DNA from: Bacteroidia bacterium | GTDB lineage: Bacteria; Bacteroidota; Bacteroidia; UKL13-3 | DNA length: 64,000 nt | Assembly: GCA_041665785.1 (NCBI GenBank) | Contig: JBAYIE010000006.1 | Location: 38,021 to 102,020, forward strand | Direction of reading: 5' to 3' | In this document: positions 1 through 64,000 of the stretch, one piece after another | How positions within the stretch are numbered: the first letter of the stretch is position 1 | Layout of the letters: each line of letters opens with the position of its first letter | Program-made: the position numbers and the translations under genes | The notes under the pieces: generated by a model | Seen by the model: only the letters and a program-made list of their open reading frames with translations | Told to the model about the DNA's origin: nothing | Databases searched by the model: none

Positions 1-52
1 TCCGGTAGCAAAAGAAAAATGGACTGCGCCTTTAACATCTCTTTCCGTTGCG

Positions 53-1357
53 TTGCAGGAACAATTGAGTTCAACCAATATGGAGTTTCATCAGGATGGC
101 AATTCCCTGTATATTGTAGGAGGATATGGTTACAACGCTTCAACAGCGAGTCGTAAAACATTTGCTAATTTAACGGCGATCAACGTACCCGCAGTAATAA
201 ATGCTGTAATTGCAGGGACTTCCTTTGCTTCGTATTTCCGGCAACTCACTGATGTACAATTTGCGGTAACGGGTGGACACCTGAAAAAAATAAACAATAC
301 CTTTTACCTCGTTGGTGGCAACAAGTTTGACGGCGATTACAATCCCATGGGCAACCCAACCTACACACAGGTTTACACCAATGCCATCCGCAAATTTAAT
401 ATCGTTGATAACGGAAACACCATTACCATTTCACATTTACCCACCATTACTGATGCAGTAAATTTGCATCGGCGGGATTACAATGCCGTGCAACAAATTA
501 TGCCAAACGGAGCCGAAGGAATTACCGCATTTTCGGGAGTGTTTCAGCCAACCGTTAACCTGCCCTATTTAAACGCAGTGAATATCGATAGCACTGGCCA
601 TTCGGTAAACAATGCATTTCAGCAATTTTACAATCATTACCATTGCGCTGTATTGCCTCTGTATTCGGCGGTTCACAATCAGATGCACAATGTGTTTTTT
701 GGAGGCATTGCACAATACTACGACAGTGGTGGAATATTAGTACAGGACAACAATGTTCCTTTTGTTAAAACCATCGCCCGTGTTACCCGCGATGCTAATG
801 GAACAATGGCCGAATACAAATTACCTGTTGAAATGCCGGGTTTGCTGGGTTCCGGAGCCGAATTTATACCCATCACCAGCGTGCCTCACTTTGCAAACGA
901 AATAATTAAACTGGATGATCTGACTGCAGACAGCACTCTGGTAGGCTATATTTATGGTGGTATAAGCAGTACAGCTGCAAATATCTTTACCACCAATACC
1001 GGAACTCAAAGCAGCGCCAGCAGCCAGATTTTTAAAGTTTATGTAATTACCAACTCGCTGGTGGGAATGCATGAACTCAATGTGCAAAGCATAGGAACAT
1101 TGAAAATGCAAGTGTTTCCAAATCCCAACAGTGGCAGCTTCCAGATCCGTTTTAATCTGAACAAATTGGCTGAAACTAAACTCTCATTGTATAATAAAGA
1201 AGGTAAGCTTGTTGAACAACGTATGTTAACACAGTTACAGGTTGGCGAAAATACCATTCAACAAAACCTGCAATCTATTGTGCCCGGTGAGACTTATCTG
1301 CTTACACTCGAAACTCCTTATGAAAAAGCGACACAGAAAATAATCATTAAGCACTAA
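53..1357 (+). CDS. Secreted protein with a T9SS (Por) C-terminal sorting domain; function unknown. Starts at TTG and may be 5' truncated.
   Basis: The C-terminus (VFPNPNSGSFQIRF...GETYLLTLETPYEKATQKIIIKH) is typical of a T9SS C-terminal domain. The ORF begins at a TTG 53 nt from the window edge, so the true start may lie upstream. Confidence 0.55.
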   Translation: MQEQLSSTNMEFHQDGNSLYIVGGYGYNASTASRKTFANLTAINVPAVINAVIAGTSFASYFRQLTDVQFAVTGGHLKKINNTFYLVGGNKFDGDYNPMGNPTYTQVYTNAIRKFNIVDNGNTITISHLPTITDAVNLHRRDYNAVQQIMPNGAEGITAFSGVFQPTVNLPYLNAVNIDSTGHSVNNAFQQFYNHYHCAVLPLYSAVHNQMHNVFFGGIAQYYDSGGILVQDNNVPFVKTIARVTRDANGTMAEYKLPVEMPGLLGSGAEFIPITSVPHFANEIIKLDDLTADSTLVGYIYGGISSTAANIFTTNTGTQSSASSQIFKVYVITNSLVGMHELNVQSIGTLKMQVFPNPNSGSFQIRFNLNKLAETKLSLYNKEGKLVEQRMLTQLQVGENTIQQNLQSIVPGETYLLTLETPYEKATQKIIIKH

Positions 1358-1526
1358 AATTAAATAAACCGGCAGTAGGTAGCCTGACCTTATAAACGAC
1401 TTCGTGTACTTCGCATTTAATACGTAAAGCCTTTTTTGAATCACCTGTTTCGCTCATGACTGAAATTGGAATCCCGCGATAATTTAACATCCGCCTTACC
1501 TTACTTTTAGTACAAATACGCTAAAC

Positions 1527-4073
1527 TTGTTCATCAATCACATGAACATGAAAAAATGGATCGCCCTTGGCTTTAGTATATATTCAACCTTCCTGCAAGC
1601 CCAAACATCTCTGCCTGCAGCCTGGAATTTTTCATCGCCCGGCATTACATCGCCACCCATAGGCTGGACGCTTGACAACAGCCGCGCCGGTGGCACGGGA
1701 GGACAAACCTATGCATTCGGTACCGGAGATAATTTATCCTGTCGCTTTGATGCCGCCGGTGAAAACCTGATCGTATTTTTCGCCGATAAACCCGGACCCC
1801 TGAGTTATTATGTGAGTCCGCAAAATGCCGGAAATCCCTGGTCAGGTTTGTTTGAAGTACAGGAAAGCGCCGATGGAAATTCCTGGTCAAACCTGCGCAC
1901 GTTTACCAGTCAGGCTACTACCACTACCAATTTTACAAACGGCAAACGCAGCGACAATCTTTCTGCAACTACACGCTATGTGCGATTTGTGTTTACTACC
2001 AAAACAAGCGGAAACTTTGCGCTCGACAGCGTACTCATACAACAGGCACCACCACCGTTAAACGCCAGCATTCAAATCAAACAAAACGGGAATGTAATAG
2101 TAGGTGGTTCTACTTTTATACTTGGCAATGCATCGGCCACAACCTTTACTATCGAAAACAAAGGCACCGGACAAACCCTGCACCTCGATTCGGTTTCGTT
2201 TAGCGGAACAACGCCCAATGATTATTCGGTGAGCAACTTTCCGGACTCCATTATTGCAAACGGTAATGCGACTTTTACCCTGAATTTTTCAGCAGCTCAA
2301 AACGGAAGTCGTAAAGCCGCTATGAATATTTACAGCAATGATGCCGATCGACCCAAATACACCATCAACGTTTACGGAATAGGCGGAAACTATGCTACCG
2401 AACCCGCTCAGCCTCCGGTGTTAAACACAAGCAATGTGATGACTTACGGATTTGATGCGACCTTGTTGGCGCCTGTGCAGGTACCCGAGCATTATATTGT
2501 GCTCTTGTATAAAAATGGTGCCGGCGACGACAAACCGATGGATGGTGTAACCTACAAACGCGGCGATTATATTGGCGCAGCGCAGGTGCTGTATGTGGGC
2601 GATAGTGCAAGCCTGATAAAACCTACCCATATACTATCAAATACAGGTTATGCAATGAATGCCTTTTCGTTTAATGGTCCAGCCGGTTTTGAAAATTACT
2701 ACACCACCAATTCGGCCTTTCGCGGATTGATCACTCCCGGTAAAAAACCGGGTACGTATTATAGCGGAATCAACTCGGGCGCACCCAATTTTGTAAGCAC
2801 CCTGTCGCAAAAAATCAATCCGCACGATACCATTTATTATAGCCAATACATTTCACGCTTTATTCAACCTTACCTGACACGCGATACGATTGGGGGCAAA
2901 AAAATAATGAATTGCGTTTATACAACACTTCCTTATGTGTACACCGAACCCTTCCTGTTCTGGAATGGCACAAACGGAGCTACCCTAACCCGCGAACATA
3001 CCTATCCGCAAAGCTGGATGCCAACCCGCAGCCTGCCTACCTGGCCCAATGATGCAAATGGTAAAGAACTGCCTGAATACAACGATTTGCATCATTTGTT
3101 TCCGGCCGATCAGGCGTATGGAAATGGCGTACGCTCAAATTATCCGTTGGGAGAAGTAGTAACCAACCCACAACCTTCTCCGAGTGGTTTGGGTGTATTG
3201 GGAAAAGACCTCAACGGTAATACCGTGTACGAACCCACCGATGCACATAAAGGCGATGCAGCACGGGCCATCTTTTATATGTGTACGGCATACAACGGCA
3301 TCAGCGGAAACAATTGGTCCATTCCTTCATCGCAGGATCAGGATGTATTGAAGAAATGGCATTTTCAGGACTTGCCGGATAATTGGGAAATTGCCCGTCA
3401 TGAATTTATTTATTCCATTCAACACAACCGCAACCCGTTTATCGATAGCATCAATTTTGCATGCCGCATTGACTTCCGCAACATGACCTGGATAGCGAAC
3501 CCGGGCAGTTGTGGTATCGACGAGCGCCGGGTAACTGTGCTGACCCCAAATGGCGGACAAGATCTTAAAAGTGGTACCATTACCCTGGTAATGTGGGATA
3601 GCTATGCCATAGATTCTGTAAAAATAGAACTCTACCACGCCGACACCTTCTTTGCCTATTTAGGAAAAGAAGAAGCAGCACGCGAAAAGTTTTTCTGGAA
3701 AGTAGGATACCATACCGAAACCCTGAAATCCAGCGATTTTAAAATTCGCGTAACAGATCTCCATTCTCCTGCCTTTGACCTAAGTGACGATTATTTCAAA
3801 ATCGAATTCCTCCTCAATGCTCTGGACGAAATAAATAATACATACGATCTTCAGGTTTACCCTAACCCAACCTCGGGCACAGTATATCTGCAAGCTTTAA
3901 ACGGACTACAAATCCAATCCATTCGTGTATTGGATTTGCTGGGAAAAACACATTATGAAAATTCAATCCATGCAGATAATCTTGCCCAAATTCAATTGGA
4001 TAAAAAAGGAATGTATTTGGTTGAAGTAGTAACAGATCGGGGAGTGGTGAGGAAAAGGGTGGTGAGGGAATGA
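1527..4073 (+). CDS. Extracellular endonuclease I family nuclease with N-terminal beta-sandwich domains and a T9SS C-terminal domain.
   Basis: Signal peptide MKKWIALGFSIYSTFLQAQ. Endonuclease I motifs REHTYPQSW, LHHLFPADQAYGNGVRSNYPLGEV, DAHKGDAARAIFYMCTAYNG and HNRNPFIDSINFACRID. C-terminal VYPNPTSGTVYLQ...VVTDRGVVRKRVV looks like a T9SS sorting domain. Confidence 0.75.
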   Translation: MFINHMNMKKWIALGFSIYSTFLQAQTSLPAAWNFSSPGITSPPIGWTLDNSRAGGTGGQTYAFGTGDNLSCRFDAAGENLIVFFADKPGPLSYYVSPQNAGNPWSGLFEVQESADGNSWSNLRTFTSQATTTTNFTNGKRSDNLSATTRYVRFVFTTKTSGNFALDSVLIQQAPPPLNASIQIKQNGNVIVGGSTFILGNASATTFTIENKGTGQTLHLDSVSFSGTTPNDYSVSNFPDSIIANGNATFTLNFSAAQNGSRKAAMNIYSNDADRPKYTINVYGIGGNYATEPAQPPVLNTSNVMTYGFDATLLAPVQVPEHYIVLLYKNGAGDDKPMDGVTYKRGDYIGAAQVLYVGDSASLIKPTHILSNTGYAMNAFSFNGPAGFENYYTTNSAFRGLITPGKKPGTYYSGINSGAPNFVSTLSQKINPHDTIYYSQYISRFIQPYLTRDTIGGKKIMNCVYTTLPYVYTEPFLFWNGTNGATLTREHTYPQSWMPTRSLPTWPNDANGKELPEYNDLHHLFPADQAYGNGVRSNYPLGEVVTNPQPSPSGLGVLGKDLNGNTVYEPTDAHKGDAARAIFYMCTAYNGISGNNWSIPSSQDQDVLKKWHFQDLPDNWEIARHEFIYSIQHNRNPFIDSINFACRIDFRNMTWIANPGSCGIDERRVTVLTPNGGQDLKSGTITLVMWDSYAIDSVKIELYHADTFFAYLGKEEAAREKFFWKVGYHTETLKSSDFKIRVTDLHSPAFDLSDDYFKIEFLLNALDEINNTYDLQVYPNPTSGTVYLQALNGLQIQSIRVLDLLGKTHYENSIHADNLAQIQLDKKGMYLVEVVTDRGVVRKRVVRE

Positions 4074-4118
4074 GGAGGTATGTTGAGTAGCGCATATAAT
4101 TAAGTTAGTGGCAATTTT

Positions 4119-4709
4119 ATGAAAACTCTCATAAAGACATTTATTCTAATTTTAACTCTTGGCTTTACTGCACAAGGACAGACCAAGGATGTTCCTCTAT
4201 TTGACGACTATTCAATTATTAATAGGACTGTTGACAGTTTACTGAAGATCGGAACTAAAGAAATAGTCGTTTTTCAAACAACAAGACCATTCAAATATTT
4301 AAAAAGTTCGGACAGCATACTAACATTTATTTGTTGGCAAATCGCTGACAATTCTATCGTACAAATCGTTACTGATAAAATTGTTTACTCACCTCTTGAC
4401 TTTAATGGCAAAGAGATATTCACCTACAAAGACAAAATTAAAACACTAGTAACAGAGAAGGAAGAGAGCCAATGTACCTTGCAAATGATTGCTCCTGTTA
4501 TCAGCGGTAACGTCTTGTTTTATTATAGCAAAGAGCTCATTGGATACTTTGAGCACCCAGAGTCAAATAGTCCAACTAGGTATAAGCCACAGGTTGACAA
4601 AGAAAAATACCGATCTACTTGGTACAACTTAATCTATAATGTACTGACAAAAGAAAACTTTAATTTCAAAGGCCTTCCTAATTACGACAGAAGTGCCGGC
4701 TATAAGTGA
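4119..4709 (+). CDS. Hypothetical secreted protein or lipoprotein in an AT-rich islet.
   Basis: Signal peptide MKTLIKTFILILTLGFTAQGQ. GC is about 35%, well below the flanks. I recognise no domain. Confidence 0.5.
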   Translation: MKTLIKTFILILTLGFTAQGQTKDVPLFDDYSIINRTVDSLLKIGTKEIVVFQTTRPFKYLKSSDSILTFICWQIADNSIVQIVTDKIVYSPLDFNGKEIFTYKDKIKTLVTEKEESQCTLQMIAPVISGNVLFYYSKELIGYFEHPESNSPTRYKPQVDKEKYRSTWYNLIYNVLTKENFNFKGLPNYDRSAGYK

Positions 4710-4864
4710 AGAATCAAAACCAGCCACTAACAGCGCCCTTGCGTCAGTTGGGTTTAATCCTTAATTTGTACATTCGTTTCACTTGCTAGCTTTTCGCTCG
4801 GACGACTGTGACTGCGTCGCGTCATCCAACAGAATGCAAAGCCGCAAAACGTTCAGGTAATTAT

Positions 4865-5800
4865 ATGAGGACAGCCATAATATTAATCATATTATTCTCG
4901 AGAGTTTGTGCTACTGCTCAAGCGCCAATACTTTTTGAAACTCCTATTAACGTAACGATAAAAGGTTATTCCCGGAACTACTTAGCTGCGGCCATTTACA
5001 AGAAAAAAGAACCGTGGCAACAGACATCAAAAGTTGAATTTTGGTTTAATTCTAGGGGTTTAATAATACAATCAAGATTTTGGGGTAAACAACATAATTC
5101 AAATCTGAAGCTTCTAAATAAAATTACACAATACGAATACGACTCTAATGAATTAAGAATATCTAGTCAAGAATGGGAAAATTCATACCTAGATTCCATC
5201 AAGTTAAGTAACAAGACATTATATACATACGACAACTATAAAAGACTAATAAAAAAACAAATATTTTCACCTAATGAAAACAATCCTTCCTCCACAGTTG
5301 AACACATATATACTGGTGTAAAAGGTGAGGGTTTATTTACCACAATTAGTGGGGGAACAAAATACATTTATGTTTATGACAGTTTAAATCGCCTTAAATC
5401 TAGAAAACAATTTTATGGATCTAATTTGGACAAACTTAACTGGATAGAAACCTATTTTTATTTAGATGACACAACAATATGCATTACCAATGTGTTTTAT
5501 GGAGATTCTATCTTACAATATTCAAAGCAAAATATCACGATTTATAATTTGAATAAAAAGGAAATCGCCATCATTGAAGACTATCTTCCTCCAAAAGAAT
5601 CGTTCCCAGATAAAACAGAGTTTGAATACGATAAACAAGGACTGATTCTATCAATTAAAAGATACCTAAGGCTCAGTTTTAAAAGTGAATATATCCTAAC
5701 TTCATTTATTAAATACTCATATAGGCGCCCAAAATATATTGGCCAAAAATCAATTGAAAAAATTAATCAGTCACTTATAAATTTAGACAGCGGAGAATAA
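4865..5800 (+). CDS. Hypothetical secreted protein with YD-repeat-like motifs in an AT-rich islet.
   Basis: Probable start at MRTAIILIILFSRVCATAQA (the ORF track begins earlier, at 4808). Motifs YTYDNYKRLI, YVYDSLNRLKS and EFEYDKQGLILS resemble the Y.YD..(G/R)L repeat of RHS/YD proteins. Low GC. Confidence 0.5.
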   Translation: MRTAIILIILFSRVCATAQAPILFETPINVTIKGYSRNYLAAAIYKKKEPWQQTSKVEFWFNSRGLIIQSRFWGKQHNSNLKLLNKITQYEYDSNELRISSQEWENSYLDSIKLSNKTLYTYDNYKRLIKKQIFSPNENNPSSTVEHIYTGVKGEGLFTTISGGTKYIYVYDSLNRLKSRKQFYGSNLDKLNWIETYFYLDDTTICITNVFYGDSILQYSKQNITIYNLNKKEIAIIEDYLPPKESFPDKTEFEYDKQGLILSIKRYLRLSFKSEYILTSFIKYSYRRPKYIGQKSIEKINQSLINLDSGE

Positions 5801-6045
5801 CTACCACTAACTATAATGAAGATTTCTTGAGCATACAAAAATGATCGAAAAGAATATTTCAATCTATCCAAATAGTTTATTTCTTTGAACGAACAAGTAG
5901 TTGCCCGACTGACTTTGTCTGATTTATAAACTAAGACTATTGAAAATTCACCAGATATCAGGAATAAACTCCTGATCTCAGCATTTGTTCTCTCCGTTTA
6001 TTTTCCTTAGCTTCACCCCTCCTCCGCTTTTGCCTTAAAGGATTT

Positions 6046-6657
6046 TTGACCCCGCGTATTTCATTCACATCCATAAATTTGATTCCTATGCTGGAAATAT
6101 TCTCAACCCTCGACCCTTTGCTCAAAACCTTTTGGTTTGTGGCTATACCGGCTTCGCTGATTTTTATTATTCAAACCATCCTGACTTTTATGGGTGCCGA
6201 TGCTTCCGATGGATTAGAAGCCGACTTCGACGGTGATTTCAGCGGCGGCGACGAATCCTTTCAGGTGTTCTCCCTGCGCAACCTGATCAATTTTTTGCTG
6301 GGTTTCAGCTGGACCGGCATTTCGTTTTATACCACCATCTCCAATCCGCTTGGTTTAATTTTGTTTTCACTGATAGTCGGTGCATTGTTTGTATACGTAT
6401 TTTTCATCATCATCAGACAAGTACAAAAACTGGCTGAAGATAATTCATTCAAACTGATCAATACACTCAACCAATCGGCTGAAGTTTACCTCACCATTCC
6501 CGAACATAAAAGCGGAAAAGGCAAAATCATGATCAGCGTAAAAGGCGCTTTTCACGAGCTCGAAGCCATGACCGATCAGGATCGCATTCCATCCGGTGCA
6601 ACCGTTAAAGTGGTACGCATTGAGAACAACAATGTATTAATTGTAGAAAAAATTTAA
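6046..6657 (+). CDS. YqiJ / NfeD-like inner membrane protein, partner of the downstream flotillin.
   Basis: N-terminal transmembrane helices, an acidic stretch DASDGLEADFDGDFSGGDES, and a C-terminal beta-rich tail KGKIMISVKGAFHELEAM...VKVVRIENNNVLIVEKI resembling an NfeD OB-fold. It lies 10 nt upstream of a flotillin gene, as in E. coli yqiJK. The real start may be the internal MLEIFS. Confidence 0.55.
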   Translation: MTPRISFTSINLIPMLEIFSTLDPLLKTFWFVAIPASLIFIIQTILTFMGADASDGLEADFDGDFSGGDESFQVFSLRNLINFLLGFSWTGISFYTTISNPLGLILFSLIVGALFVYVFFIIIRQVQKLAEDNSFKLINTLNQSAEVYLTIPEHKSGKGKIMISVKGAFHELEAMTDQDRIPSGATVKVVRIENNNVLIVEKI

Positions 6658-6667
6658 CCCAAACCAT

Positions 6668-8185
6668 ATGAGTCCTATTATCCTTATTGTCGTAGCGGCA
6701 GTTGTCATCTTTGTTACCATCTCTGCACTGGTTTCCCGTTATAAACGTTGTCCTTCCGATAAAATATTGGTTATATACGGACGTACCGGCGGAACCTCTG
6801 CCAAATGTGTGCACGGAGGCGGAGCATTTATCTGGCCTGTAATACAGGATTATGCATTCCTTGATCTGAAACCCCTTTCCATTGAAGCCAACCTCACCAA
6901 TGCATTGAGTCGTCAGAATATTCGTGTGGATGTTCCCTGCCGTTTTACGATTGCCATCTCTACCGAAGCAGATAGTATGAATACAGCGGCCGAACGTTTG
7001 CTCGGACTTACATCGGAACAGATTCAGGAACTGGCCAAAGATATTTTGTTTGGTCAGTTGCGTTTGGTAATTGCTACCATGACCATCGAAGAAATCAATT
7101 CTGATCGCGATAAATTTCTCGACAATATTTCGAAAAACGTAGACAGTGAACTCAAGAAAATCGGATTAAAGTTGATCAACGTTAACGTAACAGATATCAA
7201 GGATGAGTCGGGGTATATTGAAGCATTGGGTAAAGAAGCCGCAGCCAAAGCGATCAACGAAGCTAAAATCAGCGTAGCCGAACAGGAGAAAATCGGAGAA
7301 ACCGGAAAAGCAATGGCAGATCGCGAAAAGGATACACAGATTGCAGAAACGCATCGTGATCGCGACGTAAAAATTGCCATCACCCAAAAAGATAAAGAGA
7401 TCAGCATTGCCACCGCCGTAAAAGACGAAACTATCGGTAAAGCAGAAGCCGAACGCGATACGCGTGTAAAAACTTCGGAAGCAAATGCCATTGCCATTCA
7501 GGGCGAAAACGAAGCGAAAATTTCCATTGCCAAATCAGATGCTAACCGTCGCGAAAAAGAAGCGGAATCGCTGCGCATTGCACTGGCTTCTGAAAAAGTA
7601 CAACAAGCCAAAGCGCTGGAAGAATCTTATGTAGCCGAACAAAAAGCCGAACTGGCACGATCCGAACGCGAACGTTCCACCCAGATCGCCAATATTGTAG
7701 TTCCTGCCGAAATAGCCAAACAACGCGCCATCATCGAAGCGCAAGCCATGGCCGAAACCATTCGCGAAAATGCAAAAGGTGAAGCCGATGCCATCTTTGC
7801 AAAAATGGAAGCCGAAGCAAAAGGATTGTTTGAAATCCTCACCAAGCAAGCCGAAGGTTACAAAGAAGTAGTAGCTGCAGCCGGTGGCGATCCTACAAAA
7901 GCTTTCCAATTGCTCCTGCTCGAAAAATTACCGGAACTGGTGCGCACACAGGTTGAAGCGGTTAAAAATATCAAGATCGATAAAATCACCGTATGGGATT
8001 CAGGCAATGGAAACAACGAAAACGGAAATTCTTCCACCGCAAATTTTGTTTCAGGTATGATGAAGACGGTTCCTCCATTGAACGACCTTTTCAATATGGC
8101 CGGGCTCAATCTACCGAATTACCTCAAGGGAAATGATGCTCCTGCGGAAGAGGATGATAAAAAAGAAAGCGGGAAGAAAGAATAA
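6668..8185 (+). CDS. Flotillin family protein (SPFH/band 7, YqiK/FloA-like).
   Basis: N-terminal transmembrane segment, then an SPFH region (ILVIYGRTGG...IRVDVPCRFTIAIS). A long EA-rich coiled coil with repeated AEQKAELARSERE / EAEAK units follows, as is typical of flotillins. Confidence 0.85.
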   Translation: MSPIILIVVAAVVIFVTISALVSRYKRCPSDKILVIYGRTGGTSAKCVHGGGAFIWPVIQDYAFLDLKPLSIEANLTNALSRQNIRVDVPCRFTIAISTEADSMNTAAERLLGLTSEQIQELAKDILFGQLRLVIATMTIEEINSDRDKFLDNISKNVDSELKKIGLKLINVNVTDIKDESGYIEALGKEAAAKAINEAKISVAEQEKIGETGKAMADREKDTQIAETHRDRDVKIAITQKDKEISIATAVKDETIGKAEAERDTRVKTSEANAIAIQGENEAKISIAKSDANRREKEAESLRIALASEKVQQAKALEESYVAEQKAELARSERERSTQIANIVVPAEIAKQRAIIEAQAMAETIRENAKGEADAIFAKMEAEAKGLFEILTKQAEGYKEVVAAAGGDPTKAFQLLLLEKLPELVRTQVEAVKNIKIDKITVWDSGNGNNENGNSSTANFVSGMMKTVPPLNDLFNMAGLNLPNYLKGNDAPAEEDDKKESGKKE

Positions 8186-8247
8186 GGTTGTTTCAAACAG
8201 TTGCTCTTTTTGTTCAACCATTTATTAGTTGAATGTATCCATAAAGG

Positions 8248-8952
8248 CTACCCAAACCTCTTCTCCACCAGCGACTGCAATTCTTTTGCCAGATCATGAT
8301 CGCTGTCCCAGCTGTACTGATGTTTCAGTTCGGTAAACAAACGCATCGCTTCATCGATATTCAACGACGAATTCAAACGGTCGATGGCCTTGGTATACTC
8401 CACTGTATTTTCATTGAACAATACATTCACAAAAGCAATTTTCTTGTTGAGCGAGATGGCTGACTTCAGGCTTTCTACCTTACCCTGCATCATTTCTGTT
8501 TTGGGGTTATTTTGTGAAATGCGTTCATGCAACAAAGGTTCTTCGTTTTGCGTTTTACTCGTACGCGAAAGGATATCCTGTAAAATAGGTTGCTCTTTAT
8601 GGGGAGGATTATTCGTTAATGGTGTATCCGTTATTGGGTTATTCGTTGGAGGTGGAATGGTTTCTTCGGGTTGAATTTCAGGTATGGCAGGTGGTGTTGG
8701 CGTTAAAACAGATTCTGCAACAATTTCAGGTGCATTGATCTGCTGATCAATCAGAGGCTTTATTTCCTCTATACTTTGCTTCACAGGATCAGGCATCTCT
8801 ATTGCCAAAGGAACTAAAATCTGAATATGCTCATACAACTCCACGCATTTGCTTTTCAGCAAAGCAATTTCCAGAGTATTGGTGGGGTGCTGACTCTTCC
8901 CGATCGCATCGGCCAGTTCCTTCACTTTTTGCATTACTTCCTGTTGATTCAT
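8248..8952 (-). CDS. Hypothetical protein with a central proline-rich linker.
   Basis: ORF with a Pro/Thr-rich stretch (TPTPPAIPEIQPEETIPPPTNNPITDTPLTNNPP). No recognisable catalytic motif. Confidence 0.45.
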   Translation of the reverse strand: MNQQEVMQKVKELADAIGKSQHPTNTLEIALLKSKCVELYEHIQILVPLAIEMPDPVKQSIEEIKPLIDQQINAPEIVAESVLTPTPPAIPEIQPEETIPPPTNNPITDTPLTNNPPHKEQPILQDILSRTSKTQNEEPLLHERISQNNPKTEMMQGKVESLKSAISLNKKIAFVNVLFNENTVEYTKAIDRLNSSLNIDEAMRLFTELKHQYSWDSDHDLAKELQSLVEKRFG

Positions 8953-9017
8953 ATAGATTTCCCTTTTTACAAAGGTCTAAAAGAAAAGGATTCAAAAAAG
9001 CATGTATTTTTACACAG

Positions 9018-9605
9018 ATGTTTTTAGAGCCCCACTTAACACAAAATCGTAAAAAAGGTTGGATCGAAGTGATTTGTGGCTCCATGTTTTCGGGCAAAAC
9101 AGAAGAGTTGATCCGCCGCCTCAAGCGCGCACGCATCGCCCATCTGAAAGTCGAAATTTTCAAACCCGGTGTCGATACCCGCTACCACGAATCAGAAATC
9201 GTTTCACACAACGCAACGGCCATTCCTTCAACTCCTGTTGAATCTTCCCTAAATATCCTGCTCATGCACAAAGATGCCGATGTAATCGGAATCGATGAGG
9301 CGCAGTTCTTCGACGATGAAATTGTCTATGTATGTGAAACGCTCGCTTCAAAAGGCATTCGTGTTGTGGTGGCCGGCCTCGATATGGATTACCTGGGCAA
9401 ACCCTTTGGACCCATGCCCAAACTCATGGCTGTGGCCGAATATGTTACAAAAGTAAACGCTGTTTGTATGGTATGCGGTGATCTGGCAACACACACCTTT
9501 CGTAAAACCAAAAACGATGCGTTGGTAATGCTCGGAGAACACGATGATTACGAGGCCCGTTGCCGTACATGTTTTTTGGAAGGGATGAAAATGCAATCAA
9601 CCTAA
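9018..9605 (+). CDS. tdk: Thymidine kinase.
   Basis: GWIEVICGSMFSGKTEELIRR P-loop and a C-terminal zinc ribbon (CMVCGD...ARCRTCF). Start chosen at MFLEPH. The ORF track extends upstream to 8802, across the divergent gene. Confidence 0.85.
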   Translation: MFLEPHLTQNRKKGWIEVICGSMFSGKTEELIRRLKRARIAHLKVEIFKPGVDTRYHESEIVSHNATAIPSTPVESSLNILLMHKDADVIGIDEAQFFDDEIVYVCETLASKGIRVVVAGLDMDYLGKPFGPMPKLMAVAEYVTKVNAVCMVCGDLATHTFRKTKNDALVMLGEHDDYEARCRTCFLEGMKMQST

Positions 9606-9646
9606 CCGATTAACGCAATAACCAATAACTTAATAACGAGTAACAA

Positions 9647-10597
9647 CTAACTCAATTGTCCCGGCTGTGCCAGATTCTCCAGCATCTCTTTCGTCATGGC
9701 ATCCAGGTCGAAACGCGGTTTCCATCCCCAATGTGCCCTTGCTTCTGCATCGTTGATGCTACGCGGCCAGCTGTCGGCAATGGCCTGACGGAAATCGGGA
9801 TTGTATTGGATTGTAAAGTCGGGAATGAATTTCTGAATGCTGGCTGCTATGCCTTTGGGATCGAAACTGATTCCTGCTACATTATAACTGCTGCGGATCC
9901 TAACTTTTTCAGCAGGCGCTTCCATCAGTTCCAGCGTTGCACGTATAGCATCGGGCATAAACATCATCGGCAACTCAGTATGTTCGCTCAGGAAGCTGGT
10001 ATACGTTTTATTTTTTAATGCTTCATGGTAAATGTGTACGGCATAATCGGTGGTTCCTCCACCCGGCGCCGACTTGTAACCGATCAATCCGGGATAACGG
10101 ATGCTGCGCACATCCACACCGAATTTCTGATGATAGTATTCGCAAAAACGTTCACCGGCTTGTTTGCTGATTCCGTAAATGGTATTCGGTTCCATAACGG
10201 TGTATTGTGGCGTATGATCGCGCGGGGTTGTCGGACCAAATACAGCTATGGAACTGGGCCAGTATACTTTTTTGATGATTCCTTCTTTGGCTGCATCCAA
10301 TACATGAAACAAGCCTTCCATATTCAGATCCCAGGCTAACTTTGGTTTTTGCTCGGCCGTTGCCGACAATAAAGCAGCCAGCAAATACACCTGAGTGATC
10401 TGGTGCTTTTTCATGATCTCATACATGGATTGTTTGTCCATCACATCCAGTTTTTCGAAAATCCCCACCTGATTTTCCAACGGACGAATATCCGAAGTGA
10501 TCACATTGTTTTCTCCGTAAACCGTTCTGCAGGTCTCAGCCAGTTCAAGGCCGATCTGGCCATTGGCGCCCATGATGAGTATTTTTTCCGTCGACAT
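9647..10597 (-). CDS. NAD-dependent epimerase/dehydratase family protein, L-threonine 3-dehydrogenase-like (extended SDR).
   Basis: GANGQIG Rossmann motif and a YxxxK-type segment (IYGISKQAGERF). Overall length and sequence resemble the UDP-glucose-epimerase-like TDH family. Confidence 0.65.
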   Translation of the reverse strand: MSTEKILIMGANGQIGLELAETCRTVYGENNVITSDIRPLENQVGIFEKLDVMDKQSMYEIMKKHQITQVYLLAALLSATAEQKPKLAWDLNMEGLFHVLDAAKEGIIKKVYWPSSIAVFGPTTPRDHTPQYTVMEPNTIYGISKQAGERFCEYYHQKFGVDVRSIRYPGLIGYKSAPGGGTTDYAVHIYHEALKNKTYTSFLSEHTELPMMFMPDAIRATLELMEAPAEKVRIRSSYNVAGISFDPKGIAASIQKFIPDFTIQYNPDFRQAIADSWPRSINDAEARAHWGWKPRFDLDAMTKEMLENLAQPGQLS

Positions 10598-10689
10598 CTA
10601 TGCTGTTATTTGGTTCGCGATATTAAAATAAACTTTTTACAAGTCGACTCAAAAGTAGTGAATGTTCATTGAATTTAATTTGAGGGAAC

Positions 10690-10975
10690 GCAATAGTGCA
10701 TCTCCGCATGATGCAGCACAACTCCGAACGATGTAGCGCATCTCCGAATGCGCGATTCCTTTCACTACAATGTTGTAGGTGTATCATTTCTCTCCCCACG
10801 TCGCGATGTTCAACCGCGTTGCGGTTTTTTGAGGAGGGGGTGTCACGTGCGGGTTATGGAGGTTGAACCGCGTTGCGGTTATGGGTTTGTTGTTGAGTGT
10901 AAGGTTAGCCCGCCTTCGCCAAAATCTTCGGCGAGGCAATGCATTCTTCATTCTTCATTCTTCATTTTAAACCCA
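10690..10975. repeat. Composite intergenic repeat locus 1: paired GCATCTCCG hairpins, two AACCGC-GTT-GCGGTT hairpin boxes and a (CATTCTT)n microsatellite box.
   Basis: gcatctccgcatgatgc and gcgcatctccgaatgcgc hairpins. tgttcaaccgcgttgcggtt and atggaggttgaaccgcgttgcggtt boxes. ggcgaggcaatgcattcttcattcttcattcttcatttt box. The same boxes recur at three other loci in the window. Confidence 0.7.
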
Positions 10976-12630
10976 TCCTCCAAACGATTCGTTCTCCACT
11001 GCAGATTCGGATCCAAAATAGATGTACAAGGTATTTCTGCATCCCAGCATTGTGCATTACCCTCCGGCATCATCACGTATCCGCCCAGAGGCAAAGGCAC
11101 ACGCTGCATGGTGTTAGTTCCATATGGAAGCAGGGTTATCAGGTTGCGTTGGAATCGGTCTGCGGGCAAATATAATTTTGTAAAAAATATACCACCGGCT
11201 ATTAATAAAACCATGCCCCCAAACATTACCCAGCGGGCTTGAAAAAGGTGATTGAAGCGAGAAATAGTAAATCGGTGCTGAAACATCCAGGCAATGTAAA
11301 ACACGAGGTATCCAAAAATAAAACGCGTAGCGGGTGCATTCATAAACCACACCGGCATAGCCAATGCAATAGTGATTAGCAACAAAGCGGAATGCTCTTT
11401 GCGAATGATTTCCTTCCAACGTTTTCTGCTCCGGCGAATCAACAAGGCAATCATCAGAAACAAGGCATCAACCACAAACAAAGCCAACAGAAATTTACTG
11501 AACAGATCCAGATGCTTAATCCATTGCACAAACCATTGGGTGAAGGGCATCTGCTTTACCGTTTCCAAATCCACACCCGGTACACGCTCGTTCGCTATAT
11601 TGATGGCGCGTTCGTATTGCAAGGTTTCTGCACGCATTTTCCAGTCTACATCAAACAAGTCCAATTGATCCACCGGATAAAGCAGGTAACCCGATTTCAA
11701 TACATTGGTTTGCAACCAGGGTGTAAACAGCAGCAGGCAAAATAAAGTCAATACTGTAATACCTTTCCGTAACACATCCAGCTTCTGCATCAACAGCCAA
11801 CCTACAGGAATAAACAATAACGTAATGGCAGATAATTTAAATGTAACCATTGTTAAAAATACCAGCAAAAGGGGTGCCCGCTTTCTCCAATCGGAAACAG
11901 GTTGTTGAATCCATTCGGTAAATGTGATCAGTGTTAATATGGTGATCGCATAATCGTTGGTAACTGCACCCACATATTTTCGGTAGGCCATCAAAATCAG
12001 ATACAAAAAGATGACGCCCTTTAAAATGAAATTCGGATCGTTTTTGCGTGGAATAAAATACACGGTAGAAACAATCAGCAATAAAGCATTGAGTACATAA
12101 ACCGATTTCAATCCGAAGAATCCCATGCCGAAATAAGCATGCAGCAAAAACCAATTTGAATTATTGCCCAACTGCCTGCGCAAATTCCCTAAACCCTTCA
12201 CTACCGGAAATTGTTCGTCCCAACGAATGGCCTGCAAATGATAATCTCCAATATCTCCAACTCCTGCTCTGCCGGCCAGATTGAGGATAGCCGCACAAAA
12301 CACAACCATAAAAAAAATCACGTGCAAGGGCGATCCAAAACAATCCTGTTTGAGCTGTGTCAGGTATTTATTCCATTCTGCTTTAACCGGCAAAACCAAA
12401 GCAGTTAGCACCATCAATATCAGCAGGTGCACCATCCATCCCATGGGCAAAAACAAGTGCAGGATTTGTAACAGCAGGGCATCCAGACATAGACCCGGAA
12501 CCAGCAAAAAAAGTGCATGTGAAACTGTGAATTCGGTTCTGAGCAATTTCGAGAAAAGGTGTAAACAAACGATGCCGGAAACCCAGGCAACCAGAAAAGC
12601 ATAGATCAGAAATATTGCAGCGGACAGCAC
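10948..12630 (-). CDS. Polytopic integral membrane protein of unknown function.
   Basis: 560 aa with a dozen or more hydrophobic helices. The last seven codons (KMKNEE-stop) are encoded by the CATTCTTCATT repeat box. Confidence 0.55.
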   Translation of the reverse strand: MLSAAIFLIYAFLVAWVSGIVCLHLFSKLLRTEFTVSHALFLLVPGLCLDALLLQILHLFLPMGWMVHLLILMVLTALVLPVKAEWNKYLTQLKQDCFGSPLHVIFFMVVFCAAILNLAGRAGVGDIGDYHLQAIRWDEQFPVVKGLGNLRRQLGNNSNWFLLHAYFGMGFFGLKSVYVLNALLLIVSTVYFIPRKNDPNFILKGVIFLYLILMAYRKYVGAVTNDYAITILTLITFTEWIQQPVSDWRKRAPLLLVFLTMVTFKLSAITLLFIPVGWLLMQKLDVLRKGITVLTLFCLLLFTPWLQTNVLKSGYLLYPVDQLDLFDVDWKMRAETLQYERAINIANERVPGVDLETVKQMPFTQWFVQWIKHLDLFSKFLLALFVVDALFLMIALLIRRSRKRWKEIIRKEHSALLLITIALAMPVWFMNAPATRFIFGYLVFYIAWMFQHRFTISRFNHLFQARWVMFGGMVLLIAGGIFFTKLYLPADRFQRNLITLLPYGTNTMQRVPLPLGGYVMMPEGNAQCWDAEIPCTSILDPNLQWRTNRLEDGFKMKNEE

Positions 12631-12639
12631 GAAGTTAAA

Positions 12640-13803
12640 TTAAGCCAGTACCTGTTTTAAATCCTCCAGCAAATCTTCTACATCTTCTACACCTACACTG
12701 AGACGCAACAAACTATCCACCACACCAGCCTTTTCGCGCTCTGCTTTGGGAATGGAAGCATGGGTCATTGTAGCCGGATGATTTACCAGCGACTCCACAC
12801 CTCCCAAACTTTCGGCCAGTGCGAATACTTTAAATCGGGAAGCGATCCGGAACGTTTCGTTGAGGTCAGCACCTTTTAACACAATGGAAATCATCCCTCC
12901 GAAATCACGCATTTGTTTTTTGGCAATTTCGTGGTTAGGATGATCTGTGAAACCCGGCCAGTAAACTTTTTCAATTTTCGGATGTGTTTTCAAATACTGT
13001 GCAATCTGCCTTCCGTTTTCGCAATGTGCTTTCATGCGCAGGTGCAACGTTTTCAATCCGCGCAATACCAGAAAACTGTCTTGCGGACCAGGAGTAGCCC
13101 CACACGAATTATGAATAAAGGCTAGTTGCTCGTGAAGGTTATCATTGTTGGTGAGCAAAGCACCCATGATCACGTCACTGTGTCCGCCTAAATATTTGGT
13201 AACACTATGCATCACAATATCGGCACCCAGATCAAGTGGGTTTTGCAGGTATGGCGATGCAAAAGTATTATCGACTGCCAGAGTAATGGAATGCTTCTTC
13301 GCTATTGCCGCGCATGCCGCAATGTCCACAATCTGCATGGTAGGGTTAGTCGGCGTTTCAATCCAGATCAGTTTGGTATTGGGATTTATGTATGCAGAAA
13401 TATTGTTCGCATCATTCATATCGATGAAATGAAATTTGATGCCAAAATTTGCAAATACCTTGGTAAACATGCGGTATGTTCCACCGTATAAATCGTTGCC
13501 GGTAATCACTTCATCACCCGGACGCAACAGTTTGATTACTGCGTCGGTGGCTCCCATACCACTACTGAAACACAATCCGTATTTTGCATTTTCCAAAGCT
13601 GCCAGGCATTTTTCGAGGGCTGTGCGCGTCGGATTTTTTCCGCGTGCATAGGCATATCCTTTGTGTTTACCCGGACTTTCCTGCCAGAAGGTAGAAGTCT
13701 GGTAAATAGGTGTCATAACCGCTCCTGTGGTTGGATCGGGCTCTTGTCCGGCATGAATGGCTTTTGTTCCGAATTTCATATTGCGTGATTTTACTGTTGG
13801 CAA
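12640..13803 (-). CDS. PLP-dependent Cys/Met metabolism enzyme (cystathionine gamma-synthase / beta-lyase / methionine gamma-lyase family).
   Basis: GTKAIHAGQ, YARGKNPTR and the SVTKYLGGHSD lysine-site motif characteristic of this family. The real start may be the internal MKFGTK (13779). Confidence 0.8.
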   Translation of the reverse strand: MPTVKSRNMKFGTKAIHAGQEPDPTTGAVMTPIYQTSTFWQESPGKHKGYAYARGKNPTRTALEKCLAALENAKYGLCFSSGMGATDAVIKLLRPGDEVITGNDLYGGTYRMFTKVFANFGIKFHFIDMNDANNISAYINPNTKLIWIETPTNPTMQIVDIAACAAIAKKHSITLAVDNTFASPYLQNPLDLGADIVMHSVTKYLGGHSDVIMGALLTNNDNLHEQLAFIHNSCGATPGPQDSFLVLRGLKTLHLRMKAHCENGRQIAQYLKTHPKIEKVYWPGFTDHPNHEIAKKQMRDFGGMISIVLKGADLNETFRIASRFKVFALAESLGGVESLVNHPATMTHASIPKAEREKAGVVDSLLRLSVGVEDVEDLLEDLKQVLA

Positions 13804-13829
13804 ACTTAAGGCAAATCTGATTGAAGAAT

Positions 13830-13940
13830 GAATAATGAAAAATTAAGAATGAAAAGTTAAATTTCTTCATTCTTCTCACCGTCGCTTCGCTTTGGCGACA
13901 CAAAGCATTCTTCATTCTTAAATTTCTCATTCTTCATTTT
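13830..13940. repeat. Composite intergenic repeat locus 2: GGCGAC-CATTCTTCATTCTT microsatellite box.
   Basis: tcgcttcgctttggcgacacaaagcattcttcattcttaaatttctcattcttcattttt, plus reverse-orientation gaatgaa runs. Lies upstream of the PLP enzyme gene. Confidence 0.6.
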
Positions 13941-14143
13941 TAATTTATTTCCTTCAAAAACAGTCCTCTGCGAACATTTGCTTCCAAATATCATTTCCAT
14001 CTGTACTTTCGCCGCTTGTACAGCGTTTTAAGCAACGTAGCTATGGTTTTGAAATTTAATGCGATTCCATTTGCATACATTGTTTTAAACCTTAACTTTC
14101 AGAACGAAACAAAACCATTGATTACTTTCAAATAAAATAGCGC

Positions 14144-14509
14144 ATGCCTACCCAGTTTATAAAGAAGATGAACAAAACCGAAGCCGGTTTTCACCTGTTG
14201 ATGATGCTTTCTATGGCCGATGATCATATTCACCATACCGAACACGATGTCATTATTGATTTTCTGAACGATCATTTCAACGACAATATCGACCTGATCA
14301 AAGAACAAGCCTTTTTGAAAGCACTTCCAGCATCAGAGCAGGAAAGCCATTTTATGGAGACGGCAGAGCATTTGTTTGCTATCAGCAACGCCGATGAACG
14401 CCACACCATAACCCGTTTTGCCATGGATGTGGTAATGGCCGACGAAACCATGCAGCATCACGAAAATAAGCTGATCAACAAGCTGTATGATTGCTGGGAT
14501 ATCGAATAA
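14144..14509 (+). CDS. TerB-like (tellurite-resistance TerB / DjlA N-terminal-like) small protein.
   Basis: 121 aa, acidic and helical (GFHLLMMLSMADDHIHHTEHDVIIDFL...). Resembles the TerB family. Weak call. Confidence 0.4.
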   Translation: MPTQFIKKMNKTEAGFHLLMMLSMADDHIHHTEHDVIIDFLNDHFNDNIDLIKEQAFLKALPASEQESHFMETAEHLFAISNADERHTITRFAMDVVMADETMQHHENKLINKLYDCWDIE

Positions 14510-14555
14510 TCCCGGGATCAAACCTTCCCCTTTTACCCATAATTTCTGGTTTTCG

Positions 14556-15029
14556 ATGCGTGCCGGCCTTATTCTGCTGGTTGTTTTTATTCCTGTAACT
14601 TCGCTCCGGGCGCAGGATTGTGTGAATCAGGCTCTCGTAAATTCAACGTATTTCTGTCCCAATCCCGAGTTTTACCCCGTATGCGGTTGCGATGGCAAAA
14701 CTTACCGCAATTTGTGCGAAGCCCAGATGCGTAATGGCATACAATACTATACCGATGGCCCCTGCACTGGTTTTGAATTCGATATTCTACCCAATATTAC
14801 CGCTACCTACCTGGAATTTACCCTGGTTCAATCGGTTAACCCCAGTTTTGTAAAAATGATCATTATGGATGCCTGGGGCAAATTTCTGGTGATTGAGAAT
14901 GTTAGCATTACACCGCGATTTTACCGCAGCATTGATGTTTCCTGGTTGATGCAGGGAGTTTATTTTATACTTGTATACGATTCCAACGACAATTACCGGT
15001 TCCGCAGGTTCGTGAAATACAACCCATAA
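14556..15029 (+). CDS. Kazal-type serine protease inhibitor domain protein with a T9SS C-terminal domain.
   Basis: Signal peptide MRAGLILLVVFIPVTSLRAQ. Kazal signature CPNPEFYPVCGCDGKTYRNLCEAQ...GPC. The C-terminal ~90 aa resemble a Por sorting domain. Confidence 0.6.
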   Translation: MRAGLILLVVFIPVTSLRAQDCVNQALVNSTYFCPNPEFYPVCGCDGKTYRNLCEAQMRNGIQYYTDGPCTGFEFDILPNITATYLEFTLVQSVNPSFVKMIIMDAWGKFLVIENVSITPRFYRSIDVSWLMQGVYFILVYDSNDNYRFRRFVKYNP

Positions 15030-15093
15030 GCCTAAACCGGTTGATATCAAAACCTTTTTTTCACATTTTGTTGTGAATTAAGAATTCCTGCCC

Positions 15094-15101
15094 TATTTTT
15101 G
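15094..15101 (+). promoter_or_regulatory. Candidate Bacteroidetes -7 box (TAnnTTTG) for the rplM-rpsI operon.
   Basis: tatttttg lies about 37 nt upstream of the rplM start, with TTG-containing sequence about 20-25 nt further upstream. Confidence 0.3.
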
Positions 15102-15138
15102 CCACCCCTTATCAGAAAAGTATAAAAATTATTTTATC

Positions 15139-15582
15139 GTGGATACATTAAGTTATAAAACAAAGTCAGCCAACAAAGCTTCCGTTAAAAAGGATTGGTT
15201 TATTGTTGATGCTGAAGGCCAGACTCTGGGCCGTTTTGCAAGCAAAGTTGCCAATATTTTAAGAGGCAAACACAAAACCAGCTTTACCCCGCATGTGGAT
15301 TGTGGTGATAATGTGATCATTATCAACGCAGAAAAGATCCGCTTTACCGGAAACAAGCTGAACGACAAAGATTACGTATTCTATTCCGGTTTCCCGGGTG
15401 GACAGCGTTTCGAGTCGGCCAAAGTGATGCTCGAGAAAAAACCAACCTACGTTGTAGAGCATGCCATCGACGGTATGTTGCCCAACAACAAGCTGGGTCG
15501 CGAAATTTTCAGAAACCTATTTGTGTATGCAGGTACAGAACATCCGCACGCAGCACAACAACCTAAAACCTTAACCTTCTAA
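15139..15582 (+). CDS. rplM: 50S ribosomal protein L13.
   Basis: DWFIVDAEGQTLGRFASKVANILRGKHK is typical of L13. Confidence 0.9.
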   Translation: MDTLSYKTKSANKASVKKDWFIVDAEGQTLGRFASKVANILRGKHKTSFTPHVDCGDNVIIINAEKIRFTGNKLNDKDYVFYSGFPGGQRFESAKVMLEKKPTYVVEHAIDGMLPNNKLGREIFRNLFVYAGTEHPHAAQQPKTLTF

Positions 15583-15590
15583 ATCAGCTA

Positions 15591-15977
15591 ATGGAAATTA
15601 TAAACGCCATAGGAAGAAGAAAAACCGCAGTTGCCCGTGTATACCTCTCAGCAGGTACCGGAAACGTAACTGTTAACGGTAAAGATGTGAAAATATTTTT
15701 TCCGTCTGTTCTCTTACAACACGCCGTAAGCAAACCGTTTGATGTATCGAATACTGCCGGTCAGTTCGACGTTAAATGCAATGTAGATGGTGGTGGAATT
15801 ACCGGACAAGCCGATGCCATTAAACTGGCTATAGCCCGTGCCCTCGTAAAACACAATACCGAATTGAAGCCTTTGCTCAAAGCCGATGGCCTGATGACGC
15901 GCGATCCACGTATGGTGGAACGTAAGAAACCGGGACAGAAAAAGGCACGCAAACGTTTCCAGTTCGTAAAACGTTAA
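15591..15977 (+). CDS. rpsI: 30S ribosomal protein S9.
   Basis: GRRKTAVARVYL...GGGITGQADAIKLAIARAL...KKARKRFQFVKR. Confidence 0.9.
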   Translation: MEIINAIGRRKTAVARVYLSAGTGNVTVNGKDVKIFFPSVLLQHAVSKPFDVSNTAGQFDVKCNVDGGGITGQADAIKLAIARALVKHNTELKPLLKADGLMTRDPRMVERKKPGQKKARKRFQFVKR

Positions 15978-16002
15978 TCAGAATCCTTTTCAATTATAAA
16001 TT

Positions 16003-16743
16003 ATGTCAAAATTCACTCAGGAAGAGTTGTTGGAAGCGGGAGTGCACTTCGGTCACTTAACCCGCAAATGGAACCCCAAGATGGCCCCATATATTTTTAT
16101 GGAGAAAAACGGGATCCACCTCATCGATCTTAACAAGACAGCCCACAAGCTGGATGAGGCCTCTAGCGCCATTAAAAACATCGTAAAATCGGGTCGTAAG
16201 ATTTTGTTCGTGGCTACCAAAAAACAAGCCAAAGAAATCATCGAAACCGAAGCGAACAAGGTAAACATGCCCTTTGTAACCGAGCGTTGGCTGGGTGGTA
16301 TGTTAACCAACTTCACTACCGTTCGTAAATCCATCAAGAAACTCCAGAATCTGGATAAGATGGCCCAGGACGGTACTTACGCAAACATCAACAAGAAAGA
16401 ACGCCTCATGGTTGAGCGCGAGAAAATCAAGTTGACCCGCTTGCTCGGAGGTATTGCCGATTTAAACCGTTTGCCTGCTGCTCTGTTTATTGTGGACGTT
16501 AAACGCGAACACATTGCTGTGGCCGAAGCGCAAAAACTGAATATTCCAACGTTTGCCCTGGTAGATACGAATTCGGATCCTACAGTTGTAGATTTCCCGA
16601 TTCCTGCCAACGACGATGCCGCTAAATCCATAGCCCTGATCGCGAAAGTAATGACCGAAGCAATTGCTGAAGGACTTGCCGAACGCAAAAAGGATAAGGA
16701 AGAAAGCGACAAAGAAGCCGTTCCTTCAACTGAAGAAGCATAA
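16003..16743 (+). CDS. rpsB: 30S ribosomal protein S2.
   Basis: [24 protein letters not shown]...[22 protein letters not shown]. Confidence 0.9.
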
Positions 16744-16749
16744 CAAGGA

Positions 16750-16785
16750 AAATCGGCTACCAAAAAATAGCCGATTTTTTTTAAG
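16750..16785 (+). terminator. Stem-loop plus T-run between rpsB and tsf (terminator or attenuator).
   Basis: aatcggctaccaaaaaatagccgatttttttt. Confidence 0.5.
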
Positions 16786-16823
16786 GAATTATTTCAATCA
16801 CATTTATTTAAGGAGAGAAAAAC

Positions 16824-17657
16824 ATGAGTACAATTAGTGCAGGTGATGTAAACAAATTGCGCCAAATGACCGGCGCCGGAATGATGGATTGCAAAAAAGC
16901 GTTGACTGAAACCAACGGAGATTTTGAAGCCGCTGTAGATTATTTACGTAAAAAAGGTGCTAAGGTATCGGCCGCCCGTGCCGATCGCGAAGCCAAAGAA
17001 GGTGCAGTGATTGCCAAAACCACTGCCGATAAGAAAACCGGAGTGATCATTCAACTGAGTTGCGAAACTGATTTCGTGGCCAAAAACGACGACTTCGTAA
17101 AATTCGCCCATGCCGTTGCTGATCTGGCCCTGGCCAACAAACCGGCTACCGCTGAAGAACTGAAGGCATTGCCTTTTGAAGGCCTGACCCTGGGTGATAA
17201 AATCACTGAACAGGTAGGTAAGATCGGAGAAAAAATTGACGTGGTACGTTACGAACTGATGAATGGCGAGAATATCGTTCCTTATATCCATGGCGCTAAC
17301 CGTCTGGGTGTATTGGTTTCATTAAGCAGCCAGCCTACCGATGCCAATTTTGTTGCCGGTAAAGATGTAGCCATGCAGGTGGCTGCCCTGAATCCGGTGG
17401 CTTTGGATAAAGATGATGTAGATTCAGCCGTTGTAGCCCGCGAAATCGAAATCGGAAAAGAACAGGCTCGTGCCGAAGGAAAACCGGAAGCCATGCTGGA
17501 AAAAATTGCTCAGGGTAAATTGGGTAAATTCTACAAAGAATCAACCCTCATGAACCAGGAGTTTGTAAAAGACAATTCCAAAACCATCGCTCAAATGCTG
17601 GATGGCGTTGAGAAAGGCCTTACTGTGAAAGCCTTCAAACGCATAGCCTTAGGTTAA
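16824..17657 (+). CDS. tsf: Elongation factor Ts.
   Basis: VNKLRQMTGAGMMDCKKALTETNGDFEAAVDYLRKKG UBA-like N-terminus. Confidence 0.9.
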   Translation: MSTISAGDVNKLRQMTGAGMMDCKKALTETNGDFEAAVDYLRKKGAKVSAARADREAKEGAVIAKTTADKKTGVIIQLSCETDFVAKNDDFVKFAHAVADLALANKPATAEELKALPFEGLTLGDKITEQVGKIGEKIDVVRYELMNGENIVPYIHGANRLGVLVSLSSQPTDANFVAGKDVAMQVAALNPVALDKDDVDSAVVAREIEIGKEQARAEGKPEAMLEKIAQGKLGKFYKESTLMNQEFVKDNSKTIAQMLDGVEKGLTVKAFKRIALG

Positions 17658-17675
17658 TCCAATAGTATTTTAATA

Positions 17676-17735
17676 AAAAAGCGACTCCAAATTGGGGTCG
17701 CTTTTTTTATGCCCGCTCTCGCGGACTTTCAGTCC
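17676..17735. terminator. Bidirectional terminator cluster between convergent tsf (+) and a T9SS protein gene (-).
   Basis: aagcgactccaaattggggtcgctttttttat hairpin with a T-run, followed by the ctcgcggactttcagtccgtgag hairpin. Confidence 0.6.
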
Positions 17736-17798
17736 GTGAGAAGCCCTCAATAATGATTAAGTAATAGCAATTGGTTAAGTTCTCCTAGAACCATTTAA

Positions 17799-19112
17799 CT
17801 ATTCAACCACCAATTTGCGCGTTGTGGCCAGATCTCCCGCTACAATTTGCATGAAATAAATTCCGGGCTTTATATCGTGTAAGGATACCTCATGTTTCGA
17901 TGCGGCTGACTTAATTCCCCAGGTTTGAACAGACTTTCCTAACTGATCGAACAATTCCAGTTGAACCGCTGCTGCGGTGCTCAAAAGTAAGCATACACTC
18001 TGCTGAGCAGGATTGGGAAATAATTCCATGGTTGACAGCTTAATCGATTCGTCTACACCAATCACAGCACCCGGACCTCTGCCATAAAAACGCAAATTGT
18101 AATTGTCATTCGCTATAAGATAATCATCATTTACAAAAACAGCGCTGGTTCCTCCTGTACTCAACTTGCCGAGAAATCGCAAGTTGGATGGATTGGTAAC
18201 GTCGAACAGGGCAACACCAAGTGAAGTGCCAACATAGAGTGTATCTTTATACAAAAATAATCCGGAATGACCCGATGGATCAAATCCCGGAACCTGCAGG
18301 TAATTGAATGAATCCAGCTGTGCATTGTTGTTCATATTGACAGAATAAACAAAAGCTTGTGATGATGTGCTTGAGGCAGTATAAAGTATTTTATTCGGGG
18401 CATCGTACAGCATTTGATCCGGATCACCAAACAGAGCTGTCAGGGTTGTTTTGGTAACCGTTGGAGCAGCCGAAACATCCATGATATTTACATTGTATCC
18501 ATCACTCGCAATTATTTTATCAGCACTCAAACGTTGTACACTTCCGCTGTTGATCCCTGAATAACTCTTCTCCGCAATTTTTGTCAGATTGTTCAAGTCA
18601 CTCAGATCGATCAGGTAATAATTGGATCCGCTATAATGCAATTTGCTTCCTTCAATCAGAAGCGAGGCCGTCATGTATCCGATATTCTTGGTTGCAATAC
18701 CATCTTTAAAGGTATTTATTTTGCGTGTCCATACCGGATTGGCCGGTGTTGACGCATTGATAATTTGTATTCCTTTGCTTCCTATAGCATAGATATCCGA
18801 ACCGCGAAACACAAAATCAGTAACACCAAACGAATCGGTTTGAATGCCCATGCGCTTCAACCGTTTAACAGAATCAATCAGAGTGATATCGTATGTATCA
18901 AAGAATCCTTTGTACGATAAATTTACATGCTGAGCACCTGCATAAATAATGTTTGGATTCGAAGGATGAGCCTTGATGACCTTCGCATACAACCCCTCAC
19001 TTGAATACGAAAATGTAGCAACCGGGTGGTAGCTTTGAGCCTGCATGTTATTCACCAGGTAAGTCAAAACAAGGAAGAAAAGAACTTTTTTCATAATGTG
19101 TGTTGAAATCAA
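17799..19112 (-). CDS. Secreted protein with a T9SS C-terminal sorting domain; function unknown.
   Basis: Signal peptide MKKVLFFLVLTYLVNNMQAQ. C-terminal MELFPNPAQQSV...GIYFMQIVAGDLATTRKLVVE. Confidence 0.6.
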   Translation of the reverse strand: MISTHIMKKVLFFLVLTYLVNNMQAQSYHPVATFSYSSEGLYAKVIKAHPSNPNIIYAGAQHVNLSYKGFFDTYDITLIDSVKRLKRMGIQTDSFGVTDFVFRGSDIYAIGSKGIQIINASTPANPVWTRKINTFKDGIATKNIGYMTASLLIEGSKLHYSGSNYYLIDLSDLNNLTKIAEKSYSGINSGSVQRLSADKIIASDGYNVNIMDVSAAPTVTKTTLTALFGDPDQMLYDAPNKILYTASSTSSQAFVYSVNMNNNAQLDSFNYLQVPGFDPSGHSGLFLYKDTLYVGTSLGVALFDVTNPSNLRFLGKLSTGGTSAVFVNDDYLIANDNYNLRFYGRGPGAVIGVDESIKLSTMELFPNPAQQSVCLLLSTAAAVQLELFDQLGKSVQTWGIKSAASKHEVSLHDIKPGIYFMQIVAGDLATTRKLVVE

Positions 19113-19260
19113 ATATACCCTTATTCACGACATTACATCGGGATAACAGAAAGTAGCAATCTGTAACCTGCTTAGTTCCGCCTTTTATAAGATGAACTTT
19201 TTAAACGGTTGCGATGCTGATTTGCCACTTTTATTTTGCATCAATCAAAGATTTGAATGG

Positions 19261-19983
19261 TTAACCGATAGGTATACTGCCTGCGCCTTTGCCGTTGGAT
19301 ATTTTTCTTAAAAATGCGGTAACCAGTTTATGCGGAACTTCCGGTGTCGAATTATCCTGCGGTACAAAAAGTGTTGCAATAAAAAAGGGATGTTTCTCCA
19401 ACTCCAGGATGCGTGCTTCGTTCATGGAATCGGTGCCTACAATTTTAAACCCGTTTGTATGCAGATGATTTTGATACTCCGGATTGAGGCCAAAATTGCA
19501 ATAATATTTCTCCTTGATTTTGCCCTGCCCAAATACTTCAAAGGTTTGTGATTTTCTGTATATAAGTTCAATCTCCAGCGTTTGACCGGCTAATGAACAA
19601 CTCAGTGGATTGATCACCAATTTAGAAGCATAGGGATCGTATTCGGCATGCTCAGCATCCTTTATACGCAGTACATTCCGGGCATATTCAATCACCATGT
19701 GCTGAAATCCGCCACAAGTGCCTAAGACCGGTAATTTATTTTCGCGTGCAAATTGAATAACCCTCAAAGCTCCGGCCATACTTTTATAAGGACTTCCCGG
19801 TGCAATCCAGAAACCGCTATAGGTTGATACGATCCGATCAAAATCACGCTGTGCCGTATCGGTAGGGATCCAGTCATATTGGAGTGGAATAGCAAATTTT
19901 ACCATAGCATGTCCAATCGCTTCATTCGTTGCCCGGTGAGGCCTGAATCCTTCCTGAAAATCTCCTATGATGGCAAGTTTCAT
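19261..19983 (-). CDS. Class I glutamine amidotransferase-like protein (CTP synthase C-terminal region-related).
   Basis: GTCGGFQHMVIEYARN catalytic Cys motif, followed by His/Glu. The protein is stand-alone. Confidence 0.65.
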   Translation of the reverse strand: MKLAIIGDFQEGFRPHRATNEAIGHAMVKFAIPLQYDWIPTDTAQRDFDRIVSTYSGFWIAPGSPYKSMAGALRVIQFARENKLPVLGTCGGFQHMVIEYARNVLRIKDAEHAEYDPYASKLVINPLSCSLAGQTLEIELIYRKSQTFEVFGQGKIKEKYYCNFGLNPEYQNHLHTNGFKIVGTDSMNEARILELEKHPFFIATLFVPQDNSTPEVPHKLVTAFLRKISNGKGAGSIPIG

Positions 19984-20064
19984 CGTGTATGAAGTTTTAA
20001 TTTGTTATTTCTCCTTCTCTCATTGTTGCACCAAATGGCACGAATACAATTGAAACATAATTTA

Positions 20065-20511
20065 TCATTTAACTTTTCCTTTCCCCTTAACTTTTAAGAT
20101 AGTCAGACCAAAAGGTGCCTTCAACTCTTTGTAATCATACATATTCAGGTATAAAGTCAGTGTATCAAAGGTATCTTCCCAGGTAACCTTGTACATATCC
20201 AGTAAAGCCATGCCATCAAATCCATGTTGGCTTTTTACCGGACAACAACTGCCCGCTCTGAAATAGCTTACTTTTTCGCCATGCGGACCAGCCAATGCAT
20301 TAAAAAATCTTCGCTGGTTTAACGGACCTTCATTTTTGGATGCACCTCCCACTTCTATTGGGTTTTTCTCTGAATATCCATACGTATTATCCGTAGATAT
20401 TTCAGTCAGCAAAACGGTTTGTTCGTTAAGCAGCCTTGGTTTTGCTGCATGCCGCGAAGCGGAACAGGAAAACACCATCGTCGAAATCCAGATGAAAATG
20501 AAATGCTTCAT
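20065..20511 (-). CDS. Hypothetical secreted protein or lipoprotein.
   Basis: Probable start at MKHFIFIWISTMVFSCSA (lipoprotein-like). The ORF track extends 21 codons further upstream. Confidence 0.45.
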   Translation of the reverse strand: MKHFIFIWISTMVFSCSASRHAAKPRLLNEQTVLLTEISTDNTYGYSEKNPIEVGGASKNEGPLNQRRFFNALAGPHGEKVSYFRAGSCCPVKSQHGFDGMALLDMYKVTWEDTFDTLTLYLNMYDYKELKAPFGLTILKVKGKGKVK

Positions 20512-20723
20512 TAGATTTTCTTTACGAATGAGAACAAAACCAACATATCCAAAGCGATTTAACGCTTTAGTCATACTTCTCCTGAAGGGTTCTTTAAAGG
20601 TACAAAGCTTTCAGGTGAAGGCAAATTAAATTGATGGCCATTTGCAAATCTGAATTAGAAAAATGACCATTTACGGATATTGCACCATCGTATTTAACGG
20701 TCTATTGATTACATACATTTGTA

Positions 20724-21782
20724 TTAACGCCTGCCATACATAGCCTCGTAATACTGCTGATATGTTCCATTGGTAATATCATCCAGCCAATCCTGATTGT
20801 TTAAATACCAATCTACCGTCAATTCCAATCCCTGTTCCGGTTGAACAGTCGGCTTCCAGCCCAATTCCGCAGTAATCTTTTGTGCATCGATAGCATAGCG
20901 CAAATCGTGTCCGGCACGGTCGGTTACGAAGGTGATTAATTTTTCTGCTGTCCCCGATTCGTTGTTGAACCTGGTATCCATGATCCTGCAAAGCATCCGA
21001 ATCAGGTCGATATTCCGCGTTTCGTTATTTCCACCAACGTTATAGGTTTCACCAATTCGACCGCTGTGAAAAATAAGGTCGATGGCCTGCGCATGATCTT
21101 TTACAAAAAGCCAGTCGCGTATGTTTTCGCCTTTGCCATAAACAGGCAGGGGAATGCTTTTGCGAATATTGTGAATGCACAAGGGAATCAACTTCTCGGG
21201 AAACTGGTTGGGACCGTAGTTATTGGAACAGTGGCTCAACACAACGGGCAACCTATACGTATTGTGATAGGCTCGTACAAAATGGTCGGATCCGGCTTTG
21301 GATGCTGAATAAGGCGATTGCGGATCGTATGGAGTGTTTTCAGAAAATAAACCATCTGTACCTAAACTGCCATAAACTTCATCGGTTGAAACGTGATAAA
21401 AGAGTTTACCTGCATAATTTCCATTCCAGTTTTCGCGGCAAGCATTCAACAGATTTACAGTTCCGATAATATTGGTAAGCACAAAATCCATTGGACTTTC
21501 AATCGACCGGTCTACATGCGTTTCAGCTGCCAGATGAATCACACTGTCAAATGCGTGTTTTGCAAAAAGTGCATTTACCATTTCAGCATCGGTTATATCT
21601 CCTTTGATGAATTGATAATTGGACCGGCCTTCCAAATCGCTCAGGTTCTCGAGATTACCAGCATAGGTAAGTTTATCTAAGTTGAAGATCTTCGCATCCG
21701 GGTAATTGTTCACAAACAGGCGTACCACATGCGAACCAATAAATCCGGCACCTCCCGTTATAAGTATTTTTCTATTTCCCAT
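20724..21782 (-). CDS. rfbB: dTDP-glucose 4,6-dehydratase.
   Basis: ILITGGAGFIGSH..., catalytic TDEVYG and YSASKAGSDHFVRAY motifs. Confidence 0.9.
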   Translation of the reverse strand: MGNRKILITGGAGFIGSHVVRLFVNNYPDAKIFNLDKLTYAGNLENLSDLEGRSNYQFIKGDITDAEMVNALFAKHAFDSVIHLAAETHVDRSIESPMDFVLTNIIGTVNLLNACRENWNGNYAGKLFYHVSTDEVYGSLGTDGLFSENTPYDPQSPYSASKAGSDHFVRAYHNTYRLPVVLSHCSNNYGPNQFPEKLIPLCIHNIRKSIPLPVYGKGENIRDWLFVKDHAQAIDLIFHSGRIGETYNVGGNNETRNIDLIRMLCRIMDTRFNNESGTAEKLITFVTDRAGHDLRYAIDAQKITAELGWKPTVQPEQGLELTVDWYLNNQDWLDDITNGTYQQYYEAMYGRR

Positions 21783-21860
21783 GAATGTTTTCCCTGAAAT
21801 TATGGATCACTAAGTTAACGCATAAGCGGGAAATTCCTGTATGCAGGTTACAATCAATCG

Positions 21861-22883
21861 TTACCCGTTATTTCCGGCACCGGCTTGTTCCCATTTCCAG
21901 GCGCTGCGCAACATATCCTCTATGCCGTATTTGGCCTTCCAATTGAGTTCCCGTGCAGCCAGTGAGGTGTCTGCGTATACCGCACCTACATCACCTTCGC
22001 GCCTTCCGGTAAGTATATAAGGAATGGCAATCCCACTTACTTTCCCAAATGCATTGATGAGGTCGAGTACCGAATAACCAACACCGGTTCCAATATTGAA
22101 GATTTCGAATTTCTTTTTATTCTGGCCTTTTATCAGCCTTTCCAAAGCCGCAATATGCGCTGTGGCCACGTCCACCACATGAATATAATCCCGGACGCAG
22201 GTGCCGTCAGCAGTATGATAATCACTGCCAAAAACATTCAGGTGCGCTCTTTTGCCTAAAGCGGTTTCGGTTATATACGGCACCAGATGATGGGGAGGAC
22301 CGTGTTGTACTTCGCCAATCAATGCCGTTTCATGTGCCCCGATCGGATTGAAATAGCGCAAGGCTAAGGCTTCAATGGGTTTGGTTTTACTGGTATGCTC
22401 CAGAATCTCTTCGCCCATTTGCTTTGTATTGCCATAGGTAGATTCAGCTTTCTTAACCGGCTCCATTTCAGTAACGGGCAAGGTGTTTGGATTACCATAA
22501 ACCGTACACGAAGAACTGAACACAATATGTTTCACTCCATGTTCCACCATAGCCTTGAGCAGGTTGATCTGCGAAAAAAGGTTATTGTGGTAGTATTTTA
22601 ATGGTTCTGCAACCGATTCATCCACCAGCAGAATTGCAGCAAAATGAATTACTGCCTTAATTTGAGGTTCGTCGCGAAACAATTGTTCCACTTCTGAAAA
22701 GTTGCATAATTCAGTTTGGTAAAATGAAGGTCGCTTTCCGGTAATCTGCTCAATGCGGTCCAGTACTTCGATGCGCGAATTCGACAGATTATCAGCAATT
22801 ACAACATCGTATCCAGCCTGAATCAGCTCAACTACAGTGTGTGAACCGATATAGCCGGTACCCCCGGTAACAAGGATTTTCAT
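21861..22883 (-). CDS. galE: UDP-glucose 4-epimerase.
   Basis: MKILVTGGTGYIGSHTVVEL, YGNTKQMGEEIL (YxxxK), RYFNPIGAH. Confidence 0.9.
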   Translation of the reverse strand: MKILVTGGTGYIGSHTVVELIQAGYDVVIADNLSNSRIEVLDRIEQITGKRPSFYQTELCNFSEVEQLFRDEPQIKAVIHFAAILLVDESVAEPLKYYHNNLFSQINLLKAMVEHGVKHIVFSSSCTVYGNPNTLPVTEMEPVKKAESTYGNTKQMGEEILEHTSKTKPIEALALRYFNPIGAHETALIGEVQHGPPHHLVPYITETALGKRAHLNVFGSDYHTADGTCVRDYIHVVDVATAHIAALERLIKGQNKKKFEIFNIGTGVGYSVLDLINAFGKVSGIAIPYILTGRREGDVGAVYADTSLAARELNWKAKYGIEDMLRSAWKWEQAGAGNNG

Positions 22884-22888
22884 ACCAA

Positions 22889-23242
22889 TCAGGCTTGTTC
22901 AGCAGTTTCTTCCCCTTCGGTTTCTTCTTCTTCGCGGGTAGTGCCTTCCATCAGGTGACGGATATCGATTAATTCGTCTTTGTTGTACTTATTCTGGTAA
23001 TCCAACAACAGATCCAGGAAATAATCCAGATTCGCTTTTCCGTCTTCTTCTTCCAGGTATAAAAAAGTATAATCGCCGTTTGCTTCAATATTCTCATAAG
23101 CCAGACGGATCATGCGTACATATCCGGGCTCATTCAGGTTGCTCTTAAACCATTCGCGCAGTGCTTTCAGCTGTTCTATCGCCTTTACTCCAACCCCTTC
23201 ATTAGCCAATGTATTTTTCAGCGCTTCCAACAAGTTTTTCAT
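22889..23242 (-). CDS. Hypothetical acidic protein.
   Basis: 117 aa with an acidic C-terminus (TTREEEETEGEETAEQA). Only 5 nt downstream of galE, so probably co-transcribed. Confidence 0.45.
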   Translation of the reverse strand: MKNLLEALKNTLANEGVGVKAIEQLKALREWFKSNLNEPGYVRMIRLAYENIEANGDYTFLYLEEEDGKANLDYFLDLLLDYQNKYNKDELIDIRHLMEGTTREEEETEGEETAEQA

Positions 23243-23305
23243 CTTTATTTGAGTTTTGTTTTGGCAACGAAACTAAACAATTTAAATATTGTAAAAAACT
23301 CAAAT

Positions 23306-23677
23306 ATGAAAGCGATCTCAACCATAGGCCTGCTGGTAGTTTCCAACCTCTTTATGACATTTGCCTGGTATGGCCATTTACAGTTTCAGAAAATAGGCTG
23401 GTTTAAAGGTACGGGGTTGATTGGAATCATCCTGATCAGCTGGTTTATCGCCTTGCTTGAATATGCTTTTCAGGTGCCGGCCAATCGCATAGGTTTTTCA
23501 AACAACGGTGGACCTTTTTCTATGGTTGAACTCAAAACCATTCAGGAAGCTATTTCTATTTTGGTCTTTATCCTGGTCAATGTGTTCATTTTTCGTGAAG
23601 GCCCTGTTCAATGGAATCATGCCCTTGGATTTATCCTCATCATTTTGGCGGTTTATATTATCTTTAAAAAGTGGTAA
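23306..23677 (+). CDS. Small DMT-superfamily membrane protein (DUF486-like).
   Basis: Four predicted transmembrane helices and AWYGHLQFQ / FQVPANRIGF motifs. Start taken at MKAIST. Confidence 0.55.
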   Translation: MKAISTIGLLVVSNLFMTFAWYGHLQFQKIGWFKGTGLIGIILISWFIALLEYAFQVPANRIGFSNNGGPFSMVELKTIQEAISILVFILVNVFIFREGPVQWNHALGFILIILAVYIIFKKW

Positions 23678-24285
23678 ACAAGATGCATCCCCGCGCAGCA
23701 CAGGCTCTATCGGTTGTTTTTCACCCGGTTTTTGTAAACAGTTTTTCGCTTCTGCTGTTGTTTCTGCTTTTTCCTTCACTGCGGTATGGAGTACATCCGG
23801 CGATGAAAGTTTTTTACTGGTCCGTTATTTTCATTTCTACCGGAATTGTTCCCATGGCCTGGGTAGGTGTGTCACGCCTGTTGGGCAAAATCGATTCTAT
23901 CCTGTTGCCCAACAGCGACGACCGCAACCTGCCTTATATTCTTACAGCCAGTTTGTACATGCTCGATTTTTACCTGGCCGGACAATGGGGTGCTTCTTCT
24001 CTTTTCAGAGCCTATTTGCTGGCTTGCAGCAGCGTGGTTGTTTCTGTGTTAATCATCAATCAATTTACTAAAATAAGTATCCATGCTGCCAGTTTAGGAG
24101 CTCTGGCCGCCGTTATTCACCAATCGGCATTGGTAGCGGGTTTTGATGTGCGTTACCTGATGATTGCTGCATTGGTGATTTCAGGTTTGGTACTTTCTGC
24201 TCGTCTTTGGGCTGAATCACACACATCAACTCAAGTGTATTTAGGTTTCTTGGTTGGTTTCTTATGGATGGTACTAATGTTATAA
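23671..24285 (+). CDS. Integral membrane protein, possibly PAP2-like.
   Basis: Multiple transmembrane helices. KISIHAAS and ARLWAESH only partially match PAP2 motifs 2 and 3. Low confidence. Confidence 0.45.
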   Translation: MVNKMHPRAAQALSVVFHPVFVNSFSLLLLFLLFPSLRYGVHPAMKVFYWSVIFISTGIVPMAWVGVSRLLGKIDSILLPNSDDRNLPYILTASLYMLDFYLAGQWGASSLFRAYLLACSSVVVSVLIINQFTKISIHAASLGALAAVIHQSALVAGFDVRYLMIAALVISGLVLSARLWAESHTSTQVYLGFLVGFLWMVLML

Positions 24286-24339
24286 CGAATTGCTGAATTT
24301 GTCCTATTGCTCAACTATATTCATTACAAAGCCCTACAG

Positions 24340-24850
24340 GAAATGCATTCTTCATTTTTCCCGCCGCCGCTGCGCTATGGCGAGGCGAGGCATTTTTCAT
24401 TCTTCATTTCATGTCCCGACAGCAGGGCTAGTCAGTCTTCGTTAAAGCTACTACCGGTCAAGTTCGCTATAGCTATGGCGAGACAAGGCATTTTCTCACC
24501 TCGCGTTGTTCAACCGCGTTGCGGTTGTGGGGTCTTTTCTTCGCATAGAGTTATGGAGGTTGAACCGCGTTGCGGTTTGTCGGGGCATGATCTGAATTTA
24601 AAGGGATAACATAACGCATTAACGAATATGCGATTCATATTGCCCAACATCGTTTTGGTGAGATGAGTCAGTCTTCGCTATAGCTTCGACAGAACAAATC
24701 CATCTACGATAAAGCTACGGCGAGGCAACGCATTCTTCATTCTTCCCGCCGCCGCTAAGGCTTTGGCGAGACAAGGCATTTTTCCCTCCTACGCTAATGC
24801 TACTGTGGACAATGCATTCCTCATTTTTAATTCTTCATTTTTAATTTTAA
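24340..24850. repeat. Composite intergenic repeat locus 3: two CATTCTTCATT + CCCGCCGCCGCT + GGCGAG boxes flanking two AACCGC-GTT-GCGGTT hairpin boxes.
   Basis: gcattcttcatttttcccgccgccgctgcgctatggcgaggcgaggcattttt. tgttcaaccgcgttgcggttgtgg. atggaggttgaaccgcgttgcggtttg. gcattcttcattcttcccgccgccgctaaggctttggcgagacaaggcattttt. Confidence 0.7.
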
Positions 24851-24863
24851 TTATCTTCCCGCC

Positions 24864-25646
24864 ATGAGTTACGAAACCATTTTATATGAAGTAAACGACG
24901 GTATAGCTACCCTCACGCTGAACCGTCCGGATGTATTCAATGCCTTTAACGAACAGCAGAGTTTTGATGTGCTGGACGCATTGAAAAAAACCGAAAAAGA
25001 TAAATCCATCCGTGTACTGATTATCACAGGAGCAGGCAAAGCGTTTTGTTCGGGTCAGGACCTGAAAAGTATAGCCGGAAGCCAGAATCGTTCCTTGAGC
25101 GATTCGTTGTACAAACGTTACAATCCCATGATCCGTGCATTGCGCAACATACCCATACCGGTTATATGCAAACTCAACGGTGTGGCTGCAGGCGCCGGAT
25201 GCTCGCTAGCACTGGCCTGCGATTTTATTGTAGCGTCAGAGGTTGCAACGTTAATTGAAGTGTTTATACATGTTGGTCTGGTACTTGATTCCGGATCTTC
25301 ATACTTCCTTCCGCGTATAGTTGGATCCAACCGTGCATTTGAACTCAGTACCATGGGTGGAAAAGTTTCGGCTATGCAGGCACTCGAATGGGGAATGGTA
25401 AACCGTCTAGTGAAACATGAAGAACTGGATGCAGAGACGCAAAAAATTGCAGCCTTTTATGCGCAAGCTCCTACCAAGGCAATTGCATTGATCAAAAAAA
25501 TGCTGAATAAATCTTCTCACTCAGATCTCGATACCATGTTGCAGTACGAAGCCTATTGCCAGGAAATTGCAGGTCGCAGCGATGATTACAAAGAGGGCGT
25601 TAGTGCTTTCAACGAAAAACGTAAAGCAGCATTCAAAGGTTCATAA
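24864..25646 (+). CDS. Enoyl-CoA hydratase/isomerase (crotonase) family protein.
   Basis: LTLNRPDVFNAFN, ITGAGKAFCSGQDLK, VICKLNGVAAGAGCSLALACDF. Confidence 0.85.
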   Translation: MSYETILYEVNDGIATLTLNRPDVFNAFNEQQSFDVLDALKKTEKDKSIRVLIITGAGKAFCSGQDLKSIAGSQNRSLSDSLYKRYNPMIRALRNIPIPVICKLNGVAAGAGCSLALACDFIVASEVATLIEVFIHVGLVLDSGSSYFLPRIVGSNRAFELSTMGGKVSAMQALEWGMVNRLVKHEELDAETQKIAAFYAQAPTKAIALIKKMLNKSSHSDLDTMLQYEAYCQEIAGRSDDYKEGVSAFNEKRKAAFKGS

Positions 25647-25655
25647 TCCAGGCGT

Positions 25656-26054
25656 ATGAAAACAACCGATATCCACCAAACACTCACCTTCCCAACCACT
25701 CCGCTTGATCTGTATCAATGCCTGATGGATGAACGAAAGCACAGTTCATTCACCGGATCTCCTGCAGTGATTGAAGACAAAGAAGACACATCCTTCACAA
25801 CATATGATGGATATATTGAAGGTAAAAATATTGTACTGGAACGCGGAAAGAAAATTGTGCAAACCTGGAAAGCCAACGAAGAAGAATGGCCGGAAAATCA
25901 CTTTTCGGAAGTGGTTTTTTCGCTGAGTGCGTCGCCTGAAGGTTGCCTGCTTGAATTTTATCATACTGCCGTTCCGGAGACTTTGGCTAAGGATATAGAG
26001 GCAGGCTGGGCCCAATATTACTGGGATCCATTGCGGTATTACCTGAACCGGTAA
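25656..26054 (+). CDS. SRPBCC superfamily protein (AHSA1 / activator of Hsp90 ATPase-like).
   Basis: 132 aa with a start and length consistent with an AHSA1-type domain. Confidence 0.6.
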   Translation: MKTTDIHQTLTFPTTPLDLYQCLMDERKHSSFTGSPAVIEDKEDTSFTTYDGYIEGKNIVLERGKKIVQTWKANEEEWPENHFSEVVFSLSASPEGCLLEFYHTAVPETLAKDIEAGWAQYYWDPLRYYLNR

Positions 26055-26159
26055 GTTTATCGGTGTGCGGTTTTTGTAACTCTTAAACTAGTTGCACCAA
26101 CTTGTCCTGCAATCTTCCTTTATTGATTTTACTGGTTAGTCATCACTTAACTTCGACCT

Positions 26160-26715
26160 ACAGGTACGTCGCGATGTACAACCGCGTTGCGGTTGGATGT
26201 CACGTCAGCTGCCTACGCCATCTGTTATTGAGGTGAAACCGCGTTGCGGTTAGTTGCTGCTGGCTATGGTTTCAGCTATTGGGTGAGATATAGCATTACG
26301 ATCAGTTGCTTGCTATCTTTGGCTTCGGTTATTGAGGTGTAACCGCGTTGCGGTTAGTTGCGGTTAGTTGCTGCTGGCTATGGTTTCCGTAAGCAGAGTG
26401 ATATTGCGTTACGATTAGTTGCTCGCTTACTTTGGCTTCGGTTATTGAGGGGTAACCGCGTTGCGGTTTGTTGAGGTTAGTTGCTGCTGGCTATGGTTTC
26501 CGTTAGCAGAGTGATATTGCGTTGCAATTAGTTGCTTGCTGTCCTTAGCTTTTGTTATTGAGGTGTAACCGCATTGCGGTTAGTTGCATCGTTGCATAAT
26601 GATAGATTATGAATCGTTTCCTTCCCCTGCACTTCGGTGAGGCGATGCATTCTTCCCGCCGCCGCTAAAGCTACCGCGGGCAATGCATTTTTCATTCTTC
26701 ATTCTTCATTTTCTC
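26160..26715. repeat. Composite intergenic repeat locus 4, including a ~3.4-copy tandem array of ~105-119 bp units (26223..26590). Each unit carries the AACCGC-GTT-GCGGTT hairpin. The locus ends with CCCGCCGCCGCT and (CATTCTT)n boxes.
   Basis: Units begin gttattgagg(t/g)g(t/a)aaccgcgttgcggttagttgc...gctgctggctatggtttc...gatattgcgtt(a/g)c(g/a)attagttgct...ctttggcttcg. Terminal gatgcattcttcccgccgccgctaaagctaccgcgggcaatgcatttttcattcttcattcttcatttt. Confidence 0.75.
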
Positions 26716-27105
26716 CCCCACCCATTCCCGTATATAATCAACAATCTCATGGGTATTGGCGCCCGGAAGAAACAATTTTCCAACGCCTGCTTTTGTGAGT
26801 GTTTTTAAATCTTCGTCCGGAATAATTCCACCACCTGTAAGCAGAATATCGCTGAGGCCTTCCTGCTTCATCAATTCGAGTAACCTTGGAAATACAGTAT
26901 TGTGTGCCCCTGATAAGATACTCACACCGATTACATCCACATCTTCCTGGAGGGCTGATTTAACAACCATTTCAGGTGTCTGACGCAATCCGGTGTAAAT
27001 AACTTCCATGCCGGCATCGCGCAGTGCGGTGGCAATTACTTTGGCTCCGCGGTCGTGGCCATCGAGGCCAACTTTTGCTACCAGTACGCGTATAGGTCTA
27101 TTCAT
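26692..27105 (-). CDS. Cobalamin (B12)-binding domain protein, similar to the methylmalonyl-CoA mutase C-terminal domain.
   Basis: [33 protein letters not shown]...[14 protein letters not shown]12-binding Rossmann signature (DxHxxG). The final KMKNEE-stop is encoded by the CATTCTTCATT repeat box. Confidence 0.8.
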
Positions 27106-27749
27106 TTTTTCTGAGATACAGGATCTATAGGTTCAAAACGAATCGTATTCTTATTCCCCACTTCCCGTTTGAAATAGCGAAGCAATTGTGCTTCATTCAT
27201 TTGATAAAAAACGACGGAATCTTTCTTCCCCTCCGGAATTTTACTCAGCAATTTTAGCATGGTAACATCTTTGGCATACACCTCCCGATAATTCATTTGA
27301 TCCTTATTGCGTGTAAGCAAAGTAAGCTGAAGGTAATTTTTAAGCCGGTCTTTTTGTAAAGCTTTATCGGATGCATTGATGGACGAAAACCGAATTTCAT
27401 CTCCTGCTTTCCAGCAAATATTCGAATTCCAGAATTGCGGTTCCTGATCATCCTTTTTCGAGATGAAATATAAATTTTGATACTGGCTCAACATGGACGA
27501 GGAATCTATTTTAAATTCTGTTTTCCATCCCGATTCTTCCAACGATTCAATGCGATCAGCAAAGATCCGGATGCGAACAGAATCCAATTTTTTGTGTTGA
27601 AAGAATCCCTGAAATCCACCAACCATCCAATGGTATTCACCTTGCAATTCTTTTGGAAATTCCGGAACCGGTTGACCCGGAAAGCGATCAAGACGACTTA
27701 CTGTACAAGCCGATAAAACGATCAGGAAGAAAAGAATGAGTCGGTTCAT
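27102..27749 (-). CDS. Hypothetical lipoprotein.
   Basis: Likely start at [17 protein letters not shown] (lipobox). The ORF track extends further upstream, into the gltX 3' end. Confidence 0.45.
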
Positions 27750-29278
27750 GCGTGTAACGCTTTCAATGCATTTTGCAAACGCAATATCGTATTTTCTTTT
27801 CCAAACAAAGCACACATTTCGAAGATAGGTGGTCCGCCGGCTACGCCTGTTAAACACACGCGCAACAATTGCAGGAAATCTTTGTTGGAAACTTCGTTTT
27901 GGTTTAATGCATCGTTATATGATTGTTCTACTACAACTGCATCAAAAGTAGTAGCCTGCTTCAAGCCATTGATTAAACTATTCAATACTGCCGGCGATTT
28001 TTCATTCCACCGTTTACTTACCACTCCCTGATCATATTCCGAAGGAACTACAAACAAATAATTTCCCATTTCCCACAATTCCCTGGTGAAGGAAATTTTT
28101 TCCTTAATCAGTTCGGTTGCTTTGGCAATGTATGCATCATCCACCTGCAATTGATGCGCCAACACCTGCTTTTTCATTTCTGCAACCAAAAGCGCTGTAT
28201 CTGAATGTCTGACGTATTGCTGATTGTACCACCGTGCCTTATTCTGATCAAACTTTGCACCTGATTTACTTACCCGGTCGAGCGAAAATGCGGCAACCAA
28301 TTCTTCCTTTGAATAAATTTCCTGGTTGGTCCCCGGATTCCATCCCAAAAATGCCAATAGGTTCACCACAGCTTCAGGCATATATCCGGTTTCGCGGTAA
28401 CCGCTCGAAATTTCGCCACTCGTTGGGTCTTTCCATTCCAGAGGGAAAACCGGGAATCCCAAACGATCGCCATCTCGTTTGCTGAGCTTTCCGTTACCTT
28501 CCGGTTTCAGCAACAAAGGCAGATGCGCAAACTTCGGCATTACTTCTTCCCATCCTAAAAAACGGTACAATAAAACATGTAAAGGTGCAGATGGCAACCA
28601 TTCTTCACCACGGATCACATGGGTAATTTGCATCAAATAATCATCCACCACATTCGCCATATGATACGTAGGCATTCCATCGCTTTTATACAATACCTTA
28701 TCGTCCATTTGCGAAGTATTGAAACTCACCCATCCTCGGATCTCATCGTGAAATTTCACTTCCTCCTTGCGCGGCAACTTTATGCGCACCACATACGGCA
28801 GACCTTGCTCCAGCCGGCGCTTCACTTCATCCTCGGGCAGCGTGGTAGAATTGTTCATGGCACTGCGCGTAATAGCATCGTACTTGGCATCCACATTCGA
28901 TGCTTTCAACCGTTCGCGCATCGCATCCAATTCTTCCGGTGTATCAAAAGCATAATAAGCATGACCGGCTTCTATAAGCTGATCCACATATTTTTTATAC
29001 ATGGGTTTGCGATCACTCTGGCGGTAAGGTGCATGTGGACCATCGCCAAACCCTATTCCTTCGTTGGGTTCAATCCCCAGCCAACGCAACGATTCAATGA
29101 TATACTGTTCTGCTCCCGGTACAAAGCGTGTCTGATCAGTATCTTCAATACGGAGTATAAAATCTCCTCCGTGTTTTTTAGCCAGTAAATAATTATACAA
29201 GGCAGTGCGCACACCACCAATGTGCAAAGGCCCCGTAGGACTGGGGGCAAATCGTACCCTAACTCTTCTGTCTGTCAT
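27746..29278 (-). CDS. gltX: Glutamate--tRNA ligase.
   Basis: RFAPSPTGPLHIGGVRTALYNY (HIGH motif) and GNGKLSKRDG (KMSKS motif). Confidence 0.9.
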   Translation of the reverse strand: MTDRRVRVRFAPSPTGPLHIGGVRTALYNYLLAKKHGGDFILRIEDTDQTRFVPGAEQYIIESLRWLGIEPNEGIGFGDGPHAPYRQSDRKPMYKKYVDQLIEAGHAYYAFDTPEELDAMRERLKASNVDAKYDAITRSAMNNSTTLPEDEVKRRLEQGLPYVVRIKLPRKEEVKFHDEIRGWVSFNTSQMDDKVLYKSDGMPTYHMANVVDDYLMQITHVIRGEEWLPSAPLHVLLYRFLGWEEVMPKFAHLPLLLKPEGNGKLSKRDGDRLGFPVFPLEWKDPTSGEISSGYRETGYMPEAVVNLLAFLGWNPGTNQEIYSKEELVAAFSLDRVSKSGAKFDQNKARWYNQQYVRHSDTALLVAEMKKQVLAHQLQVDDAYIAKATELIKEKISFTRELWEMGNYLFVVPSEYDQGVVSKRWNEKSPAVLNSLINGLKQATTFDAVVVEQSYNDALNQNEVSNKDFLQLLRVCLTGVAGGPPIFEMCALFGKENTILRLQNALKALHA

Positions 29279-29363
29279 AAGAGCGGCAAAGATAGCAATT
29301 GTACCCTTTGCACCAAACCATGAAATCCTTCGCGAATAGCTGTGAATTCAATACCTTTGGCCC

Positions 29364-29666
29364 ATGATAAAGCATATCGTATTCTGGAAACTGAAAGAGG
29401 AGGCACACGGTTTGGGAAAGGCCGATAATGCCCGCATGATCAAATCAAAATTGGAAAGCTTAAACGGTCAGATTCCGGGCCTGATCAAAGTAGAAGTGGG
29501 TATCGATTTTTTGCATTCGCCCGAATCGGCCGATCTGGTCTTATACAGTGAATTTGAAAGTCGCGAAGCTTTGCAGGTTTATGCTTCACATCCGTTGCAT
29601 ACTGCCATCATGCCTTATATCGCAGAAGCCCGAAGCGAACGAAGGGTGGTAGATTACGAGGATTGA
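29364..29666 (+). CDS. Dabb family stress-responsive A/B-barrel protein.
   Basis: MIKHIVFWKLKEEA...GLIKVEVGIDF...HPLHTAIMPYI is typical of the Dabb domain. Confidence 0.7.
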   Translation: MIKHIVFWKLKEEAHGLGKADNARMIKSKLESLNGQIPGLIKVEVGIDFLHSPESADLVLYSEFESREALQVYASHPLHTAIMPYIAEARSERRVVDYED

Positions 29667-30428
29667 TTAAGGCGTATTCAAATGCAATACCATGCGTATA
29701 CTTCCTGAATTCTGAATGGAAGTATATCCTGCATCCAATGGATTTTCTAATCCTTTTGGCAACCGGTTCTCATCGAAACGGATCCATTCGCCGGCTTTGA
29801 TCCAATAGGTGCGGGGTGGAATTTCTGTTTCCGCAACAAATCCAACTGCTTTAAATCCCTGGCCTGTACTCCAGTCCTTATCAATATAGGTCATAACGTG
29901 AGCCGGATGGACTTCAGCAATAAAAAAAGCCAGTAGTTTGGCTAGTCCTCCGCGAATGGCCAAATCACCGGCCGTGGCAAAGCGTTCCCATTCATACGAC
30001 CGATAAGGCACCACTTTATTTTGCATAATCCGTGCTTTGCTAAAAGTGGCTACAGCGATCAGCTCTTCGCCTGCAAACATCCCGATTTTATAGTAAGCGC
30101 CTGTTGATCCCTGCAAATGATAGGTGTCTAAAAAAGCAGCAGCAATTGGTTTGTCAATACGCTTTACATGCATATTGCGGGCATGCAAACGACGGCTTAA
30201 ACCCAATAGGGAACGTAGACGCGCCTGCACAATTTCCTGCTTAACCAACCATTGATCTTCCCAGATATGCAATGCGTGCTGAGCCCCTTTACCAAACCGA
30301 AAAACAGTAACCCTTCCCGGTTTTGAAATACTGTGTAATTGTAGATGCAACGAAATTGGTAATGCTGATTCATCTACACCCAACTCACGGATAAAATCAA
30401 TAATTTCTTTTGAAAAATCGGATTTCAT
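29667..30428 (-). CDS. Hypothetical protein.
   Basis: 253-aa ORF with reasonable codon usage. No motif I can name confidently. Confidence 0.45.
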   Translation of the reverse strand: MKSDFSKEIIDFIRELGVDESALPISLHLQLHSISKPGRVTVFRFGKGAQHALHIWEDQWLVKQEIVQARLRSLLGLSRRLHARNMHVKRIDKPIAAAFLDTYHLQGSTGAYYKIGMFAGEELIAVATFSKARIMQNKVVPYRSYEWERFATAGDLAIRGGLAKLLAFFIAEVHPAHVMTYIDKDWSTGQGFKAVGFVAETEIPPRTYWIKAGEWIRFDENRLPKGLENPLDAGYTSIQNSGSIRMVLHLNTP

Positions 30429-30494
30429 TTACTGTTTGCGCACAAAAAAAGCATGACCGCAAAGATCATGCTTTCCTTGTTGTTTGACTAATCC

Positions 30495-31511
30495 TTACTG
30501 AATAGGAAATGCGATTTCAGTCAACCATTTTGAGGTATCTTTTTCCATACCCGGATCGGTCACATAAATTTCCATCGGCGCACCTGCGCTTTGCATGCCG
30601 TTTTTAGCCATGTATGCAAATGCTTCGTTGTAAACCGGACCGGTTTTGGTATAATCTCCATAGTATTTTACCACCAATGCCTTAGTAGCCGGCATTTCGT
30701 GACATTTCACATTGCCATCGTCTTTCATTTTGGCAGTTACAGGAACTGCTGCTTCCATATCGGTAGACACACTGTCGTAACTATAATAAATAGACACTGG
30801 TGATCCTGCATATTGTACGTTGGCCTTATGCATTGCCTCACCAATTGCTGCATACCAGGCGCCAAATTTAGCACTGGTCAGATCACTCAAATTTACTTTT
30901 TCACGAATGCCTGCTACCAAAGTAGCCGGTAACTGACGCTCTTCAAATTGACAACCGGCAATGGTTTCTGCTGCCAGTGGGGCTTTCTCTGATAACTCTT
31001 TCAAATTGGCTAATCCTTTTTCATAATCAGGCCCGATAAATTTATCCATCATCAACCCGAAAAATTTCGCAATCGGATTCATTCCCATATCCGAATCCAT
31101 GGTCCATGTTACTTTAACACCCTCGGTGGTAGCCTCAAAATTAAACTCAGCATAAGCCGGATCCATTCCTTCAAAATCCATTTGCGTTTTGATATGTGCA
31201 GGAGCATGTGATTCCACAATCGAAAGTTTGCCGTTTCCTACCTGATCATGCTTGCTTTTCCACTCGTAAAAGGCACCTGAACCTGCAGTTATATCGCTGT
31301 AAGTAATGGTCATTTCAGGGTCAATTTTATGCCATGGCGACCATTGTTCCCAGGCCTTTAATTCATTCACCAAGGCAAATACAGTTTCCGGAGTTGCCTT
31401 CATTTCAAGCGAACGCTCCACATGCACTTTACGGGGTAAAAAGAATGACACCACCAATAATAACAGTATTATTACCAGCAGTATGATTCCAATCTTTTTT
31501 AAAATTTTCAT
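30495..31511 (-). CDS. SRPBCC-domain (START/Bet v1-like) protein fused to a GyrI-like small-molecule-binding domain, N-terminally membrane anchored.
   Basis: N-terminal transmembrane helix, then ATPETVFALVNELKAWEQWSPW (SRPBCC). The C-terminal half resembles a GyrI-like effector-binding domain. Confidence 0.55.
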   Translation of the reverse strand: MKILKKIGIILLVIILLLLVVSFFLPRKVHVERSLEMKATPETVFALVNELKAWEQWSPWHKIDPEMTITYSDITAGSGAFYEWKSKHDQVGNGKLSIVESHAPAHIKTQMDFEGMDPAYAEFNFEATTEGVKVTWTMDSDMGMNPIAKFFGLMMDKFIGPDYEKGLANLKELSEKAPLAAETIAGCQFEERQLPATLVAGIREKVNLSDLTSAKFGAWYAAIGEAMHKANVQYAGSPVSIYYSYDSVSTDMEAAVPVTAKMKDDGNVKCHEMPATKALVVKYYGDYTKTGPVYNEAFAYMAKNGMQSAGAPMEIYVTDPGMEKDTSKWLTEIAFPIQ

Positions 31512-31549
31512 ATTTGTATAGGATTAGAAGGGTAAATTTAAAAATAAAA

Positions 31550-32572
31550 ATGTCAAAAACAATTAAAAACACTGCTACCGTTCAACACATTTTAATGCCG
31601 GTTATTTATATCTTTTTATGCTTAGTATTTGCATTCCTGTTGAACAGCGGCAGTTTAAATGAAGACGAAAAAAACCGGAGCGACTTTGAGGAACATTACC
31701 GTATTCATAGTTTACCATTACCGGCAAGTGTGAGTTTTGCAGGTGAGTCCATATCACTCGAAGATCCGGATAATCTCGAGCGGTATGATAAAGAATTACT
31801 GACCAATATATACTGGCAATCGCAAACCTTGTTGTTTATCAAAAGGGCACATAAATATTTTCCGGTTATCGAAAAAATTCTGCGTGAACAAAATATTCCC
31901 GACGACTTCAAATACCTCGCTGTAGCCGAAAGTGGATTGCAATATGCCGTGGTTTCACCATCTAACGCAACAGGAGTATGGCAATTTCTGGATGGAACAG
32001 GTAAACGCTATGGCTTAACAATCAATGAGGAAGTGGACGAACGTTATCATCTCGAAAAAGCGACCCTTGCTGCATGCGCCTATTTCAGAGAAGCTTACAA
32101 CGAATTTAACAGTTGGGCTCTCGTGGCTGCATCGTACAATATGGGAATTGTAGGAGTGCGAAAACAACTGGAAATGCAACAAACAAGTTCCTTTCACAAT
32201 TTGTACCTGAACAGCGAAACTTCCAGGTATTTATTTCGCATCATCGCATTAAAAAATATACTCAACAAACCGGAGCAATTTGGTTTTCATGTACCCGTAG
32301 CACAGCATTATAAAATGCCGGAAAGTATAGTTGTTCATGTAAATTCAAGCTTGCCTGATCTTGCTGTATTTGCCAATCAGAATAATTCGGGATACCGATG
32401 GTTAAAGCTCCTCAATCCATGGTTGCGCAAAAACACCCTGACCATAAAAGATGGCCGGGATTACTATATCCGTCTTCCCAAACAATCAAGTTTACTGAGT
32501 GGATTCAGAGATAAAATTGTAGGTGATACTATTGAGTTGGCGGCAACCAATTACAACCCAACTGTAAAATAA
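31550..32572 (+). CDS. Lytic transglycosylase (SLT domain) protein.
   Basis: YLAVAESGLQYAVVSPSNATGVWQFLDGTGKRYGL...VAASYNMG. SLT catalytic E-S motif. Confidence 0.7.
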   Translation: MSKTIKNTATVQHILMPVIYIFLCLVFAFLLNSGSLNEDEKNRSDFEEHYRIHSLPLPASVSFAGESISLEDPDNLERYDKELLTNIYWQSQTLLFIKRAHKYFPVIEKILREQNIPDDFKYLAVAESGLQYAVVSPSNATGVWQFLDGTGKRYGLTINEEVDERYHLEKATLAACAYFREAYNEFNSWALVAASYNMGIVGVRKQLEMQQTSSFHNLYLNSETSRYLFRIIALKNILNKPEQFGFHVPVAQHYKMPESIVVHVNSSLPDLAVFANQNNSGYRWLKLLNPWLRKNTLTIKDGRDYYIRLPKQSSLLSGFRDKIVGDTIELAATNYNPTVK

Positions 32573-32603
32573 AAGCACAGCAAAATTTTACGCTTGTATC
32601 AGG

Positions 32604-33179
32604 TTATTTATACAACCGATGTGCTTCGATGAATTCCTCTACTTTTTCAGGCACCAGATATTTGATGGATTTGCCGGCCTGTATGGTTTCGCGGATATAG
32701 GTGGATGAAATATTCAGCAAAGGAACTTCAAACACATGTATTGCGGGATGATTGGACAGCAATGGATTTTCATGATATCCTGCACGCCGGTAAACATATA
32801 CCTGATGTTCTTGCAGGATCTCTTCATAATTCTTCCACAAATGAAAAGTTTGCAGGTTATCGCCTCCGATGATCGGAAAAAAAGCATCTTCCGGAAATTG
32901 TGTGCGCAGAAACTTCAGGGTATTCGCTGTGTAAGATGGGCGCGTCATGGCAAACTCCACTTCACTCGCTGCAAAACGTGTATCGTGCCCGATGGCCAGG
33001 TTGATCATCTCAAGCCGCATGTTTTCATCTACCAATACATCGTTTTCTTTAAACGGATTTTGCGGCGAAAGCACAAACCAGATCTTATCCAATCCGCCAA
33101 ACTCAATGAAATAATTGGCAATGAGCAAATGCCCTGTATGAATCGGATTAAACGAACCAAAAAACAAACCGATCTTCAT
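32604..33179 (-). CDS. nadD: Nicotinate-nucleotide adenylyltransferase.
   Basis: MKIGLFFGSFNPIHTGHL (HxGH nucleotidyltransferase motif) and ISSTYIR. Confidence 0.85.
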   Translation of the reverse strand: MKIGLFFGSFNPIHTGHLLIANYFIEFGGLDKIWFVLSPQNPFKENDVLVDENMRLEMINLAIGHDTRFAASEVEFAMTRPSYTANTLKFLRTQFPEDAFFPIIGGDNLQTFHLWKNYEEILQEHQVYVYRRAGYHENPLLSNHPAIHVFEVPLLNISSTYIRETIQAGKSIKYLVPEKVEEFIEAHRLYK

Positions 33180-33736
33180 TTCAAAAATGCATTAACCAGA
33201 TGTTCCGCTTCGCTCAGCGCATCTTCGAGTATCACATTGTGAATTACCTTTTCGAATTTGTCTTCGTAAGCCAGTTCATGAATGGCTTTATCTATACGCA
33301 TACGCAAGGTTTCTTCAGTCTCGGTTGATCGGTATCGCAAACGTTCTTCCAGCACTTTTATACCCGGTGGTTTAACAAATATTACCAATGCTTTATCGCC
33401 GAAATACTGCTTAATGTTCAAGCCTCCTTCCACATCAACATCAAATATGACGGTCTTCCCCAGATTCCAGATCCGAACCACTTCCGACTTCAGCGTACCG
33501 TAATAATTCCCTCCGTATACTTCTTCGTATTCCAGAAACTCATCGCGGGCAATGCGTTCCTTAAATTCTTCTAACGTAAAAAAATAATAATCTTTGCCAT
33601 GCACTTCGCTGGGTCTTTTCGGACGTGTACAGGCACTTACAGAAAAAGCCAGACGCTCGTCGAGCGACAACAGATGCTTTACAATGGTGGTTTTACCCGA
33701 CCCCGACGGAGCACAAAATACGATTGCTTTACCCAA
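33176..33736 (-). CDS. gmk: Guanylate kinase.
   Basis: IVFCAPSGSGKTT P-loop. Overlaps nadD by 4 bp. Confidence 0.9.
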   Translation of the reverse strand: MGKAIVFCAPSGSGKTTIVKHLLSLDERLAFSVSACTRPKRPSEVHGKDYYFFTLEEFKERIARDEFLEYEEVYGGNYYGTLKSEVVRIWNLGKTVIFDVDVEGGLNIKQYFGDKALVIFVKPPGIKVLEERLRYRSTETEETLRMRIDKAIHELAYEDKFEKVIHNVILEDALSEAEHLVNAFLK

Positions 33737-33828
33737 AATTATGTGGTTGAATTGGGGTACGAATTACGGGGTCAACGAGCCGAATTACAAGCGATGAATG
33801 AGAACTTCGGAAATTTATTTAGAAATAA

Positions 33829-34262
33829 TTACGAATGACGAAGTACAAAGTACGAAGTAGCTAAGCCTGGAACTTGTCCTTAATTTAGATCTATCTCTTA
33901 CCAGAGGACTATCATAATTACGAATTACAAATTACGAAGTACGAAGTGGCTAAGCCTGGAACTTGCCCTTAATATAGATCTTTCTCTTATTAGAGGATTA
34001 TCATAATTACGAAGTACAGATTACGAAGTACGAAGTGGTTAAGCCTAGAACTTGTCCTTAATTTAGATCTTTCTCTTACCAGAGGATTATCATAATTACA
34101 TAATTACGAAGTACAGATTACGAAGTACGAAGTGGCTAAGCCTGGAACTTGTCCTTAATTTAGATCTTTCTCTTATCAGAGGATTATCACAATTACATAA
34201 TTACCAAGTACGATGTGGTCACATCCGGAAACTTGGTCTCATTTTCGATTTATCTCTTACAA
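33829..34262. repeat. Tandem direct repeat array: 4 good copies plus 1 degenerate copy of an ~85-98 bp unit containing TACGAAGTACGAAGTGGCTAAGCCTGGAACTTG.
   Basis: Units acgaagtacgaagtggctaagcctggaacttgtccttaatttagatctttctcttaccagaggattatcataattac repeat with a few substitutions. Sits between gmk and a four-helix-bundle gene. Confidence 0.8.
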
Positions 34263-34270
34263 ACTGAGAA

Positions 34271-34639
34271 TCACTGCTGTTTGTTTCTACTTTTTCGAAT
34301 GGATTGAATGGATTTTACAACAATTGCCAAAAACTCTTCATACGCTTTTGTAAGCTCAACGATTGAGGATTCTAATGCGGGAAACCTTGCTTTCAAAATG
34401 AAAAGAAAATGGATCGTTTCATCGGCTTCCTCCTCAACAATTTTATACTTATTAAGAAAATCAGCCTTAGATTTCGCTCTGCGTGTAGCCCGGAAATTGG
34501 AAGCAACAGAATTTGATGATCGCGTTATTTGCTTTACTATTTCATTATCTGATGTCCGGAAAGGGATATGATCCGTTAGCTCCATTACCTGCAATGCAAG
34601 GTTTCGGGTAAGGTCCATCCATTCATTTATGGTTCTCAC
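34271..34639 (-). CDS. Four-helix-bundle protein of the 23S rRNA intervening-sequence protein / Avd family.
   Basis: 122 aa, all-helical (EWMDLTRNLALQVMELTDHIP...SNSVASNFRATRRAKSKADFLNKYKIVEEEADETIHFLFILK). Closely resembles the TIGR02436-type four-helix-bundle proteins. Confidence 0.7.
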   Translation of the reverse strand: MRTINEWMDLTRNLALQVMELTDHIPFRTSDNEIVKQITRSSNSVASNFRATRRAKSKADFLNKYKIVEEEADETIHFLFILKARFPALESSIVELTKAYEEFLAIVVKSIQSIRKSRNKQQ

Positions 34640-34754
34640 AGGCTTTAATAAATTACTAAATAACCTGATTAACCCTACTCTTCAAAACGAATATTAGAGT
34701 TCCCGACTATCCATTCACAAATAACATAATTAACTGATTTCTTACTCTCGCAAC

Positions 34755-35130
34755 TCCACTTTCCACTTCGTAATTTGTACTTCGTAATTCCAAACCCTTC
34801 CCCGTGACCAAAAGGCCCTAACTTAGCACCCATTCATTAGCGGGCCCACTTCGTAATTGGTAATTGGGTTAGTAGTTATTTTGTTATTTAATTCAGGCAT
34901 TCTGGTAAGCCACTTCGTAATTTGTACTTCGTACTACTTAGTTCGTACTTCCATTCCCGTGACCAAAAGCCTCTAACCTTTGCACTCATCCACATGCGTA
35001 CCCACTTCGTACTTCGTAATCCGTCATTCGTACTTATATTCCCGTGACCAAAAGTCCCTAACTTAGCACCCATTCGTTAGCGAGCCCACTTCGTACTTCG
35101 TAATCTGTACTTCGTACTTTTTAATCCGTA
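34755..35130. repeat. Tandem repeat array of 3 copies: TTCCCGTGACCAAAAG(G/T)CCCTAACTTAGCACCCATTC(A/G)TTAGCG(G/A)GCCCACTTCGTA(A/C)TT. Shares the CTTCGTACTTCGTA motif in inverted orientation with the 33829..34262 array.
   Basis: Three copies keyed on cccgtgaccaaaag. taagccacttcgtaatttgtacttcgta is the reverse complement of tacgaagtacgaagtggcttag in the other array. Confidence 0.75.
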
Positions 35131-35133
35131 CTT

Positions 35134-36003
35134 CTAAATTACATTATTTATCTGTTCCTTAATCTTCTCCAACTCATCCTTCATCTCCACCACCCGTTGC
35201 TGAATTTTAAAATGATTGGCTTTAGAACCCATGGTATTGATTTCGCGGCCCATTTCCTGTGCAATAAATCCGAGCTTTTTACCCGATGATTTCATACGCA
35301 TGGTTTCCAGAAAATACTGGCAATGCTGGATCAGGCGTGTACGCTCTTCGGTTACATCAAACTTCTCAATATAGTAGAGCAGTTCCTGTTCGAAACGGTT
35401 TTTATCATAAGAAGCTTCGCTGATCTGTTGCAGCTCCTGATCAATTTTGGTGCGCAATGCATCGATACGTTCCGGTTCCAATACTTCTACTTCTTTCACA
35501 AGTTGGATAATTGCCTGAGTCATACGGTTCAGTTCATCCGACAACATCTCCCCTTCTTTGATTCTGAACTTTTCAAATTCTACAAAGGCTTTGTTCAACA
35601 CATCCATCAGTATTTTCATGTCCTCTTCGCGGTTCTCATCCACCGTTTGTTGAAACAGGTTGGGAAGACTCATGATGTTTTGTACAATATTTTCCGTTCC
35701 CAGGTTAAATTCCTTCACCACATTGGTCAATTCATTGAGGTAGTAACGGGCTACATCTTTGTTGAGCGGTAATACTTTGTCTTCGGCCAGTTTGAACACC
35801 ACATTTACGTTAACCTGACAAGATCCGCGTTCCACAAGGCGATTCAACTCCTTACGCACCTCGGTCTCCTTGTTTTGCCAACCTTTGGGAAGGCGCAGGT
35901 TCAGTTCCAGAAATTTGTTGTTCAGGGACTTGAATTCCACTTTAACGGCAAACCTTTCGGTTTCCAGTTCGGCTTGTCCAAAGCCGGTCATCGATCGTAG
36001 CAT
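35134..36003 (-). CDS. yicC: YicC family stress-induced protein (YicC/RNase AM family).
   Basis: MLRSMTGFGQAE...KSLNNKFLELNLRLP N-terminal signature, plus a C-terminal DUF1732-like helical region. Confidence 0.85.
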   Translation of the reverse strand: MLRSMTGFGQAELETERFAVKVEFKSLNNKFLELNLRLPKGWQNKETEVRKELNRLVERGSCQVNVNVVFKLAEDKVLPLNKDVARYYLNELTNVVKEFNLGTENIVQNIMSLPNLFQQTVDENREEDMKILMDVLNKAFVEFEKFRIKEGEMLSDELNRMTQAIIQLVKEVEVLEPERIDALRTKIDQELQQISEASYDKNRFEQELLYYIEKFDVTEERTRLIQHCQYFLETMRMKSSGKKLGFIAQEMGREINTMGSKANHFKIQQRVVEMKDELEKIKEQINNVI

Positions 36004-36083
36004 GTGTCAGTATTTTAAACAAATGTAGGGGAAAGGTCAGAATGTTTACCAGTAATTTCAGGCAAGAATGAAGCGGAAATTTT

Positions 36084-36644
36084 TCAAAACGCATACCCGA
36101 TCCGGATATTCAACAGAATATCGTATTTCAACAACCGGTCTCCATCCGGAAACAAGGTAGTTTTGCCGACGGATGAAGGCAATGCACCCGTTTCGCGAAT
36201 CAAGAGATAGTGCACATAGCCATACGAAAATTCAGCCAGAAAACCGGAACGCGTTACCAATTGGTAACCCATCTTTAACCCTATGCCAAATGCATTGTTG
36301 GTAAAGTTACTGCTGGCAATGGCTTCGTAATGATAATAGCGACTACGTGCCATGGCTCCAATAAAGGTACCGCCCAGTGGTTGTTTATGATCGGCAAAAT
36401 AATAGCGGTAACCCAAATCCGATTTCAGGATGAGGGGATAATCCGTCAGACCCTTCACGCGCATGGTCAACGTCCAGGATTGCTTTTCGTAAAAAGACTG
36501 CTCGTATTGGAGGGAGACATAATTGATCAGGTCGACAGAAATGGCATGGGTCAGGCTTTCACGACCGGCTGCCTCATCGGACTGTGCTATGGCTGTCCCG
36601 GCTAGTCCCGTCAGCAGTGTTAAAAAACAAACAACCGCTTTCAT
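36084..36644 (-). CDS. Outer-membrane beta-barrel (porin-family) protein, hypothetical.
   Basis: Signal peptide MKAVVCFLTLLTGLAGTAIAQ. Alternating hydrophobic beta-strand pattern ending in an aromatic residue (RIGYAF). Confidence 0.5.
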   Translation of the reverse strand: MKAVVCFLTLLTGLAGTAIAQSDEAAGRESLTHAISVDLINYVSLQYEQSFYEKQSWTLTMRVKGLTDYPLILKSDLGYRYYFADHKQPLGGTFIGAMARSRYYHYEAIASSNFTNNAFGIGLKMGYQLVTRSGFLAEFSYGYVHYLLIRETGALPSSVGKTTLFPDGDRLLKYDILLNIRIGYAF

Positions 36645-36794
36645 GCCATCAAAGATATACACAAAATATCGGAGAAAGGGAAAGAAATACAGGAAATAAA
36701 GTTTGCGGGGATGAGTGGTTTGGGATGAGGGTTTCGGTTAAATGAATTTCAATATTTTTTTTCGACAAGCAGAAATATTATGACAGGTAAACCT

Positions 36795-37700
36795 TCATGC
36801 AGTTTTTGTAATTGCAGCCCTTGAGGCTTTCCAATTCACCAAAAACACTCCCCCGAAAATAACGGCGATGTCGAGCACCTTCTCCAGCGTGAGCGCATCT
36901 TTGCCCAGAATGAGCGCAATAACCACGGCCATTACCGGTTGCAGATAAATATACGAACCTACAAGGGATGAAGTGGCATGACGCAGTGCATACGCATTCA
37001 ACACATAGGTCATAAACGTGGTACCTATGGTTACAAAAGCGATACTCCACCAAACGATGGGAGTAAAACTTTGCCAGTCGGTTTGCACAAAATCGGAAAT
37101 GCCAAAAGGCAATACCACAAAGAATCCGAAAAAGAAGGACCACAGGGTAACAGTTAAGGGGTGGTATTTGTGCATCAGCGATTTGGCATATACCAGGTAA
37201 AACGCATAGATGATGGCATTGAGCATGATAAAAACATCGCCCCATACCTTATCGCTATCAAAACGGAAGCGGGTACCGCCCATCAGCATCAGGGCACCGA
37301 ATGCAGCAATCAGAATTCCGAGGACTTTTTGTACAGAAAGTTTTTCTTTGAGCAAAAGTGCCGCAAATACCACGACAAAAATGGGTGTATTCAACATCAG
37401 CACAGCTCCATTAATAGGTGTAGTAATCGACAATCCCTTAAAGAATAAAAGCATATTGAAGGCTACACCAAACAAAGCACTGATGAACAATTTACGGTAG
37501 TCTTTGCGGTCGTGAATTTTTTGTTTTACCACTACCGCATGAAAAATAAAAATGCAAACCAACGCAACAGTAACCCGCATCAGAATAAAAGCGGAAGGCT
37601 GTACAAATTCCGGCATAACAATTTTGGCAATGGAAAAAGTGGCCGCATACAACAAAGCAACTACGAATAAGGCCAGATGTATTTTCAAGGTTCGGTTCAT
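36795..37700 (-). CDS. DMT family (EamA-like) transporter.
   Basis: Ten predicted transmembrane helices in two EamA-like halves. Confidence 0.75.
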   Translation of the reverse strand: MNRTLKIHLALFVVALLYAATFSIAKIVMPEFVQPSAFILMRVTVALVCIFIFHAVVVKQKIHDRKDYRKLFISALFGVAFNMLLFFKGLSITTPINGAVLMLNTPIFVVVFAALLLKEKLSVQKVLGILIAAFGALMLMGGTRFRFDSDKVWGDVFIMLNAIIYAFYLVYAKSLMHKYHPLTVTLWSFFFGFFVVLPFGISDFVQTDWQSFTPIVWWSIAFVTIGTTFMTYVLNAYALRHATSSLVGSYIYLQPVMAVVIALILGKDALTLEKVLDIAVIFGGVFLVNWKASRAAITKTA

Positions 37701-39085
37701 GCTTTATCAATCAATTGCGAAAATTTTTCCTGCTCTTCGGCCGGGAAATTAAATGCCCGCGATTCTTTGATAAAACGAATGGATAAAAAGATAGCCGAGA
37801 AAGTAAGTCCGAGCGATAAACCAAACCAGATTCCATATAACTCCCATCCCAATGCACTGGCCATCCACCAGCCCGCAGGTATGCCCACTACCCAATAGGC
37901 AATAATGGTGATCAAAGTTGGAATGCGCGTATCGGCCAAACCACGGAGAATACCCAGACTCACACATTGCACTCCATCGCTGAGCTGAAACAAGGCCGCA
38001 ATCAGCAGCAGGTTGGCAGCTAAATCCGATACCATAGGATCGGGCGTGTAAAAATAAACCAACATGCGGTTGGCCAAAGCAAACACAATGGCAGTAGCTG
38101 CCATAAACAATACACTCATGATAAGCGCTGCTCTGCCCGAAAACATCATGTCCTTTTTATTTTTTCGTCCCCATGCATCACCCACCACAATGGATCCACC
38201 TACCGAAAGTCCGGTGGCCACCATATAAGTAACCGATGCCAGATTGATAGCGATCTGATGTGCCGCTAACTGGTTCTTACCAAACCATCCAATCATAACA
38301 GCTGCAAAGGCAAATGCACCCACTTCAAAAAAGTATTGAAAACCAGATGGCACACCCACTTTAAAAATCAATTTCAACAATTGCAGGTTTCCGATCCGTT
38401 CTTTCACATGCAGAAACTGATGGTAGATCGGATTTCGTAAAACAAAGGCAATCATAACTACAGCCATCAGCAGTCGTGTGATCGAAGTAGCATAGCCGGC
38501 TCCGTTCAATCCATAGGCCGGAAAACCCAGTTTACCAAAAATCAAAATCCAGTTGAGCAATACATTGAGCAATAAACCGGCAATGGTAATCACCGCTGCA
38601 GGTTTGGTATACGAAAGTCCGTCGCTGAATTGCTTGGCTGCCATAAACAACAGCATAAAAACGGTTCCGGCATTCAGGATATGCAGGTAGGGTTTGGTAA
38701 GCTCCGTTACTTCTTCATCCTGACCAAGCCAATGCAGATTCAGAGTAAACATATAAAGCAGCAAACAAATGAAAAAACTCAGGATCAGGCTGGCCCAGAT
38801 TCCCTGACGAAAAAACAACGCTACTTCGTTTGTATGTCCACCACCGCGTGATTTTGCAACCAGCGGTGAAATGGCGGTAAGGGTTCCAATACCAAGGATG
38901 GTTACAAAAAAGAAAACGGAATTGGCCAGTCCGGCTGCAGCCAGGTTGGTGGCATCCAGACGCCCGATCATTACAATATCAGCTACACCCATCAATACGA
39001 TACCGATTTGTCCGATGATAATCGGATAACTCAGTCGCAGGATAGGACCAAAATAAGGCTGATATTTCTTAAAAATGTGGAACAC
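37697..39085 (-). CDS. MATE family efflux transporter.
   Basis: 12 transmembrane helices. N-terminal LRLSYPIIIGQIGIVLMGVADIVMIGRL is typical of NorM-like MATE proteins. Overlaps the EamA gene by 4 bp. Confidence 0.85.
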   Translation of the reverse strand: MFHIFKKYQPYFGPILRLSYPIIIGQIGIVLMGVADIVMIGRLDATNLAAAGLANSVFFFVTILGIGTLTAISPLVAKSRGGGHTNEVALFFRQGIWASLILSFFICLLLYMFTLNLHWLGQDEEVTELTKPYLHILNAGTVFMLLFMAAKQFSDGLSYTKPAAVITIAGLLLNVLLNWILIFGKLGFPAYGLNGAGYATSITRLLMAVVMIAFVLRNPIYHQFLHVKERIGNLQLLKLIFKVGVPSGFQYFFEVGAFAFAAVMIGWFGKNQLAAHQIAINLASVTYMVATGLSVGGSIVVGDAWGRKNKKDMMFSGRAALIMSVLFMAATAIVFALANRMLVYFYTPDPMVSDLAANLLLIAALFQLSDGVQCVSLGILRGLADTRIPTLITIIAYWVVGIPAGWWMASALGWELYGIWFGLSLGLTFSAIFLSIRFIKESRAFNFPAEEQEKFSQLIDKA

Positions 39086-39384
39086 GTTGTCGGAAAAAAG
39101 GGTTGCGAAAATACGATAATTTGTCGGGCCTCAAACAGAGAGAAGCGGAATTTTATTGCAAAAACTTTATTGTTAATCGCTGAAATAACAATCGTATAAA
39201 CATAGCTGTTTCGGTGGTTTGAATGCAGGTTTATAATGGTCATATTTTGCACATCTTTGCTGAGAATGGTTTCCTCATTGAATCATTTTTGATTGCCAGA
39301 CCTTCTTAAAAAAACCTATAAAACCATTAACAGTGGATCAGTTAATGAATAAAATCCGGGATAAAAAATTGCTATATTCGAATA

Positions 39385-39567
39385 ATGGACAAAGTTCTCA
39401 AAATAGTTAACCTCAAAGCAAAGCAATCAGACTATGCTTATTGGATAACGAAAGACATCCGGGAAAGACTTGAGGCCATTGAACTTTTGAGACAACAATA
39501 CATAAATTTCAGAAAGGATGTTCAACCAAGACTTCAAAGAGTTTGTAGAATTACTCATCAGAAATAA
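39385..39567 (+). CDS. Small hypothetical ORF overlapping the start of the next gene; part of an AT-rich cassette.
   Basis: 60 aa, overlaps the downstream ORF by 50 nt in another frame. Low GC. Uncertain whether it is real. Confidence 0.3.
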   Translation: MDKVLKIVNLKAKQSDYAYWITKDIRERLEAIELLRQQYINFRKDVQPRLQRVCRITHQK

Positions 39568-39955
39568 GGCAGAGTATCTTATCGTTGGGGGTTATGCGGT
39601 AGGCGTTCACGGGCATCCCAGATATACAGGAGATCTCGATATTTGGCTGAATCCGACACCTGAAAATGCCGAGAAGATTTTAAAGTGTGTCAACGAGTTT
39701 GGGTTTTCTTCTTATGGATTGACAAAGTCAGATTTTATGAAAGAGGGCAATGTGATCCAGTTGGGTTATCCTCCTCTGCGCATTGATCTTTTGAGTCAAA
39801 TTGATGGTGTTGTTTTTAGTGAGTGCTTTAAAAATCGCATGGAGGTTGAAATTGACTCACTTGTTGTAAATTTTATAGGATACGCAGATTTATTAAAGAA
39901 TAAAAAGGAATCTGGCAGACTAAGGGATATGGATGATCTGGATCATTTGAAATGA
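39518..39955 (+). CDS. Nucleotidyltransferase-fold (Pol-beta superfamily-like) protein, hypothetical.
   Basis: GGYAVGVHGHPRYTGDLDIWL resembles the G-x-x...D-x-D nucleotidyltransferase motif. AT-rich relative to the flanks. Confidence 0.5.
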   Translation: MFNQDFKEFVELLIRNKAEYLIVGGYAVGVHGHPRYTGDLDIWLNPTPENAEKILKCVNEFGFSSYGLTKSDFMKEGNVIQLGYPPLRIDLLSQIDGVVFSECFKNRMEVEIDSLVVNFIGYADLLKNKKESGRLRDMDDLDHLK

Positions 39956-40246
39956 ATATGCCAGACGCTCCAAAGTTAAAAAGGTACATGATTTGCTACT
40001 GAATTCGCTTTTTTTACGCTAATACTTCAATGATACCACAATGCCGGCATAGGGGGCGAAGCGGCATCCCATGCAGGTAAGCAGGAATAAACTAAAAAAT
40101 GAGCAGAATTAATCTTGCGCAACCTGCATGGATACAGCGGAGCACCCGACCCTGAGGGTGAGCCGGTGAATGTTAATGGCCTGGTGAATATTCCGTAGCG
40201 AAACCGGAAGGGGATGCCCCAAATAATAAAATGAAATCAGTTTGCT

Positions 40247-40924
40247 TTATCCTTTGACCGGCAGAGCAATTGCACATACACTGATTTTGCAGGTAGCAGG
40301 CAAACATTTAATCAAAGCTTCCAGCGTAGCACCGGTGGTAATTACATCGTCGCATACCAACAGATGTTTGTTTTCAAGCACTGCTGCATCTTTTACAGTA
40401 AACACTTCGCTTACATTCATCCAGCGTTCAAAACGCGATTTGCGGGTTTGGGTTTCGGTAGCCGTTTTCTTCCCTACGGCATGCGATAAATCGGCGATGG
40501 ATAAGGCTTCGGCAATACCTTGTGCAAAGCAGGCACTTTGGTTGTAACCGCGTTTGCACAATTTGCTCTTGTGCAACGGAACAGCCACGACGGCATCTGG
40601 AAGCAATTCCAATTCCTTCAACTGGTTGCCATATGTTTTACCCAAAAATGTAGCGAGTTCCTGGTTGCCTTTATACTTGAGCTGATGCAGAATTTTTTGT
40701 CCGATGCCTTCCTTCTTGAAATAGATATACGCATAAGCGCGCTCAACAGAACATCTTCCCCAGAAAATCTTTTCAACCGGATTTTCGCGCACGCGGTGAA
40801 AATGCGTTTGCGGTAAATGATACAAACAAGAAGTACACAGGTGCTGTTCGTGTGCCTGCAAACCCTGATTGCACCCGATGCACAGGTGCGGATACAAGAG
40901 GTCGATCAGGGACTTGAGAAACAC
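40247..40924 (-). CDS. ComF family protein (phosphoribosyltransferase domain).
   Basis: N-terminal Cys4 (CIGCNQGL...CTSCL) and a C-terminal PRTase motif LLVCDDVITTGATL. Confidence 0.8.
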   Translation of the reverse strand: MFLKSLIDLLYPHLCIGCNQGLQAHEQHLCTSCLYHLPQTHFHRVRENPVEKIFWGRCSVERAYAYIYFKKEGIGQKILHQLKYKGNQELATFLGKTYGNQLKELELLPDAVVAVPLHKSKLCKRGYNQSACFAQGIAEALSIADLSHAVGKKTATETQTRKSRFERWMNVSEVFTVKDAAVLENKHLLVCDDVITTGATLEALIKCLPATCKISVCAIALPVKG

Positions 40925-43284
40925 TACTCCGCTTTGATCACGCGTATGGTTTTCTTTTCGCCTCCCAGTTCCATTTGTAAAAAGTATACACCCGGTTTTT
41001 GGTGCGTAAATGCATCAAGCAATAACGTTTGTTTTCCTGCCAGATAGAGTTGCTCCGGAATGTTTGCTACTTCTTCCCCGATCAGGTTAAACAGTGTAAA
41101 ACGCATAGGCATATTGCGCGACAATTGAACCGACAATTTCAAATCGCCTGTATATGGATTCGGATAAACGTCCAGACCGGTATACTGCGGTTGATTTTCT
41201 TCCAGCGCGGTTGGGAATGCATACGTTTCGCCATAAGCAGTGTCGGCGCAACCGTAATTGTTGAATGCAACCAGTTTGTAACGGAACATACCACTGTCGG
41301 GAACCGTAACATCATTCAATGATTCGGAAGAGCTGGTATACGAGGTAGATCCGATATTGTATTGCCATTGGATGAAACTGGTGCCGGATGAAGTATTGGT
41401 GGCTGATAATTTATTTCCGATCTGAACCAGACTGAATGATGCAGTTGGTGAAGGATAAACCTGAATGTTGCTGCTGAATGAATCGCTTGCTACACCCAGG
41501 GTATCATATACGGTAAGTGTTACCACATAGGTTCCTGGATTTTCATACACCAGTTCAGGATTGAGTTCGGTAGTACTGATTTGTCCGTTGCCAAAATCCC
41601 ATTTGAAAGAAGAGGCGGACGTAGAGCTGTTTTCCAAACTAATGCTTAGAGGGGCACAGCCTGAAATCCGGCTTGGGGTAAAAGCTGCAGCCGGTTGTGA
41701 ACTGAACTTGAACGTAATGGAACTATCGGGGTTCAGGGTAATATTGGTAATGAAGATATTGGATGAAGCATAGGTTACCTGATGGTTGGTGCTGGGCTTT
41801 GTAAAAGGCGTAATGTTTTTGTTATTTGTAGTTCCGGGAAACAGGTCGCCTGCATTTCCGTTGTTGATATTCCTTTCCATTTCACGGTTGCCATCGGCTT
41901 GCAGCAAATGAACACCCAGATTGGCCGTATCGTTGTTTACATTATTGCCCGACTGAGATAAACGTCCGGCATAATTGGTATTGATTTGCCATACAGCAAG
42001 TCCTTTCGATGGTACAAATTTATCAAAGCCTTTGTTCTGACGGTTTTCAAGCAGGAAAAACTCATTCGACTTTTTGGTATTGATGCGGTATGCAAAATTA
42101 CTATCGGCTACCGCTTTTGGAATGGTATAGGTGCCAATATCTGTAATGGTAACAGTAGTACCCCAGTTCATGGCATAGCGCGACCATGCATCAAGTATAG
42201 AGGGCGTCTTCTGGTAATTTAACCAGGTACCTGCTGCCATGATTGTATAATTACCGCAACCGGCATTGTTGTATTGAGTAGAATATAAATCGGGCAAATC
42301 CAGAATATGGCCGAACTCATGTGCTATCACTCCTATTCCGACAATGATATTGGATCCGCCGTTGTACAATTTCTCCGGGAACATGCAATAAGCACTGAAC
42401 TTCTTTCCGTCTTTGGTAGGAGTTTGTGTTGAGCCTAAAGTAGAACGGAATGAATGAATATAATTTCCATAATTCGGTGCACTTTGTTCTTCGGCACCAA
42501 TTCCGGAGTGAATCAGAATTACTGCATCAACATATCCGTCGCTATCGCTGTCGTATTGCGAAAAATCGACTACCGAATCGGCGTCGTTGATAGCGCCGAG
42601 CAACAATTTACGCGTGGCTGAACCATACGACGGACTGCTTGTTTTGCCGTAATATTTATATCCGCTATCGGAAGTAAACCATCCATACACATCGCAATTG
42701 ATGCGTAAACGTCCTTTGGTAGCCTGCATATAATAATCGCGGAAACTTCCGGTTGGGTGATTGTCCTGATTCAACAATACTTCAAAATTTGAGGTTGGAA
42801 TGGTAGCCGGTAAGTCGGTATACTGAACCATCAGAATCAACACCTTGCGATCTCCGGCCGAAGGAAAAACATTGGCCCCGGCTTTACCCATTTCCTGTTC
42901 CATGGCGGCTTGTTGCTGAAAATATTGCATCAATACCGACTGCTGGGCAGCACTATACCGTAAATGTGGAGTTAACAAGCTTGTTTTTTGCATGTTACGA
43001 TCGGCAGCATCCGATGCTACGGCTCCGCTTAAGGTCAGGTTTCCGCTGGCATCCGGTGTAGCATATTCGTAATTACCGGTTGATTTATTAAAAAGAACGG
43101 TATAGCCGCTGCTTGTTTCTAAGTAACTAATGGCTTCATTACCATAAGGATACAATGTAATGGAGGAACCATCGGCCTGCACTTGCGTATTGTGCTGAGG
43201 GTTTACACCGCAATTGGAACGCTGAGCCAGAGTGGCAAAAGAAACAAAAAACAACAACAGAAATGCTGAAAAGGGTTTGTTCAT
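40924..43284 (-). CDS. Secreted M6-like (immune inhibitor A-type) zinc metalloprotease with PKD-like domains and a T9SS C-terminal sorting domain.
   Basis: Signal peptide MNKPFSAFLLLFFVSFATLAQ. HEFGHILDLPDLY zinc-binding HExxH motif. PKD-like region (FKWDFGNGQ...YVVTLTVYD). C-terminal VYPNPYTGDLKL...GVYFLQMELGGEKKTIRVIKAE. Confidence 0.75.
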   Translation of the reverse strand: MNKPFSAFLLLFFVSFATLAQRSNCGVNPQHNTQVQADGSSITLYPYGNEAISYLETSSGYTVLFNKSTGNYEYATPDASGNLTLSGAVASDAADRNMQKTSLLTPHLRYSAAQQSVLMQYFQQQAAMEQEMGKAGANVFPSAGDRKVLILMVQYTDLPATIPTSNFEVLLNQDNHPTGSFRDYYMQATKGRLRINCDVYGWFTSDSGYKYYGKTSSPSYGSATRKLLLGAINDADSVVDFSQYDSDSDGYVDAVILIHSGIGAEEQSAPNYGNYIHSFRSTLGSTQTPTKDGKKFSAYCMFPEKLYNGGSNIIVGIGVIAHEFGHILDLPDLYSTQYNNAGCGNYTIMAAGTWLNYQKTPSILDAWSRYAMNWGTTVTITDIGTYTIPKAVADSNFAYRINTKKSNEFFLLENRQNKGFDKFVPSKGLAVWQINTNYAGRLSQSGNNVNNDTANLGVHLLQADGNREMERNINNGNAGDLFPGTTNNKNITPFTKPSTNHQVTYASSNIFITNITLNPDSSITFKFSSQPAAAFTPSRISGCAPLSISLENSSTSASSFKWDFGNGQISTTELNPELVYENPGTYVVTLTVYDTLGVASDSFSSNIQVYPSPTASFSLVQIGNKLSATNTSSGTSFIQWQYNIGSTSYTSSSESLNDVTVPDSGMFRYKLVAFNNYGCADTAYGETYAFPTALEENQPQYTGLDVYPNPYTGDLKLSVQLSRNMPMRFTLFNLIGEEVANIPEQLYLAGKQTLLLDAFTHQKPGVYFLQMELGGEKKTIRVIKAE

Positions 43285-43448
43285 CTTTAGATTAGTTATA
43301 ACTGGTTTGGGTCGCAAAATAATGAAAATCACGTATTAAACACTTGATCGAGGCAATAGATTCCAAAAGATGCAAAAAAGATGCCTCAGTTATTCAAAGA
43401 CACGCTATTTCATTATGAATCAAGATAAAATCCTGACTGTGGGGAAGG

Positions 43449-44525
43449 TTATTCTTCCGTTTTGGATAAGTAGAGCGTTTGGCTTGGAAAAGCAAACTCA
43501 AGTCCTTTTTCCTTTACAGCCAGCATAATCTGAAGGTTGATTTCTTCTTTCACCCGCAACATGTACTCATATTCGTTGCTGTTTACAAAATAGAGGACTA
43601 AAATATCAAGTGAGCTTGATCCGAAACCAAAGAAATGAACCGTACAATTCGGCAGGGTATCAGGGTGTTCGCTGATAATACGTTTTAATTCCTCTGTCAT
43701 TTCACGCATCTGTTCAGCCGTTGTTTGATAGGTAAGATTTAACATGAATTTTACCCGCCTCATTTCCGTTGAGGTAATATTGTTTAGGATTGAATCTGCA
43801 ATCTTTTTGTTGGGAACAATTTGAAGCGATTTATGGAAGGTCCGGATGCGGGTACTTCTGAATCCAACATGTTCTACCGTACCTGAAGTATCTCCAAATT
43901 CAATGGTATCTCCGGGTTTAAAGGGACTATCGAGGTAAATAATAAACGAGCCTAACAGGTTAGCCAGTGTATCCTGAGCTGCCAGTGCAACCGCCAGTCC
44001 GCCTATACCCAGAGAAGCCACCAAGGCAGTAATATTCACATTGAAGATAAAGCGTAATCCTGCAAAAAGAGCCAGGGTCATCAATACTATCTTGATCAGT
44101 TCGCGTACAAATACGATTAACCCGGGACTCGTTTCCTCTTGCCTGTTTTTTACAACCAGCGCGGCAAAATCAATGCCTTTGAGCATGATTTTAACAACCA
44201 CCACCAATACGGCGATCTTAAATACCACCAGGATAAACCAGCGCATTCCGTACTGAGAAGCGGGAACCAAATCCCACGATTCCGGAAAATGGAGCCGGTT
44301 AAAGGCGAGGTACAGAATGATCAGGGTGAAAAGTTGCTCAATGGGTTTGCGAAGAAGTTGAACAAACTCATCGGACAATAAATTCTGAGATACCTTTTTA
44401 AAGAAAACATAGGTGGTTTTGCTCACCAGTTTGGCAGCAAAACGTTTCAATACAAATCCGGTCAGCAGAATTCCAACAAACCACAACCAGTTGATCCATT
44501 CGTTATTCGAAAGCAATTCTTCCAT
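43449..44525 (-). CDS. Mechanosensitive ion channel (MscS family) protein.
   Basis: Transmembrane region, then PGDTIEFGDTSGTVEHVGFRSTRIRTFHKSLQIVPN (MscS beta-domain signature). Confidence 0.85.
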   Translation of the reverse strand: MEELLSNNEWINWLWFVGILLTGFVLKRFAAKLVSKTTYVFFKKVSQNLLSDEFVQLLRKPIEQLFTLIILYLAFNRLHFPESWDLVPASQYGMRWFILVVFKIAVLVVVVKIMLKGIDFAALVVKNRQEETSPGLIVFVRELIKIVLMTLALFAGLRFIFNVNITALVASLGIGGLAVALAAQDTLANLLGSFIIYLDSPFKPGDTIEFGDTSGTVEHVGFRSTRIRTFHKSLQIVPNKKIADSILNNITSTEMRRVKFMLNLTYQTTAEQMREMTEELKRIISEHPDTLPNCTVHFFGFGSSSLDILVLYFVNSNEYEYMLRVKEEINLQIMLAVKEKGLEFAFPSQTLYLSKTEE

Positions 44526-44539
44526 TCAGGGTCTCGGGT

Positions 44540-45046
44540 TTAAAAACCGATGCGTTTACGTCCGTGCTCTACGATTTCAGCCTTCTTAAGCACATCGTCC
44601 TTCATGGTATCTTTATATTTTTGGAGAGCATGACTCAACTTGACATCATGCGTGGCTAAAATTTGTGCAGCAAGCAGTCCTGCATTTTTCGCATTGTTGA
44701 TGGCTACAGTTGCCACCGGTACCCCTCCGGGCATTTGCACTATCGACAACAGGGAATCCAGTCCGTCCATGGCTTTGAGCTTAACCGGTACACCAATAAC
44801 GGGCAAGATCGTGATGGATGCTACCATACCCGGAAGATGGGCTGCACCACCTGCACCGGCAATGATAACCTTCAATCCTCTTTCGCGTGCCGATTTCGCA
44901 TATTCAAACATACGGTCGGGTGTGCGGTGCGCTGATACCACCGTGATCTCGTAGGCTATATTAAATTCTTCGAGCACTTTAGCCGCTTCGTTCATGATTT
45001 CCAGATCGGAATCCGATCCCATTATTATTCCTACTAAAATTGTCAT
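44540..45046 (-). CDS. purE: 5-(carboxyamino)imidazole ribonucleotide mutase.
   Basis: [11 protein letters not shown]...[13 protein letters not shown]. Start taken at MTILVG. Confidence 0.85.
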
Positions 45047-45095
45047 GGCTGCATTTTTATCTGCCACGAAAGTACGTAACATCCATTTGAAATCA

Positions 45096-46076
45096 TCAAT
45101 TTAACTGGTAATACACCACCATTGCAATAACTGCATAAATCACGATCTCCTTTAACCAGAAGCGTTTACTGCTGATCAGATAGTAACCTGTTACTATACT
45201 AAGTGGTATGCTGATAAAGCCAACCGAATACAACATATTGTTGCGTTCGGTGATAAGTGCGAAAGTTCCAAACAGGGTAAAAATGGCAATGCTTTGAATG
45301 ATACGTCTTGTTTTTACTTTGTTGCGGAAAAAATTCTGCTGCAAATGAAATGCTCCTATGGCTGCAAGCGGCAAAAGCAATAACCATGGAGCCAGTTGTT
45401 CCAGAGAGTGAATTACAGGGTGAATACTCAATACATACAAATCAGACTCCCATAATGCTTGTAATTCGGAGAGCCGGTTAGTCATGTAATAAAAAATAAA
45501 TACAAAATACATAGGCAATAAAATGCCCATTAACGAGATGATAATATACCTCAGATTGAAGGAAGTAAATACCACTACACTGATTAATATAAAAGGCAAA
45601 AAGAGTATGAGATAATAATTGAACATGATGCCTACACCCAGGTACATACCGGAATCGAATACCAATAGCAAAGGTTTGGGTGATTCATATAAGTAACATA
45701 AGCGTTGAAAAAGCAGGATGATAAAAGTATTGGACAATAATTGCGGAGTGAGTTGAAACTGTTCGGCATACAGGCTATTCAGCAAAACAAACATGAAACC
45801 CGGCAGATAGGTGTCTTTGTATAAAATTTCGTGCCTGCTCACCGTATAATTCAACATCAGTGCCTGAGCAACCACCAATACAAACGCAGCTATATATCCA
45901 ATAAGGTGTGGATTGTTCAATGTCTTCAAAAAATCGAAAAGGATATTGGATAAAAAAGCCGAATACATCAATTCGTAGGGTTGCGGATCCAGAAAGAACT
46001 GAATGCGAAATAAAGCTGCCAGAACTATAAGTGAAATTGCAGCCAGCAACGAATTATGTCGGAAAATATTTAACAA
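45096..46076 (-). CDS. Polytopic membrane protein of unknown function.
   Basis: 326 aa with about 9 hydrophobic helices. Confidence 0.5.
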
Positions 46077-46087
46077 TTGCTTCGCAT

Positions 46088-47566
46088 TTAATAGGTCACT
46101 TTCATGATGCTGAATTTACGGTCTTTCATGGCACAAATGAGCGTACTGTTAGCCGAGATCTGACGCGATTCTGGTGGCATCAGCGACACATAATAACTCA
46201 TCGCTTTGATCAGAATGCGCGTATCAATTTCACCCTTCGGACTAATGGTGCTGATCATAATATCGGACTCGGCAGATGCATCCATGCTGTAAATCAAAGC
46301 GACCGAACTGTTGGTATTGAGTGTAACAAAAGAAGAATAATATCCGCCATCATTTACACTCGATTGCCTCTTTTTGATAACGTCGTTGAATTGCATTTTG
46401 CCTTCGGTATCCAGCGAAAATACCATCACTTCATCGTAATTGTAAACCGTTCGTGAAGATGTTTGCTGAAACCCATTGACAAAATACGTATACACCTGTT
46501 TGGTCTCATAACTTTTTTCGGCAATAACCATACAACCTCCATCGCTCCTGGGTATAATTTTACGAATTAAAAGATCACTCAATCCGGGAGAGTTTTCGTT
46601 GGTGAGCACAGAAGTTGATTTATGCACCAAAGATTTGTCGAAAGGATATGACCTGCGAACCCGGTAAGACAAGGTACGGATATCAATACTGCACATGAAA
46701 ATACCATCAAGTGAGTTCTCAGTTGTTTTATCGCGGTAAAATCCCGAAACCGTTACACTTTGATGGTAGTTGTTTACAACCAAACCGAGGTCTACAATTT
46801 CCGTTGAGTCATTTCCCAATTCAAATTCGGTCAGATCGTTTTGCGTTGCGCTGATGGCATACAGGAAAAACTTTCGTTGCGATTCCCCCCTCTTCTTTAC
46901 CGGCGAATCCGGAAAATCAATCAACACAAAAGCATTATCGCTATCGTCGCATTCAAATCCGGTGATGAATACGTCTTCAACCGGATAATTTAACGGATAG
47001 TACTTTGAAAACAAAGGAGCCAACTCGTTGGTAAAAGCCTGTACTGCTAGTATGGATGCTTCTCCGTCTTTGGCTTTCATCAGATACATGATATAATATT
47101 TTGATTTGTCGATCGACTGTTTGATGTAAAAAGCATGTTTGTCTTTTATCGCAGAAGCATCTACCTGAAACAAAGTTTGAGCTGTACCTGCTGTAGCCAG
47201 TTGGTCATCTGCCCTCCAATACAGGAAATCATATTTATCCTGCACATTGTTGCGTGTAAGTCCAAATGCAATCAATCCGGTGTGTTGCAACATTACTTTT
47301 TCAATAATAGAACCCGGAGGCTGCCAAAGTTCTTTTGAAATATCAAGGGCTAAATTGCTTTTATAGCGTTCCAGAATTAATTCACGCGTAAATTCATTGT
47401 CTTTGGATCGCAGCAAAAAATATCCGGCCGGATTAGACCCCAGGATCAGGGTATAATTGCTGCGCGACTTTACCTTCTGCTGGTTTGACCATTCTACGGT
47501 TTGAGCCTTCAATGCATCGGGTACATTGAACAAAAGAAGTAAAATCCAAATTCGAAAATTTTTCAC
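46088..47566 (-). CDS. Hypothetical secreted protein.
   Basis: Signal peptide MKNFRIWILLLLFNVPDALKAQ. No recognisable motifs. Confidence 0.5.
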   Translation of the reverse strand: MKNFRIWILLLLFNVPDALKAQTVEWSNQQKVKSRSNYTLILGSNPAGYFLLRSKDNEFTRELILERYKSNLALDISKELWQPPGSIIEKVMLQHTGLIAFGLTRNNVQDKYDFLYWRADDQLATAGTAQTLFQVDASAIKDKHAFYIKQSIDKSKYYIMYLMKAKDGEASILAVQAFTNELAPLFSKYYPLNYPVEDVFITGFECDDSDNAFVLIDFPDSPVKKRGESQRKFFLYAISATQNDLTEFELGNDSTEIVDLGLVVNNYHQSVTVSGFYRDKTTENSLDGIFMCSIDIRTLSYRVRRSYPFDKSLVHKSTSVLTNENSPGLSDLLIRKIIPRSDGGCMVIAEKSYETKQVYTYFVNGFQQTSSRTVYNYDEVMVFSLDTEGKMQFNDVIKKRQSSVNDGGYYSSFVTLNTNSSVALIYSMDASAESDIMISTISPKGEIDTRILIKAMSYYVSLMPPESRQISANSTLICAMKDRKFSIMKVTY

Positions 47567-47589
47567 GCATACAAATTAATTTAATTTCC

Positions 47590-47626
47590 ATAAAAAAAGC
47601 GGGCATTTCGCCCGCTTTTCATATTT
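47590..47626 (-). terminator. Rho-independent terminator downstream of the giant repeat-protein gene.
   Basis: The minus strand reads gaaaagcgggcgaaatgcccgcttttttt: an 8-bp GC-rich stem followed by a T-run. Confidence 0.7.
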
Positions 47627-47639
47627 GGTATCAAAAGAA

Positions 47640-50600
47640 CTACCGGTTGATGACGATCCGTTTGTTGGTTACCGAGTTATCTATTCTCAAATTGATCCAG
47701 TAAACTCCCGACGACTGACCTGATAAATCAAGGTTGAAGGAGCCGGCATTCAGTTCCTTCTCTCCTTTATAAATCACTTTACCCAAAACATCGACCACCT
47801 CTATGCTTACCCGGAATGCAGCTATATCTTGTAACGATACGGTTACATGACCATCTCCGCTTGGGTTTGGATAAATCCTGGCTGCATTCAAAAGATCTAA
47901 ATCCATCAATCCGCTCTTGATGAAATTGAATGCATCGCTGATGCTTTTGCAATTGGAGGCATTTCCTGTTTCCACCGAATAATTACCATTTTGCGTGGCA
48001 ATCAGATTTTTTGAATTTGCACCACTTATGTTGTTGCCATTCAACTTCCACTGATAGGTTGCGGCAGTAACCGAACACACTAATGTATCGCTGCTGCCAT
48101 TGCGTGTAACAACCGGTTTAACCGGAAGTACATCAATTGTAACAGTTAGCGAAGCTGTTGTATCGGTGGAACAACCGGTATGCACAAGCGCCCTGTATTG
48201 ACGGGAAACAAATGCCGAAACAGTGGTGTTGGTATGTGTATACATTTCATTCGCACTTCCTGCAATAGGTATCCAACTACCCGCATTGTCTTTGAAAATC
48301 CAACCGGTTACAACTCCTCCGTTGATAAAACCACTTGCAGTAACTGCAATGGAATTTCCAGTACAATAAATTGTTGCAGTCGAAGTTGGAACCACGCTGT
48401 TCGCATTCCCCTGCAATTGGGGGTTGATGGTTATCTGCAATGTTCCGGTTGTATCGTAACTGCAGTTAGCGGTATTGAATATAATGGCCCGGTATTCACG
48501 CACCTTGGTATACGAAACATTGGTTGAAGTATGATAGAGAGTGAAGCCGTTATCGTTTATCGCAGTCCAGAAGTTCGCAACGCTGTCGCGGAACAACCAC
48601 TTTACAACACTGCCCGAAAATCCACTTACATTAATGATGGCCGGGGTACCTGCACAAATTGAAGTGTTGTTGCTGGCCGGCATAATAGCGAGATTACTTC
48701 CGTTGGTTATAATATTGATATTTACCGTTACCACTCCAGAACTATCGATGCTACAACCTGAAGTATTGTTCAACAAGGTGCGGTATTCACGGATTATATT
48801 GCTACTTACCTGTGTATTGAAATCATTGATTGATGCAGCGCTACCGGCATTCAGGTATTGCCATTCTTCTCCGGTATTCCGGAACAACCATTGCTGAATG
48901 GTATACCCAACAGGAGTATTGATAAATACATTCACCGGGTTGCCTGAACAAACAGTCAGCTGAGATGCCTGAGCCGTTGTGGCATTCACTCCATTTTGTA
49001 TCGGGTTGATGGTAACAGTGGCCGGTGCAGTGGTATCAAAACTGCATCCGGAAGAATTGATTACCAGAGCTCGGTATTGACGCACAAGCAATGAAGAAGT
49101 CTGGGTATTTACATCACTCCACGATGAAGAAGTAATATTTAAGATTTGCCAGTTATCGGTTGGATTATCGCGGTACATCCAGTATTTCACAGATGATCCG
49201 TTGAATGATCCCAGGGTGATGGTAACCAGTGCACCTGAACATACATTACTATTAGATAAAGCAGGAACAACAGTATTTTGGTTACCATATCCAATCGCAC
49301 TAACATTCACTCCAACGGATGCAGAGGTATCGGTGGGACAACCTGCACCTTTAACAACTACCACTTTATATTGGCGGGTAAATCCAGTGCTGGTTTGTGT
49401 AGCATAATCGTTGAGCGAAGTGGCTGATGTAATGGCCAGATTTGTCCAGCCTCCATTGTCTGTATTCTGCATCCAGCGTTGAATGGAATTGCCACTTCCC
49501 GGATTAACGCTGAGGTTAATCGTAGCACCTGAACATATGGACGTGCTGGCCACTGCAGGAACTATCGTATTATCGATCCCGATTGTACGCGGATTGATGG
49601 ATACGGTCTTAACGGCACTGCTGTCCATACTACAACTGTTATTGTTTTTTATGATAATACGGTACGCTCTTGTTACCGGTGCACTCACAGTAGTATTGTA
49701 ATCCGTTAAAGTTGTCGCACTTCCTGAGTACAAAGTCATCCATGGACCATTGTTGTTGCTGTATAACCAGGATTGTACCGTATGACTTCCTAGACCTGAG
49801 GTTCCTAAAATTACCGGAGTACCGGTACAATATGATCCACCATTTGAAGTCACCATGATATTGGTATCTGTGCCGAGCATACGGGGAGAAATAAAGGCTG
49901 TATCGTTGATGGAAGTTGTATCATACCGGCAACTTGCTGATTTGTAAATCAACAATGCATATTGCCGGTTAATGGCATTTGTCGTATTGGTATTGTAATC
50001 GGTTATGCTGATGGAGTACCTGTGCATATTGTTCCATGCTCCGCTGTATCCATCGCGGTACAGCCAGGTGTTTAATTGTACACCACTCAATCCATATGCA
50101 TCTACATCAATGAAGGAGCCGGTACAAACTCCCTTATTGCCATTGATTGCTGTGCTCGAAAACGTATCGGTTCCGTATATTAATGGATTGATATATACTG
50201 ACACTTCACCGGAAGTATCAAGCGTACAGGAGTTGCTCTTGCTTATTATTGCACGGTACCTGCGGTTCACCAGACTCACCGTATTTACAGACTGTATGAT
50301 GCCCGACAAAGAACTATACATAGGAATCCATGGACCTAAATCTTCACTGTATAACCAGTATTGTACAAAATTGCCCGATCCGGCATTTATATTGATATTG
50401 AATGAATTCCCTGAACAAACATTAGACCCTGATTGTGAAGTTGGAACAATGCTGTTGTCGTTTCCGTATGTTTTCGGATTAATGGTAATTACAGATGCCG
50501 CGGTGGTATCGATCCGGCAATTGCCCGCTTTATACAAAATAGCGCGATAACCCATTGTATAGGAGTTTTGTTGTGAAGCAGCAAACTCACCAAATTGATA

Positions 50601-53600
50601 ATTGGTGACCGGAGTAATATATCCTCTGTCTATCCAGTTTCCTCCGTTAAAATTATACAACATTCGGATAACAGTGGTATCCGATGCAACATTCATCGAA
50701 ACAGTATAATTCATGCCCATACAGGTTGATAGTGGTACTACCGGCGATCTTGCATTGTTATTTCCCAATACAACAGGATTGATGGTTACGGTAAGTTTTG
50801 CAGTTGTATCTAAACGGCATGTGGAATTGTTGTTGATGATGGCTACATAATCGCGTGTAACGGTTGTTCCTACATAGGTGTTGTAATCTGAAATATTGTT
50901 GGAATTGCCATTCAATAATACCGTCCACGATTTATTGTTATCGCGCGAGAGCCATCGTACAATTGAATTGCCACTTCCTGCTGTAACTGCAATGCTTTGA
51001 ACAGGTGAGCCGGCACAAACATTTACAGAGGTAGCGGTTGGAACTTTTGAAATATCCGTACCTGCAATTTTTGGAGAAATGGTAATGGTTACAGCATTCG
51101 TAGTGTCGTAGCTGCAATTCTTTAAGAGTATTACTTTGTATTGCCGGGTGGTTACATTGCTGAAATAGGTATTGTTATCGTTGATACTGGATGCTGAGGT
51201 AACAGAATGCGTAAACCATTCACCATTATTATCCTTGTATAACCAGCGTTGAATGGTAGAACCCGCTACACTTAAACTGATACCAGCGGTATTTCCGGCA
51301 CAGATCGACGCGTTCGTTGTAGTAGGTGTTGCTGCGCTTAATCCTCCGGTATAATTACGTAAGAATACACTATCCATTCGAGTTGAATCAGAAATACAGG
51401 AGCTCGTCGAAACAACAATGGCTCTGTAAAAACGCCAGGTGGAAGAGGCAACTGCTGTATTGGTATGGTTAAAGAATGATGTACTGCTTGAAGGTATTAC
51501 CTGCCAGCTCATTTTATTGTCATCACTGAAGAGCCACCGTTCGATGTAAAAGGAGGTGCTGACGCTCATACTTACAGTGTTTCCGGCACAAACAGTATCT
51601 GCTGAATTCACAAATGCAGCCAATCCGCTAATTCCATAAGTTTTATTTTTAATAAAAACATCTTTTACGCGATTTAGAGTGTCGTAACTGCAGGTGGCTC
51701 CTTTCAATACAATCGCTGTATAGCTCTTAATGGTTCCCGGAGGATATAAGGTCGTATTATCGGTGATACTGGAGGACTGGGTGGAGGAAGTGAAATTCTG
51801 CCAATTGCTTTTGTTAATGGCATACAACCATTTCCAAACAGAATTTCCATTGCCTGGTGATAAACTCAGACCTAAGTTGGTTCCTGCACATATGGTATCG
51901 AAAGCTGATATGCTGATACTGGAATCATTTCCGTAACTGATCGCTTTGATAATTACAGCTACCGCTTGTGTGCTGTCAAAATCACAGGAACTGGTATCAC
52001 TGATAATAGCCCGGTACAACCGCGTAACGGAATTGGAAACTTGCGTTAAATTATGGGTATAAGCATGTACATCTGAATTGTACGCATTCACCCAGGGACC
52101 GGTTACCCCATTGTCGCTGTATGTCCAGCGTTGCACTGTATACACACTGGAAGTTGGTACACTCAGGGAAACCGTAGATCCTGAACACATGGATGTCTTG
52201 TTTGTTGTTGGCAAAATAGCACGGTTACTGATATTCGAACCCTGAGGTTGAATCAATAGGGTTAATGCTGAAGTGGTGTCAGCCTGACACGTATTCGTAT
52301 TGTTTACAATGGTGCGGTATGAGCGGCTGACAGGTTCTGCGACCCATGAATTCAAATCGGTTATTGTACTGTTGGTATTGTTGTTTGTGAACATGTTTCT
52401 CCATTCGCCGTTATTATCGGTAGTGATCCACTTTGCAATCGTGTAACCCGAAGAAATATTTTTCAGTGCAATATCAACGGGTGTTCTGTAACACCAGATG
52501 TTTCGGGTGCTCGAAGGCTGCAAACTGCTGATATTACCACGTACCAATGGACTGATGAGTATATTAACTGCATTGGACGTATCGATGGAACAAGCTACCG
52601 GGTTCGTGATAATGGCACGATAAGCCCGGTTAACCGGACTACTTCCGTTGATATTGTATTCTATAATACTGCTTGCATTCGTTGTATAACCAAAATCTTC
52701 CCAATCGCCATTGTTGGAACTCATCACCCATTTCAAAACCGTTCCGGTATAGGTGCCTGAATTGAGGTAAATTTGCGGCGTTGTACTGCGGTTACATACC
52801 GATGAAACACTGGAGAGAGGCGTTACGGAAACTTGTCCGCGAACACTTGGATTGATAGTCACGCTGTATGCTGTCGATGAATCATAACTGCAAGCATTGG
52901 TATTGTCAACAATCACGCGGTACGACCGGGTAGTTGTAACAGGAACATAGGTATTGGTATGAGAATAAGAATTGGTTGCCGATGATGGAATTTCATTCCA
53001 GGCCCCATTCAGGTTGTCGCGGTAGATCCATCTGCGAACACTGCCTGCAGTTGGCAGCGTATTGGAAATAACATTCACTCCAACCGGTGATGTACTGCAG
53101 AAAATACCGGAAGCAGAAGTAATGGCTACTGCACCAGCGTTTCCTTTTGTGCGTGCATTGATTTGCACGGATACTGCAGCTGTAGTGTCATATGAACAAC
53201 CATTGGTATAAGTAATAGCGCGGTACGACCTTGACGTGTTGGCCAAAACCTGCGTATTGGATTCATAAAAATTGGTTGTTGAACTGGAACTGCTTATTTC
53301 TAACCATGGTCCGGTTTGGTTATTGCGATAAATCCATTTTTGAATATTGTTGCCAACTAAAGAAACATTGAATGTATTGCCACTGCAAATACTTACTGTG
53401 TTAGCAGTAGGTTGCAAAGCCGGAGCATTACCGTAACCATAAGGTTTGAGTTGTACCGACAAAATCTGCGTTGTATCTATGCTACAGGTTCCCTGTCTTA
53501 CCAAAAAAGCACGGTAATCACGATTAGTAGCTGAATTCACATAGGATTTGTTATCATATAAATAGGTTGATGCAGTTGAGCTCGCAAATTCTGACCAGTT

Positions 53601-56141
53601 ACCACCATTGTCGCGATACATCCATTTTTGCACAGACCCTGAATAGTTGTTGAGGTAAACCGTTAAGGTTGAACCTGAACAATTCACTGTTGAATTGGTA
53701 ATTGGAGTGTGCGAACTTGTTGTTCCATTCATCAAGGGTGATAATACCACTGTAACAGCGTTGGAGGTGTCTGTTGTACAGGTATTATTGTTGTTGATTA
53801 CAACTTTATATTCCCGATTGGTTTGAGTCAATACACGTGTTCCTGCCGTGCTTTCGGTGTATGTAAAAGAGGTGCCGGTCAAATTTTTCCAATCACCTCC
53901 ATTGTCGCGCGACATCCACCTAACCACACTAAATCCGCTCAGAGAAGCACAGGTAATTTGCAAACTTGTTCCACTGCATATGGCATTTGAACTGGCTGTA
54001 GGTAAGATATTGGGATTGTTTTGCCCCACACGTTGATTTACCATTAGGGTTATCGATTGCGTAGTATCGTATTTGCACATTCCCTGATTGTAAAGAATTA
54101 CACGGTATGTTTTACTGGGATTATTTGTGCTGGTATAATCACTTGGATTGGTGGAGTTATACCCGAATGCATACCAGTTTTGAGAAGCTAATTCTCTTCC
54201 AATCCAATTGCTTACCGTATACCCGGTTGGCGGTACAATTCCCAGTTGCGTATTGTTTCCATTGCAAATGTCCGACTGCGTGGAGTAGGGAGTTACAGCC
54301 AATGAACCTCTGATTAACGGATTGATCTCCACATGTACTTCATTGGAAGTATCCAGGCGAAGTGTTTCCAGATTTTTTATCAAGGCACGGTAACTGCGTA
54401 TGGTTTGTGAATTCAGGCTTCCTGTATTATTGTCGTAAAAGGTTGTATTGGTTTGTGCAGATAACACATTCCAGTCGCCGGTTTTATTATCGCGATAAAT
54501 CCAACGGCCAATCAACATACCTGTTGGCAGCGAAATGTATCCGCTTACCTGTGCACCAACACAATAGGCTGGTTGGTTGATGATGGGTGTAATATCTGCC
54601 AATCCTCCGGGTGCAGGCAATTTGATCAAAACCTGAACTGCCGGTGTTGTATCTATACGGCATTGAATGGTATTGTTGAGCAATACCCGGTAAGCACGTT
54701 GTGTATTGCTGCTCATGTTGGTATTGTTGTCGGTGTAGGTATATCCTGAACCCAGCTGTACCCAATTGCCGGTATTGTTATTACGGTATATCCAATAGCT
54801 AACCGGTGTACCATCGCTAATCTGCAATTTTACCTGTGCCCCTGCACATACTTCTGTTAATGAGGTTGCGGGAATGGCCTTGTTTGTAATTCCTCTCCGG
54901 TTAGCTCTTACGGTGTAAAAAACCGAAGCTGAAGTATCATAACTGCAATTCAAAGAAGCATTGTTCACCACAGCACGCACTTCACGCGTAAGATCATTTA
55001 AAATATTGCTGTTGCTGGTAAGTGATGCGGTAGTGCTATTGCTGAAATTCGTCCACGGCCCGGTTGCGCTATCTCTGTAATACCATGATCGGGATGATGG
55101 CCCCTGCATTTGAAATGTTTGGTTACTCCCGGCACAAACATCAATCAAACTGCCTGTAATCTGAGGTACCATATTCAACAGATAGCGGCGTTGTGCCGCC
55201 TGAATAAACAAGGAAACTTCATCCGATGTATCAGCACTGCAGGTATTGGAATTCAGGAGTACTACTTTATAACTACGGTTGATTGACGCAGAAACTGCCG
55301 TGTTATAATCGATTGCAGTAGTGGTGGCTGAACTAAAAACATTCCATGAGGTAGCACTTCCATCCCGGTACAACCAGTTGCCGATCTCCATGGGCCATTC
55401 CAATTGTAAACTCACACTGCTTCCCCCGCATATTTGCTGTTGTGTCAAAATCGGTTTAATATTTACATTGTTTCCGGCAACCACCGGATTTATTTGTATA
55501 GCTACGCTTGCTGAAGAATCCAGTTCACATGTAGCCGGATCCTTTACCATAACCCTGAATTCGCGCAGGGTATTGATATTCACATAAGGCATTTGTATGT
55601 TGAGTGATTGGCTGCTGCTGTTGATATACACCATCCAGCTTCCTCCATTATCGCGGTAAATCCATTGCGTTATCTGTGTACCCGCATTCATGATTCTCAA
55701 TGTCACAGTGCTTCCGCCACATGCCTGATAAGCAGAAGCCGATAATGAAATTCCATCGTTGTTTCCATAAGATGGAGGTACCACATTTACATCGACTCCA
55801 TCTGTAGTATCACTTGCACATGAAGCGGTTGTTACAATCGCTCTGAATGTGCGTACGGTTGGCACCGTTTGCGACATATAAAAATTGATATTGTCGCTGT
55901 TGGTATTGTACGCAATCCAACTACCGGTATTATTATCGCGGTAAACCCAACGGGTAACCGGTAAACCAGTAGCATACACGTATACGGTATTGCCCGAACA
56001 AATAGTTTCGTTTGATACGGTTGGTTTATAATTCGCCACTGCTCCACACTGTGCCCACGACGTTCCATAATTGGTCAACAGCAAACCAAAAATCAGCAGG
56101 AAAGAATACACAGATTTAAAAAGGATGTCGAAGTTTTTCAT
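47640..56141 (-). CDS. Giant (2833 aa) T9SS-secreted protein composed of about 27 divergent tandem ~100-aa repeats; probable adhesin or surface protein.
   Basis: Signal peptide MKNFDILFKSVYSFLLIFGLLLTNYGTSWAQ. Each repeat carries W(L/I)YRDN.G.W, R.YRA(I/V) and C..DTS..V.V.I.P motifs (for example WIYRDNKTGDW, WLYKDNNGEW, WMYRDNGGNW). C-terminal IYPNPSGDGHVTVSL...GVYWINLRIDN sorting domain. Confidence 0.8.
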   Translation of the reverse strand: MKNFDILFKSVYSFLLIFGLLLTNYGTSWAQCGAVANYKPTVSNETICSGNTVYVYATGLPVTRWVYRDNNTGSWIAYNTNSDNINFYMSQTVPTVRTFRAIVTTASCASDTTDGVDVNVVPPSYGNNDGISLSASAYQACGGSTVTLRIMNAGTQITQWIYRDNGGSWMVYINSSSQSLNIQMPYVNINTLREFRVMVKDPATCELDSSASVAIQINPVVAGNNVNIKPILTQQQICGGSSVSLQLEWPMEIGNWLYRDGSATSWNVFSSATTTAIDYNTAVSASINRSYKVVLLNSNTCSADTSDEVSLFIQAAQRRYLLNMVPQITGSLIDVCAGSNQTFQMQGPSSRSWYYRDSATGPWTNFSNSTTASLTSNSNILNDLTREVRAVVNNASLNCSYDTSASVFYTVRANRRGITNKAIPATSLTEVCAGAQVKLQISDGTPVSYWIYRNNNTGNWVQLGSGYTYTDNNTNMSSNTQRAYRVLLNNTIQCRIDTTPAVQVLIKLPAPGGLADITPIINQPAYCVGAQVSGYISLPTGMLIGRWIYRDNKTGDWNVLSAQTNTTFYDNNTGSLNSQTIRSYRALIKNLETLRLDTSNEVHVEINPLIRGSLAVTPYSTQSDICNGNNTQLGIVPPTGYTVSNWIGRELASQNWYAFGYNSTNPSDYTSTNNPSKTYRVILYNQGMCKYDTTQSITLMVNQRVGQNNPNILPTASSNAICSGTSLQITCASLSGFSVVRWMSRDNGGDWKNLTGTSFTYTESTAGTRVLTQTNREYKVVINNNNTCTTDTSNAVTVVLSPLMNGTTSSHTPITNSTVNCSGSTLTVYLNNYSGSVQKWMYRDNGGNWSEFASSTASTYLYDNKSYVNSATNRDYRAFLVRQGTCSIDTTQILSVQLKPYGYGNAPALQPTANTVSICSGNTFNVSLVGNNIQKWIYRNNQTGPWLEISSSSSTTNFYESNTQVLANTSRSYRAITYTNGCSYDTTAAVSVQINARTKGNAGAVAITSASGIFCSTSPVGVNVISNTLPTAGSVRRWIYRDNLNGAWNEIPSSATNSYSHTNTYVPVTTTRSYRVIVDNTNACSYDSSTAYSVTINPSVRGQVSVTPLSSVSSVCNRSTTPQIYLNSGTYTGTVLKWVMSSNNGDWEDFGYTTNASSIIEYNINGSSPVNRAYRAIITNPVACSIDTSNAVNILISPLVRGNISSLQPSSTRNIWCYRTPVDIALKNISSGYTIAKWITTDNNGEWRNMFTNNNTNSTITDLNSWVAEPVSRSYRTIVNNTNTCQADTTSALTLLIQPQGSNISNRAILPTTNKTSMCSGSTVSLSVPTSSVYTVQRWTYSDNGVTGPWVNAYNSDVHAYTHNLTQVSNSVTRLYRAIISDTSSCDFDSTQAVAVIIKAISYGNDSSISISAFDTICAGTNLGLSLSPGNGNSVWKWLYAINKSNWQNFTSSTQSSSITDNTTLYPPGTIKSYTAIVLKGATCSYDTLNRVKDVFIKNKTYGISGLAAFVNSADTVCAGNTVSMSVSTSFYIERWLFSDDNKMSWQVIPSSSTSFFNHTNTAVASSTWRFYRAIVVSTSSCISDSTRMDSVFLRNYTGGLSAATPTTTNASICAGNTAGISLSVAGSTIQRWLYKDNNGEWFTHSVTSASSINDNNTYFSNVTTRQYKVILLKNCSYDTTNAVTITISPKIAGTDISKVPTATSVNVCAGSPVQSIAVTAGSGNSIVRWLSRDNNKSWTVLLNGNSNNISDYNTYVGTTVTRDYVAIINNNSTCRLDTTAKLTVTINPVVLGNNNARSPVVPLSTCMGMNYTVSMNVASDTTVIRMLYNFNGGNWIDRGYITPVTNYQFGEFAASQQNSYTMGYRAILYKAGNCRIDTTAASVITINPKTYGNDNSIVPTSQSGSNVCSGNSFNININAGSGNFVQYWLYSEDLGPWIPMYSSLSGIIQSVNTVSLVNRRYRAIISKSNSCTLDTSGEVSVYINPLIYGTDTFSSTAINGNKGVCTGSFIDVDAYGLSGVQLNTWLYRDGYSGAWNNMHRYSISITDYNTNTTNAINRQYALLIYKSASCRYDTTSINDTAFISPRMLGTDTNIMVTSNGGSYCTGTPVILGTSGLGSHTVQSWLYSNNNGPWMTLYSGSATTLTDYNTTVSAPVTRAYRIIIKNNNSCSMDSSAVKTVSINPRTIGIDNTIVPAVASTSICSGATINLSVNPGSGNSIQRWMQNTDNGGWTNLAITSATSLNDYATQTSTGFTRQYKVVVVKGAGCPTDTSASVGVNVSAIGYGNQNTVVPALSNSNVCSGALVTITLGSFNGSSVKYWMYRDNPTDNWQILNITSSSWSDVNTQTSSLLVRQYRALVINSSGCSFDTTAPATVTINPIQNGVNATTAQASQLTVCSGNPVNVFINTPVGYTIQQWLFRNTGEEWQYLNAGSAASINDFNTQVSSNIIREYRTLLNNTSGCSIDSSGVVTVNINIITNGSNLAIMPASNNTSICAGTPAIINVSGFSGSVVKWLFRDSVANFWTAINDNGFTLYHTSTNVSYTKVREYRAIIFNTANCSYDTTGTLQITINPQLQGNANSVVPTSTATIYCTGNSIAVTASGFINGGVVTGWIFKDNAGSWIPIAGSANEMYTHTNTTVSAFVSRQYRALVHTGCSTDTTASLTVTIDVLPVKPVVTRNGSSDTLVCSVTAATYQWKLNGNNISGANSKNLIATQNGNYSVETGNASNCKSISDAFNFIKSGLMDLDLLNAARIYPNPSGDGHVTVSLQDIAAFRVSIEVVDVLGKVIYKGEKELNAGSFNLDLSGQSSGVYWINLRIDNSVTNKRIVINR

Positions 56142-56177
56142 AAAGTCAGCATTTAAATTTGAATGGGGTCAGTTAAT

Positions 56178-56185
56178 CAAATCTA
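56178..56185 (-). promoter_or_regulatory. Candidate -7 box (TAGATTTG on the minus strand) about 40 nt upstream of the giant gene start.
   Basis: The minus strand reads tatagatttgattaactgacc...atg, matching the Bacteroidetes TAnnTTTG consensus. Confidence 0.3.
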
Positions 56186-56297
56186 TATGATTTCTTACGG
56201 AAAAAGGTTCACACCAGCTGAAGAATTAAGAAAGTGGCTTCCTTTTTTATGTATAAGGTATGGAATGCGTATGAGGCAACGACATTCCGTATAAACT

Positions 56298-57608
56298 TCA
56301 TTTACCCAAGGCCTTTTTGTAAACCATCATACAACGTTCACGGGCAGCAACATGATTTACGATAGGTTCCGGGTAATCCGGAGTATTTAATTCAGGCAGC
56401 CATTTGCGGATAAATTCAAATCCCGGGTCAAATTTCTTTTGTTGGCTTTCGGGATTGAAAATCCGGAAATACGGTGCTGCATCATTTCCACAACCTGCCA
56501 CCCATTGCCAGCCTCCGTTATTGGCGCTAAAATCGAAATCGAGGAGCTGCTGTGCAAACCAGGCCTCACCCCATCGCCAGTCGATCAGCAAATGTTTTAC
56601 CAGAAAACTGGCTGCTACCATGCGTACGCGGTTGTGCATGAAACCGGTTTGAAGGAGTTCACGCATTCCGGCATCAACCAGCGGATAACCGGTTTTGCCT
56701 GCACGCCATCGGGCAAATTGCATTTCATCGTTGATCCATAAAATCTGATCGTAATGCGCTTTAAACGATTTGCCTTCTCCCACTTGCGGAAATTGATCGA
56801 GGATCATGAAATAAAAATCGCGCCAGATCAGCTCGTTTAAAAATGCAGATGAATTTGCTTGTGCCTGCCTCACCAGTTCACGGATACTGATGGTGCCAAA
56901 ACGTAAATGCACGCCTAATCGTGTAGTGCCTTGCAGGGCTGGATAATTTCTGTTCGCTGCATAATTCAGTAACATTTTTTCGTCGAAAACAGTTGGAGGA
57001 ATTTCTGCTGTGCAATTTTTAAAACCCAGTTGTTCCAGTGTAAGAAAAGGCAAACCTGATATTTTATACAACGCTGAAGTATGATCCTGGCTTGGATATT
57101 CCGCCACACCGGCTTCTTTCAAATGAAGCAACCATTTTTTGGAATAAGGTGTAAAAACAGTAAAGGGTTGCCCATTGTCTTTGGCTATTTCCAACCCTTC
57201 GAACAGGCATTGATCTTTGTAGACATGAAAGGATGCCCCATTCGTTTGGGCCAGATGCTCAATGTGTCTGTCGCGCTCCTTGGCATAAGGTTCATAATCA
57301 CGATTAAGAAAAATATGTTTGATCGGATATTGCTCAAACAAACTTTTCCATACTTCCCGCGGGGATCCATGCAACACCAATAAATCGCTTCCCAATGCAT
57401 TCAGTTCAGATTTTAAAAGTTGCAATTGACGGTGAATAAACACTATCCTTCTATCGCTTTTATTTTCTATCGCATCCAGAATTTCTGTATCAAAAATAAA
57501 AACGGGCAATACCGGCAATCCGCTCTTCAATGCATGGTAAAGTCCATGATTGTCGTGCAAACGCAAATCGCGTCGAAACCAAAAAACAGAAATGGGGGGA
57601 GTTTGCAT
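56298..57608 (-). CDS. Deoxyribodipyrimidine photo-lyase / cryptochrome family protein.
   Basis: VFWFRRDLRLHDNHGLYHAL N-terminus and a C-terminal FAD-binding region (WREFY-like RDFYFMILDQFP...GGWQWVAGCGNDAAPYFRIFNP). Confidence 0.85.
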   Translation of the reverse strand: MQTPPISVFWFRRDLRLHDNHGLYHALKSGLPVLPVFIFDTEILDAIENKSDRRIVFIHRQLQLLKSELNALGSDLLVLHGSPREVWKSLFEQYPIKHIFLNRDYEPYAKERDRHIEHLAQTNGASFHVYKDQCLFEGLEIAKDNGQPFTVFTPYSKKWLLHLKEAGVAEYPSQDHTSALYKISGLPFLTLEQLGFKNCTAEIPPTVFDEKMLLNYAANRNYPALQGTTRLGVHLRFGTISIRELVRQAQANSSAFLNELIWRDFYFMILDQFPQVGEGKSFKAHYDQILWINDEMQFARWRAGKTGYPLVDAGMRELLQTGFMHNRVRMVAASFLVKHLLIDWRWGEAWFAQQLLDFDFSANNGGWQWVAGCGNDAAPYFRIFNPESQQKKFDPGFEFIRKWLPELNTPDYPEPIVNHVAARERCMMVYKKALGK

Positions 57609-57645
57609 GCCGGGTTAGAATTAAACAATAGCGGCTGCTAAATGT

Positions 57646-58143
57646 TTATCCTACCGAACGGATTTTCTTTTCGATCGAAGTAGTGGAATACCCGGGAAGA
57701 AAATCTATGGTTTTTACTTCGCCGCCTTTAGCCACAACTATATCGTATCCTACTATATCTTCGGGCTTGTAATCACTTCCTTTTACCAAAACATCCGGTT
57801 GCACCACACGAATCAATTCGTAGGGCGTTTCTTCGTCAAATAATATTACCGCATCTACAAATGTCAGGGATGCCATAATAAAGAGGCGCGAATCTTCATT
57901 CTGTATAGGGCGGCCGGGTCCTTTAAGACGGCTCACCGAATGATCTGTATTGAGTGCTACAATCAGTTTATCGCCGAGGTCGGCTGCCTGCGAAAGATAA
58001 TCGACATGGCCTTTGTGCAACAAATCGAAACACCCGTTGGTAAAAACCACTTTGGCATGTTCGCGGTTCCAGAGTTCAAGTCGTTGCAACAATACTTCCC
58101 GGCTCTGACAAATCTTTGATTCAATATAGGCTTTATGCTTCAT
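57646..58143 (-). CDS. D-glycero-beta-D-manno-heptose 1-phosphate adenylyltransferase-like cytidylyltransferase (RfaE domain II family).
   Basis: VVFTNGCFDLLHKGHVDYL (HxGH). A 165-aa stand-alone domain. Confidence 0.75.
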   Translation of the reverse strand: MKHKAYIESKICQSREVLLQRLELWNREHAKVVFTNGCFDLLHKGHVDYLSQAADLGDKLIVALNTDHSVSRLKGPGRPIQNEDSRLFIMASLTFVDAVILFDEETPYELIRVVQPDVLVKGSDYKPEDIVGYDIVVAKGGEVKTIDFLPGYSTTSIEKKIRSVG

Positions 58144-59153
58144 GCTTCTTTGCTCAGCTGTTTGCGCTCTTGTATGAACGTGTAAATTAAGGAAAAAGTT
58201 CCGACTGCCAGAATCATGAGCATTTGCATGCCGTGTGAAACAAAACCAAAAACCCCGCCCCCCAGCGAACTTACTCCGTATAAGGCCAGTCCTTTAGCTA
58301 CAAAAATATGGTAAGCTCCGATACCGCCTGAAACCGGGGCTGCAAAACCAAATGTACCCACTACCAATATGCTCATTGCAGCCGAAATTCCAATGTGCGA
58401 CGTTTCATCGATGGCCATCAGGTAGCAATAGGTATTCAGAAAATACAATCCCCAAATCAATGCGGTTTGCAAAAAAAACATTCCCGGAGATTTCAATTTA
58501 AACACCGAAGCAAACCCATTTCCAAATCCCCGAATCAGGTTAACTATTTTTGCAATGAGGGTCATTTGCAACAGATGCACTCTACTCCGGTAAACCAAAT
58601 AACCAACCAACAGTAAAATCAGTAAAGCTATAACTCCATATGCAGCCGGGAATCCGGCAATTTTCTCTTCCAGGGGAGTAAAAAATGTTTCCGAAAAAAA
58701 ACTATACAAAGTGTCAAATTCGATCACCAATACACCGGCAGTCAATGCAAGCAAAATCAACATATCAAAGACCCGCTCCACCACAACGGTACCCAGCGAT
58801 TCATGCATGGGAATGCGATCGGTACGGTTTAAAATACCACAACGGCTCACCTCACCCATCCGGGGAATGGCAAAATTGAAGAGGTATCCGATCATCACGG
58901 CATTGAAAGCGTTCATGCCTGATGGTTTTTTGCCGAGTGGCTCCAGCATCAGGTTCCAGCGCAGGGCGCGCACCAGATGACTCGACAGGGAAACTGTAAC
59001 GGCCATGAAGATCCAGAAATAATTGGCATTGCGGAATCCGTCGAGCAGGGCTTCGTAATTAAGGTTGAGGTTTACGAATGCCAATACCAGCAGGCCCACA
59101 CCGAGGCCAAAAAAGAGGAGGAACTTAGCTATGGATTTAAGTTTTCCGGTCAA
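58140..59153 (-). CDS. Lysylphosphatidylglycerol-synthase-like transmembrane domain (UPF0104, flippase-like) protein.
   Basis: [29 protein letters not shown]...[26 protein letters not shown] is typical of UPF0104. Confidence 0.7.
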
Positions 59154-59500
59154 ACCGAAAGGCGGTTATTGTTATCGGGATATACAGCAACAGGCTTATA
59201 TTGTTTGGCTTCTTCGAAATCCATGGTGGCGTATGAAATGATAATGAGGTGATCTCCCACAAAGCCTTTACGGGCGGCAGGACCATTGAGGCAGATAATG
59301 CCTGAATTGCGCTCTCCCTTGATGATATAGGTTTCGAGGCGTTCGCCGTTGTTTACGTTCACTACCTGTACCTTCTCGTTTTCGATCATATTGGCTGCCT
59401 CCATCAATGCTTCATCGATGGTAATGCTACCCACGTAGTGCAACTCCGTTTCGGTAAGTTTGGCGCGGTGTATCTTGGATTTGAGTACTTCTATTTGCAT
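59150..59500 (-). CDS. panD: Aspartate 1-decarboxylase.
   Basis: [29 protein letters not shown] with the pyruvoyl-forming G-S cleavage site. Start chosen at MQIEV. The ORF track extends 29 codons further upstream. Confidence 0.85.
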
Positions 59501-59607
59501 AAAATCGGTGCAAATGTAGGAGTAATATTTGATATTGCCTCGAAGCGAAACTATGAGTACCTTCGTCCCCTTGTATAAACTCACCATCTACGAGGTTATA
59601 CAAACTA

Positions 59608-59694
59608 CGGAGAGTTGTCAGAGTGGCCGAACGAGCGCGCTTGGAAAGCGCGTATACTGTAACAGGTATCGAGGGTTCGAATCCCTCACTCTCC
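59608..59694 (+). tRNA. tRNA-Ser (anticodon GGA), type II with a long variable arm.
   Basis: ggagagt acceptor stem pairs with actctcc. Anticodon stem gcgcgc / gcgcgt with loop ttGGAaa. TTCGAAT T-loop. Near-identical in architecture to E. coli tRNA-Ser(GGA). Confidence 0.85.
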
Positions 59695-59701
59695 GCAAAC
59701 C

Positions 59702-59730
59702 CAAAATCCCGCTTTTGCGGGATTTTGTAC
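59702..59730 (+). terminator. Hairpin immediately after tRNA-Ser.
   Basis: aaaatcccgcttttgcgggatttt: a 10-bp stem with a 4-nt loop. Confidence 0.55.
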
Positions 59731-59736
59731 GTTAAC

Positions 59737-60003
59737 GAGCACTGCGTCAAAAGCCCCAAAGCTTTTGTAAGCAGGGCGAAGTGAACGTACAACAAATTCC
59801 CGCCTAGGGAATTTGGGTTTGTTTCTCCCCCCAACGGGATCGCGCGCCAGCGCAATCTTTCCTGATTAGTTAGTTTCCGATAGCACTGCGTCAAAAGCCC
59901 CAAAGCTTTTGTAAGCAGGGCGAAGTGAACGTACAACAAATTCCCGTCTAGGGAATTTGGGTTTGTTTCTCCACCCAATGGGATCGCGCGTTAGCGCAAT
60001 CTT
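59737..60003. repeat. Two tandem direct copies of a ~122-bp element (59737..59859 and 59882..60003) downstream of tRNA-Ser.
   Basis: agcactgcgtcaaaagccccaaagcttttgtaagcagggcgaagtgaacgtacaacaaattcccg(c/t)ctagggaatttgggtttgtttctcc(c/a)ccca(ac/at)gggatcgcgcg(cc/tt)agcgcaatctt. Copies differ at about 6 positions. Each contains aattcccgNctagggaatt and aaagc..gcttt hairpins. Confidence 0.8.
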
Positions 60004-60102
60004 AAAGTATTATTTATATGTAAAATGCAATTCTTTTGAAGGATTCCCAAAAATATGCACCACCCATATTTCAATTTAAATTTGAATAAATCCAATATAG
60101 TT

Positions 60103-60501
60103 TCACTTTACCCGGAATCCTAATTCATAACAACTATTATCAGTGGGATTATAATTAAAAGTGCAACCTGAATTCTCCCGATTATTCTTTTTTAGTTTTG
60201 ACTCATCATTATATTTATTTACAGTGTCATAACACTTTCGATTTGAATAAACCATAAAGTAATAAAAAGTAAAGAAGCCGAGATAAGCCAGAGCCAAAAA
60301 AAAAATTATATAATCTCTTTCTACCTGATTGATCGTTTTTATTGAGATCAAAGTCATACCTATTGTTATACTCCAAAGAATAGTAATTATTGTCATAAGA
60401 TTTAGTGCTCCCCAGTGATGCCTATCGTTTTTTAGAAATCGAAAGAAGTCATAACATCTATAATAAAATATATTTAACAATGTCTTCATTTTACCCTTCA
60501 A
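60103..60501 (-). CDS. Small membrane protein (2 transmembrane helices), translationally coupled to the upstream Fic gene.
   Basis: 132 aa with hydrophobic segments LMTIITILWSITIGMTLISI and IIFFLALAYLGFFTFYYFMVY. Overlaps the Fic gene by 4 bp. AT-rich. Confidence 0.5.
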   Translation of the reverse strand: MKGKMKTLLNIFYYRCYDFFRFLKNDRHHWGALNLMTIITILWSITIGMTLISIKTINQVERDYIIFFLALAYLGFFTFYYFMVYSNRKCYDTVNKYNDESKLKKNNRENSGCTFNYNPTDNSCYELGFRVK

Positions 60502-61580
60502 CCAGCTTTTAACAGATTAAACAAATCAATATTGATATACAACATATCTCTACCCACCTTTTCACCTTTCAAAACACCGATCTTCTCAAGGTCTTTCAGG
60601 TATTTGCTTGCCGTAAAGCGTGTGATGCCGAGTTGATCTTCCAATGCCGATATCCTCGCGTAGGGTTGATGAAACAGCACTTCTACCAGTTCTTTGGAAT
60701 AAATCTTTGGCCGCTTCAACTTTACTTTCTCAATTGTTTTTTCTAACAATAACTTAATTCCCCGGATAGTTTTGATCGTATCCGTTGCAGAATATGCTAC
60801 CGATTCCAGCATATATACAATCCATTCTTCCCAATTTCTATTTTGACGAACATTATTCAACCCTTTATAATATTGCTTCTTCTGTTTAATTATAAATGAA
60901 CTTAGGTATAAAATAGGCAACTCAAGCAATCCTTCATGAATGAGATAAAGAACATTTAAAATACGCCCGGTTCTGCCATTTCCATCATAAAATGGATGTA
61001 TAGATTCAAACTGATAATGCATTATTCCCATCCTAATCAATGGATCCATATCCTCGTTCGTTCCATTTATATATTCTTCCAGATTCTTCAGTTTATCCTG
61101 AATAATATCTTTCCCAAACGGGGGGGTATAAATTACTTTACCAGTTCGGACTTGCTTTAAAGCAGTTCCGGGCTGATTTCTTATCCCGGCATTATTCCCC
61201 ATCAGGCATTCCTGAATCTTCATCAACTCTCGGGTCGTTATAAGTTTTTTCTTTTTGATCAACTCATATCCCAGCCACATCGCTTGCTTATAATTCAGAA
61301 CCTCTTTAACAGCAGCATTCAAATCCGTATTACCAACCGAATATGCCTTATAAAGCTCATCCTGTGTGGTTACAATATTTTCAATCGCTGAACTATCTCT
61401 GGCTTCACGCAGTACCAGACTGTCTAAAATGATTACCGGGTTTGGGATCAGACCGGTCATTCCTTTGAGTTCGGCCAAGGCTTTATTCGCTTGAATCGCT
61501 TTATTATAAACCTTGGGTGTCAATGTTAACTTTGGCGGTAATAACGGAAGTTTATTATATGGTTTATCTGGGCTGTACAT
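60498..61580 (-). CDS. Fic/DOC family protein (class II, N-terminal inhibitory motif, C-terminal winged-helix).
   Basis: Fic motif HPFYDGNGRTGR. Inhibitory S-SAI-E-N motif near the N-terminus. C-terminal HTH-like region (ISALEDQLGITRFTASKYLKDLEKIGVL). AT-rich. Confidence 0.85.
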   Translation of the reverse strand: MYSPDKPYNKLPLLPPKLTLTPKVYNKAIQANKALAELKGMTGLIPNPVIILDSLVLREARDSSAIENIVTTQDELYKAYSVGNTDLNAAVKEVLNYKQAMWLGYELIKKKKLITTRELMKIQECLMGNNAGIRNQPGTALKQVRTGKVIYTPPFGKDIIQDKLKNLEEYINGTNEDMDPLIRMGIMHYQFESIHPFYDGNGRTGRILNVLYLIHEGLLELPILYLSSFIIKQKKQYYKGLNNVRQNRNWEEWIVYMLESVAYSATDTIKTIRGIKLLLEKTIEKVKLKRPKIYSKELVEVLFHQPYARISALEDQLGITRFTASKYLKDLEKIGVLKGEKVGRDMLYINIDLFNLLKAG

Positions 61581-61589
61581 TATCTGGCC

Positions 61590-61745
61590 ATTTTTGATAT
61601 GTTAATTTTTTCACGTTTTTTCAACATATCTCAAAAATACGTGAATTGCTTTAACATATCCAAACAATATGTTTAAAGTATTGGGTTATTTCAACATATT
61701 GCAAAAATGGGTGCGTTCCTTTAACATATCCCCTCCCCAAAAAAC
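61590..61745. promoter_or_regulatory. Upstream region of the Fic gene with six reiterated TT(C/T)AACATAT(C/T) motifs in both orientations, arranged as two ~45-bp direct repeats.
   Basis: atatgttaa, ttcaacatatctc, tttaacatatcc, caatatgtttaa, ttcaacatattgc, tttaacatatccc. Units ttcaacatatctcaaaaatacgtgaattgctttaacatatcc and ttcaacatattgcaaaaatgggtgcgttcctttaacatatcc. Confidence 0.5.
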
Positions 61746-61798
61746 CCTTCAATGATTTTGTGCCCTGATTCCTCACACACTCACCCACTCACTCATAC

Positions 61799-63985
61799 TC
61801 ATTCTCCTTTCCTCTTCCCAAAATACTCCTTCGCCTTTTCCTTATAGTAAGGCTGCATTTCGGCCGGAATGGTTTGCAGCAATTCCTGCTCTTTTTGTTT
61901 TTGTTTCTGGTACTGCTCAAAAGAAGGGGGCGCTGCGCGCGGCTTTTCTTTCGCCTGTTCCGATTCGCGTTTCTTGTCTTCTTCCTGCTTGCGCTCGGCT
62001 TTCTCGCTTTCCAGCAGGCGTGTCATGATTTCTTCCTGGCGCTGCAACATTTGACGCGTGAGGTTTTTGTTGAAGAGTTCCTTTTCGGTTTGTTCCATCA
62101 AACGTTGCAATTCCTGCAGTTTGGCATTGCCTCCAAGCTGCTCCTTTTCTTTTGCCCCTAACTCGTTCAACATTTTTTGCATTTGCTGTCGGATGGCCAT
62201 TTGCTGAGCTGCCATGCGTGCATATTCCTGACTGCCCATTCCGGGTTTTTCGCCCGGCTTGTTGCCCTTACCTTCCTGTTTGTTCAACCCTTCGCGCAAT
62301 TGTTTGTTCAGCTCTTCCTGCATTTTCTTCATGGTCGACATGCTCTTGCTTTTTCCTTTACCCTTGCCTTTTCCTTGTCCCTTCTTTTGTTGCTTACCTT
62401 TTTCGCCGCTGCTCTTGGCTTGCATTTGCTCCTGCAATTGCTTGAGCACTTCACTCAACAGCACCCCGAGGTTGTTGGCATTCATCATGGCTTGTTGCTG
62501 ATTCAACCGGATCTGACCAATATTACGCGAACCATAACCCTCGATGCTTTTATCCAGGTTGGCATTCAGTTTCGATACTTCACGGTTGATGAAGGTACTT
62601 ATTTCAGGAATGCGCTTGCTTAAGGCCACCAGCGAATCTTCAATGATGCGGGCATTGTCTTTGATGTTTTTCTGCCTGCGTGCCATATCCACGTATTGCG
62701 GATTGTAATTGTTGACCCGTTTAAATTCTTCCATCAATTGCTCCTGATCCGTACTCAGCTGTATCGTATTCTCTAAAATTTCCCGCAAGGCTTCAGCATT
62801 GATTTCATCTTCCTTTTGCTCTTCGGCATCCAGTTCCTTCTTCAACTTATCGTTCAGCTCCTTCATTTTTTTAGCCGCCTTCTTCTGACTTTCAGCCGCG
62901 TTTTTTGGATCTTCTTTTTCCAGCTGCTCTTCACTTTGTTTTTGATCCTGCTCTATTTCCTGTTGCTCCTTTTCAGTGTTCCCCAATTCCTTGGGCTCTT
63001 CCAGTTCTTTGTTTTTTTCCTGTATATCTTTCAGCTCTTCTTTCAGGTCTTTAAATTCCCCGGAAAGCTTTTCTTGCTCCAATTGGATCTCTCGAAGGCC
63101 TTTCTTTCCCTCTTCTTTCTCGGCGCCGGCAGGCTTATCTTTACCGGAACATTTTTTCGCTAAATCTTCCTGCTTTTGGGTAAGCTCATCGAGTTGGCGT
63201 ATGGCTTCTTCGCGCTTCTTTTCCAGTTCCAGTTGTTTAAACTGCTCTAGCATGCGATCCAGTTCTTTCTCTACATCTTTATTGTTCATCTGCAGCTTTT
63301 CCATCTCATCTTTCACCGCGTCTTTGTTTTGTCGCTGCATCATTTCTTCCAGTTGCTGCATGAGTTTTTTCATCTCATCGCTCATCACCTCATTAAACAA
63401 CTTGTTGATTTGCTCCTGCTTTTCCATCAAAGCATCCTGCTGCTTCCTGAATTCCTGTTCCTGCCGTGTTAATTCCTTTTGCTTGTTTTTGATTTGTTCG
63501 ATATCGCGGTTCAGTTCCTGTTGGCGTTGCAGAATTTTCTCCAGCTTCTTTTTCTCTTCCCAGGTAAATTCACGGTTCTCGTGCATTTTGTTTTCGATGG
63601 CTTTCAATTCCTTCTGCAGATTTCGTGCTTCACGGATCGCTTCTTCCATTTGTTGCTTCAATGATTCGCTTCCACTTTCGTGATTTTTTTCGAGTTCATT
63701 TACCGATGGTGCTTTATATACCATCACCTTTGAACGTGTAGATTTAGCTCCAAAAACCCCATCGTTATCCCACACTTCAAAATAATATTCTACCTGATCC
63801 GACGGACTGATCCCTATTTCGCTGAGGTTAATCTGATAACTGAAACGCGCCGTACGCGAAACGGCATCCATCGAAACCGGCAAACGGTGCAAACCGGATT
63901 TTATTTTTTCTTCCTGTTCCGATGTGGTGTATCTGTAATTAAAGGTCAATCGCGTTAAACCATGATCGTCTTCTGCATCTCCCAT
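61799..63985 (-). CDS. Long coiled-coil protein, K/E/Q-rich; N-terminus probably beyond the window edge.
   Basis: More than 700 aa of heptad-like EK-rich sequence (LQKELKAIENKMHEN..., EKEQLGGNAKLQELQRLMEQ...) with a GKGKGKGKSKS stretch. The ORF runs to the window end. Confidence 0.55.
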   Translation of the reverse strand: MGDAEDDHGLTRLTFNYRYTTSEQEEKIKSGLHRLPVSMDAVSRTARFSYQINLSEIGISPSDQVEYYFEVWDNDGVFGAKSTRSKVMVYKAPSVNELEKNHESGSESLKQQMEEAIREARNLQKELKAIENKMHENREFTWEEKKKLEKILQRQQELNRDIEQIKNKQKELTRQEQEFRKQQDALMEKQEQINKLFNEVMSDEMKKLMQQLEEMMQRQNKDAVKDEMEKLQMNNKDVEKELDRMLEQFKQLELEKKREEAIRQLDELTQKQEDLAKKCSGKDKPAGAEKEEGKKGLREIQLEQEKLSGEFKDLKEELKDIQEKNKELEEPKELGNTEKEQQEIEQDQKQSEEQLEKEDPKNAAESQKKAAKKMKELNDKLKKELDAEEQKEDEINAEALREILENTIQLSTDQEQLMEEFKRVNNYNPQYVDMARRQKNIKDNARIIEDSLVALSKRIPEISTFINREVSKLNANLDKSIEGYGSRNIGQIRLNQQQAMMNANNLGVLLSEVLKQLQEQMQAKSSGEKGKQQKKGQGKGKGKGKSKSMSTMKKMQEELNKQLREGLNKQEGKGNKPGEKPGMGSQEYARMAAQQMAIRQQMQKMLNELGAKEKEQLGGNAKLQELQRLMEQTEKELFNKNLTRQMLQRQEEIMTRLLESEKAERKQEEDKKRESEQAKEKPRAAPPSFEQYQKQKQKEQELLQTIPAEMQPYYKEKAKEYFGKRKGE

Positions 63986-64000
63986 AAAATACCGCTGAGC

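Follow-up and report, generated by a model that had tools for sequence, protein, structure and literature searches.

A PF05635 gene between inverted heptamer arrays in a yicC-gmk-nadD operon: a candidate intervening sequence of a messenger RNA

To our knowledge, the PF05635/TIGR02436 proteins form a very large family with solved structures and no known function outside DGRs; likewise, where rRNA intervening sequences (IVSs) come from and what they are for have, as far as we know, been open questions since about 1990. In the window, by which we mean the whole 64-kb stretch of DNA that was analyzed, a gene of this family lies between yicC and gmk, in the housekeeping yicC-gmk-nadD operon on the minus strand, and is enclosed by two tandem-repeat arrays. 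What is such a gene doing in a messenger-RNA operon, and how do the repeats relate to it? The features of the locus are as follows.

32604-33179, minus strand: nadD, downstream host gene
33176-33736, minus strand: gmk, downstream host gene
33824..34273, minus strand: downstream (left) array, from repeat comparison
34271..34639, minus strand: four-helix-bundle protein of the 23S rRNA intervening-sequence protein family, 122 aa (PF05635/TIGR02436)
34640..34739, minus strand: non-repeated 100-nt leader, from the innermost upstream heptamer block to the GTG start
about 34740..35150, minus strand: upstream (right) array, from repeat comparison
35134..36003, minus strand: yicC, upstream host gene (Pfam YicC-like_N/C on the identical locus L165)
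36020-36027, just ahead of yicC: TAnnTTTG promoter motif, Bacteroidota-type, from a TAnnTTTG scan

The cassette and its host operon

The 122-aa protein matched PF05635 with an E-value of 1.7e-13 (51.1 bits; cutoff 33.8) and TIGR02436 with an E-value of 7.1e-19 (68 bits; cutoff 24), in agreement with the preliminary description, which had placed it in the 23S-IVS four-helix-bundle family. The family profile retrieved PDB entry 2rld (121 aa, five chains) with an E-value of 2.6e-28 over residues 2-116. Judged by sequence, the protein is predicted to have a single domain, homologous to a solved four-helix-bundle structure. A profile search of the PDB at E<=10 yielded, besides 2rld, two designed helical proteins, but none of the Avd chains. 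As this profile found no Avd and the locus has no RT, the earlier label 'Avd' was dropped. PF05635 proteins are nevertheless Avd-like at the superfamily level (cd16375), and theirs is the commonest Pfam family beside DGR RTs (PMC10053308).

The N-termini of the orthologues, M[KR][TS]I[DN]EW, are in register with the GTG start in the window; we therefore preferred a length of 122 aa over the deposited 115 aa. In comparisons with these orthologues, pN was 0.17-0.29 while pS was saturated. The protein is thus under strong purifying selection, which indicates that it has a job.

No TAnnTTTG promoter motif was found from yicC to the IVP gene, the 100-nt leader included. A terminator scan revealed no terminator-like site between yicC and gmk, and scans for sigma-70 promoters and terminators gave counts at or below shuffle expectation. 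According to Rfam, the cassette contains no RNA family (gathering thresholds over the whole window; E<=1 over 33700-35200). The sole Rfam hit was a tRNA-Ser at 59609, and no rRNA was found in the 64-kb window. A Pfam scan of the window's 30 largest ORFs detected no RVT, transposase, integrase or cas domain. These data uphold the earlier statement that RT and rRNA are absent. PADLOC and PHROGs returned zero matches, so that the locus carries no defence-system or phage label.

The left array comprised four copies of an 89/97-nt unit (about 85-97 nt), 88-100% identical, and a degenerate fifth copy (71%) that is innermost and abuts the stop codon. The right array comprised three copies of a 64-nt core (CCCGTGACCAAAAG...), with spacings of 156 and 84, and one unit without the core. 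The copy numbers given previously, four good plus one degenerate and three of a second unit, were therefore reproduced, the core-less unit being additional. The right array also held five or six ACTTCGT heptamer blocks, which on the gene strand read TACGAAG/TACAAAT and end in GTGG; of the ~50-nt segments between them, three were copies of GGGCTCGCTAACGAATGGGTGCTAAGTTAGGGACTTTTGGTCACGGG and one was unrelated. On the same strand, each left-array unit ended in CCACTTCGTACTTCGTA heptamers, which are complementary to those of the upstream array. TACGAAG-type blocks are thus common to both arrays in inverted orientation, facing each other, as had been proposed. The inverted arms were complementary at 97% over 34 nt and at 84% over 45 nt.

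The sequence TACGAAGTACGAAG, with up to two mismatches, matched 17 times in the 64-kb window against 0.2 matches expected, and all matches lay within 33830-35123. A weaker motif copy, previously placed at 1411-1430, proved to be two imperfect heptamers near 1400-1417, at chance level and outside the <=2-mismatch matches. Outside the heptamers, the units of the two arrays were not significantly similar (score of 17 versus a shuffle mean of 13.8 ± 2.4), and one helix alone reached into these parts (15 bp; GCTAAGTTAGGGACTT / AAGTTCCAGGCTTAGC). Within each array, the inter-heptamer segments were copies of each other, at 88-100% identity on the left and 64-92% on the right. An independent 970-nt assembly matched the gene and the complete right array at 100% identity and ended inside a left-array repeat; the left-array copy number is therefore that of one metagenome contig. 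Other repeat families are present in the genome.

Inverted heptamer arms across the gene family

We analyzed 80 homologous loci from many phyla. Period-7 runs occupied 4.4-7.5% of the 150 nt on each side of the gene versus 0.15-0.35% elsewhere in these loci, and heptamer runs were enriched 15-50x within 150 nt of the gene. With a stringent period-7 criterion (28/35), even the arms in the window escaped detection, as their heptamers are imperfect; searching for inverted matches was more sensitive. In at least 45 of 73 loci, the best inverted match between the upstream and downstream flanks was heptameric. The upstream arm had the consensus T[A/T]NGA[T/A][T/G] (37 loci) and the downstream arm its complement. 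Both this heptamer sequence and its orientation with respect to the ORF were conserved, with GA invariant at fixed positions. The arms co-varied within orthologous groups, the group matrices being diagonal-dominant, and the cognate downstream flank had a median rank of 9 out of 77 as partner. One genome (L008) contained two cassettes, both with heptamers of the TTACGAT/TGACGAT type. In a full-text search that covered few subscription journals, we found no literature linking PF05635/S23p genes to flanking inverted heptamers besides the note on the Coxiella IVS discussed below. These data establish inverted heptamer arms as a general feature of the gene family. What is local to this locus is their amplification into 85-97-nt tandem units, and the earlier picture of a free-standing module 'with its own repeat architecture' was revised to this extent.

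The genes of the family were found in host operons that include his, dcw, pdh, suf and lepA-folD. The host sites, with neighbours named by reading translated ORFs rather than by domain search, were yicC-gmk-nadD, hisH/hisA, mraY/murD, ftsW/murG, lepA/folD and PDH E1beta/E2. Where the two neighbours were co-oriented, the gene lay on their strand in 57 of 61 cases (binomial p about 2e-13), and the gaps to the neighbours were short (median 89 nt on the upstream side and 63 nt on the downstream side). Co-orientation with both neighbours was not enriched, at 0.74 versus 0.71 for ordinary gene triples of the same loci; the orientation claim is therefore limited to the 57:4 bias seen where the neighbours are co-oriented. 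In this respect the gene resembles a member of an operon; that alone does not prove read-through. Going by the order of locus tags, RAYM_06462, a four-helix-bundle gene of Riemerella, sits between RAYM_06457 (HesB/IscA/SufA-family) and sufB (RAYM_06467), and all three appear with similar values in one table of iron-upregulated genes (PMC5609570).

The order yicC-IVP-gmk-nadD was kept in four orthologous loci, none of which had an RVT among the neighbours, while equally close relatives had an empty yicC-gmk gap of 24-108 nt. Filled and empty sites thus occur at equal host divergence. In one minimal orthologous cassette (L084), the arms touch the start and stop codons, and no clear target-site duplication was seen by eye at the borders. 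A second locus (L081) had its own, unrelated upstream array (43-nt x 5) plus downstream inverted heptamers. In a third (L093), the yicC-gmk gap contained an inverted heptamer hairpin without an ORF. A recent foreign insert was considered and rejected: the cassette is a syntenic resident of yicC-gmk-nadD, retained while synonymous sites became saturated.

Predicted RNA pairing and comparison with rRNA intervening sequences

In a minimum-free-energy (MFE) fold of the 1371-nt gene-sense RNA, the arrays formed a four-rung ladder, with 178-182 bp across the ORF. The 5' strands of the rungs, all on the minus strand, and their predicted partners are:

35094..35125: rung 1, pairs with 33828-33859, 27 bp
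34996..35038: rung 2, pairs with 33913-33955, 39 bp
34912..34937: rung 3, pairs with 34003-34029, 25 bp
34846-34854: extra 9 bp near rung 3, pairs with 34030-34038
34756..34786: rung 4, innermost, pairs with 34105-34135, 28 bp

The cofold energy was -297.7 versus -222.8 ± 5.7 for shuffles (z = -13), in support of the earlier expectation that the two arrays would fold into a duplex around the ORF. The complementary termini of an IVS form a stem of at least about 20-28 bp that encloses the element; here, four ORF-spanning helices of 25-39 bp do so. The 50-nt internal loops set the ladder as a whole apart from classic RNase III substrates, but each 25-39 bp rung is one. In the minimal orthologous cassettes L084 and L082, a single heptamer stem closed the ORF in both the MFE and the centroid structure (z = -6.4 for the L084 fold). 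Mismatches in the arms had no excess of G-U over A-C (17 versus 19), so that the sense RNA is not singled out as the selected molecule over antisense RNA or DNA. The matching of the arms could also be kept by concerted evolution, through slippage or gene conversion, instead of by selection for pairing.

We favour, with a probability of roughly 0.6, the reading that the locus is an IVS-type cassette hosted by an mRNA operon instead of by 23S rRNA, with locally amplified arms. Its core is the conserved PF05635 gene inside two inverted arms of consensus heptamers, the GA strand lying upstream of the ORF and the complement downstream. The cassette was inserted between yicC and gmk long ago and, as it has no recognizable promoter or terminator of its own, would be transcribed together with yicC, by read-through from that gene's promoter. 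In the transcript, the arms would pair and enclose the ORF as a loop. The stem may, by analogy with the 23S IVSs of Coxiella and Leptospira that carry S23p, be a substrate of RNase III, whose cut would release the cassette RNA and part the yicC message from the gmk-nadD message. The arms have been amplified here and, as a separate event, in the closest relative. Units of a heptamer block plus an about 50-nt spacer were probably duplicated by unequal recombination or slippage among the blocks, which would have turned a single stem into the four-rung ladder.

The 23S IVSs with an S23p/IVP ORF, such as those of Coxiella burnetii (helix 45) and Leptospira, encode proteins of the same family, PF05635, and hold the ORF in the loop of a stem of complementary termini. 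Like the cassette, they lie within a transcription unit whose flanking parts must keep their function. In Coxiella, the terminal stem of the IVS is 28 bp long and is cut by RNase III in its middle; GACAGAT heptamers, two or three in tandem, precede the S23p start, and the 5' cut falls at the first of them (PMC4990558). Such tandem heptamers, which the Coxiella IVS has though not all IVSs do, stand in the 5' arm just ahead of the ORF here as TACGAAG/TACAAAT. Together with the family-wide comparison, this likeness strengthens the IVS analogy drawn in the preliminary description. The two differ in their host, which is an mRNA operon here and an rRNA helix there; the window, having no rRNA, offers no 23S rRNA helix (9, 25 or 45) as a site of insertion. 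They also differ in their arms, which are five-unit and four-to-six-unit arrays here and a single 28-bp stem in Coxiella. Cleavage by RNase III has been demonstrated for Coxiella and others (PMC4990558) and is proposed for the cassette by analogy. Finally, the Coxiella ORF is decaying and probably untranslated, whereas the ORF in the window is strongly conserved, which suggests a protein function beyond what the IVS model explains.

Long double-stranded stems in operon transcripts are also processed by RNase III in the intercistronic regions of the phage T7 early region and in the E. coli rnc and pnp leaders. There, as would be the case here, cleavage separates cistrons; by contrast, those stems are not known to enclose a conserved protein gene or to be made of heptamer repeats.

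Alternative explanations and wider implications

An unlikely alternative is that the cassette is a mobile element at the DNA level. Its arms would be terminal inverted repeats for the four-helix-bundle protein, or for a transposase or recombinase acting in trans; the arrays would record insertions or duplications, and the RNA pairing would be incidental. The cassette resembles a TIR element or MITE in having inverted heptamer arms that are missing from empty yicC-gmk sites. The equal host divergence of filled and empty sites also suits such an element, as do the ORF-less hairpin in L093, the symmetry of G-U and A-C mismatches and the scatter of the family over many phyla with close protein similarity between them; the old literature, moreover, proposed IVSs to be remnants of transposition. 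However, the cassettes are syntenic across genera and families despite saturated synonymous sites, and no clear target-site duplication was visible by eye at the L084 borders. The arm sequence drifts between orthologues, whereas the site of a sequence-specific transposase would resist drift. The 30 largest ORFs of the window include no transposase or integrase, although either might be supplied in trans from elsewhere, and the 57:4 orientation with the host operon fits selection on transcripts better than random insertion.

It is also improbable, on the present evidence, that the heptamers serve as reiterated RNA or DNA sites for the pentameric four-helix-bundle protein, in autoregulation or in packaging of its own transcript. 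Such a role could coexist with RNase III processing, and the inverted arrangement and the amplified arrays would then set the number of candidate binding sites. Avd binds nucleic acid, and both Avd and the S23p of Xanthomonas, relatives of the protein, have been described as pentamers, in keeping with the five chains of 2rld. The fixed GA and the ORF-relative polarity across phyla exceed the needs of a bare stem. The use of one heptamer type by both L008 cassettes and the strong purifying selection on the protein are also consistent with protein binding. By contrast, very similar orthologous proteins adjoin different heptamer variants, and heptamer runs are known to expand through slippage with no protein involved.

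A degenerate CRISPR locus, or a neutral satellite of meaningless tandem DNA unrelated to the gene, is very unlikely. The arrays do have a regular repeat/spacer look, with a 35-nt heptamer block and a 50-55-nt segment, the genome contains further repeat families, and '23S rRNA IVP' is listed as an abbreviation in the legend to a figure about CRISPR-linked proteins (PMC10910872). Nevertheless, the 'spacers' are mutual copies (88-96% identity), the motif is confined to the cassette within the 64-kb window and the heptamers are tied to the gene family across 80 loci. A CRISPR array was thus rejected, there being no unique spacers and no cas genes among the scanned ORFs of the window.

Effectively refuted is a degenerate DGR, in which an orphan Avd would have outlived its RT beside decayed template and variable repeats: Avd, too, is small, folds as a four-helix bundle and belongs to the same superfamily (cd16375, PMC10053308), and PF05635 is the commonest Pfam next to DGR RTs, but neither the 30 largest ORFs nor the syntenic relatives contain an RT, the family profile that retrieved 2rld detects no Avd at E<=10, the repeats in 33700-35200 are heptamer-based, non-coding tandem units unlike a TR/VR pair, and dozens of RT-less operons, housekeeping ones as here, have the same layout.

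We return to the reading of the locus as an IVS-type cassette. The design of a gene plus inverted heptamers recurs in housekeeping operons of many phyla, and these cassettes therefore look like mRNA counterparts of the rRNA IVSs that are cut by RNase III. More tentatively, inverted-heptamer PF05635 genes may constitute a widespread, undescribed class, 'intervening sequences of messenger RNAs', that are old residents of essential operons (his, dcw, pdh, suf, yicC-gmk) and undergo excision or insulation at the RNA level. The rRNA IVSs would then be a special case, and the pentameric protein would be the trans-acting partner of the heptamers.

The genome-wide heptamer repeats and inverted heptamer pairs of Xanthomonas, Nostoc and others might, under this tentative proposal, be ORF-less derivatives of this system or extra binding sites for it. 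Over-represented intergenic heptamers have been reported in Xanthomonas (GGGAATC, with about 70 convergent inverted pairs) and Nostoc (GGGGA(C/T)T) (Rehm et al. 2015, PMC4692102). They share with the cassette arms the 7-nt unit, a fit to the nnnGAnn pattern, an intergenic location and, often, the arrangement in convergent inverted pairs; their length varies between close relatives, and no function is known for them (PMC4692102). They were characterized as simple repeats able to form G-quadruplexes, no connection with PF05635 genes was drawn, and most of them enclose no ORF, whereas the cassette heptamers are A/T-rich and not G4-prone.

Because the genes so regularly occupy essential operons, between co-varying inverted heptamer arms of a single conserved type, the vague label 'four helix bundle protein' becomes a concrete and testable candidate for an RNA-processing module. 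The suf cassette of Riemerella and the his and dcw cassettes of Flavobacteriaceae provide test cases in cultured organisms. For annotation, the cassette architecture accounts for repeat arrays beside PF05635 genes that could be mistaken for CRISPR arrays. It may also explain why, as has long been noted, heptameric simple repeats are over-represented in certain bacterial genomes.

The cassette in its operon

The IVP gene, a member of the 23S rRNA intervening-sequence protein family, lies between yicC and gmk and is flanked by two tandem arrays.

Features of the yicC-nadD region
35134-36003, minus: yicC
Between yicC and the 122-aa ORF: repeat region, 494 nt
about 34744-35150: right array, upstream of the gene; a 64-nt core in three copies, plus one odd unit; heptamer blocks number five or six
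34271-34639, minus: 122-aa ORF (IVP gene)
Between the 122-aa ORF and gmk: repeat region, 534 nt
33824-34273: left array, downstream of the gene; an 89/97-nt unit in four copies, plus a degenerate fifth that reaches the stop codon
33176-33736, minus: gmk
32604-33179, minus: nadD

The 122-aa protein matched PF05635 (E=1.7e-13) and TIGR02436 (E=7.1e-19) over the curated cut-offs, and a profile built from 34 homologues matched 2rld, a solved four-helix-bundle protein, at 2.6e-28. These data confirm the family placement made in the preliminary description. Its second suggestion, membership of the Avd proteins, was not supported: the same profile retrieved no Avd chain even at E<=10. A diversity-generating retroelement was excluded, with no RVT domain among the 30 largest ORFs of the window. 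P0001 (115 aa), the deposited protein, begins with the ATG at 34618. Because orthologues align from the GTG at 34639, with the shared N-terminus M[KR][TS]I[DN]EW, the annotated start probably omits seven codons. A motif scan found a Bacteroidota-type TAnnTTTG motif ahead of the cassette only in front of yicC (36020-36027), and no terminator-like sites were found between yicC and gmk. Elsewhere, the window encodes a protein of 2833 aa (47640-56141) that carries a type IX secretion C-terminal sorting domain, and five other Por_Secre_tail proteins, one an Endonuclease I fusion (1527-4073).

In both arrays, the unit starts with TACGAAG-type heptamers followed by GTGG. The left array shows this order on the plus strand and the right array on the minus strand; the arrays therefore face the IVP gene from both sides. 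The heptamer blocks form inverted repeats of up to 34 nt with 97% complementarity, bearing out the inverted motif initially described, while the non-heptamer parts of the left and right units had no significant similarity. With up to 2 mismatches allowed, the motif occurred 17 times in the 64-kb window (0.2 expected). As all 17 matches were inside the module, the weaker copy initially reported near 1400 is noise. The JGI metagenome contig Ga0376277_0001209 was identical to the window, and an independent 970-nt unitig matched the IVP gene and the entire right array exactly, ending within the left-array repeat.

Folding predictions for the gene-sense RNA (1371 nt) placed 182 base pairs across the ORF, in four nested helices of 27, 39, 25(+9) and 28 bp that join successive upstream and downstream heptamer blocks as a ladder. 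The upstream and downstream regions cofolded at -297.7 kcal/mol, against -222.8 +/- 5.7 in sixty dinucleotide shuffles (z = -13). The proposed pairing of the two arrays around the ORF is thus upheld by prediction. The cassette RNA matched no Rfam family.

The 85-97-nt tandem units are best explained by local amplification of a heptamer block with its adjacent spacer, in which heptamer blocks would have recombined unequally or slipped. This reading is favoured because divergence is greatest in the innermost units, the left and right units have only heptamers in common, and the closest relative amplified another unit.

The window also contains other repeats. A second heptamer family, (CATTCTT)n with its complement (TGAAGAA)n, adjoins a GC-rich hairpin, CCCGCCGCCGCT..GGCTTTGGCGAGRCAAGGCATT, at 10930-10966, 13822-13940, 24345-24410, 24730-24850 and 26645-26710; at 13822-13940 an inverted pair encloses the hairpin with no ORF between. 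Possible identities for this family are an ORF-less relative of the arms and a REP-like element in its own right. The palindrome AACCGCGTTGCGGTT, dispersed in intergenic regions (10812-10880, 24508-24580, 26180-26590), gives rise at 26243-26587 to a tandem array (113 nt x 3; TRF score 506) and looks like a REP-type family of this genome. Finally, tRNA-Ser(GGA) (59609-59696) is directly followed by a tandem repeat (59738-60003; 144 nt x 1.8, 95% matches), with a Fic/SoFic-like gene at 60498-61580; the 59609-60003 region could mark the border of an integrated element.

History of the yicC-gmk site

According to a YicC scan, yicC-gmk-nadD is a widely conserved Bacteroidota arrangement, usually with a yicC-gmk gap of 15-50 nt. 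The arrangement yicC-IVP-gmk-nadD also occurs in three other lineages (loci L081, L082 and L084), whose IVP proteins are 61-72% identical to that of the window. Three equally close loci (L086-L088; YicC 68-71% identical) have a 24-108-nt gap containing neither IVP gene nor heptamers; the cassette is therefore inserted in the operon. The insertion is old: synonymous sites are saturated between orthologues (pS 0.73-0.85; pN 0.17-0.29). For the window and L081, dN/dS was ~0.09.

All orthologous cassettes kept inverted heptamers beside the ORF, in differing sequences. The L084 arms are GAATTGGGGATTACGGATTGGGAA, ending 5 nt ahead of the start codon, and TTCCCAATCCGTAATCCGCAATTC, beginning at the stop codon; those of L082 are of the GGATTAC/GGGAATT types. 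In both loci, a heptamer stem closes the ORF in the MFE and centroid structures. A 43-nt x 5 tandem array peculiar to L081 lies upstream of its ORF, and an (AATCCGT)n block lies downstream, with 27 nt at 96% complementarity. In the more distant L093 (YicC 48% identical), an inverted heptamer hairpin without an ORF, CACAGATTTCACAGATT ... ATCTGCGCTTATCTGCGAAATCTGCG, occupies the yicC-gmk gap (2545-2650); the L110 gap has CTCCCnn heptamers. The site seems to have been recurrently occupied by heptamer structures.

Arms and host operons across the family

We surveyed 80 homologue loci from Bacteroidota, Chloroflexota, Planctomycetota, Verrucomicrobiota, Acidobacteriota, Cyanobacteria and others. 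Strict period-7 runs made up 4.4% of the 150 nt upstream of the gene and 7.5% downstream, against 0.15-0.35% farther off. The best flank-to-flank inverted match, typically located 25-100 nt ahead of the start and 0-100 nt past the stop, was heptameric for 45 or more of the 73 loci. Upstream units read T[A/T][C/A/G]GA[T/A][T/G] on the sense strand, most commonly TACGATT, TACGAAG, TTAGATT or TTGGATT. The downstream arm is the complement; heptamer polarity relative to the ORF is therefore conserved. The locus's own downstream flank was the top partner of its upstream flank in 16/77 loci (median rank 9), and cognate scores dominated the pairing matrix of eight orthologous Flavobacteriaceae loci. 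By these comparisons, arm sequences change yet remain matched. In L008, a Bacillota MAG, two IVP cassettes 1.2 kb apart (2900-4300) share one heptamer type, with TTACGAT/TGACGAT arms, and the gene that they flank has a Fic-type HPFxxGNGR motif.

Several locus sets were syntenic across genera.

IVP gene settings (neighbours named from translated sequences, without domain search)
hisB-hisH-IVP-hisA-hisF
murE-mraY-IVP-murD-ftsW
murD-ftsW-IVP-murG-murC
lepA-IVP-folD
PDH E1beta-IVP-E2

Where neighbours were co-oriented, the IVP gene shared their strand in 57 of 61 cases. Median gaps were 89 nt upstream and 63 nt downstream. Fully co-oriented triples had a frequency of 0.74 with the IVP gene and 0.71 for ordinary genes of the same loci. 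Because these values are equivalent, the IVP gene is like a normal operon member and unlike a randomly oriented insert. In L054, between mraY and murD, the arms abut both genes and the murD ATG lies inside the last downstream heptamer (2915-3365); in L082, AATTCCC heptamers of the downstream arm overlap the called gmk start (3774-3835). Since the downstream arm can thus enter the next gene's start, arm pairing could mask translation initiation there. In Riemerella, the four-helix-bundle gene RAYM_06462 has sufB on one side and a HesB/IscA/SufA-family gene on the other, judging by the order of locus tags, and all three appear with similar values in one microarray table of iron-upregulated genes (PMC5609570). 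An F. psychrophilum homologue is listed as down-regulated in biofilm, in a table category shared with ribosomal protein genes (PMC5787105).

A probable IVS-type cassette in mRNA

The most economical reading takes the module for an IVS-type cassette that resides within an mRNA operon. It would be co-transcribed with its host genes, and its arms would pair in the transcript around the ORF and probably recruit RNase III. In the Coxiella 23S IVS, RNase III cleaves midway along a 28-bp terminal stem, and two or three GACAGAT heptamers stand in tandem in the 5' arm ahead of the start codon of S23p, the family's ORF in rRNA IVSs; their copy number varies between strains, and 5' cleavage falls at the first repeat (PMC4990558). 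In the ACAGATG register, GACAGAT fits the nnnGAnn pattern of the cassette arms. Free-standing cassettes and ORF-bearing rRNA IVSs thus have the protein family, the ORF-in-loop layout and heptamer arms in common. In the literature searched, only the Coxiella paper mentioned heptamers beside an S23p ORF; other papers on bacterial heptamer repeats, TAACTGA (PMC4679880) and GGGAATC/GGGGAYT (PMC4692102), do not mention the family.

Two other readings were considered. Arm mismatches were G-U in 17 cases and A-C in 19, so they favour neither selection on sense RNA nor selection on DNA; this balance is compatible with a DNA-level mobile element, which we consider unlikely. The invariant GA and fixed polarity hint at a role for the heptamers beyond filling the stem, perhaps as binding sites for the four-helix-bundle protein, a reading that we likewise consider unlikely. 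A CRISPR reading of the arrays was excluded, with no cas domain among the 30 largest ORFs of the window. In the FLSHclust survey, '23S rRNA IVP' is one of the abbreviations of a figure legend on CRISPR-linked proteins (PMC10910872), an entry that could reflect cassette-like arrays (35-nt repeat, about 55-nt 'spacer') caught by CRISPR finders. The arm pattern across the family is a more interesting result than the module of the window.

Follow-up and report, generated by a model that had tools for sequence, protein, structure and literature searches.

A single open reading frame at 47640..56141 on the minus strand of the window (the whole 64,000-nucleotide stretch of DNA analysed) encodes a protein that is, with high confidence, a type A T9SS cargo built on an array of Ig_7 domains. 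The most likely form of this protein is a long, stiff fibre, either displayed at the cell surface or shed from it, and on balance the fibre is probably a rod of fixed length, stapled by disulfides. An adhesin role is a more doubtful proposition. Overall, this is a giant surface-fibre protein of a fairly ordinary sort; its one unusual trait is the domain number, which is constant at 27 across distant relatives.

Gene and domain architecture

The frame begins with ATG and comprises 2833 codons plus the stop, and the encoded protein is identical to GenBank MFA6262294.1, a record titled 'MAG: T9SS type A sorting domain-containing protein [Bacteroidia bacterium]'. The domain order is a predicted signal peptide, 27 tandem repeats of about 98 aa, a further Ig-like domain (the 28th), and finally a type A T9SS C-terminal domain (CTD). 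The features, from promoter side to terminator, are the following:

56178..56185, minus strand: candidate Bacteroidetes -7 promoter box TAGATTTG (motif match only)
47640..56141, minus strand: whole CDS, 2833 aa plus stop
56052..56141, minus strand: predicted signal peptide, aa 1-30 (read by eye)
48114..56051, minus strand: 27-domain Ig_7-type Ig-like array, aa 31-2676 (repeat alignment and HMM; Ig_7 profiles; fold models)
55773-56051, minus strand: repeat 1
55485-55772, minus strand: repeat 2
55194-55484, minus strand: repeat 3
54903-55193, minus strand: repeat 4
54612-54902, minus strand: repeat 5
54315-54611, minus strand: repeat 6, the only one without the second conserved Cys (L594 instead)
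54027-54314, minus strand: repeat 7
53733-54026, minus strand: repeat 8
53445-53732, minus strand: repeat 9
53139-53444, minus strand: repeat 10
52839-53138, minus strand: repeat 11
52539-52838, minus strand: repeat 12
52236-52538, minus strand: repeat 13
51939-52235, minus strand: repeat 14
51645-51938, minus strand: repeat 15
51354-51644, minus strand: repeat 16
51063-51353, minus strand: repeat 17
50766-51062, minus strand: repeat 18
50466-50765, minus strand: repeat 19, a degenerate copy with the first Trp replaced (IRMLYNFNGGNW) and a longer middle loop
50175-50465, minus strand: repeat 20
49878-50174, minus strand: repeat 21
49584-49877, minus strand: repeat 22
49290-49583, minus strand: repeat 23
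48999-49289, minus strand: repeat 24
48708-48998, minus strand: repeat 25
48411-48707, minus strand: repeat 26
48114-48410, minus strand: repeat 27
47892..48113, minus strand: 28th Ig-like domain, unlike the 27 repeats in type, aa 2677-2750 (weak Ig_2 match)
47643..47876, minus strand: type A T9SS C-terminal sorting domain, aa 2756-2833 (PF18962, TIGR04183)
47592..47619, minus strand: intrinsic terminator (10-bp GC-rich stem, 5-nt loop, T-run)

Read by eye, the N-terminus has the basic n-region, hydrophobic core, and SWA↓Q site of a typical signal peptide, and A30-Q31-C32-G33 is nearly invariant among orthologues. Signal peptidase I is predicted to cleave at SWA↓QC, which would expose Gln31 and fits the Bacteroidetes 'Q-rule' for the products of this peptidase (PMC5837995). 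At the other end, the Por_Secre_tail profile PF18962 matches residues 2756-2831 (E 3.5e-13, 50.1 bits vs. a cutoff of 27) and the type A sorting-domain profile TIGR04183 matches the same region (E 8e-11, 41.8 bits vs. a cutoff of 23), both matches lying at aa 2756-2832. Both scores exceed the curated cutoffs and bear out the Por C-terminal domain and T9SS cargo status given in an earlier, sequence-only reading of this DNA. At least four other Por_Secre_tail genes lie within the 64-kb window, which is indirect support for the use of a T9SS by the organism. Between the array and the CTD, a 28th Ig-like domain had been overlooked; it matches Ig_2 weakly (E 3e-4), shows the pattern ..YQWKLNGNNISGA...GNYSVE..C.., and contains an invariant cysteine, C2731.

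The terminator (AAAAGCGGGC-GAAAT-GCCCGCTTTT, then a T-run) starts about 20 nt past the stop codon, confirming the one reported earlier. The -7 box reported with it is also present, 37 nt upstream of the ATG, but the motif is found 55 times in the window vs. 66 expected by chance; as it is not enriched, the box is kept as a candidate only and was rejected as promoter evidence. Downstream lie genes for a 492-aa secreted protein that has no family matches and could not be annotated and for a DUF6427 protein, and the local neighbourhood otherwise contains housekeeping genes (photolyase, PurE, MscS). A scan of genome contigs with the single protein gave three MAG loci. No conserved neighbour or partner gene was found, the flanks being wholly different in the orthologous loci L001 and L002, no PorP/SprF gene is adjacent here, and no PorP/PorE-type anchor gene is adjacent here or in either of those two loci. 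With its own terminator and no conserved neighbours, the gene is standalone and monocistronic.

The repeats and their family

The motif W-x-Y-R-D-N...W recurs every 95-102 aa, in exactly 27 repeats when the degenerate 19th copy, which is kept as such in orthologues, is counted. The 27-row alignment has the consensus C.G...V..W.YRDN.G.W...D.NT.V....R.YRAI..N...C..DTT..V.V.I.P, with C16, W46, and D83 invariant and W37 and C80 present in at least 90% of the repeats. Searching with a profile HMM made from these repeats yields 27 full-length copies over residues 32-2672, so that alignment and HMM agree with the approximately 27 diverged, ~100-aa repeats with a WYRDN-type motif, filling nearly the whole protein, that had been read from the sequence. 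Their strong divergence at the DNA level also stands: in codon alignments, two repeats share on average 42% of their nucleotides and at most 51%, and the longest exact DNA repeat in the gene is 16 nt. A recent expansion of the array is excluded, because Tandem Repeats Finder reports no DNA-level repeats in the gene and blastn of the gene against itself returns just one 30-nt piece. A super-repeat structure (27 = 3 × 9) was rejected as well, as similarity merely decays with distance and no offset is prominent.

Each of the 35 full-length orthologues, at 36-100% identity, likewise has exactly 27 repeats, in position-by-position orthology that holds for 27 of 27 repeats at 50-58% identity and for 26 of 27 at 40%, and conservation is uniform along the array. 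At about 30% identity, the relatives carry 29-30 repeats. Every member of the family stems from an uncultured MAG, and one relative is labelled Chitinophagaceae. The comparison of repeat number among relatives thus agrees with the earlier view of an old, selectively maintained array, positional order being kept down to 36% identity. The frozen number could, however, stem from a missing recombination substrate (given 42% nucleotide identity between repeats), and not from selection on length.

The Pfam family Ig_7 (PF19081, 'Ig-like domain CHU_C associated') matches the whole protein in 6 stretches with 33.8 bits, a small margin above the cutoff of 27.3, and the precomputed Pfam annotation in a public protein collection already assigns PF19081 to it. 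Taken singly, 15 of the 27 repeats match Ig_7 at E <= 1 (best E 8.1e-5) and the remaining 12 do not. The CHU_C protein P0043, with 26 Ig_7 domains plus CHU_C (Pfam 516 bits), served as the undisputed Ig_7 reference: the repeat HMM recovers exactly its 26 Pfam-called domains, and hhalign of the 27-repeat profile against these domains gives 96.9% probability (E 1.7e-10, 82 columns). The repeats also agree with Ig_7 in strand order and in the positions of both cysteines. For PKD and cadherin, neither the protein nor any repeat gave a match at E <= 1; SprB and CHU_C were not matched in the protein, and CBM or lectin families were matched neither by the protein nor by single repeats.

The sequence-only reading had left the repeat unplaced and proposed a genuinely new, unclassified family. 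This does not hold, since the repeat is confidently placed in a known Ig-like family, and a new family is now very unlikely: the weakness of the single-repeat matches (with 12 of 27 giving none) would be expected of such a family, as would the confinement of the WxYRDNxGxW and CxxD(T/S)(T/S) signatures and of about 10 extra residues to one orthologous family among 1.84 billion representatives, but the whole-protein score passes the Pfam cutoff, the profile-profile comparison places the repeat confidently among bona fide Ig_7 domains, which its HMM finds one for one in the CHU_C protein, and cysteines and strand order coincide. What the repeats share with the Ig_7 arrays of large Bacteroidota T9SS proteins is homology, long tandem organization, T9SS export, and the Cys pattern (C.G close to the domain start and a second C following the Y-R-A-V F-strand). 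They constitute a derived subtype, of about 98 aa vs. about 86 for generic Ig_7, marked by WxYRDNxGxW, D.NT, and an invariant CxxD(T/S)(T/S), and scoring 55-70 bits per repeat with their own HMM, whereas generic Ig_7 domains score 14-27 bits. In addition, the CTD is of type A while Ig_7 plus CHU_C arrays carry CHU_C/type B, and the repeat number is fixed at 27, compared with 8 to 44 in generic Ig_7 arrays.

AF2 models the repeats as Ig-like beta-sandwiches, with a pLDDT of 92.1 for a single repeat and 93.5 for three (pTM 0.72, all-beta), in line with the beta-sandwich that had been guessed from the sequence. The pTM of 0.72 for three beads suggests a defined inter-domain geometry, and DSSP locates the conserved polar motifs in loops at the domain poles. 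The best Foldseek matches to the three-repeat model are the stem and base fragments 9flx, 9g8b, and 9fly of GhpA (E ~2e-11), although the TM-scores for GhpA are low (~0.3), and generic Ig/FN3 arrays come close to them. Searching solved structures by sequence did not retrieve GhpA and gave only a marginal match, to a phage Moo19 Ig-like protein (E 0.1 and 0.02).

Cysteine conservation and predicted disulfides

Fifty-two Cys columns are invariant in the 35 orthologues, C32 and C48 being absent solely from the N-terminally truncated P0004. The two variable columns, C432 and C2689, are exactly the two that stay unpaired if each domain i is joined to domain i+1, the would-be partner of C432 in repeat 6 being a Leu and no domain following for C2689. 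The sole other variable repeat-Cys column is the repeat-6 acceptor (L594 in the query), and all five orthologues with a Cys at this position keep C432. Repeat 6, which lacks the second Cys, is therefore the key to the disulfide bookkeeping. Four sporadic Cys columns occur in 3-7 sequences each. An intradomain disulfide would leave the invariant C527 unpaired, and a C80(i)-C16(i+1) bond the invariant C626 and C2657; both models were rejected because they strand invariant cysteines. The only pairing that fits Cys conservation would link C16 of domain i with C80 of domain i+1, about 160 aa apart, forming a staple at nearly every junction, as argued from conservation logic, Ig topology, and analogy with GhpA. 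The pattern breaks in a few distant relatives: the first Cys of repeat 12 is missing from P0037 and P0042, and the fragment P0039 has neither the second Cys in its repeat 9 nor the first in its repeat 10.

In the proposed geometry, the first Cys of domain i, in the A'-B turn at the C-terminal pole, would bond to the second Cys of domain i+1, in the F-G turn at the N-terminal pole. C32, beside the mature N-terminus, would cap C108 of domain 1, and C2593 of domain 27 would pair with C2731 of domain 28.

The Bacteroidota O-glycosylation sequon D(T/S)(T/A/I/L/V/M) (PMC8550257) falls at the invariant Asp in 16 of the 27 repeats, and in 564 of 1113 repeats over the orthologues. As about half of the repeats carry it, the rod is probably O-glycosylated. 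Nevertheless, Ser is as frequent as Thr at the third sequon position (DTS and DSS in 11 of 27 repeats), which indicates that glycosylation there is no conserved requirement.

The proposed rod, known appendages, and rival readings

According to established T9SS knowledge, signal peptidase I would cut at SWA↓Q, Gln31 would be cyclised to pyroglutamate, and the folded chain would cross the SprA/Sov translocon; the type A CTD would then be passed to the PorV shuttle and removed (on the fate of this CTD: PMC9143113 and PMC12618676). The mature protein would be either released or statically attached to the surface (in the P. gingivalis model, to anionic LPS). At ~4 nm per Ig domain, its 28 domains would make an extended rod roughly 100 nm in length. 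No distinct head domain is present. Nothing found points to a ligand or a binding function; any binding would be by the repeats, or else the fibre would be a fixed-length spacer or coat element.

The closest structural parallel is GhpA, grappling hook protein A of Aureispira sp. (PDB 9flx, 9g8b, 9fly, and 9flp). GhpA is a T9SS substrate of uniform length whose stem consists of 52 Ig-like repeats; every Ig-like domain carries O-glycans, and disulfides link nearby Ig-like domains (Cys2988-Cys3140, 152 aa apart) (bioRxiv 10.1101/2024.01.29.577165). The two proteins have in common T9SS export, a long stem of slightly varying Ig-like repeats, and a comparable Cys spacing, although the pairs here are read from conservation; uniform length and Bacteroidota-type O-glycans would also be shared, those of the present protein being predicted from the sequon. 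In contrast, GhpA shows no sequence similarity to it, is a 5898-aa heptamer with N-terminal hook, neck, and base modules, and has the downstream PorP/PorE homologues ghpB/C, whereas the present protein is headless (repeat 1 begins at residue 31), has no such neighbours, and ends in a type A CTD. SprB and RemA of Flavobacterium johnsoniae are likewise giant or large repeat-rich surface T9SS cargoes, and RemA also has a type A CTD (PMC12618676), but its lectin domain was not found here, nor were the SprB repeats, type B CTD, downstream cognate SprF, and gliding-track loading of SprB. With eukaryotic and bacterial Ig/FN3 rods (titin, contactins, SiiE, CD22), there is no homology beyond the fold; export and anchoring differ, and super-repeat periodicity is missing from the present protein.

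GhpA also inspires a different architecture, in which several copies would lie side by side in a hollow, straight bundle of fixed length, a 'headless grappling hook', in place of a single-chain fibre. Strict per-repeat and uniform array conservation is what lateral in-register contacts would produce, and GhpA, itself a heptamer of parallel Ig-like strands of uniform length, provides the best structural matches to three repeats. Yet the low TM-scores and nearly equal generic arrays weaken this resemblance, and the lack of a hook/neck module between signal peptide and repeat 1, of PorP/PorE-type anchor genes here or in the two orthologous loci, and of detectable sequence similarity, together with the type A CTD, make the bundle improbable. 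A similarly improbable reading is that of a multivalent glycan- or polymer-binding protein, each repeat acting as a lectin-like unit with the Trp pair and the Asp/Asn motifs as its site and high avidity for polysaccharide particles or prey surfaces. The conservation of W37, W46, RDN, D.NT, and DT(S/T) throughout the repeats, the missing separate head, and the frequency of Ig_7 arrays in polysaccharide-degrading Cytophagia/CHU_C proteins are compatible with it. However, the first Trp and the F-strand Y-R-A are common to ordinary Ig_7 and look like core residues, the polar motifs sit in loops at the domain poles (DSSP), where they suit junction or structural roles equally, and no CBM or lectin family is matched.

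Somewhat less improbable than either, though still unlikely, is that the protein is shed after CTD cleavage and ends up in solution or in a matrix, as a biofilm scaffold. The sequence contains nothing that specifies attachment, and both fates may be envisaged; on the other hand, the use of a disulfide-stapled, 28-domain rod of fixed length is harder to see in a soluble protein, and SprB, RemA, and GhpA, the large Ig-repeat T9SS cargoes that have been studied, are surface-bound. The disulfide-stapled, fixed-length rod is the reading retained. It is a long shot, slightly less unlikely than the bundle by itself, that this is a new T9SS surface-appendage type in uncultured Bacteroidia: a headless glycosylated rod with a disulfide at nearly every junction and 27 + 1 domains held by selection, serving as a molecular ruler or spacer (e.g., for surface-layer thickness or stand-off distance) or forming a GhpA-like multi-stranded bundle.

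The gene call itself adds little: it makes one further giant Ig-like T9SS cargo, for which GenBank already has the name and Pfam the domain. The interest lies in an array whose copy number and order are frozen across 36-100% identity, compared with the usual strain-variable adhesin stalks, and which offers a natural test case for selection on fibre length. If confirmed, the C16(i)-C80(i+1) rule would extend the GhpA cryo-EM finding and aid the reading of many Ig_7-type arrays, and perhaps of SprB-like fibres for which there are no structures.

Gene, signals and neighbours

The giant repeat protein, a T9SS cargo of type A, consists of 28 Ig-like domains and has no separate head domain. GenBank holds an identical protein, MFA6262294.1, titled 'MAG: T9SS type A sorting domain-containing protein [Bacteroidia bacterium]'.

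Giant gene and its flanks (window positions)
56298..57608, photolyase gene, upstream neighbour
47640..56141 (-), giant gene, single ORF of 2833 codons with an ATG start
47592-47619, intrinsic terminator, 10-bp GC-rich hairpin with a T-run, ~20 nt past the stop codon
46088..47566 (-), downstream neighbour beyond the terminator, encoding 492 aa with an N-terminus that resembles a signal peptide

As the hairpin and T-run follow the stop codon, the giant gene has its own termination, in agreement with the sequence-only reading. The candidate -7 box proposed there is also present: TAGATTTG, 37 nt 5' of the ATG, matches the Bacteroidetes -7 consensus and is only a candidate: the window contains no more copies of TAnnTTTG than its shuffles (55 observed vs 66 expected). 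The 492-aa protein has no match in Pfam (E <= 10) or NCBIfam (E <= 1), and its gene is not adjacent to the giant-gene orthologues at loci L001 and L002. The gene neighbourhoods at these two loci are unrelated, and thus no partner gene is implied.

Other features of the window
53-1357 (+), 1527-4073 (+), 17799-19112 (-) and 40924-43332 (-), four further Por_Secre_tail genes (type A T9SS tail)
4001-6000, low-GC patch (0.336), with two ORFs without family match (4119-4709 and 4808-5800)
60001-62000, low-GC patch (0.360), with a Fic/DOC adenylyltransferase-type gene (60498-61580)
61799-63985 (-), 728-aa ORF, extremely K/E/Q-rich and coiled-coil-like, without Pfam match

Among the four tailed proteins are an endonuclease I protein carrying an F5/8 type C domain and an M6 (immune inhibitor A-like) peptidase that also has a PKD domain; this organism's investment in T9SS cargo appears to be heavy. 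The two patches, compared with a GC content of about 0.43 elsewhere in the window, may be horizontally acquired islets. A strong compositional strand skew at 62001-64000 (AT skew -0.40, GC skew -0.21) coincides with the K/E/Q-rich ORF.

Architecture, family and fold of the repeat

The earlier description of about 27 diverged repeats capped by a signal peptide and a sorting domain was borne out in all particulars. The N-terminus looks like a signal peptide (SWA|QCG, with A30-Q31-C32-G33 nearly invariant among orthologues), in keeping with the Bacteroidetes Q-rule (PMC5837995). Copies of the W.YRDN..W motif follow one another at intervals of 95-102 residues, giving exactly 27 repeats, including a degenerate 19th copy. 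Their alignment has a mean column identity of 36%, with C16, W46 and D83 invariant, and W37 and C80 nearly so. The array is followed by a 28th Ig-like domain of a different type (aa 2677-2750, weak Ig_2 match, E 3e-4), and then by the type A sorting domain (PF18962, E 3.5e-13; TIGR04183, E 8e-11). The strong DNA divergence noted previously also holds, the repeats being unrecognisable at the DNA level: Tandem Repeats Finder detects none in the gene, codon-aligned nucleotide identity averages 42%, and the longest exact repeat is 16 nt.

The repeat had been regarded as unplaceable in a known family, a view that does not survive profile comparison. The whole protein matches Pfam Ig_7 (PF19081, 'Ig-like domain CHU_C associated') with 33.8 bits vs a cutoff of 27.3. 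Of the 27 repeats in isolation, 15 match Ig_7, the only family to turn up repeatedly. An HMM derived from the 27 repeats detects 26 domains in P0043, a CHU_C protein in which Pfam finds 26 Ig_7 stretches (516 bits). Aligned by hhalign, the repeat profile and the P0043 Ig_7 profile match confidently over 82 columns (96.9% probability, E 1.7e-10), with both cysteines, the W strand and the Y-R-A-V strand in register. AlphaFold2 gives confident all-beta models for one repeat (pLDDT 92.1, pTM 0.83) and for three (pLDDT 93.5, pTM 0.72). The repeat is, therefore, a derived Ig_7 subtype, and neither a new fold nor a new family, the outcome that the sequence-only reading had itself named as its refutation. 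The best PDB matches to the three-repeat model are fragments of GhpA, the T9SS-secreted grappling hook protein from Aureispira (E about 2e-11), with contactin, titin and Fc-receptor arrays ranking close behind.

The sole sequence-level PDB match to the repeat profile is an Ig-like capsid protein of Shigella phage Moo19 (9d7z_J, E 0.1 to 0.02), which has the motif W..R....W......EYKVTV....G.S.DST in common with the repeats. The similarity points, tentatively, to a relationship between the Ig-like decoration domains of phages and the Ig_7 domains of Bacteroidota.

Orthologues and repeat number

A word-indexed search yields about 40 full-length relatives, all metagenome- or MAG-derived, and an exhaustive search of 1.84 billion representatives returns only 134 proteins at E <= 1e-3. 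Among these, the WxYRD and CxxD(T/S)(T/S) signatures are restricted to the orthologous group and its fragments, for which the repeat HMM gives 55-70 bits per repeat; the remainder are generic Ig_7 arrays of 8-44 repeats (14-27 bits per repeat). All full-length orthologues (35/35), from 100% down to 36% identity, have exactly 27 repeats, and the count is 29-30 in three relatives at about 30% identity. A repeat finds its best match at the corresponding position of the orthologue in 27/27 cases at 58% and at 50% identity, 26/27 at 40%, and 7/27 at 36%, where chance gives about 1. The array is evenly conserved (0.40-0.60 per repeat), with the lowest value of the protein in the CTD (0.29); no super-repeat is found in the array, similarity just falling off with distance. 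The frozen number may reflect only a missing recombination substrate.

One full-length orthologue (L004, CAYMRD010000003.1, 49% identity) lies on a contig labelled 'uncultured Bifidobacteriaceae bacterium', an implausible source of a T9SS cargo; the MAG is probably mislabelled or chimeric.

Cysteines, possible glycosylation and proposed mode of action

The protein contains 57 Cys, and 52 Cys columns are invariant in the 35-sequence orthologue alignment.

Cysteine positions outside the invariant columns
C432, first Cys of repeat 5, not retained in 5 orthologues
Second-Cys position of repeat 6, Leu here and Cys in only 5 orthologues, with C432 kept in 5/5
C2689, first Cys of domain 28, not retained in 5 orthologues
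C32 and C48, missing only from the N-terminally truncated relative P0004
Four sporadic columns, Cys in only 3-7 sequences each, three in the signal-peptide region and one at V309

This variability is as expected if the first Cys of each domain were bonded to the second Cys of the next, as the two dispensable Cys, C432 and C2689, are exactly the two left partnerless. The near-invariant C32 would then pair with C108, and the invariant C2731 of domain 28 with C2593. Intradomain pairing fails, leaving the invariant C527 without a partner, as does pairing of C80 with C16 of the following repeat, which strands the invariant C626 and C2657. In DSSP strings of the models, the A'-B turn holds the first Cys and the F-G turn the second one; these would be opposite poles in the Ig topology, so that the two would face each other across the junction. 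A chain of inter-domain disulfides along the array is thus predicted from the Cys pattern, with partners about 160 residues apart, compared to the 152 aa spanned by a GhpA inter-domain disulfide (Cys2988-Cys3140). Deviations from the pattern occur in a few distant relatives: in repeat 12 of P0037 and of P0042, and in P0039, a fragment. Repeat 8 carries an extra Cys, C731 (window ~53949-53951), not common to at least 3 orthologues. At least one free thiol is predicted, because C731, C432 and C2689 make the total odd.

Past the second Cys, the invariant Asp is followed by T/S-T/S, and the Bacteroidota O-glycosylation sequon D(S/T)(A/I/L/V/M/T) (PMC8550257) occurs there in 16/27 repeats, and in 564/1113 over all orthologue repeats. 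The whole protein has 24 sequons vs 10.8 ± 3.1 in shuffles, and GhpA bears putative O-glycans on all its Ig-like domains (bioRxiv 10.1101/2024.01.29.577165), making glycosylation plausible. With Ser and Thr equally common at the third position, however, glycosylation is not what keeps the motif conserved.

According to PMC9143113 and PMC12618676, PorV collects type A CTDs, after which the cargo is either released or anchored in a static manner (in P. gingivalis, to A-LPS). Type B cargoes, such as SprB, require a cognate PorP/SprF and travel on the gliding track, a route not applicable to this protein. It would form an extended, disulfide-stapled rod of fixed length (about 100 nm), probably glycosylated, acting as a surface fibre, either adhesin or spacer. 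It may instead form a multi-stranded bundle similar to GhpA, be shed as a matrix protein or bind glycans multivalently, but the argument for each is one of analogy only.

Giant Ig-like repeat T9SS cargoes are known as a kind, as is Ig_7 as a domain family, and existing annotation already treats this protein accordingly. The protein described here is a new, uncharacterised member of these cargoes, of mild interest for its frozen 27-domain architecture with positional orthology and its predicted inter-domain disulfide chain.

Follow-up and report, generated by a model that had tools for sequence, protein, structure and literature searches.

A SoFic cassette with a predicted operator array, next to a small membrane-protein gene and tRNA-linked repeats in a Bacteroidia genome

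SoFic is a known single-gene abortive-infection defense (PMC12249575). The E. coli protein, EcSofic, has been found to be toxic and to confer protection against phage T5 (PMC12249575); phage defense has been demonstrated for this homolog alone. A 47-aa open reading frame (ORF) abutting the EcSofic stop codon, AS1, neutralizes this toxicity, with no soluble form obtained (PMC12249575). SoFic of S. oneidensis (SO_4266) AMPylates EF-Tu but also constitutively deAMPylates it, and it binds the 100 bp that directly precede its gene, an AT-rich stretch, in a dimer-dependent manner; the authors proposed a dual regulatory role (bioRxiv 10.64898/2026.07.09.737422). CccR from Yersinia pseudotuberculosis, another class II Fic protein with its own HTH, represses its promoter as a dimer via 10-bp inverted repeats, but it is a secreted T6SS effector that targets FtsZ and only a distant relative of SoFic (29% identity over 45% coverage) (PMC9755527).

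We analyzed a 64,000-nt stretch of DNA from a Bacteroidia bacterium (termed the window), in which the SoFic gene is an ordinary member of this already known system, accompanied by two minor curiosities, a membrane-protein gene and a set of repeats (Table 1). With a probability of about 0.7, we read the locus as a mosaic of three separate units, namely, an autoregulated SoFic cassette, an unrelated small membrane gene, and repeats linked to a tRNA gene. A previous sequence-only reading had listed these features, all of which are present with small corrections, but it had joined the three as one islet. The AT-rich segment that it placed beyond the repeats was recovered, with 34.4% GC over positions 60017 to 61735 versus 42.7% for the window; by part, the GC content was 37.8% in the Fic ORF, 28.7% in the small ORF, and 29.7% in the operator region.

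Table 1. Coordinates of the features of the SoFic locus in the window
Feature	Position	Strand	Basis
tRNA-Ser(GGA), CCA not encoded	59609..59696	+	ARAGORN; Rfam tRNA, 47.5 bits
tRNA trailer and terminator hairpin (59702-59712/59717-59727), then TTTTG	59697..59737	+	Inverted repeats, folds
Repeat unit 1, 144 bp	59738..59881	+	Inverted repeats, probe matches, fold, TRF
Repeat unit 2	59882..60016	+	Comparison with unit 1: 122 bp at 95.9%, 135 nt at 92%
Small membrane-protein gene, 128 aa from probable start ATG 60489	60103..60489	-	ORF; homolog alignment; hydropathy
SoFic-type class II Fic AMP-transferase with C-terminal wHTH, 360 aa	60498..61580	-	Pfam, PADLOC, and PDB matches
Portable SoFic cassette, 1.23 kb (operator array, promoter, and ORF)	60505..61731	-	blastn
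Proximal operator palindrome (predicted), ATATGTTGAA-N13-ATTAACATAT	61597..61629	-	Half-sites 61620-61629 and 61597-61606
Candidate Bacteroidota -7 box, TATTTTTG (consensus TAnnTTTG)	61632..61639	-	Box scan; function inferred
Operator half-site (predicted), ATATGTTAAA on gene strand	61650..61659	-	Motif count; comparison with homologs
Distal operator palindrome (predicted), ATATGTTGAA-N13-TTAAACATAT	61667..61699	-	Half-sites 61690-61699 and 61667-61676
Outermost operator half-site (predicted), ATATGTTAAA on gene strand	61720..61729	-	Upstream edge of cassette

We then analyzed the sequence of the Fic protein. The call of a class II Fic protein with an inhibitory motif and a C-terminal wHTH proved correct: the Pfam domains Fic_N, Fic, and SoFic-like_C are all present, as are the Fic motif HPFYDGNGRTGR and the inhibitory motif SSAIEN. 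HMM comparison identified a full-length SoFic, with a PADLOC SoFic match at 6e-115 (covering positions 9 to 359 of the 361 in the profile) and full-length PDB matches to EcSofic (9VJC, 5.9e-88) and to S. oneidensis SoFic (3EQX/9TCH, ~1e-82), and both motifs align with the sequences of these structures. The protein thus shares with EcSofic (the "SoFic" system of PADLOC/DefenseFinder) the three-domain architecture and the combination of a Fic motif with a cis inhibitory motif, and with the S. oneidensis protein the class II type with a wHTH. The NCBIfam SoFic equivalog score of 421.7 lies below the curated cut-off of 550, so that by this stricter standard it is a family member rather than a strict ortholog. 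Membership in an anti-phage, toxin-like system (PMC12249575) agrees with the earlier suspicion of a defense- or toxin-type gene.

A comparison of DNA sequences with blastn delimited the cassette, which shares 70 to 75% identity with SoFic loci located in unrelated genome contexts (L042, L045, L043, and L044). The operator array travels with the Fic gene inside this block, and the gene is solitary and portable, like that of EcSofic. At the homolog loci, the GC content of the SoFic gene is within a few points of that of its flanks and is usually slightly lower. In other genomes, the cassette sometimes adjoins tRNA genes, once together with two integrases: the L045 locus lies beside a tRNA-Arg gene and two tyrosine recombinases, and those of L051 and L055 lie beside tRNA-Ser(CGA).

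The iterated-motif promoter described previously was also found, since positions 61590 to 61735 (146 bp) hold six copies of the 7-mer core AACATAT, where its frequency elsewhere in the window would predict 0.03. Six ATATGTTGAA half-sites make up the array; they are grouped into two modules of 70 bp and surround the sole -7 box present on the gene strand within 60103-61800. Its proximal palindrome ends 16 nt before the Fic ATG, the distal palindrome lies 70 bp away from it, and the half-site at 61650..61659 has a degenerate inverted half-site 3 nt on. The motif and the layout of the inverted pairs (->N13<- and ->N3<-) also occur upstream of homologs with 74 to 80% identity in unrelated contexts; the proximal palindrome arrangement recurs in L042, L043, L045, and L066, and TATCTTTG stands at the same relative position as the -7 box in L042, L043, and L045. 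Self-similarity is strongest at a lag of 70 bp in the window, in L043, in L045, and in the E. coli locus L061, and TRF detected a period of 70 bp in 5.4 copies upstream of EcSofic. The E. coli gene and the one studied here thus have in common iterated inverted half-sites with a 70-bp period, but the half-site is ATATGTTGAA here and ATGTCGAT in E. coli, there are two modules here versus 5.4 copies in the repeat-bearing E. coli intergenic region (~490 bp), and the host here is a member of the Bacteroidota with a -7-type promoter. More distant homologs carry other iterated half-sites, ATGTACA and ATGTCGA(T), and the half-site sequence tracks the residue of the wHTH recognition helix (F, R, or Q) that precedes the conserved TAS.YLK.

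We infer that SoFic represses its own promoter here, because the array fits the published binding of SoFic and CccR to their own promoters. The C-terminal winged helix would bind the 10-bp half-sites upstream of the gene, which would pair into N13-spaced palindromes within the two modules, and as these sites lie on both sides of the only -7 box and overlap it, the protein would repress its transcription and keep its level low and safe. The operator of S. oneidensis SoFic is undefined in the published account (bioRxiv 10.64898/2026.07.09.737422), whereas the array here is predicted from comparative sequence, and CccR has one palindrome with a 26-bp spacer rather than several with 13-bp spacers in 70-bp modules. 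We propose that this class II Fic AMP-transferase is a dimer whose activity is restrained in cis by the inhibitory glutamate of its N-terminal SSAIEN motif. Its homology to EcSofic and S. oneidensis SoFic suggests a toxic enzyme that would AMPylate EF-Tu and halt translation, and a phage that relieved the inhibition would make it act as an abortive-infection defense. S. oneidensis SoFic may itself be a housekeeping regulator, in view of its constitutive deAMPylation of EF-Tu, its own-promoter binding, and the dual role proposed for it. It is unlikely, though, that the protein studied here tunes EF-Tu by reversible AMPylation and deAMPylation, along with its own level, and has no part in defense: its gene is missing from the nearest relatives, its family is distributed patchily and independently of context as a portable cassette, and the E. 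coli homolog is toxic and protects against T5, although the neighborhood of the gene is not a defense island and homologous genes have a GC content close to that of their flanks.

Returning to the mosaic, the second unit is the small membrane gene. Its open frame reaches TTG 60501 (60103-60501, 132 aa) and, read from there, has a 4-nt overlap with the Fic stop codon (TGA), as had been noted. The start is probably ATG 60489, 8 nt past the Fic stop, since the alignment with its homologs begins at codon 5; this replaces the overlap by a gap and shortens the protein to 128 aa. Only three homologs, all distant, were found among 1.84 billion representatives. A hydropathy scan revealed two hydrophobic segments, in line with the two-helix protein described before, and the N terminus carries the motif YYRCYDF. 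No match above threshold was obtained with Pfam, PADLOC, NCBIfam, or PHROGs, the PADLOC match to the candidate system PDC-M50A being weak (E = 0.002). Because of the 8-nt gap, the lack of a terminator-like site between the two genes, and the lack of any minus-strand TAnnTTTG box inside the operon besides the one at 61632..61639, the membrane gene is probably cotranscribed with the Fic gene, most likely from the SoFic promoter.

This tight spacing and probable cotranscription are what stands of the previously suggested pair of a Fic enzyme and a membrane partner. Such a two-gene module, in which the membrane protein would serve as an antitoxin or stabilizer in the manner of AS1, or else act at the membrane as an effector or sensor, would constitute a new two-component variant. 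AS1 offers a precedent, as its reading frame, too, begins on or directly beside the stop codon of SoFic; the PDC-M50A match points the same way, the gene is real, with an invariant YYRC.DF kept in its distant homologs, and close spacing and very low GC would also be expected of a recently recruited partner. The gene nevertheless lies outside the conserved cassette and is absent after Fic at every homolog locus with readable downstream sequence, including 4/4 homologs at 80% identity. None of its own three homologs showed a detectable link to Fic, and the one with a readable upstream neighbor follows a SIS-domain-like gene (identified by eye from the translation) rather than a Fic gene. Direct reading of the protein revealed no (S/T)xxxE(G/N) inhibitory motif, and its GC content, about nine points lower than that of the Fic ORF, suggests a separate origin. 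We also found a candidate AS1 ORF downstream of EcSofic, but AS1 is a basic protein of 47 aa, this ORF has no hydrophobic segment, and it bears no sequence similarity to the membrane protein; in place of an AS1-like ORF, the locus here has an unrelated 2-TM gene. Judged from these sequence comparisons, a partnership is improbable, and the membrane gene looks instead like a lineage-specific passenger that is separate from Fic and does not work with it.

The locus was also compared with that of the nearest relatives, which have no Fic gene and lack the small AT-rich insert; DNA homology with them ends at 59711-59729. No true empty site was found, because even the closest available relatives share only 59 to 66% identity in the neighboring protein. 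The absence of the insert and the portability of the cassette bear out part of the earlier proposal of an integrated or decayed mobile element. According to this proposal, the tRNA-proximal repeats would be att-type scars and the AT-rich segment the leftover cargo of an integrative element at tRNA-Ser, which would suit the low GC, the adjoining tRNA gene, and the tRNA genes and recombinases next to SoFic in L045, L051, and L055. The 122-bp repeats are ruled out as insert boundaries or att sites, however, as both copies flank the cargo on one side only and homologous units are present, in one to three copies, at tRNA-Ser in cargo-free relatives. Moreover, the copy of the tRNA trailer inside the units is inverted and not direct, no stretch of 10 nt or more from the tRNA 3' end is repeated in direct orientation up to position 63000, none bounds the islet, and the 10 kb to each side contain no called integrase. 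We consider a decayed integrative element very unlikely and favor a reading in which the membrane gene and the SoFic cassette were inserted beyond the repeats, which belong to the 3' flank of the tRNA.

The tRNA-Ser(GGA) gene is located beside panD, as in the relatives L003, L004, and L006 to L008. The two near-identical repeats of 122 bp reported next to it exist, but TRF reports a 144-bp period (59738-60003, 1.8 copies, 95% matches), and a 22-bp linker therefore separates the alignable parts. They occupy the 3' flank of the tRNA, although not immediately, since they begin 41 nt downstream, behind its own terminator hairpin. Unit 1 contains hairpin A (59748-59767), hairpin B (59793-59815), which resembles a terminator and precedes GGTTTGTTTC, the inverted tRNA-trailer copy (59807-59821), the core CCCAACGGGATCGCGC, which is conserved, hairpin C, and the linker; the start of the trailer (59696-59710) is complementary to one segment in each unit. 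A 55-nt probe from the unit gave two matches versus none expected by chance. The strong hairpins noted earlier were confirmed by the plus-strand RNA fold of positions 59690 to 60020 (-128.9 kcal/mol, z = -7.9). As homologous units occupy the same tRNA site in five related Bacteroidota genomes without a Fic gene, the repeats look like a conserved, copy-number-variable feature of the tRNA-Ser(GGA) 3' flank in this lineage.

Very tentatively, the repeats most likely act as a structured barrier, or as a terminator, that separates the tRNA gene from whichever convergent gene follows. It is doubtful that they are more than passive, terminator-like repeats, whether as a functional structured RNA, such as a stable 3'-trailer product, or as a site of recombination or DNA structure. 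Their fold is very stable and conserved, with a closing stem from the tRNA trailer and three hairpins that are the same in three lineages despite different sequences, and with compensatory changes in 13/44 pairs; their position beside the tRNA is strict, and they match no Rfam family. Yet these lineages are the only independent ones (about three), the terminator of the tRNA precedes the units, the number of copies ranges from 1 to 3, and complementarity could persist in the absence of any function through inverted duplication with template-switch repair. Whereas REP/BIME elements are dispersed in many copies, the units were found solely beside tRNA-Ser(GGA) in ~64 kb of this genome and ~86 kb from the five relatives. 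They resemble REP/BIME elements in being tandem hairpin mosaics of alternating orientation and variable copy number, located between convergent genes.

We regard the small membrane-protein gene and the lineage-specific repeats beside tRNA-Ser(GGA) as adjoining a SoFic gene by coincidence, a verdict that corrects two over-readings: neither are the repeats near the tRNA att scars, nor should the membrane protein be taken for a conserved partner of the Fic enzyme. The window is itself contained in a 110.6-kb metagenome contig of a Bacteroidota bacterium (ENA ERZ27249449 k141_605960).

Features of the SoFic locus, and tandem repeat units of related loci (window positions unless a locus is named)
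Feature	Position	Strand	Size
panD	59150-59587	(-)	
tRNA-Ser(GGA)	59609-59696	(+)	
tRNA's own terminator hairpin	59702-59727		
Two repeat units	59738-60016		
Small ORF (membrane protein)	60103-60501	(-)	
Fic ORF	60498-61580	(-)	
Intergenic region upstream of Fic ORF			218 bp
Coiled-coil protein gene, 3' end	61799	(-)	1136 aa
Tandem units, L003	1-411		
Tandem units, L004	9276-9472		
Tandem units, L007	9249-9471		
Tandem units, L008	705-976		

Judged from its profile matches and alignments, the Fic gene is an additional member of the known SoFic family. Its product matched three Pfam entries over cut-off (PF13784, 7e-27; PF02661, 1e-16; PF21248, 1.4e-28), which gives an architecture of Fic_N, Fic, and a SoFic-like C-terminal wHTH, and it matched the PADLOC SoFic profile PDLC03963 at 6e-115 over profile positions 9 to 359 of 361. 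The protein aligned end to end with EcSofic, the E. coli homologue (9VJC; 5.9e-88), and with Shewanella oneidensis SoFic (3EQX, 9TCH, and others; ~1e-82). Both the catalytic motif HxFx(D/E)GNGRxxR (HPFYDGNGRTGR) and the N-terminal cis inhibitory motif (S/T)xxxE(G/N) (SSAIEN) align to their counterparts in 9VJC and 9TCH. The HMM and structure comparisons thus bear out the class II Fic protein with inhibitory motif and wHTH that had been recognized in the sequence-only reading, and the other elements listed there were all found as well. The score against the NCBIfam equivalog NF046030 ("protein adenylyltransferase Fic") was 421.7 bits, below the curated cut-off of 550, so we file the protein as a family member and not as a strict orthologue of the enterobacterial/Shewanella enzymes. 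A viral contig scan gave zero matches to the Fic protein; SoFic homologues number roughly 8,000. Toxicity, EF-Tu AMPylation, and phage protection are known only from homologues.

We then looked into the promoter of the Fic gene, for which an iterated motif had been described. The motif is present as six copies of an AACATAT core in the 146 bp upstream of the gene, versus 0.03 expected. The layout on the gene strand is ATATGTTAAA-N20-[ATATGTTGAA-N13-TTAAACATAT]-N7-ATATGTTAAA-N20-[ATATGTTGAA-N13-ATTAACATAT], a putative operator array of two 70-bp modules that ends 16 nt before the Fic ATG, and self-similarity in the window peaks at a 70-bp lag (0.46, exceeding the 99th percentile of shuffles). 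The same half-site was found at the loci of the closest homologues (L042, L043/L044, L045, and L066; 74 to 80% identity), which lie in unrelated genomic contexts and show an alternating [->N13<-] / [->N3<-] layout, with 5 to 10 sites in the last 110 to 190 bp. At the DNA level the window is homologous to these loci from 61731 to 60506, limits that coincide exactly with those of the array and ORF taken together. A single TAnnTTTG sequence, the Bacteroidota-type -7 box, occurs on the gene strand of the operon (TATTTTTG, 61632-61639), directly upstream of the proximal palindrome, and the homologues carry TATCTTTG at this place.

The 70-bp lag is also the strongest in L043 (0.60), in L045 (0.44), and upstream of EcSofic in E. 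coli (0.61). The intergenic region of ~490 bp upstream of EcSofic in E. coli HUSEC2011 (L061, 2512-3000) is built of 70-bp units bearing ATGTCGAT / ATCGACAC inverted sites and TTTAAACATGT; TRF reported a period of 70 with 5.4 copies and 75% matches. This array, which carries no annotation, was found in 233 of 5,426 complete E. coli genomes. Iterated inverted half-sites of other sequence are found in distant homologues, as ATGTACA in L047 and as ATGTCGA(T) in L050, L052, and E. coli. Wherever half-site and protein were both legible, the type of half-site tracked the residue just before the conserved TAS.YLK motif in the wHTH recognition helix, RF occurring with ATGTTGA, RR with ATGTACA, and RQ with ATGTCGA.

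As a dimer, SoFic specifically recognizes the AT-rich 100 bp that precede its own gene (bioRxiv 10.64898/2026.07.09.737422), the related Fic and HTH autorepressor CccR of Yersinia pseudotuberculosis represses its own promoter via 10-bp inverted repeats (PMC9755527), and CbFic2 switches its activity upon DNA binding (PMC10628234). We infer, on the indirect evidence of an array that accompanies the gene and changes in step with its recognition helix, that the promoter of the window SoFic is autoregulatory, as expected for the family, with a SoFic dimer that would bind the predicted sites and occlude its own promoter. A full-text literature search gave no definition of a SoFic operator in the published work found on the family, and the conserved 70-bp-periodic architecture with its recognition-helix co-variation goes beyond that literature. 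SoFic is a recently recognized single-gene phage defence, and the locus and its relatives yield a concrete and testable model of the family's operator, in which 10-bp half-sites would form N13 palindromes in 70-bp modules bracketing the promoter and the half-site would vary with one position of the recognition helix; the E. coli gene studied experimentally has the same periodicity upstream.

A bolder proposal, which we consider very improbable, is that the strictly 70-bp-periodic arrays form a DNA dock storing inactive or deAMPylating SoFic dimers, with DNA occupancy as the infection sensor and the protein with two transmembrane helices as a modulator. If infection removed or remodelled that DNA, for example when T5-like phages degrade host DNA, SoFic would be freed to AMPylate EF-Tu. 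The two modules in the window and the at least five upstream of EcSofic would represent more than an autorepression switch, and the co-transcribed membrane protein would be an added, lineage-specific modulator in this Bacteroidota lineage. We keep to autoregulation as the expected role of the array.

The small ORF downstream of the Fic gene is, on the strength of its homologues, a real gene, of which gene callers gave only an 84-aa version. The 4-bp overlap with the Fic TGA and the 132-aa length described earlier hold only with a TTG start; the likely start is ATG 60489 (128 aa, 8 nt past the Fic stop), since three distant homologues align from the fifth codon. An exhaustive phmmer search returned these three, on short contigs (E = 1e-6 to 3e-4 among 1.84 billion representatives), and a word-indexed search matched the protein to itself only. 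All homologues have two hydrophobic segments and an invariant YYRC.DF; the protein (60103-60489, minus strand) and its homologues P0003 to P0005 make up a very rare family with an N-terminal YYRC(Y/W)DF and no annotation. Matches to Pfam DUF3169 and TLC, to NCBIfam, and to PADLOC PDC-M50A were dismissed as noise (E 6e-4 to 5e-3), those to Pfam and NCBIfam being under curated cut-offs, and neither the viral contig scan nor PHROGs gave any match.

The membrane gene is probably co-transcribed with Fic, given the 8-nt gap, the lack of a terminator-like site between the genes, and the lack of a second -7 box. This arrangement is what a lineage-specific SoFic partner would show, and the tight spacing and probable co-transcription are the parts of the proposed functional pair that stand. 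Against such a pair, the gene lies outside the conserved cassette delimited by blastn homology, and no comparable gene follows the Fic stop at the other loci examined, among them E. coli and each of the four homologues of 80% identity. The one homologue with a readable upstream neighbour has a SIS-domain-like gene there (from translation), not Fic. The protein is also unlike the probable AS1, the published small antitoxin downstream of EcSofic: BLASTP of the 128-aa protein against the E. coli 47-aa ORF gave no alignment. A direct reading of its sequence showed no class I-type inhibitory motif (S/T)xxxE(G/N), and as that of the Fic protein sits in cis, we rejected a class I Fic toxin-antitoxin pair (FicT/FicA, VbhT/VbhA). 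On these grounds we treat the membrane gene as a passenger and probably not a conserved partner of SoFic; a partnership confined to this lineage seems unlikely. The E. coli ORF (L061, 4077-4220, plus strand; GTG start, MNGPRKQKRG...) is probably AS1: its start codon shares the final base of the EcSofic stop, and it runs antisense inside a called 209-aa gene on the opposite strand. The encoded peptide is basic and lacks any hydrophobic segment.

We then analyzed the near-identical, hairpin-bearing repeats reported 3' of tRNA-Ser, which are indeed present: 122 bp align at 95.9%, TRF reported a 144-bp period with 1.8 copies and 95% matches, and the region folds well beyond shuffled sequence (z = -7.9). 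Five related MAGs (L003, L004, L006, L007, and L008), in which an LPG-synthase-like neighbour protein is 59 to 66% identical, keep panD and tRNA-Ser(GGA), and their DNA homology with the window ends at 59711-59729; both Fic and the coiled-coil neighbour are absent from all of them. Hairpin units directly follow the tRNA terminator in all five: L006 has a single copy, L004 and L007 have about two each, L008 has three, and L003 has two or more. The units are homologous across lineages (E down to 6e-6), sharing the core ...CC(C)AAYGGGATC.CGC... with the window, and each lineage's unit holds an inverted copy of its own tRNA trailer (trailer / inverted copy: CAAACCCAAAATCCC / GGGAATTTGGGTTTG in the window, CAACCCAATCCCG / CGGGATTGGGTTG in L004 to L008, and CAGTTAATCCCTG / CAGGGATAACTG in L003). 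The final unit is broken off after this inverted copy in L004, L006, and L008, and the L003 unit is longer (~164 bp) with a low-complexity tail. In all lineages the trailer and first unit fold into the same closing stem and three hairpins, and compensatory change in 13 of 44 consensus pairs, from about three independent lineages, is suggestive rather than conclusive of a conserved fold.

From this comparison of sequences, the repeats belong to the tRNA flank and not to the islet, the AT-rich insert beyond them. Our working guess, held with low confidence, is that they may keep convergent transcription units apart, as a structured barrier or terminator. The proposed search for the unit elsewhere detected no further copy anywhere in the 64-kb window or the loci of the relatives, which led us to discard a dispersed REP/BIME or MITE. 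Integron attC sites were discarded by eye (no R'/R'' boxes, no cassette ORFs), as were Bacteroides Mpi-type invertons: an AACGTAC core does lie in one inverted repeat, but it is not kept in relatives, and the enclosed segment is just 44 nt. In the window and three relatives, the sole Rfam 15 match was the tRNA, all else being far under gathering scores. In a second sample of the species (SRR6484324), one contig (L002) ends inside a repeat unit and another (L065) begins 96 nt upstream of panD; such an assembly break fits a genuine repeat and may also reflect copy-number heterogeneity. As a small curiosity, these structured repeats linked to tRNA-Ser(GGA) go beyond the literature found.

The sequence-only reading had also proposed an integrated or decayed mobile element, to be checked at the tRNA-Ser locus of relatives. 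The islet is absent from 5/5 relatives, with synteny breaking at the tRNA, and is therefore not conserved at this locus, though the hairpin units are. The segment beyond the repeats is AT-rich as described, with 34.4% GC in 60017-61735 versus 42.7% window-wide, unevenly distributed (Fic ORF, 37.8%; small ORF, 28.7%; upstream region, 29.7%). The repeats are not att scars, since both units lie on one side of the islet, no tRNA-derived direct repeat occurs at the far edge (no repeat of tRNA or trailer of at least 10 nt between 59741 and 63000), and no Phage_integrase-family gene was called within 10 kb; a tRNA-integrated genomic island was rejected for lack of the distal repeat of the tRNA 3' end and of an integrase. 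Judged by its distribution, the SoFic cassette (array, promoter, and Fic ORF) is clearly portable. Horizontal acquisition of the islet at a tRNA-flanking hot spot is plausible, given that relatives lack the islet, that it is mildly AT-rich, that the cassette is portable, and that other SoFic loci lie beside tRNAs. No empty-site strain was found. The closest GTDB genomes are those with 59 to 66% identity in the neighbouring protein, and searching for proteins identical to PanD returned two samples of the species only, with the islet present or the contigs broken at the repeats.

At L045 (1600-7048) and on the P0009 contig, the 80%-identity SoFic follows tRNA-Arg(TCT) and precedes a DUF6973 protein, a 158-aa protein, and two tyrosine recombinase genes. 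This locus resembles an integrative element carrying SoFic as cargo; within the 7.9-kb contig, neither an att repeat nor a direct repeat of the tRNA end was seen. SoFic homologues of 45 to 46% identity also lie ~170 to 300 bp downstream of tRNA-Ser(CGA) in L051 (2025-2114) and L055 (1582-1671). In L008, a 66-aa XRE-type HTH gene (375-575, plus strand; HTH_3, 1.8e-11) occupies an AT-rich stretch convergent with the tRNA, and by eye L004, L006, and L007 have such a gene at the same position, in the place of the Fic islet, so the position just beyond the repeats is variable.

A gene neighbouring the locus encodes a T9SS Por_Secre_tail domain. The coiled-coil-like protein (61799-64000, minus strand) is Lys/Glu/Gln-rich and runs past the window edge, its 1136 aa being read in L001; neither a Pfam match nor a homologue in the flanks of relatives was found for it. 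A 183-aa ORF (59427-59978, minus strand) is spurious, running antisense across the tRNA and both repeats. The panD ORF as called has 145 aa and probably starts at Met30 (ATG 59500), from which the Pfam model and most relatives align and 11 nt upstream of which lies a TACATTTG -7 box (59511-59518, minus strand); because panD has this box of its own, we dropped, by eye, the idea of a panD leader. A TATTTTTG -7-like box lies just downstream of the membrane gene (60048-60055, minus strand), aimed into the repeats and antisense to the tRNA, and a (CTCA)6 microsatellite (61772-61795) separates the operator array from the stop of the neighbouring gene.

Follow-up and report, generated by a model that had tools for sequence, protein, structure and literature searches.

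The two 122-nt repeat units behind the tRNA-Ser(GGA) gene in the window, i.e., the whole 64-kb stretch of Bacteroidia DNA analysed here, appear from comparison with related sequences to be the distal module, present twice in tandem, of a conserved element located on the 3' end of tRNA genes. They represent neither a private duplication nor a classical att scar, and they are unlikely to be two classical sRNA genes. The order of parts in the element is tRNA trailer, terminator hairpin, central hairpin and U5, which together constitute a palindrome of about 125 nt, followed by a C-box and by P3, a hairpin of the form GGGATC..AATCC. The module consisting of U5, C-box and P3 is amplified one to four times, and the duplicated block of the window additionally contains the hairpins H1 and H2. 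An earlier interpretation made from the letters of the window only (hereafter the sequence-only reading) had regarded the units as structured elements linked to the tRNA that merit comparison with homologous copies, and all of this is borne out, since the units belong to a conserved family. The element was previously uncatalogued and its motif is missing from Rfam: when Rfam 15 was applied at gathering score and at E<=10, the units stayed uncovered in the window and in four homologous loci, and only the tRNA reached the threshold.

Repeats in the window were detected with Tandem Repeats Finder, BLAST and pairwise alignment. Tandem Repeats Finder describes 59738-60003 as a tandem repeat with a period of 144 nt, 1.8 copies and 95% matches, while units 1 and 2 are identical at 117/122 positions (96%) by BLAST and alignment. 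Two tandem units of 122 bp differing at about six positions had been reported; the two 122-nt copies are indeed there, but the number of differences is five (59803, 59829, 59835 and 59847-48) and the units are not arranged head-to-tail, because an unrelated spacer of 22 nt intervenes. All five differences map to predicted loops or single-stranded stretches. Unit 1 starts 41 nt past the tRNA and 10 nt past its terminator hairpin, and the 144-nt duplication spans H1, the right arm of the palindrome, the C-box and P3. One 35-nt piece is present twice in the window as compared with zero expected occurrences. The hairpins named in the sequence-only reading were recovered in each unit (H1, CAAAAGC-N6-GCTTTTG, and H2 with a 5-nt loop, GYCTA), along with the terminal hairpin P3, GGGATCGCGC-GNNA-GCGCAATCTT. 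H1 is lineage-specific and forms the centre of the nested palindrome. The fold of each unit on the plus strand beats 200/200 dinucleotide shuffles (z about -3.9). Coordinates of all features are collected in Table 1.

Table 1 Features of the tRNA-Ser(GGA) 3' flank in the window
Feature	Position	Strand	Basis
tRNA-Ser(GGA)	59609..59696	+	ARAGORN; Rfam tRNA 47.5 bits
T5, first 15 nt of the tRNA 3' trailer, CAAACCCAAAATCCC, reaching into the 5' arm of the terminator	59696..59710	+	inverted repeats I2/I3, 15 nt, 93%
Nested palindrome, predicted four-way junction	59696..59821	+	inverted repeats; MFE -61.6 kcal/mol, z -9.1
tRNA terminator hairpin, CAAAATCCCGC-TTTT-GCGGGATTTTG	59702..59727	+	inverted repeat I9, 11 nt, 100%
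Repeat unit 1, 122 nt	59738..59859	+	Tandem Repeats Finder, inverted-repeat search, BLAST, alignment
H1 hairpin, unit 1, CAAAAGC-CCCAAA-GCTTTTG (arms 59748-59754/59761-59767)	59748..59767	+	inverted repeats, folding
H2 hairpin, unit 1, AAATTCCC-GCCTA-GGGAATTT (arms 59794-59801/59807-59814)	59794..59814	+	inverted repeats
U5, unit 1, GGGAATTTGGGTTTG, reverse complement of tRNA trailer T5	59807..59821	+	inverted repeats, duplex folding
C-box, unit 1, TCCCCCC, conserved in all lineages	59826..59832	+	alignments
P3 hairpin, unit 1, GGGATC-GC-[GCGCCAGC]-GC-AATCTT	59836..59859	+	covariance-model match, pair counts
Spacer between units 1 and 2, 22 nt, not repeated	59860..59881	.	alignment
Repeat unit 2, 122 nt	59882..60003	+	same methods as unit 1; covariance-model match 59950-60006, 34.1 bits, E 3.8e-8
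H1, unit 2	59892..59911	+	
H2, unit 2	59938..59958	+	
U5, unit 2	59951..59965	+	
C-box, unit 2	59970..59976	+	
P3, unit 2	59980..60003	+	

In agreement with the previous statement on the non-coding nature of the units, just one long ORF spans the array; it is located on the minus strand (59427-59978), antisense to the tRNA, and a search of 5.8 billion proteins found no relative for the portion that covers the array. The periods of homologous arrays, 77 and 106-112 nt, are not multiples of three, and a peptide-coding ORF in the array was rejected since reading frames differ between the lineages. The discriminator base of the tRNA is located at 59695; CCA is not encoded and the next nucleotides are CAA. 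The window is contained in a JGI metagenome contig of 110 kb. Genes for PanD, a flippase-like membrane protein, an adenylyltransferase and a photolyase reside on the minus strand upstream of the tRNA. Past the repeat, an islet of low GC content (60004-61650, 28-40% versus about 45%), which looks horizontally acquired, is flanked by the array and a conserved gene for a 1136-aa DUF4175-like protein. It carries two minus-strand genes that converge on the tRNA, a small membrane ORF (60103-60501) and the gene for a SoFic-like Fic protein (60498-61580). Just upstream of the Fic gene, at 61597-61731, there are two 65-nt direct repeats, 75% identical and 70 nt apart, with internal inverted repeats around AACATAT, which may be an operator or promoter region. 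Further repeats in the window comprise a 113-nt tandem repeat with 3.0 copies at 26243-26587 (86% matches, sub-periods of 51-61 nt), an 89-97-nt tandem repeat with 4.3 copies at 33825-34213 (84-94% matches) that is rich in ATTACGAAGTACGAAG, and a 7/21-nt repeat related to the latter at 35088-35134. At the protein level, a 2833-aa polypeptide with about 30 Ig-like modules and a T9SS C-terminal sorting domain is encoded at 47640-56141 on the minus strand; its orthologues in relatives have 2808-2831 aa.

Relatives were reached via the neighbouring membrane protein, and a pattern common to the window and the locus L041 was then scanned over JGI metagenomes; note that genome and metagenome scans were made with exact patterns only. 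Five lineages were compared, namely the window, L041 (together with L040), L038, L052 and L057, and the units of one array are not independent of each other. Relatives in which the neighbouring membrane protein is 64-66% identical retain the order tRNA-Ser(GGA)-panD and carry a related array behind the tRNA, with one unit in L038 and L039, two in L040 and four in L041 and with a period of 77 nt. L040 and L041 encode an identical neighbouring protein and both stem from short-read assemblies, such that their difference in copy number could be an assembly artefact. In L038, a minisatellite of CCCAATGCCCAGTGACCAATG-like units (about 3100-3230) is situated between the array and recO. The metagenome scan returned 13 loci, two of which are true homologues: L052 has one unit behind tRNA-Ser(GGA) in a different gene context, and L057 has four units with a period of 106-112 nt behind tRNA-His. 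Both encode proteins with T9SS sorting domains and therefore belong to the Bacteroidota. The other 11 metagenome loci were judged non-homologous by inspection and reach at most 22 bits with the covariance model introduced below. Tandem hairpin repeats of the GGGGTTTGCAATCCCC type on an unrelated high-GC contig (L051, 8800-9010) are a chance match to the pattern and score 22 bits. The scan of genome contigs with the H2/trailer pattern yielded only unrelated hairpins (Thioglobus and others) that have 13-27 nt in common with the units. In total, tandem modules in one to four copies lie behind the orthologous tRNA-Ser(GGA) in three related lineages; the first P3 is found 129-146 nt past the tRNA end and always in the orientation of the tRNA in all five lineages. 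Past the array, the DNA is different from lineage to lineage. The 10-mer ATGCAATTCT occurs past the last unit both in the window (60026-60035) and in L040/L041 (34 nt after the unit), lineages that are otherwise unlike there.

The array is absent from L058, a relative with a different tRNA-Ser trailer. A short structured repeat, ACCACGCGAnnnGAnTnGCGC, occurs in L058 (610-630 and 2520-2540) and in L078 (13455-13475) and is absent from the window; two of its three copies continue as GGTAGCGGGGG, and it is located near tRNA-Ser and panD in one relative and at a contig end in the relative at 87%. For the closest relatives, at 87% and 71% identity of the neighbouring protein (L030 and L031), the contigs end in or at the tRNA, and a contig that approaches from the other side (L078) ends 154 nt past the flanking gene; consequently, the window-type unit was compared with more distant relatives only. 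Assemblies break within tRNA-Ser or the first unit in L030 (1-90), L031 (1-20), L042 (1-33) and L043, as expected for repeated sequence.

A covariance model, R1, was built exclusively from the units of L038, L040, L041, L052 and L057, leaving out the window. It finds both window units on the plus strand at full length, unit 1 at 59806-59866 (45.9 bits, E 1.9e-11) and unit 2 at 59950-60006 (34.1 bits, E 3.8e-8). As the model stems from other organisms, the two units are neither a chance occurrence nor a private duplication. No third unit was detected in the 64 kb, where the next match has an E of about 1, and in L001 plus 573 kb of other loci the model matched tRNA-adjacent arrays only. The shared core reads [U5]-N3-7-TCCCC-N3-5-GGGATC-RC-(3-12 nt)-GY-AATCC. 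Both window units contain a U5-like segment, a C-box and a GGGATC-RC..GY-AATCC hairpin in this order, and they lie directly behind a tRNA, in the same orientation and with a 5' part complementary to its trailer. P3 is the best-conserved part of the family. When the seven P3 pairs were counted in an alignment of 14 units, 98/98 cells proved to be standard pairs; for one pair, three lineages have A-U and two have G-C, while two pairs vary from G-C to G-U. The length of the apical part of P3 varies between 3 and 12 nt and is more compatible with a folded hairpin than with a protein site whose half-sites keep a constant distance.

The most informative property of the element is the relationship of U5 to the tRNA trailer. 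U5 is the reverse complement of a stretch that begins 0-1 nt past the discriminator in all five lineages and extends into the 5' arm of the terminator. T5 of the window is complementary to the U5 of each unit, with a duplex energy of -20.4 kcal/mol that was reached by 0/500 shuffles. In all five lineages, the first 15 nt past the discriminator find their complement 99-116 nt downstream, and none of 500 shuffles of the downstream 120 nt matched the observed duplex in any of them. The control, L058 with its tRNA-Ser lacking an array, has no trailer complement downstream. The complementarity is genome-specific and changes along with the lineage, as is evident from the T5/U5 pairs of the window (CAAACCCAAAATCCC / GGGAATTTGGGTTTG), L041 (CAACCTAATCCC / GGGATTGGGTTG), L052 (CAACCCAATGCCCC / GGGGCATTGGGTTG), L038 (CAGTTAATCCCTG / CAGGGATAACTG) and L057, where the pair spans 23 nt. 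In a 5x5 matrix of duplex energies, the cognate T5/U5 pair was best in five of five columns and four of five rows.

These complementary segments enclose a nested palindrome that extends 114-133 nt past the tRNA in all five lineages and is predicted to adopt the same multibranch fold throughout, with a T5:U5 closing helix and three branches (z -7.7 to -12.4). In the window, the parts of the predicted junction are the closing helix, the terminator hairpin, a helix formed by 59725-59736 and 59781-59792 that is capped by H1, and H2. The repeat finder places the arms of the outer inverted repeat 86-96 nt apart in four lineages; the outer pair of L038 has one bulged base and was detected by duplex folding. 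An inner inverted repeat, between the terminator 3' arm with its T-run and an A-rich tract further on, is present in all lineages. In the window, the right arm contains the complete terminator in inverted form (H2) and likewise its flank (59781-59792 versus 59725-59736), which is why the units had been perceived as hairpin-rich.

Several features bear on the question of strand and of RNA versus DNA. Folding favours the tRNA-sense strand by z-score in five of five lineages and by MFE in four, and C-to-T changes at the base of P3 keep pairing on the tRNA-sense strand only. On the other hand, P3 has an invariant mismatch, C.A on the plus strand, to which a U.G pair would correspond on the minus strand. 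Among about 235 palindrome pairs, six G.U wobbles are seen on the plus and four on the minus strand. These counts are uninformative with regard to strand and would suit maintenance at the DNA level as well; the near-absence of wobbles is a real argument for the latter. All other parts of the element follow an intrinsic terminator (up to U8 in L057), and the modules would be present in read-through RNA only, a point that, like the lack of promoters, speaks against a role as RNA. Taken together, these features do not decide between the strands. We infer that the element would matter as RNA and not as DNA and that a putative factor would bind the C-box/P3 module.

Our tentative preference, held at somewhat less than even confidence, is for a structured tRNA 3'-flank element that would act in read-through RNA and/or as a terminator and insulator. 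Shown directly are the homology of the arrays, their architecture, the lineage-specific complementarity and the pairing of P3, as well as the lack of coding potential, promoters and direct repeats of the att type; the mechanism that follows is proposed. Transcripts reading through the tRNA terminator would fold as a four-way junction, the closing helix of which would pair the first trailer nucleotides, 0-1 nt past the discriminator, with U5. The tRNA precursor would thereby gain a compact structured 3' extension with one or more C-box/P3 modules, which could aid processing and stability and separate, as a transcriptional insulator, the highly expressed tRNA from the gene that converges on it. 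More doubtful is the further-reaching proposal of an undescribed class of tRNA-anchored structured RNA, in which the read-through trailer of tRNA-Ser or tRNA-His would form a cloverleaf-like junction with one to four factor-recruiting C-box/hairpin modules and the recruited factor would control maturation of the tRNA 3' end, termination or turnover. Behind the read-through RNA and insulator reading, second rank goes to an explanation based on terminators, which we nevertheless consider unlikely. Here, inverted and tandem duplication of the tRNA terminator would have created stacked convergent or bidirectional terminators that stop transcription coming in from the converging gene (in the window the small membrane ORF and the Fic gene) as well as read-through from the tRNA, with trailer complementarity as a by-product. 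Indeed, the neighbouring gene converges on the array in four of five lineages, a terminator scan flagged H2 of both window units on the plus strand and, in L041 and L057, hairpins of the units with a T-run behind them on the antisense strand, and the scarcity of wobble pairs suits a DNA palindrome. However, terminator-like sites do not fall on the same strand in the different lineages, the internal units of L041 have none, and the best-conserved parts, C-box and P3, lack a T-run on either strand. Moreover, the complementarity continues about 6 nt past the terminator stem in the window and in L041, includes the trailer from 0-1 nt past the discriminator onwards in each of the five lineages, and in L038 both sides have changed together.

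The sequence-only reading had offered two explanations of its own, duplicated small RNA genes and remnants of integrase attachment sites, and neither fared well. In the integrative scenario, the array would mark the boundary of an integrative element, or what is left of one, at a tRNA gene used as a hot spot; the trailer, the terminator and the array would have come from the element and stayed behind beside the tRNA, and the units would have been multiplied by site-specific or unequal recombination. There is a truncated tyrosine integrase right after the array in L057 (170-aa catalytic domain, PF00589, E 5e-17), the DNA past the array varies with the lineage and in the window takes the form of the low-GC islet with Fic, the module resides behind tRNA-Ser and tRNA-His, which have similar CAACCCAA trailers, and L058 has neither the trailer motif nor the array; in Bacteroides, tRNA-Ser 3' ends are integration sites of NBU2 (PMC8816746). 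Against this stands that the 21-mer of the tRNA 3' end, with up to three mismatches allowed, has a single occurrence both in the window and in L001, which covers 9.8 kb past the tRNA on the side of the islet, so that the result named in the sequence-only reading as ruling out an att origin was largely obtained and the units are not classical att scars. Each unit instead holds an inverted complement of the tRNA 3' trailer and terminator, which att duplication does not produce. An integrase gene is absent from the window and, next to the array, from four of five lineages. BLAST of the window array against phage and plasmid collections and of the L041 and L057 arrays against plasmids gave no match, and neither did an IMG/VR scan with the H2 pattern. 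Fourteen IMG/VR matches to the general core pattern were chance occurrences in high-GC coding DNA, and four relatives of the L057 integrase found in IMG/VR have neither a tRNA nor the core. The P3 loop of 3 to 12 nt is also unlike a recombinase core site with fixed spacing. We consider an integrative origin quite improbable, and what survives of the att idea is a weak echo in the L057 integrase and the lineage-variable DNA beyond the arrays. Very improbable, in our view, are two independent trans-acting sRNA genes on either strand. The hairpin-rich units are conserved across lineages, and H2, which is terminator-like on the plus strand, followed by a U-rich tail could end an RNA there, but no sigma-70 or Bacteroidota TAnnTTTG-type promoter box is consistently placed before the units on either strand in the five lineages (apart from one isolated box on the minus strand, 51 nt past unit 2), the sequences ahead of units 1 and 2 are unrelated, and the conserved C-box and P3 would fall downstream of the putative terminator H2. 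Dispersed repeats of the REP/BIME, BOX or MITE type would be expected in many copies per genome; no further copies were found in the 64-kb window, L001 and 573 kb of other loci, a survey of contigs rather than of a complete genome. Just as little probability is assigned to a functionless, neutral palindromic tandem repeat arising by template switching and slippage at the terminator hairpin. The apparently labile copy number and the almost purely Watson-Crick arms would agree with it; yet substitutions avoid the stems, and core sequence and spacing are kept across genomes whose neighbouring proteins are only 61-66% identical and even behind a different tRNA. Other identities were rejected: a tRNA or tRNA-like gene, as ARAGORN and the Rfam tRNA model find tRNA-Ser only, and a degenerate tRNA or T-arm copy, a CsrA-type GGA sponge, a ribozyme and an integron attC site, which are without support.

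Should the element act as RNA, it would represent a cis-encoded partner of the 3' trailer of a tRNA precursor, variable in copy number and conserved in a clade of uncultured Bacteroidota, and would provide a testable handle on tRNA 3'-end processing and tRNA gene insulation in this phylum. To our knowledge, Bacteroidota lack Hfq and ProQ, and little is known about their non-coding RNA biology. Should it act as DNA, it would illustrate how terminator hairpins seed palindromes and tandem arrays at integration hot spots in tRNA genes. Either way, model R1 now makes it possible to search for a motif that Rfam lacks.

The array invites comparison with several known systems. With attachment sites and tandem accretion, as for NBU2 at tRNA-Ser in Bacteroides (PMC8816746), it has in common the tRNA-Ser 3' end, variable DNA beyond and an integrase fragment in one homologous locus, but it has no integrase of its own and no direct repeat of the tRNA 3' end, the repeat being an inverted copy of the trailer. 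Like intrinsic bidirectional terminators at convergent gene pairs, it features GC-rich hairpins that have A-rich and T-rich tracts on their flanks and are situated between a tRNA and a gene converging on it, and terminator-like matches are seen on both strands; however, such terminators need about 40 nt, whereas the element comprises 125 nt plus repeated modules of 50-120 nt, and P3 lacks a T-run. ToxI-like RNA arrays of type III antitoxins and CRISPR arrays consist, as does the array, of tandem structured repeats, in their case of tens of nucleotides. Both were rejected as identities: ToxI requires a toxin gene downstream on the same strand, and the neighbours here are on the minus strand with no plus-strand gene downstream, while for CRISPR there are no cas-like ORFs nearby and no unique spacers, because the whole 122-nt unit is repeated and the inter-unit sequences of the relatives are themselves repeated. 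The 3'ETS-leuZ of E. coli, a short single-copy tRNA trailer, sponges sRNAs encoded elsewhere. In both cases, the functional RNA segment would derive from sequence directly behind a tRNA and rely on base pairing; the putative trailer partner in the array, in contrast, is encoded in cis, repeated and located beyond the terminator. Finally, BOX elements of Streptococcus pneumoniae have the structure boxA-boxB(n)-boxC, and the BOX and ERIC families comprise about 100 or more dispersed copies per genome that are not tied to tRNAs. Copies of the array, in contrast, are solely tRNA-adjacent in about 640 kb, one arm of its palindrome is the tRNA trailer itself, and there is no sequence similarity. What the array shares with these families is that it is non-coding and modular, that its complementary ends are predicted to fold as a long stem-loop in an intergenic location that would be transcribed, and that an internal module is present in tandem and in variable copy number.
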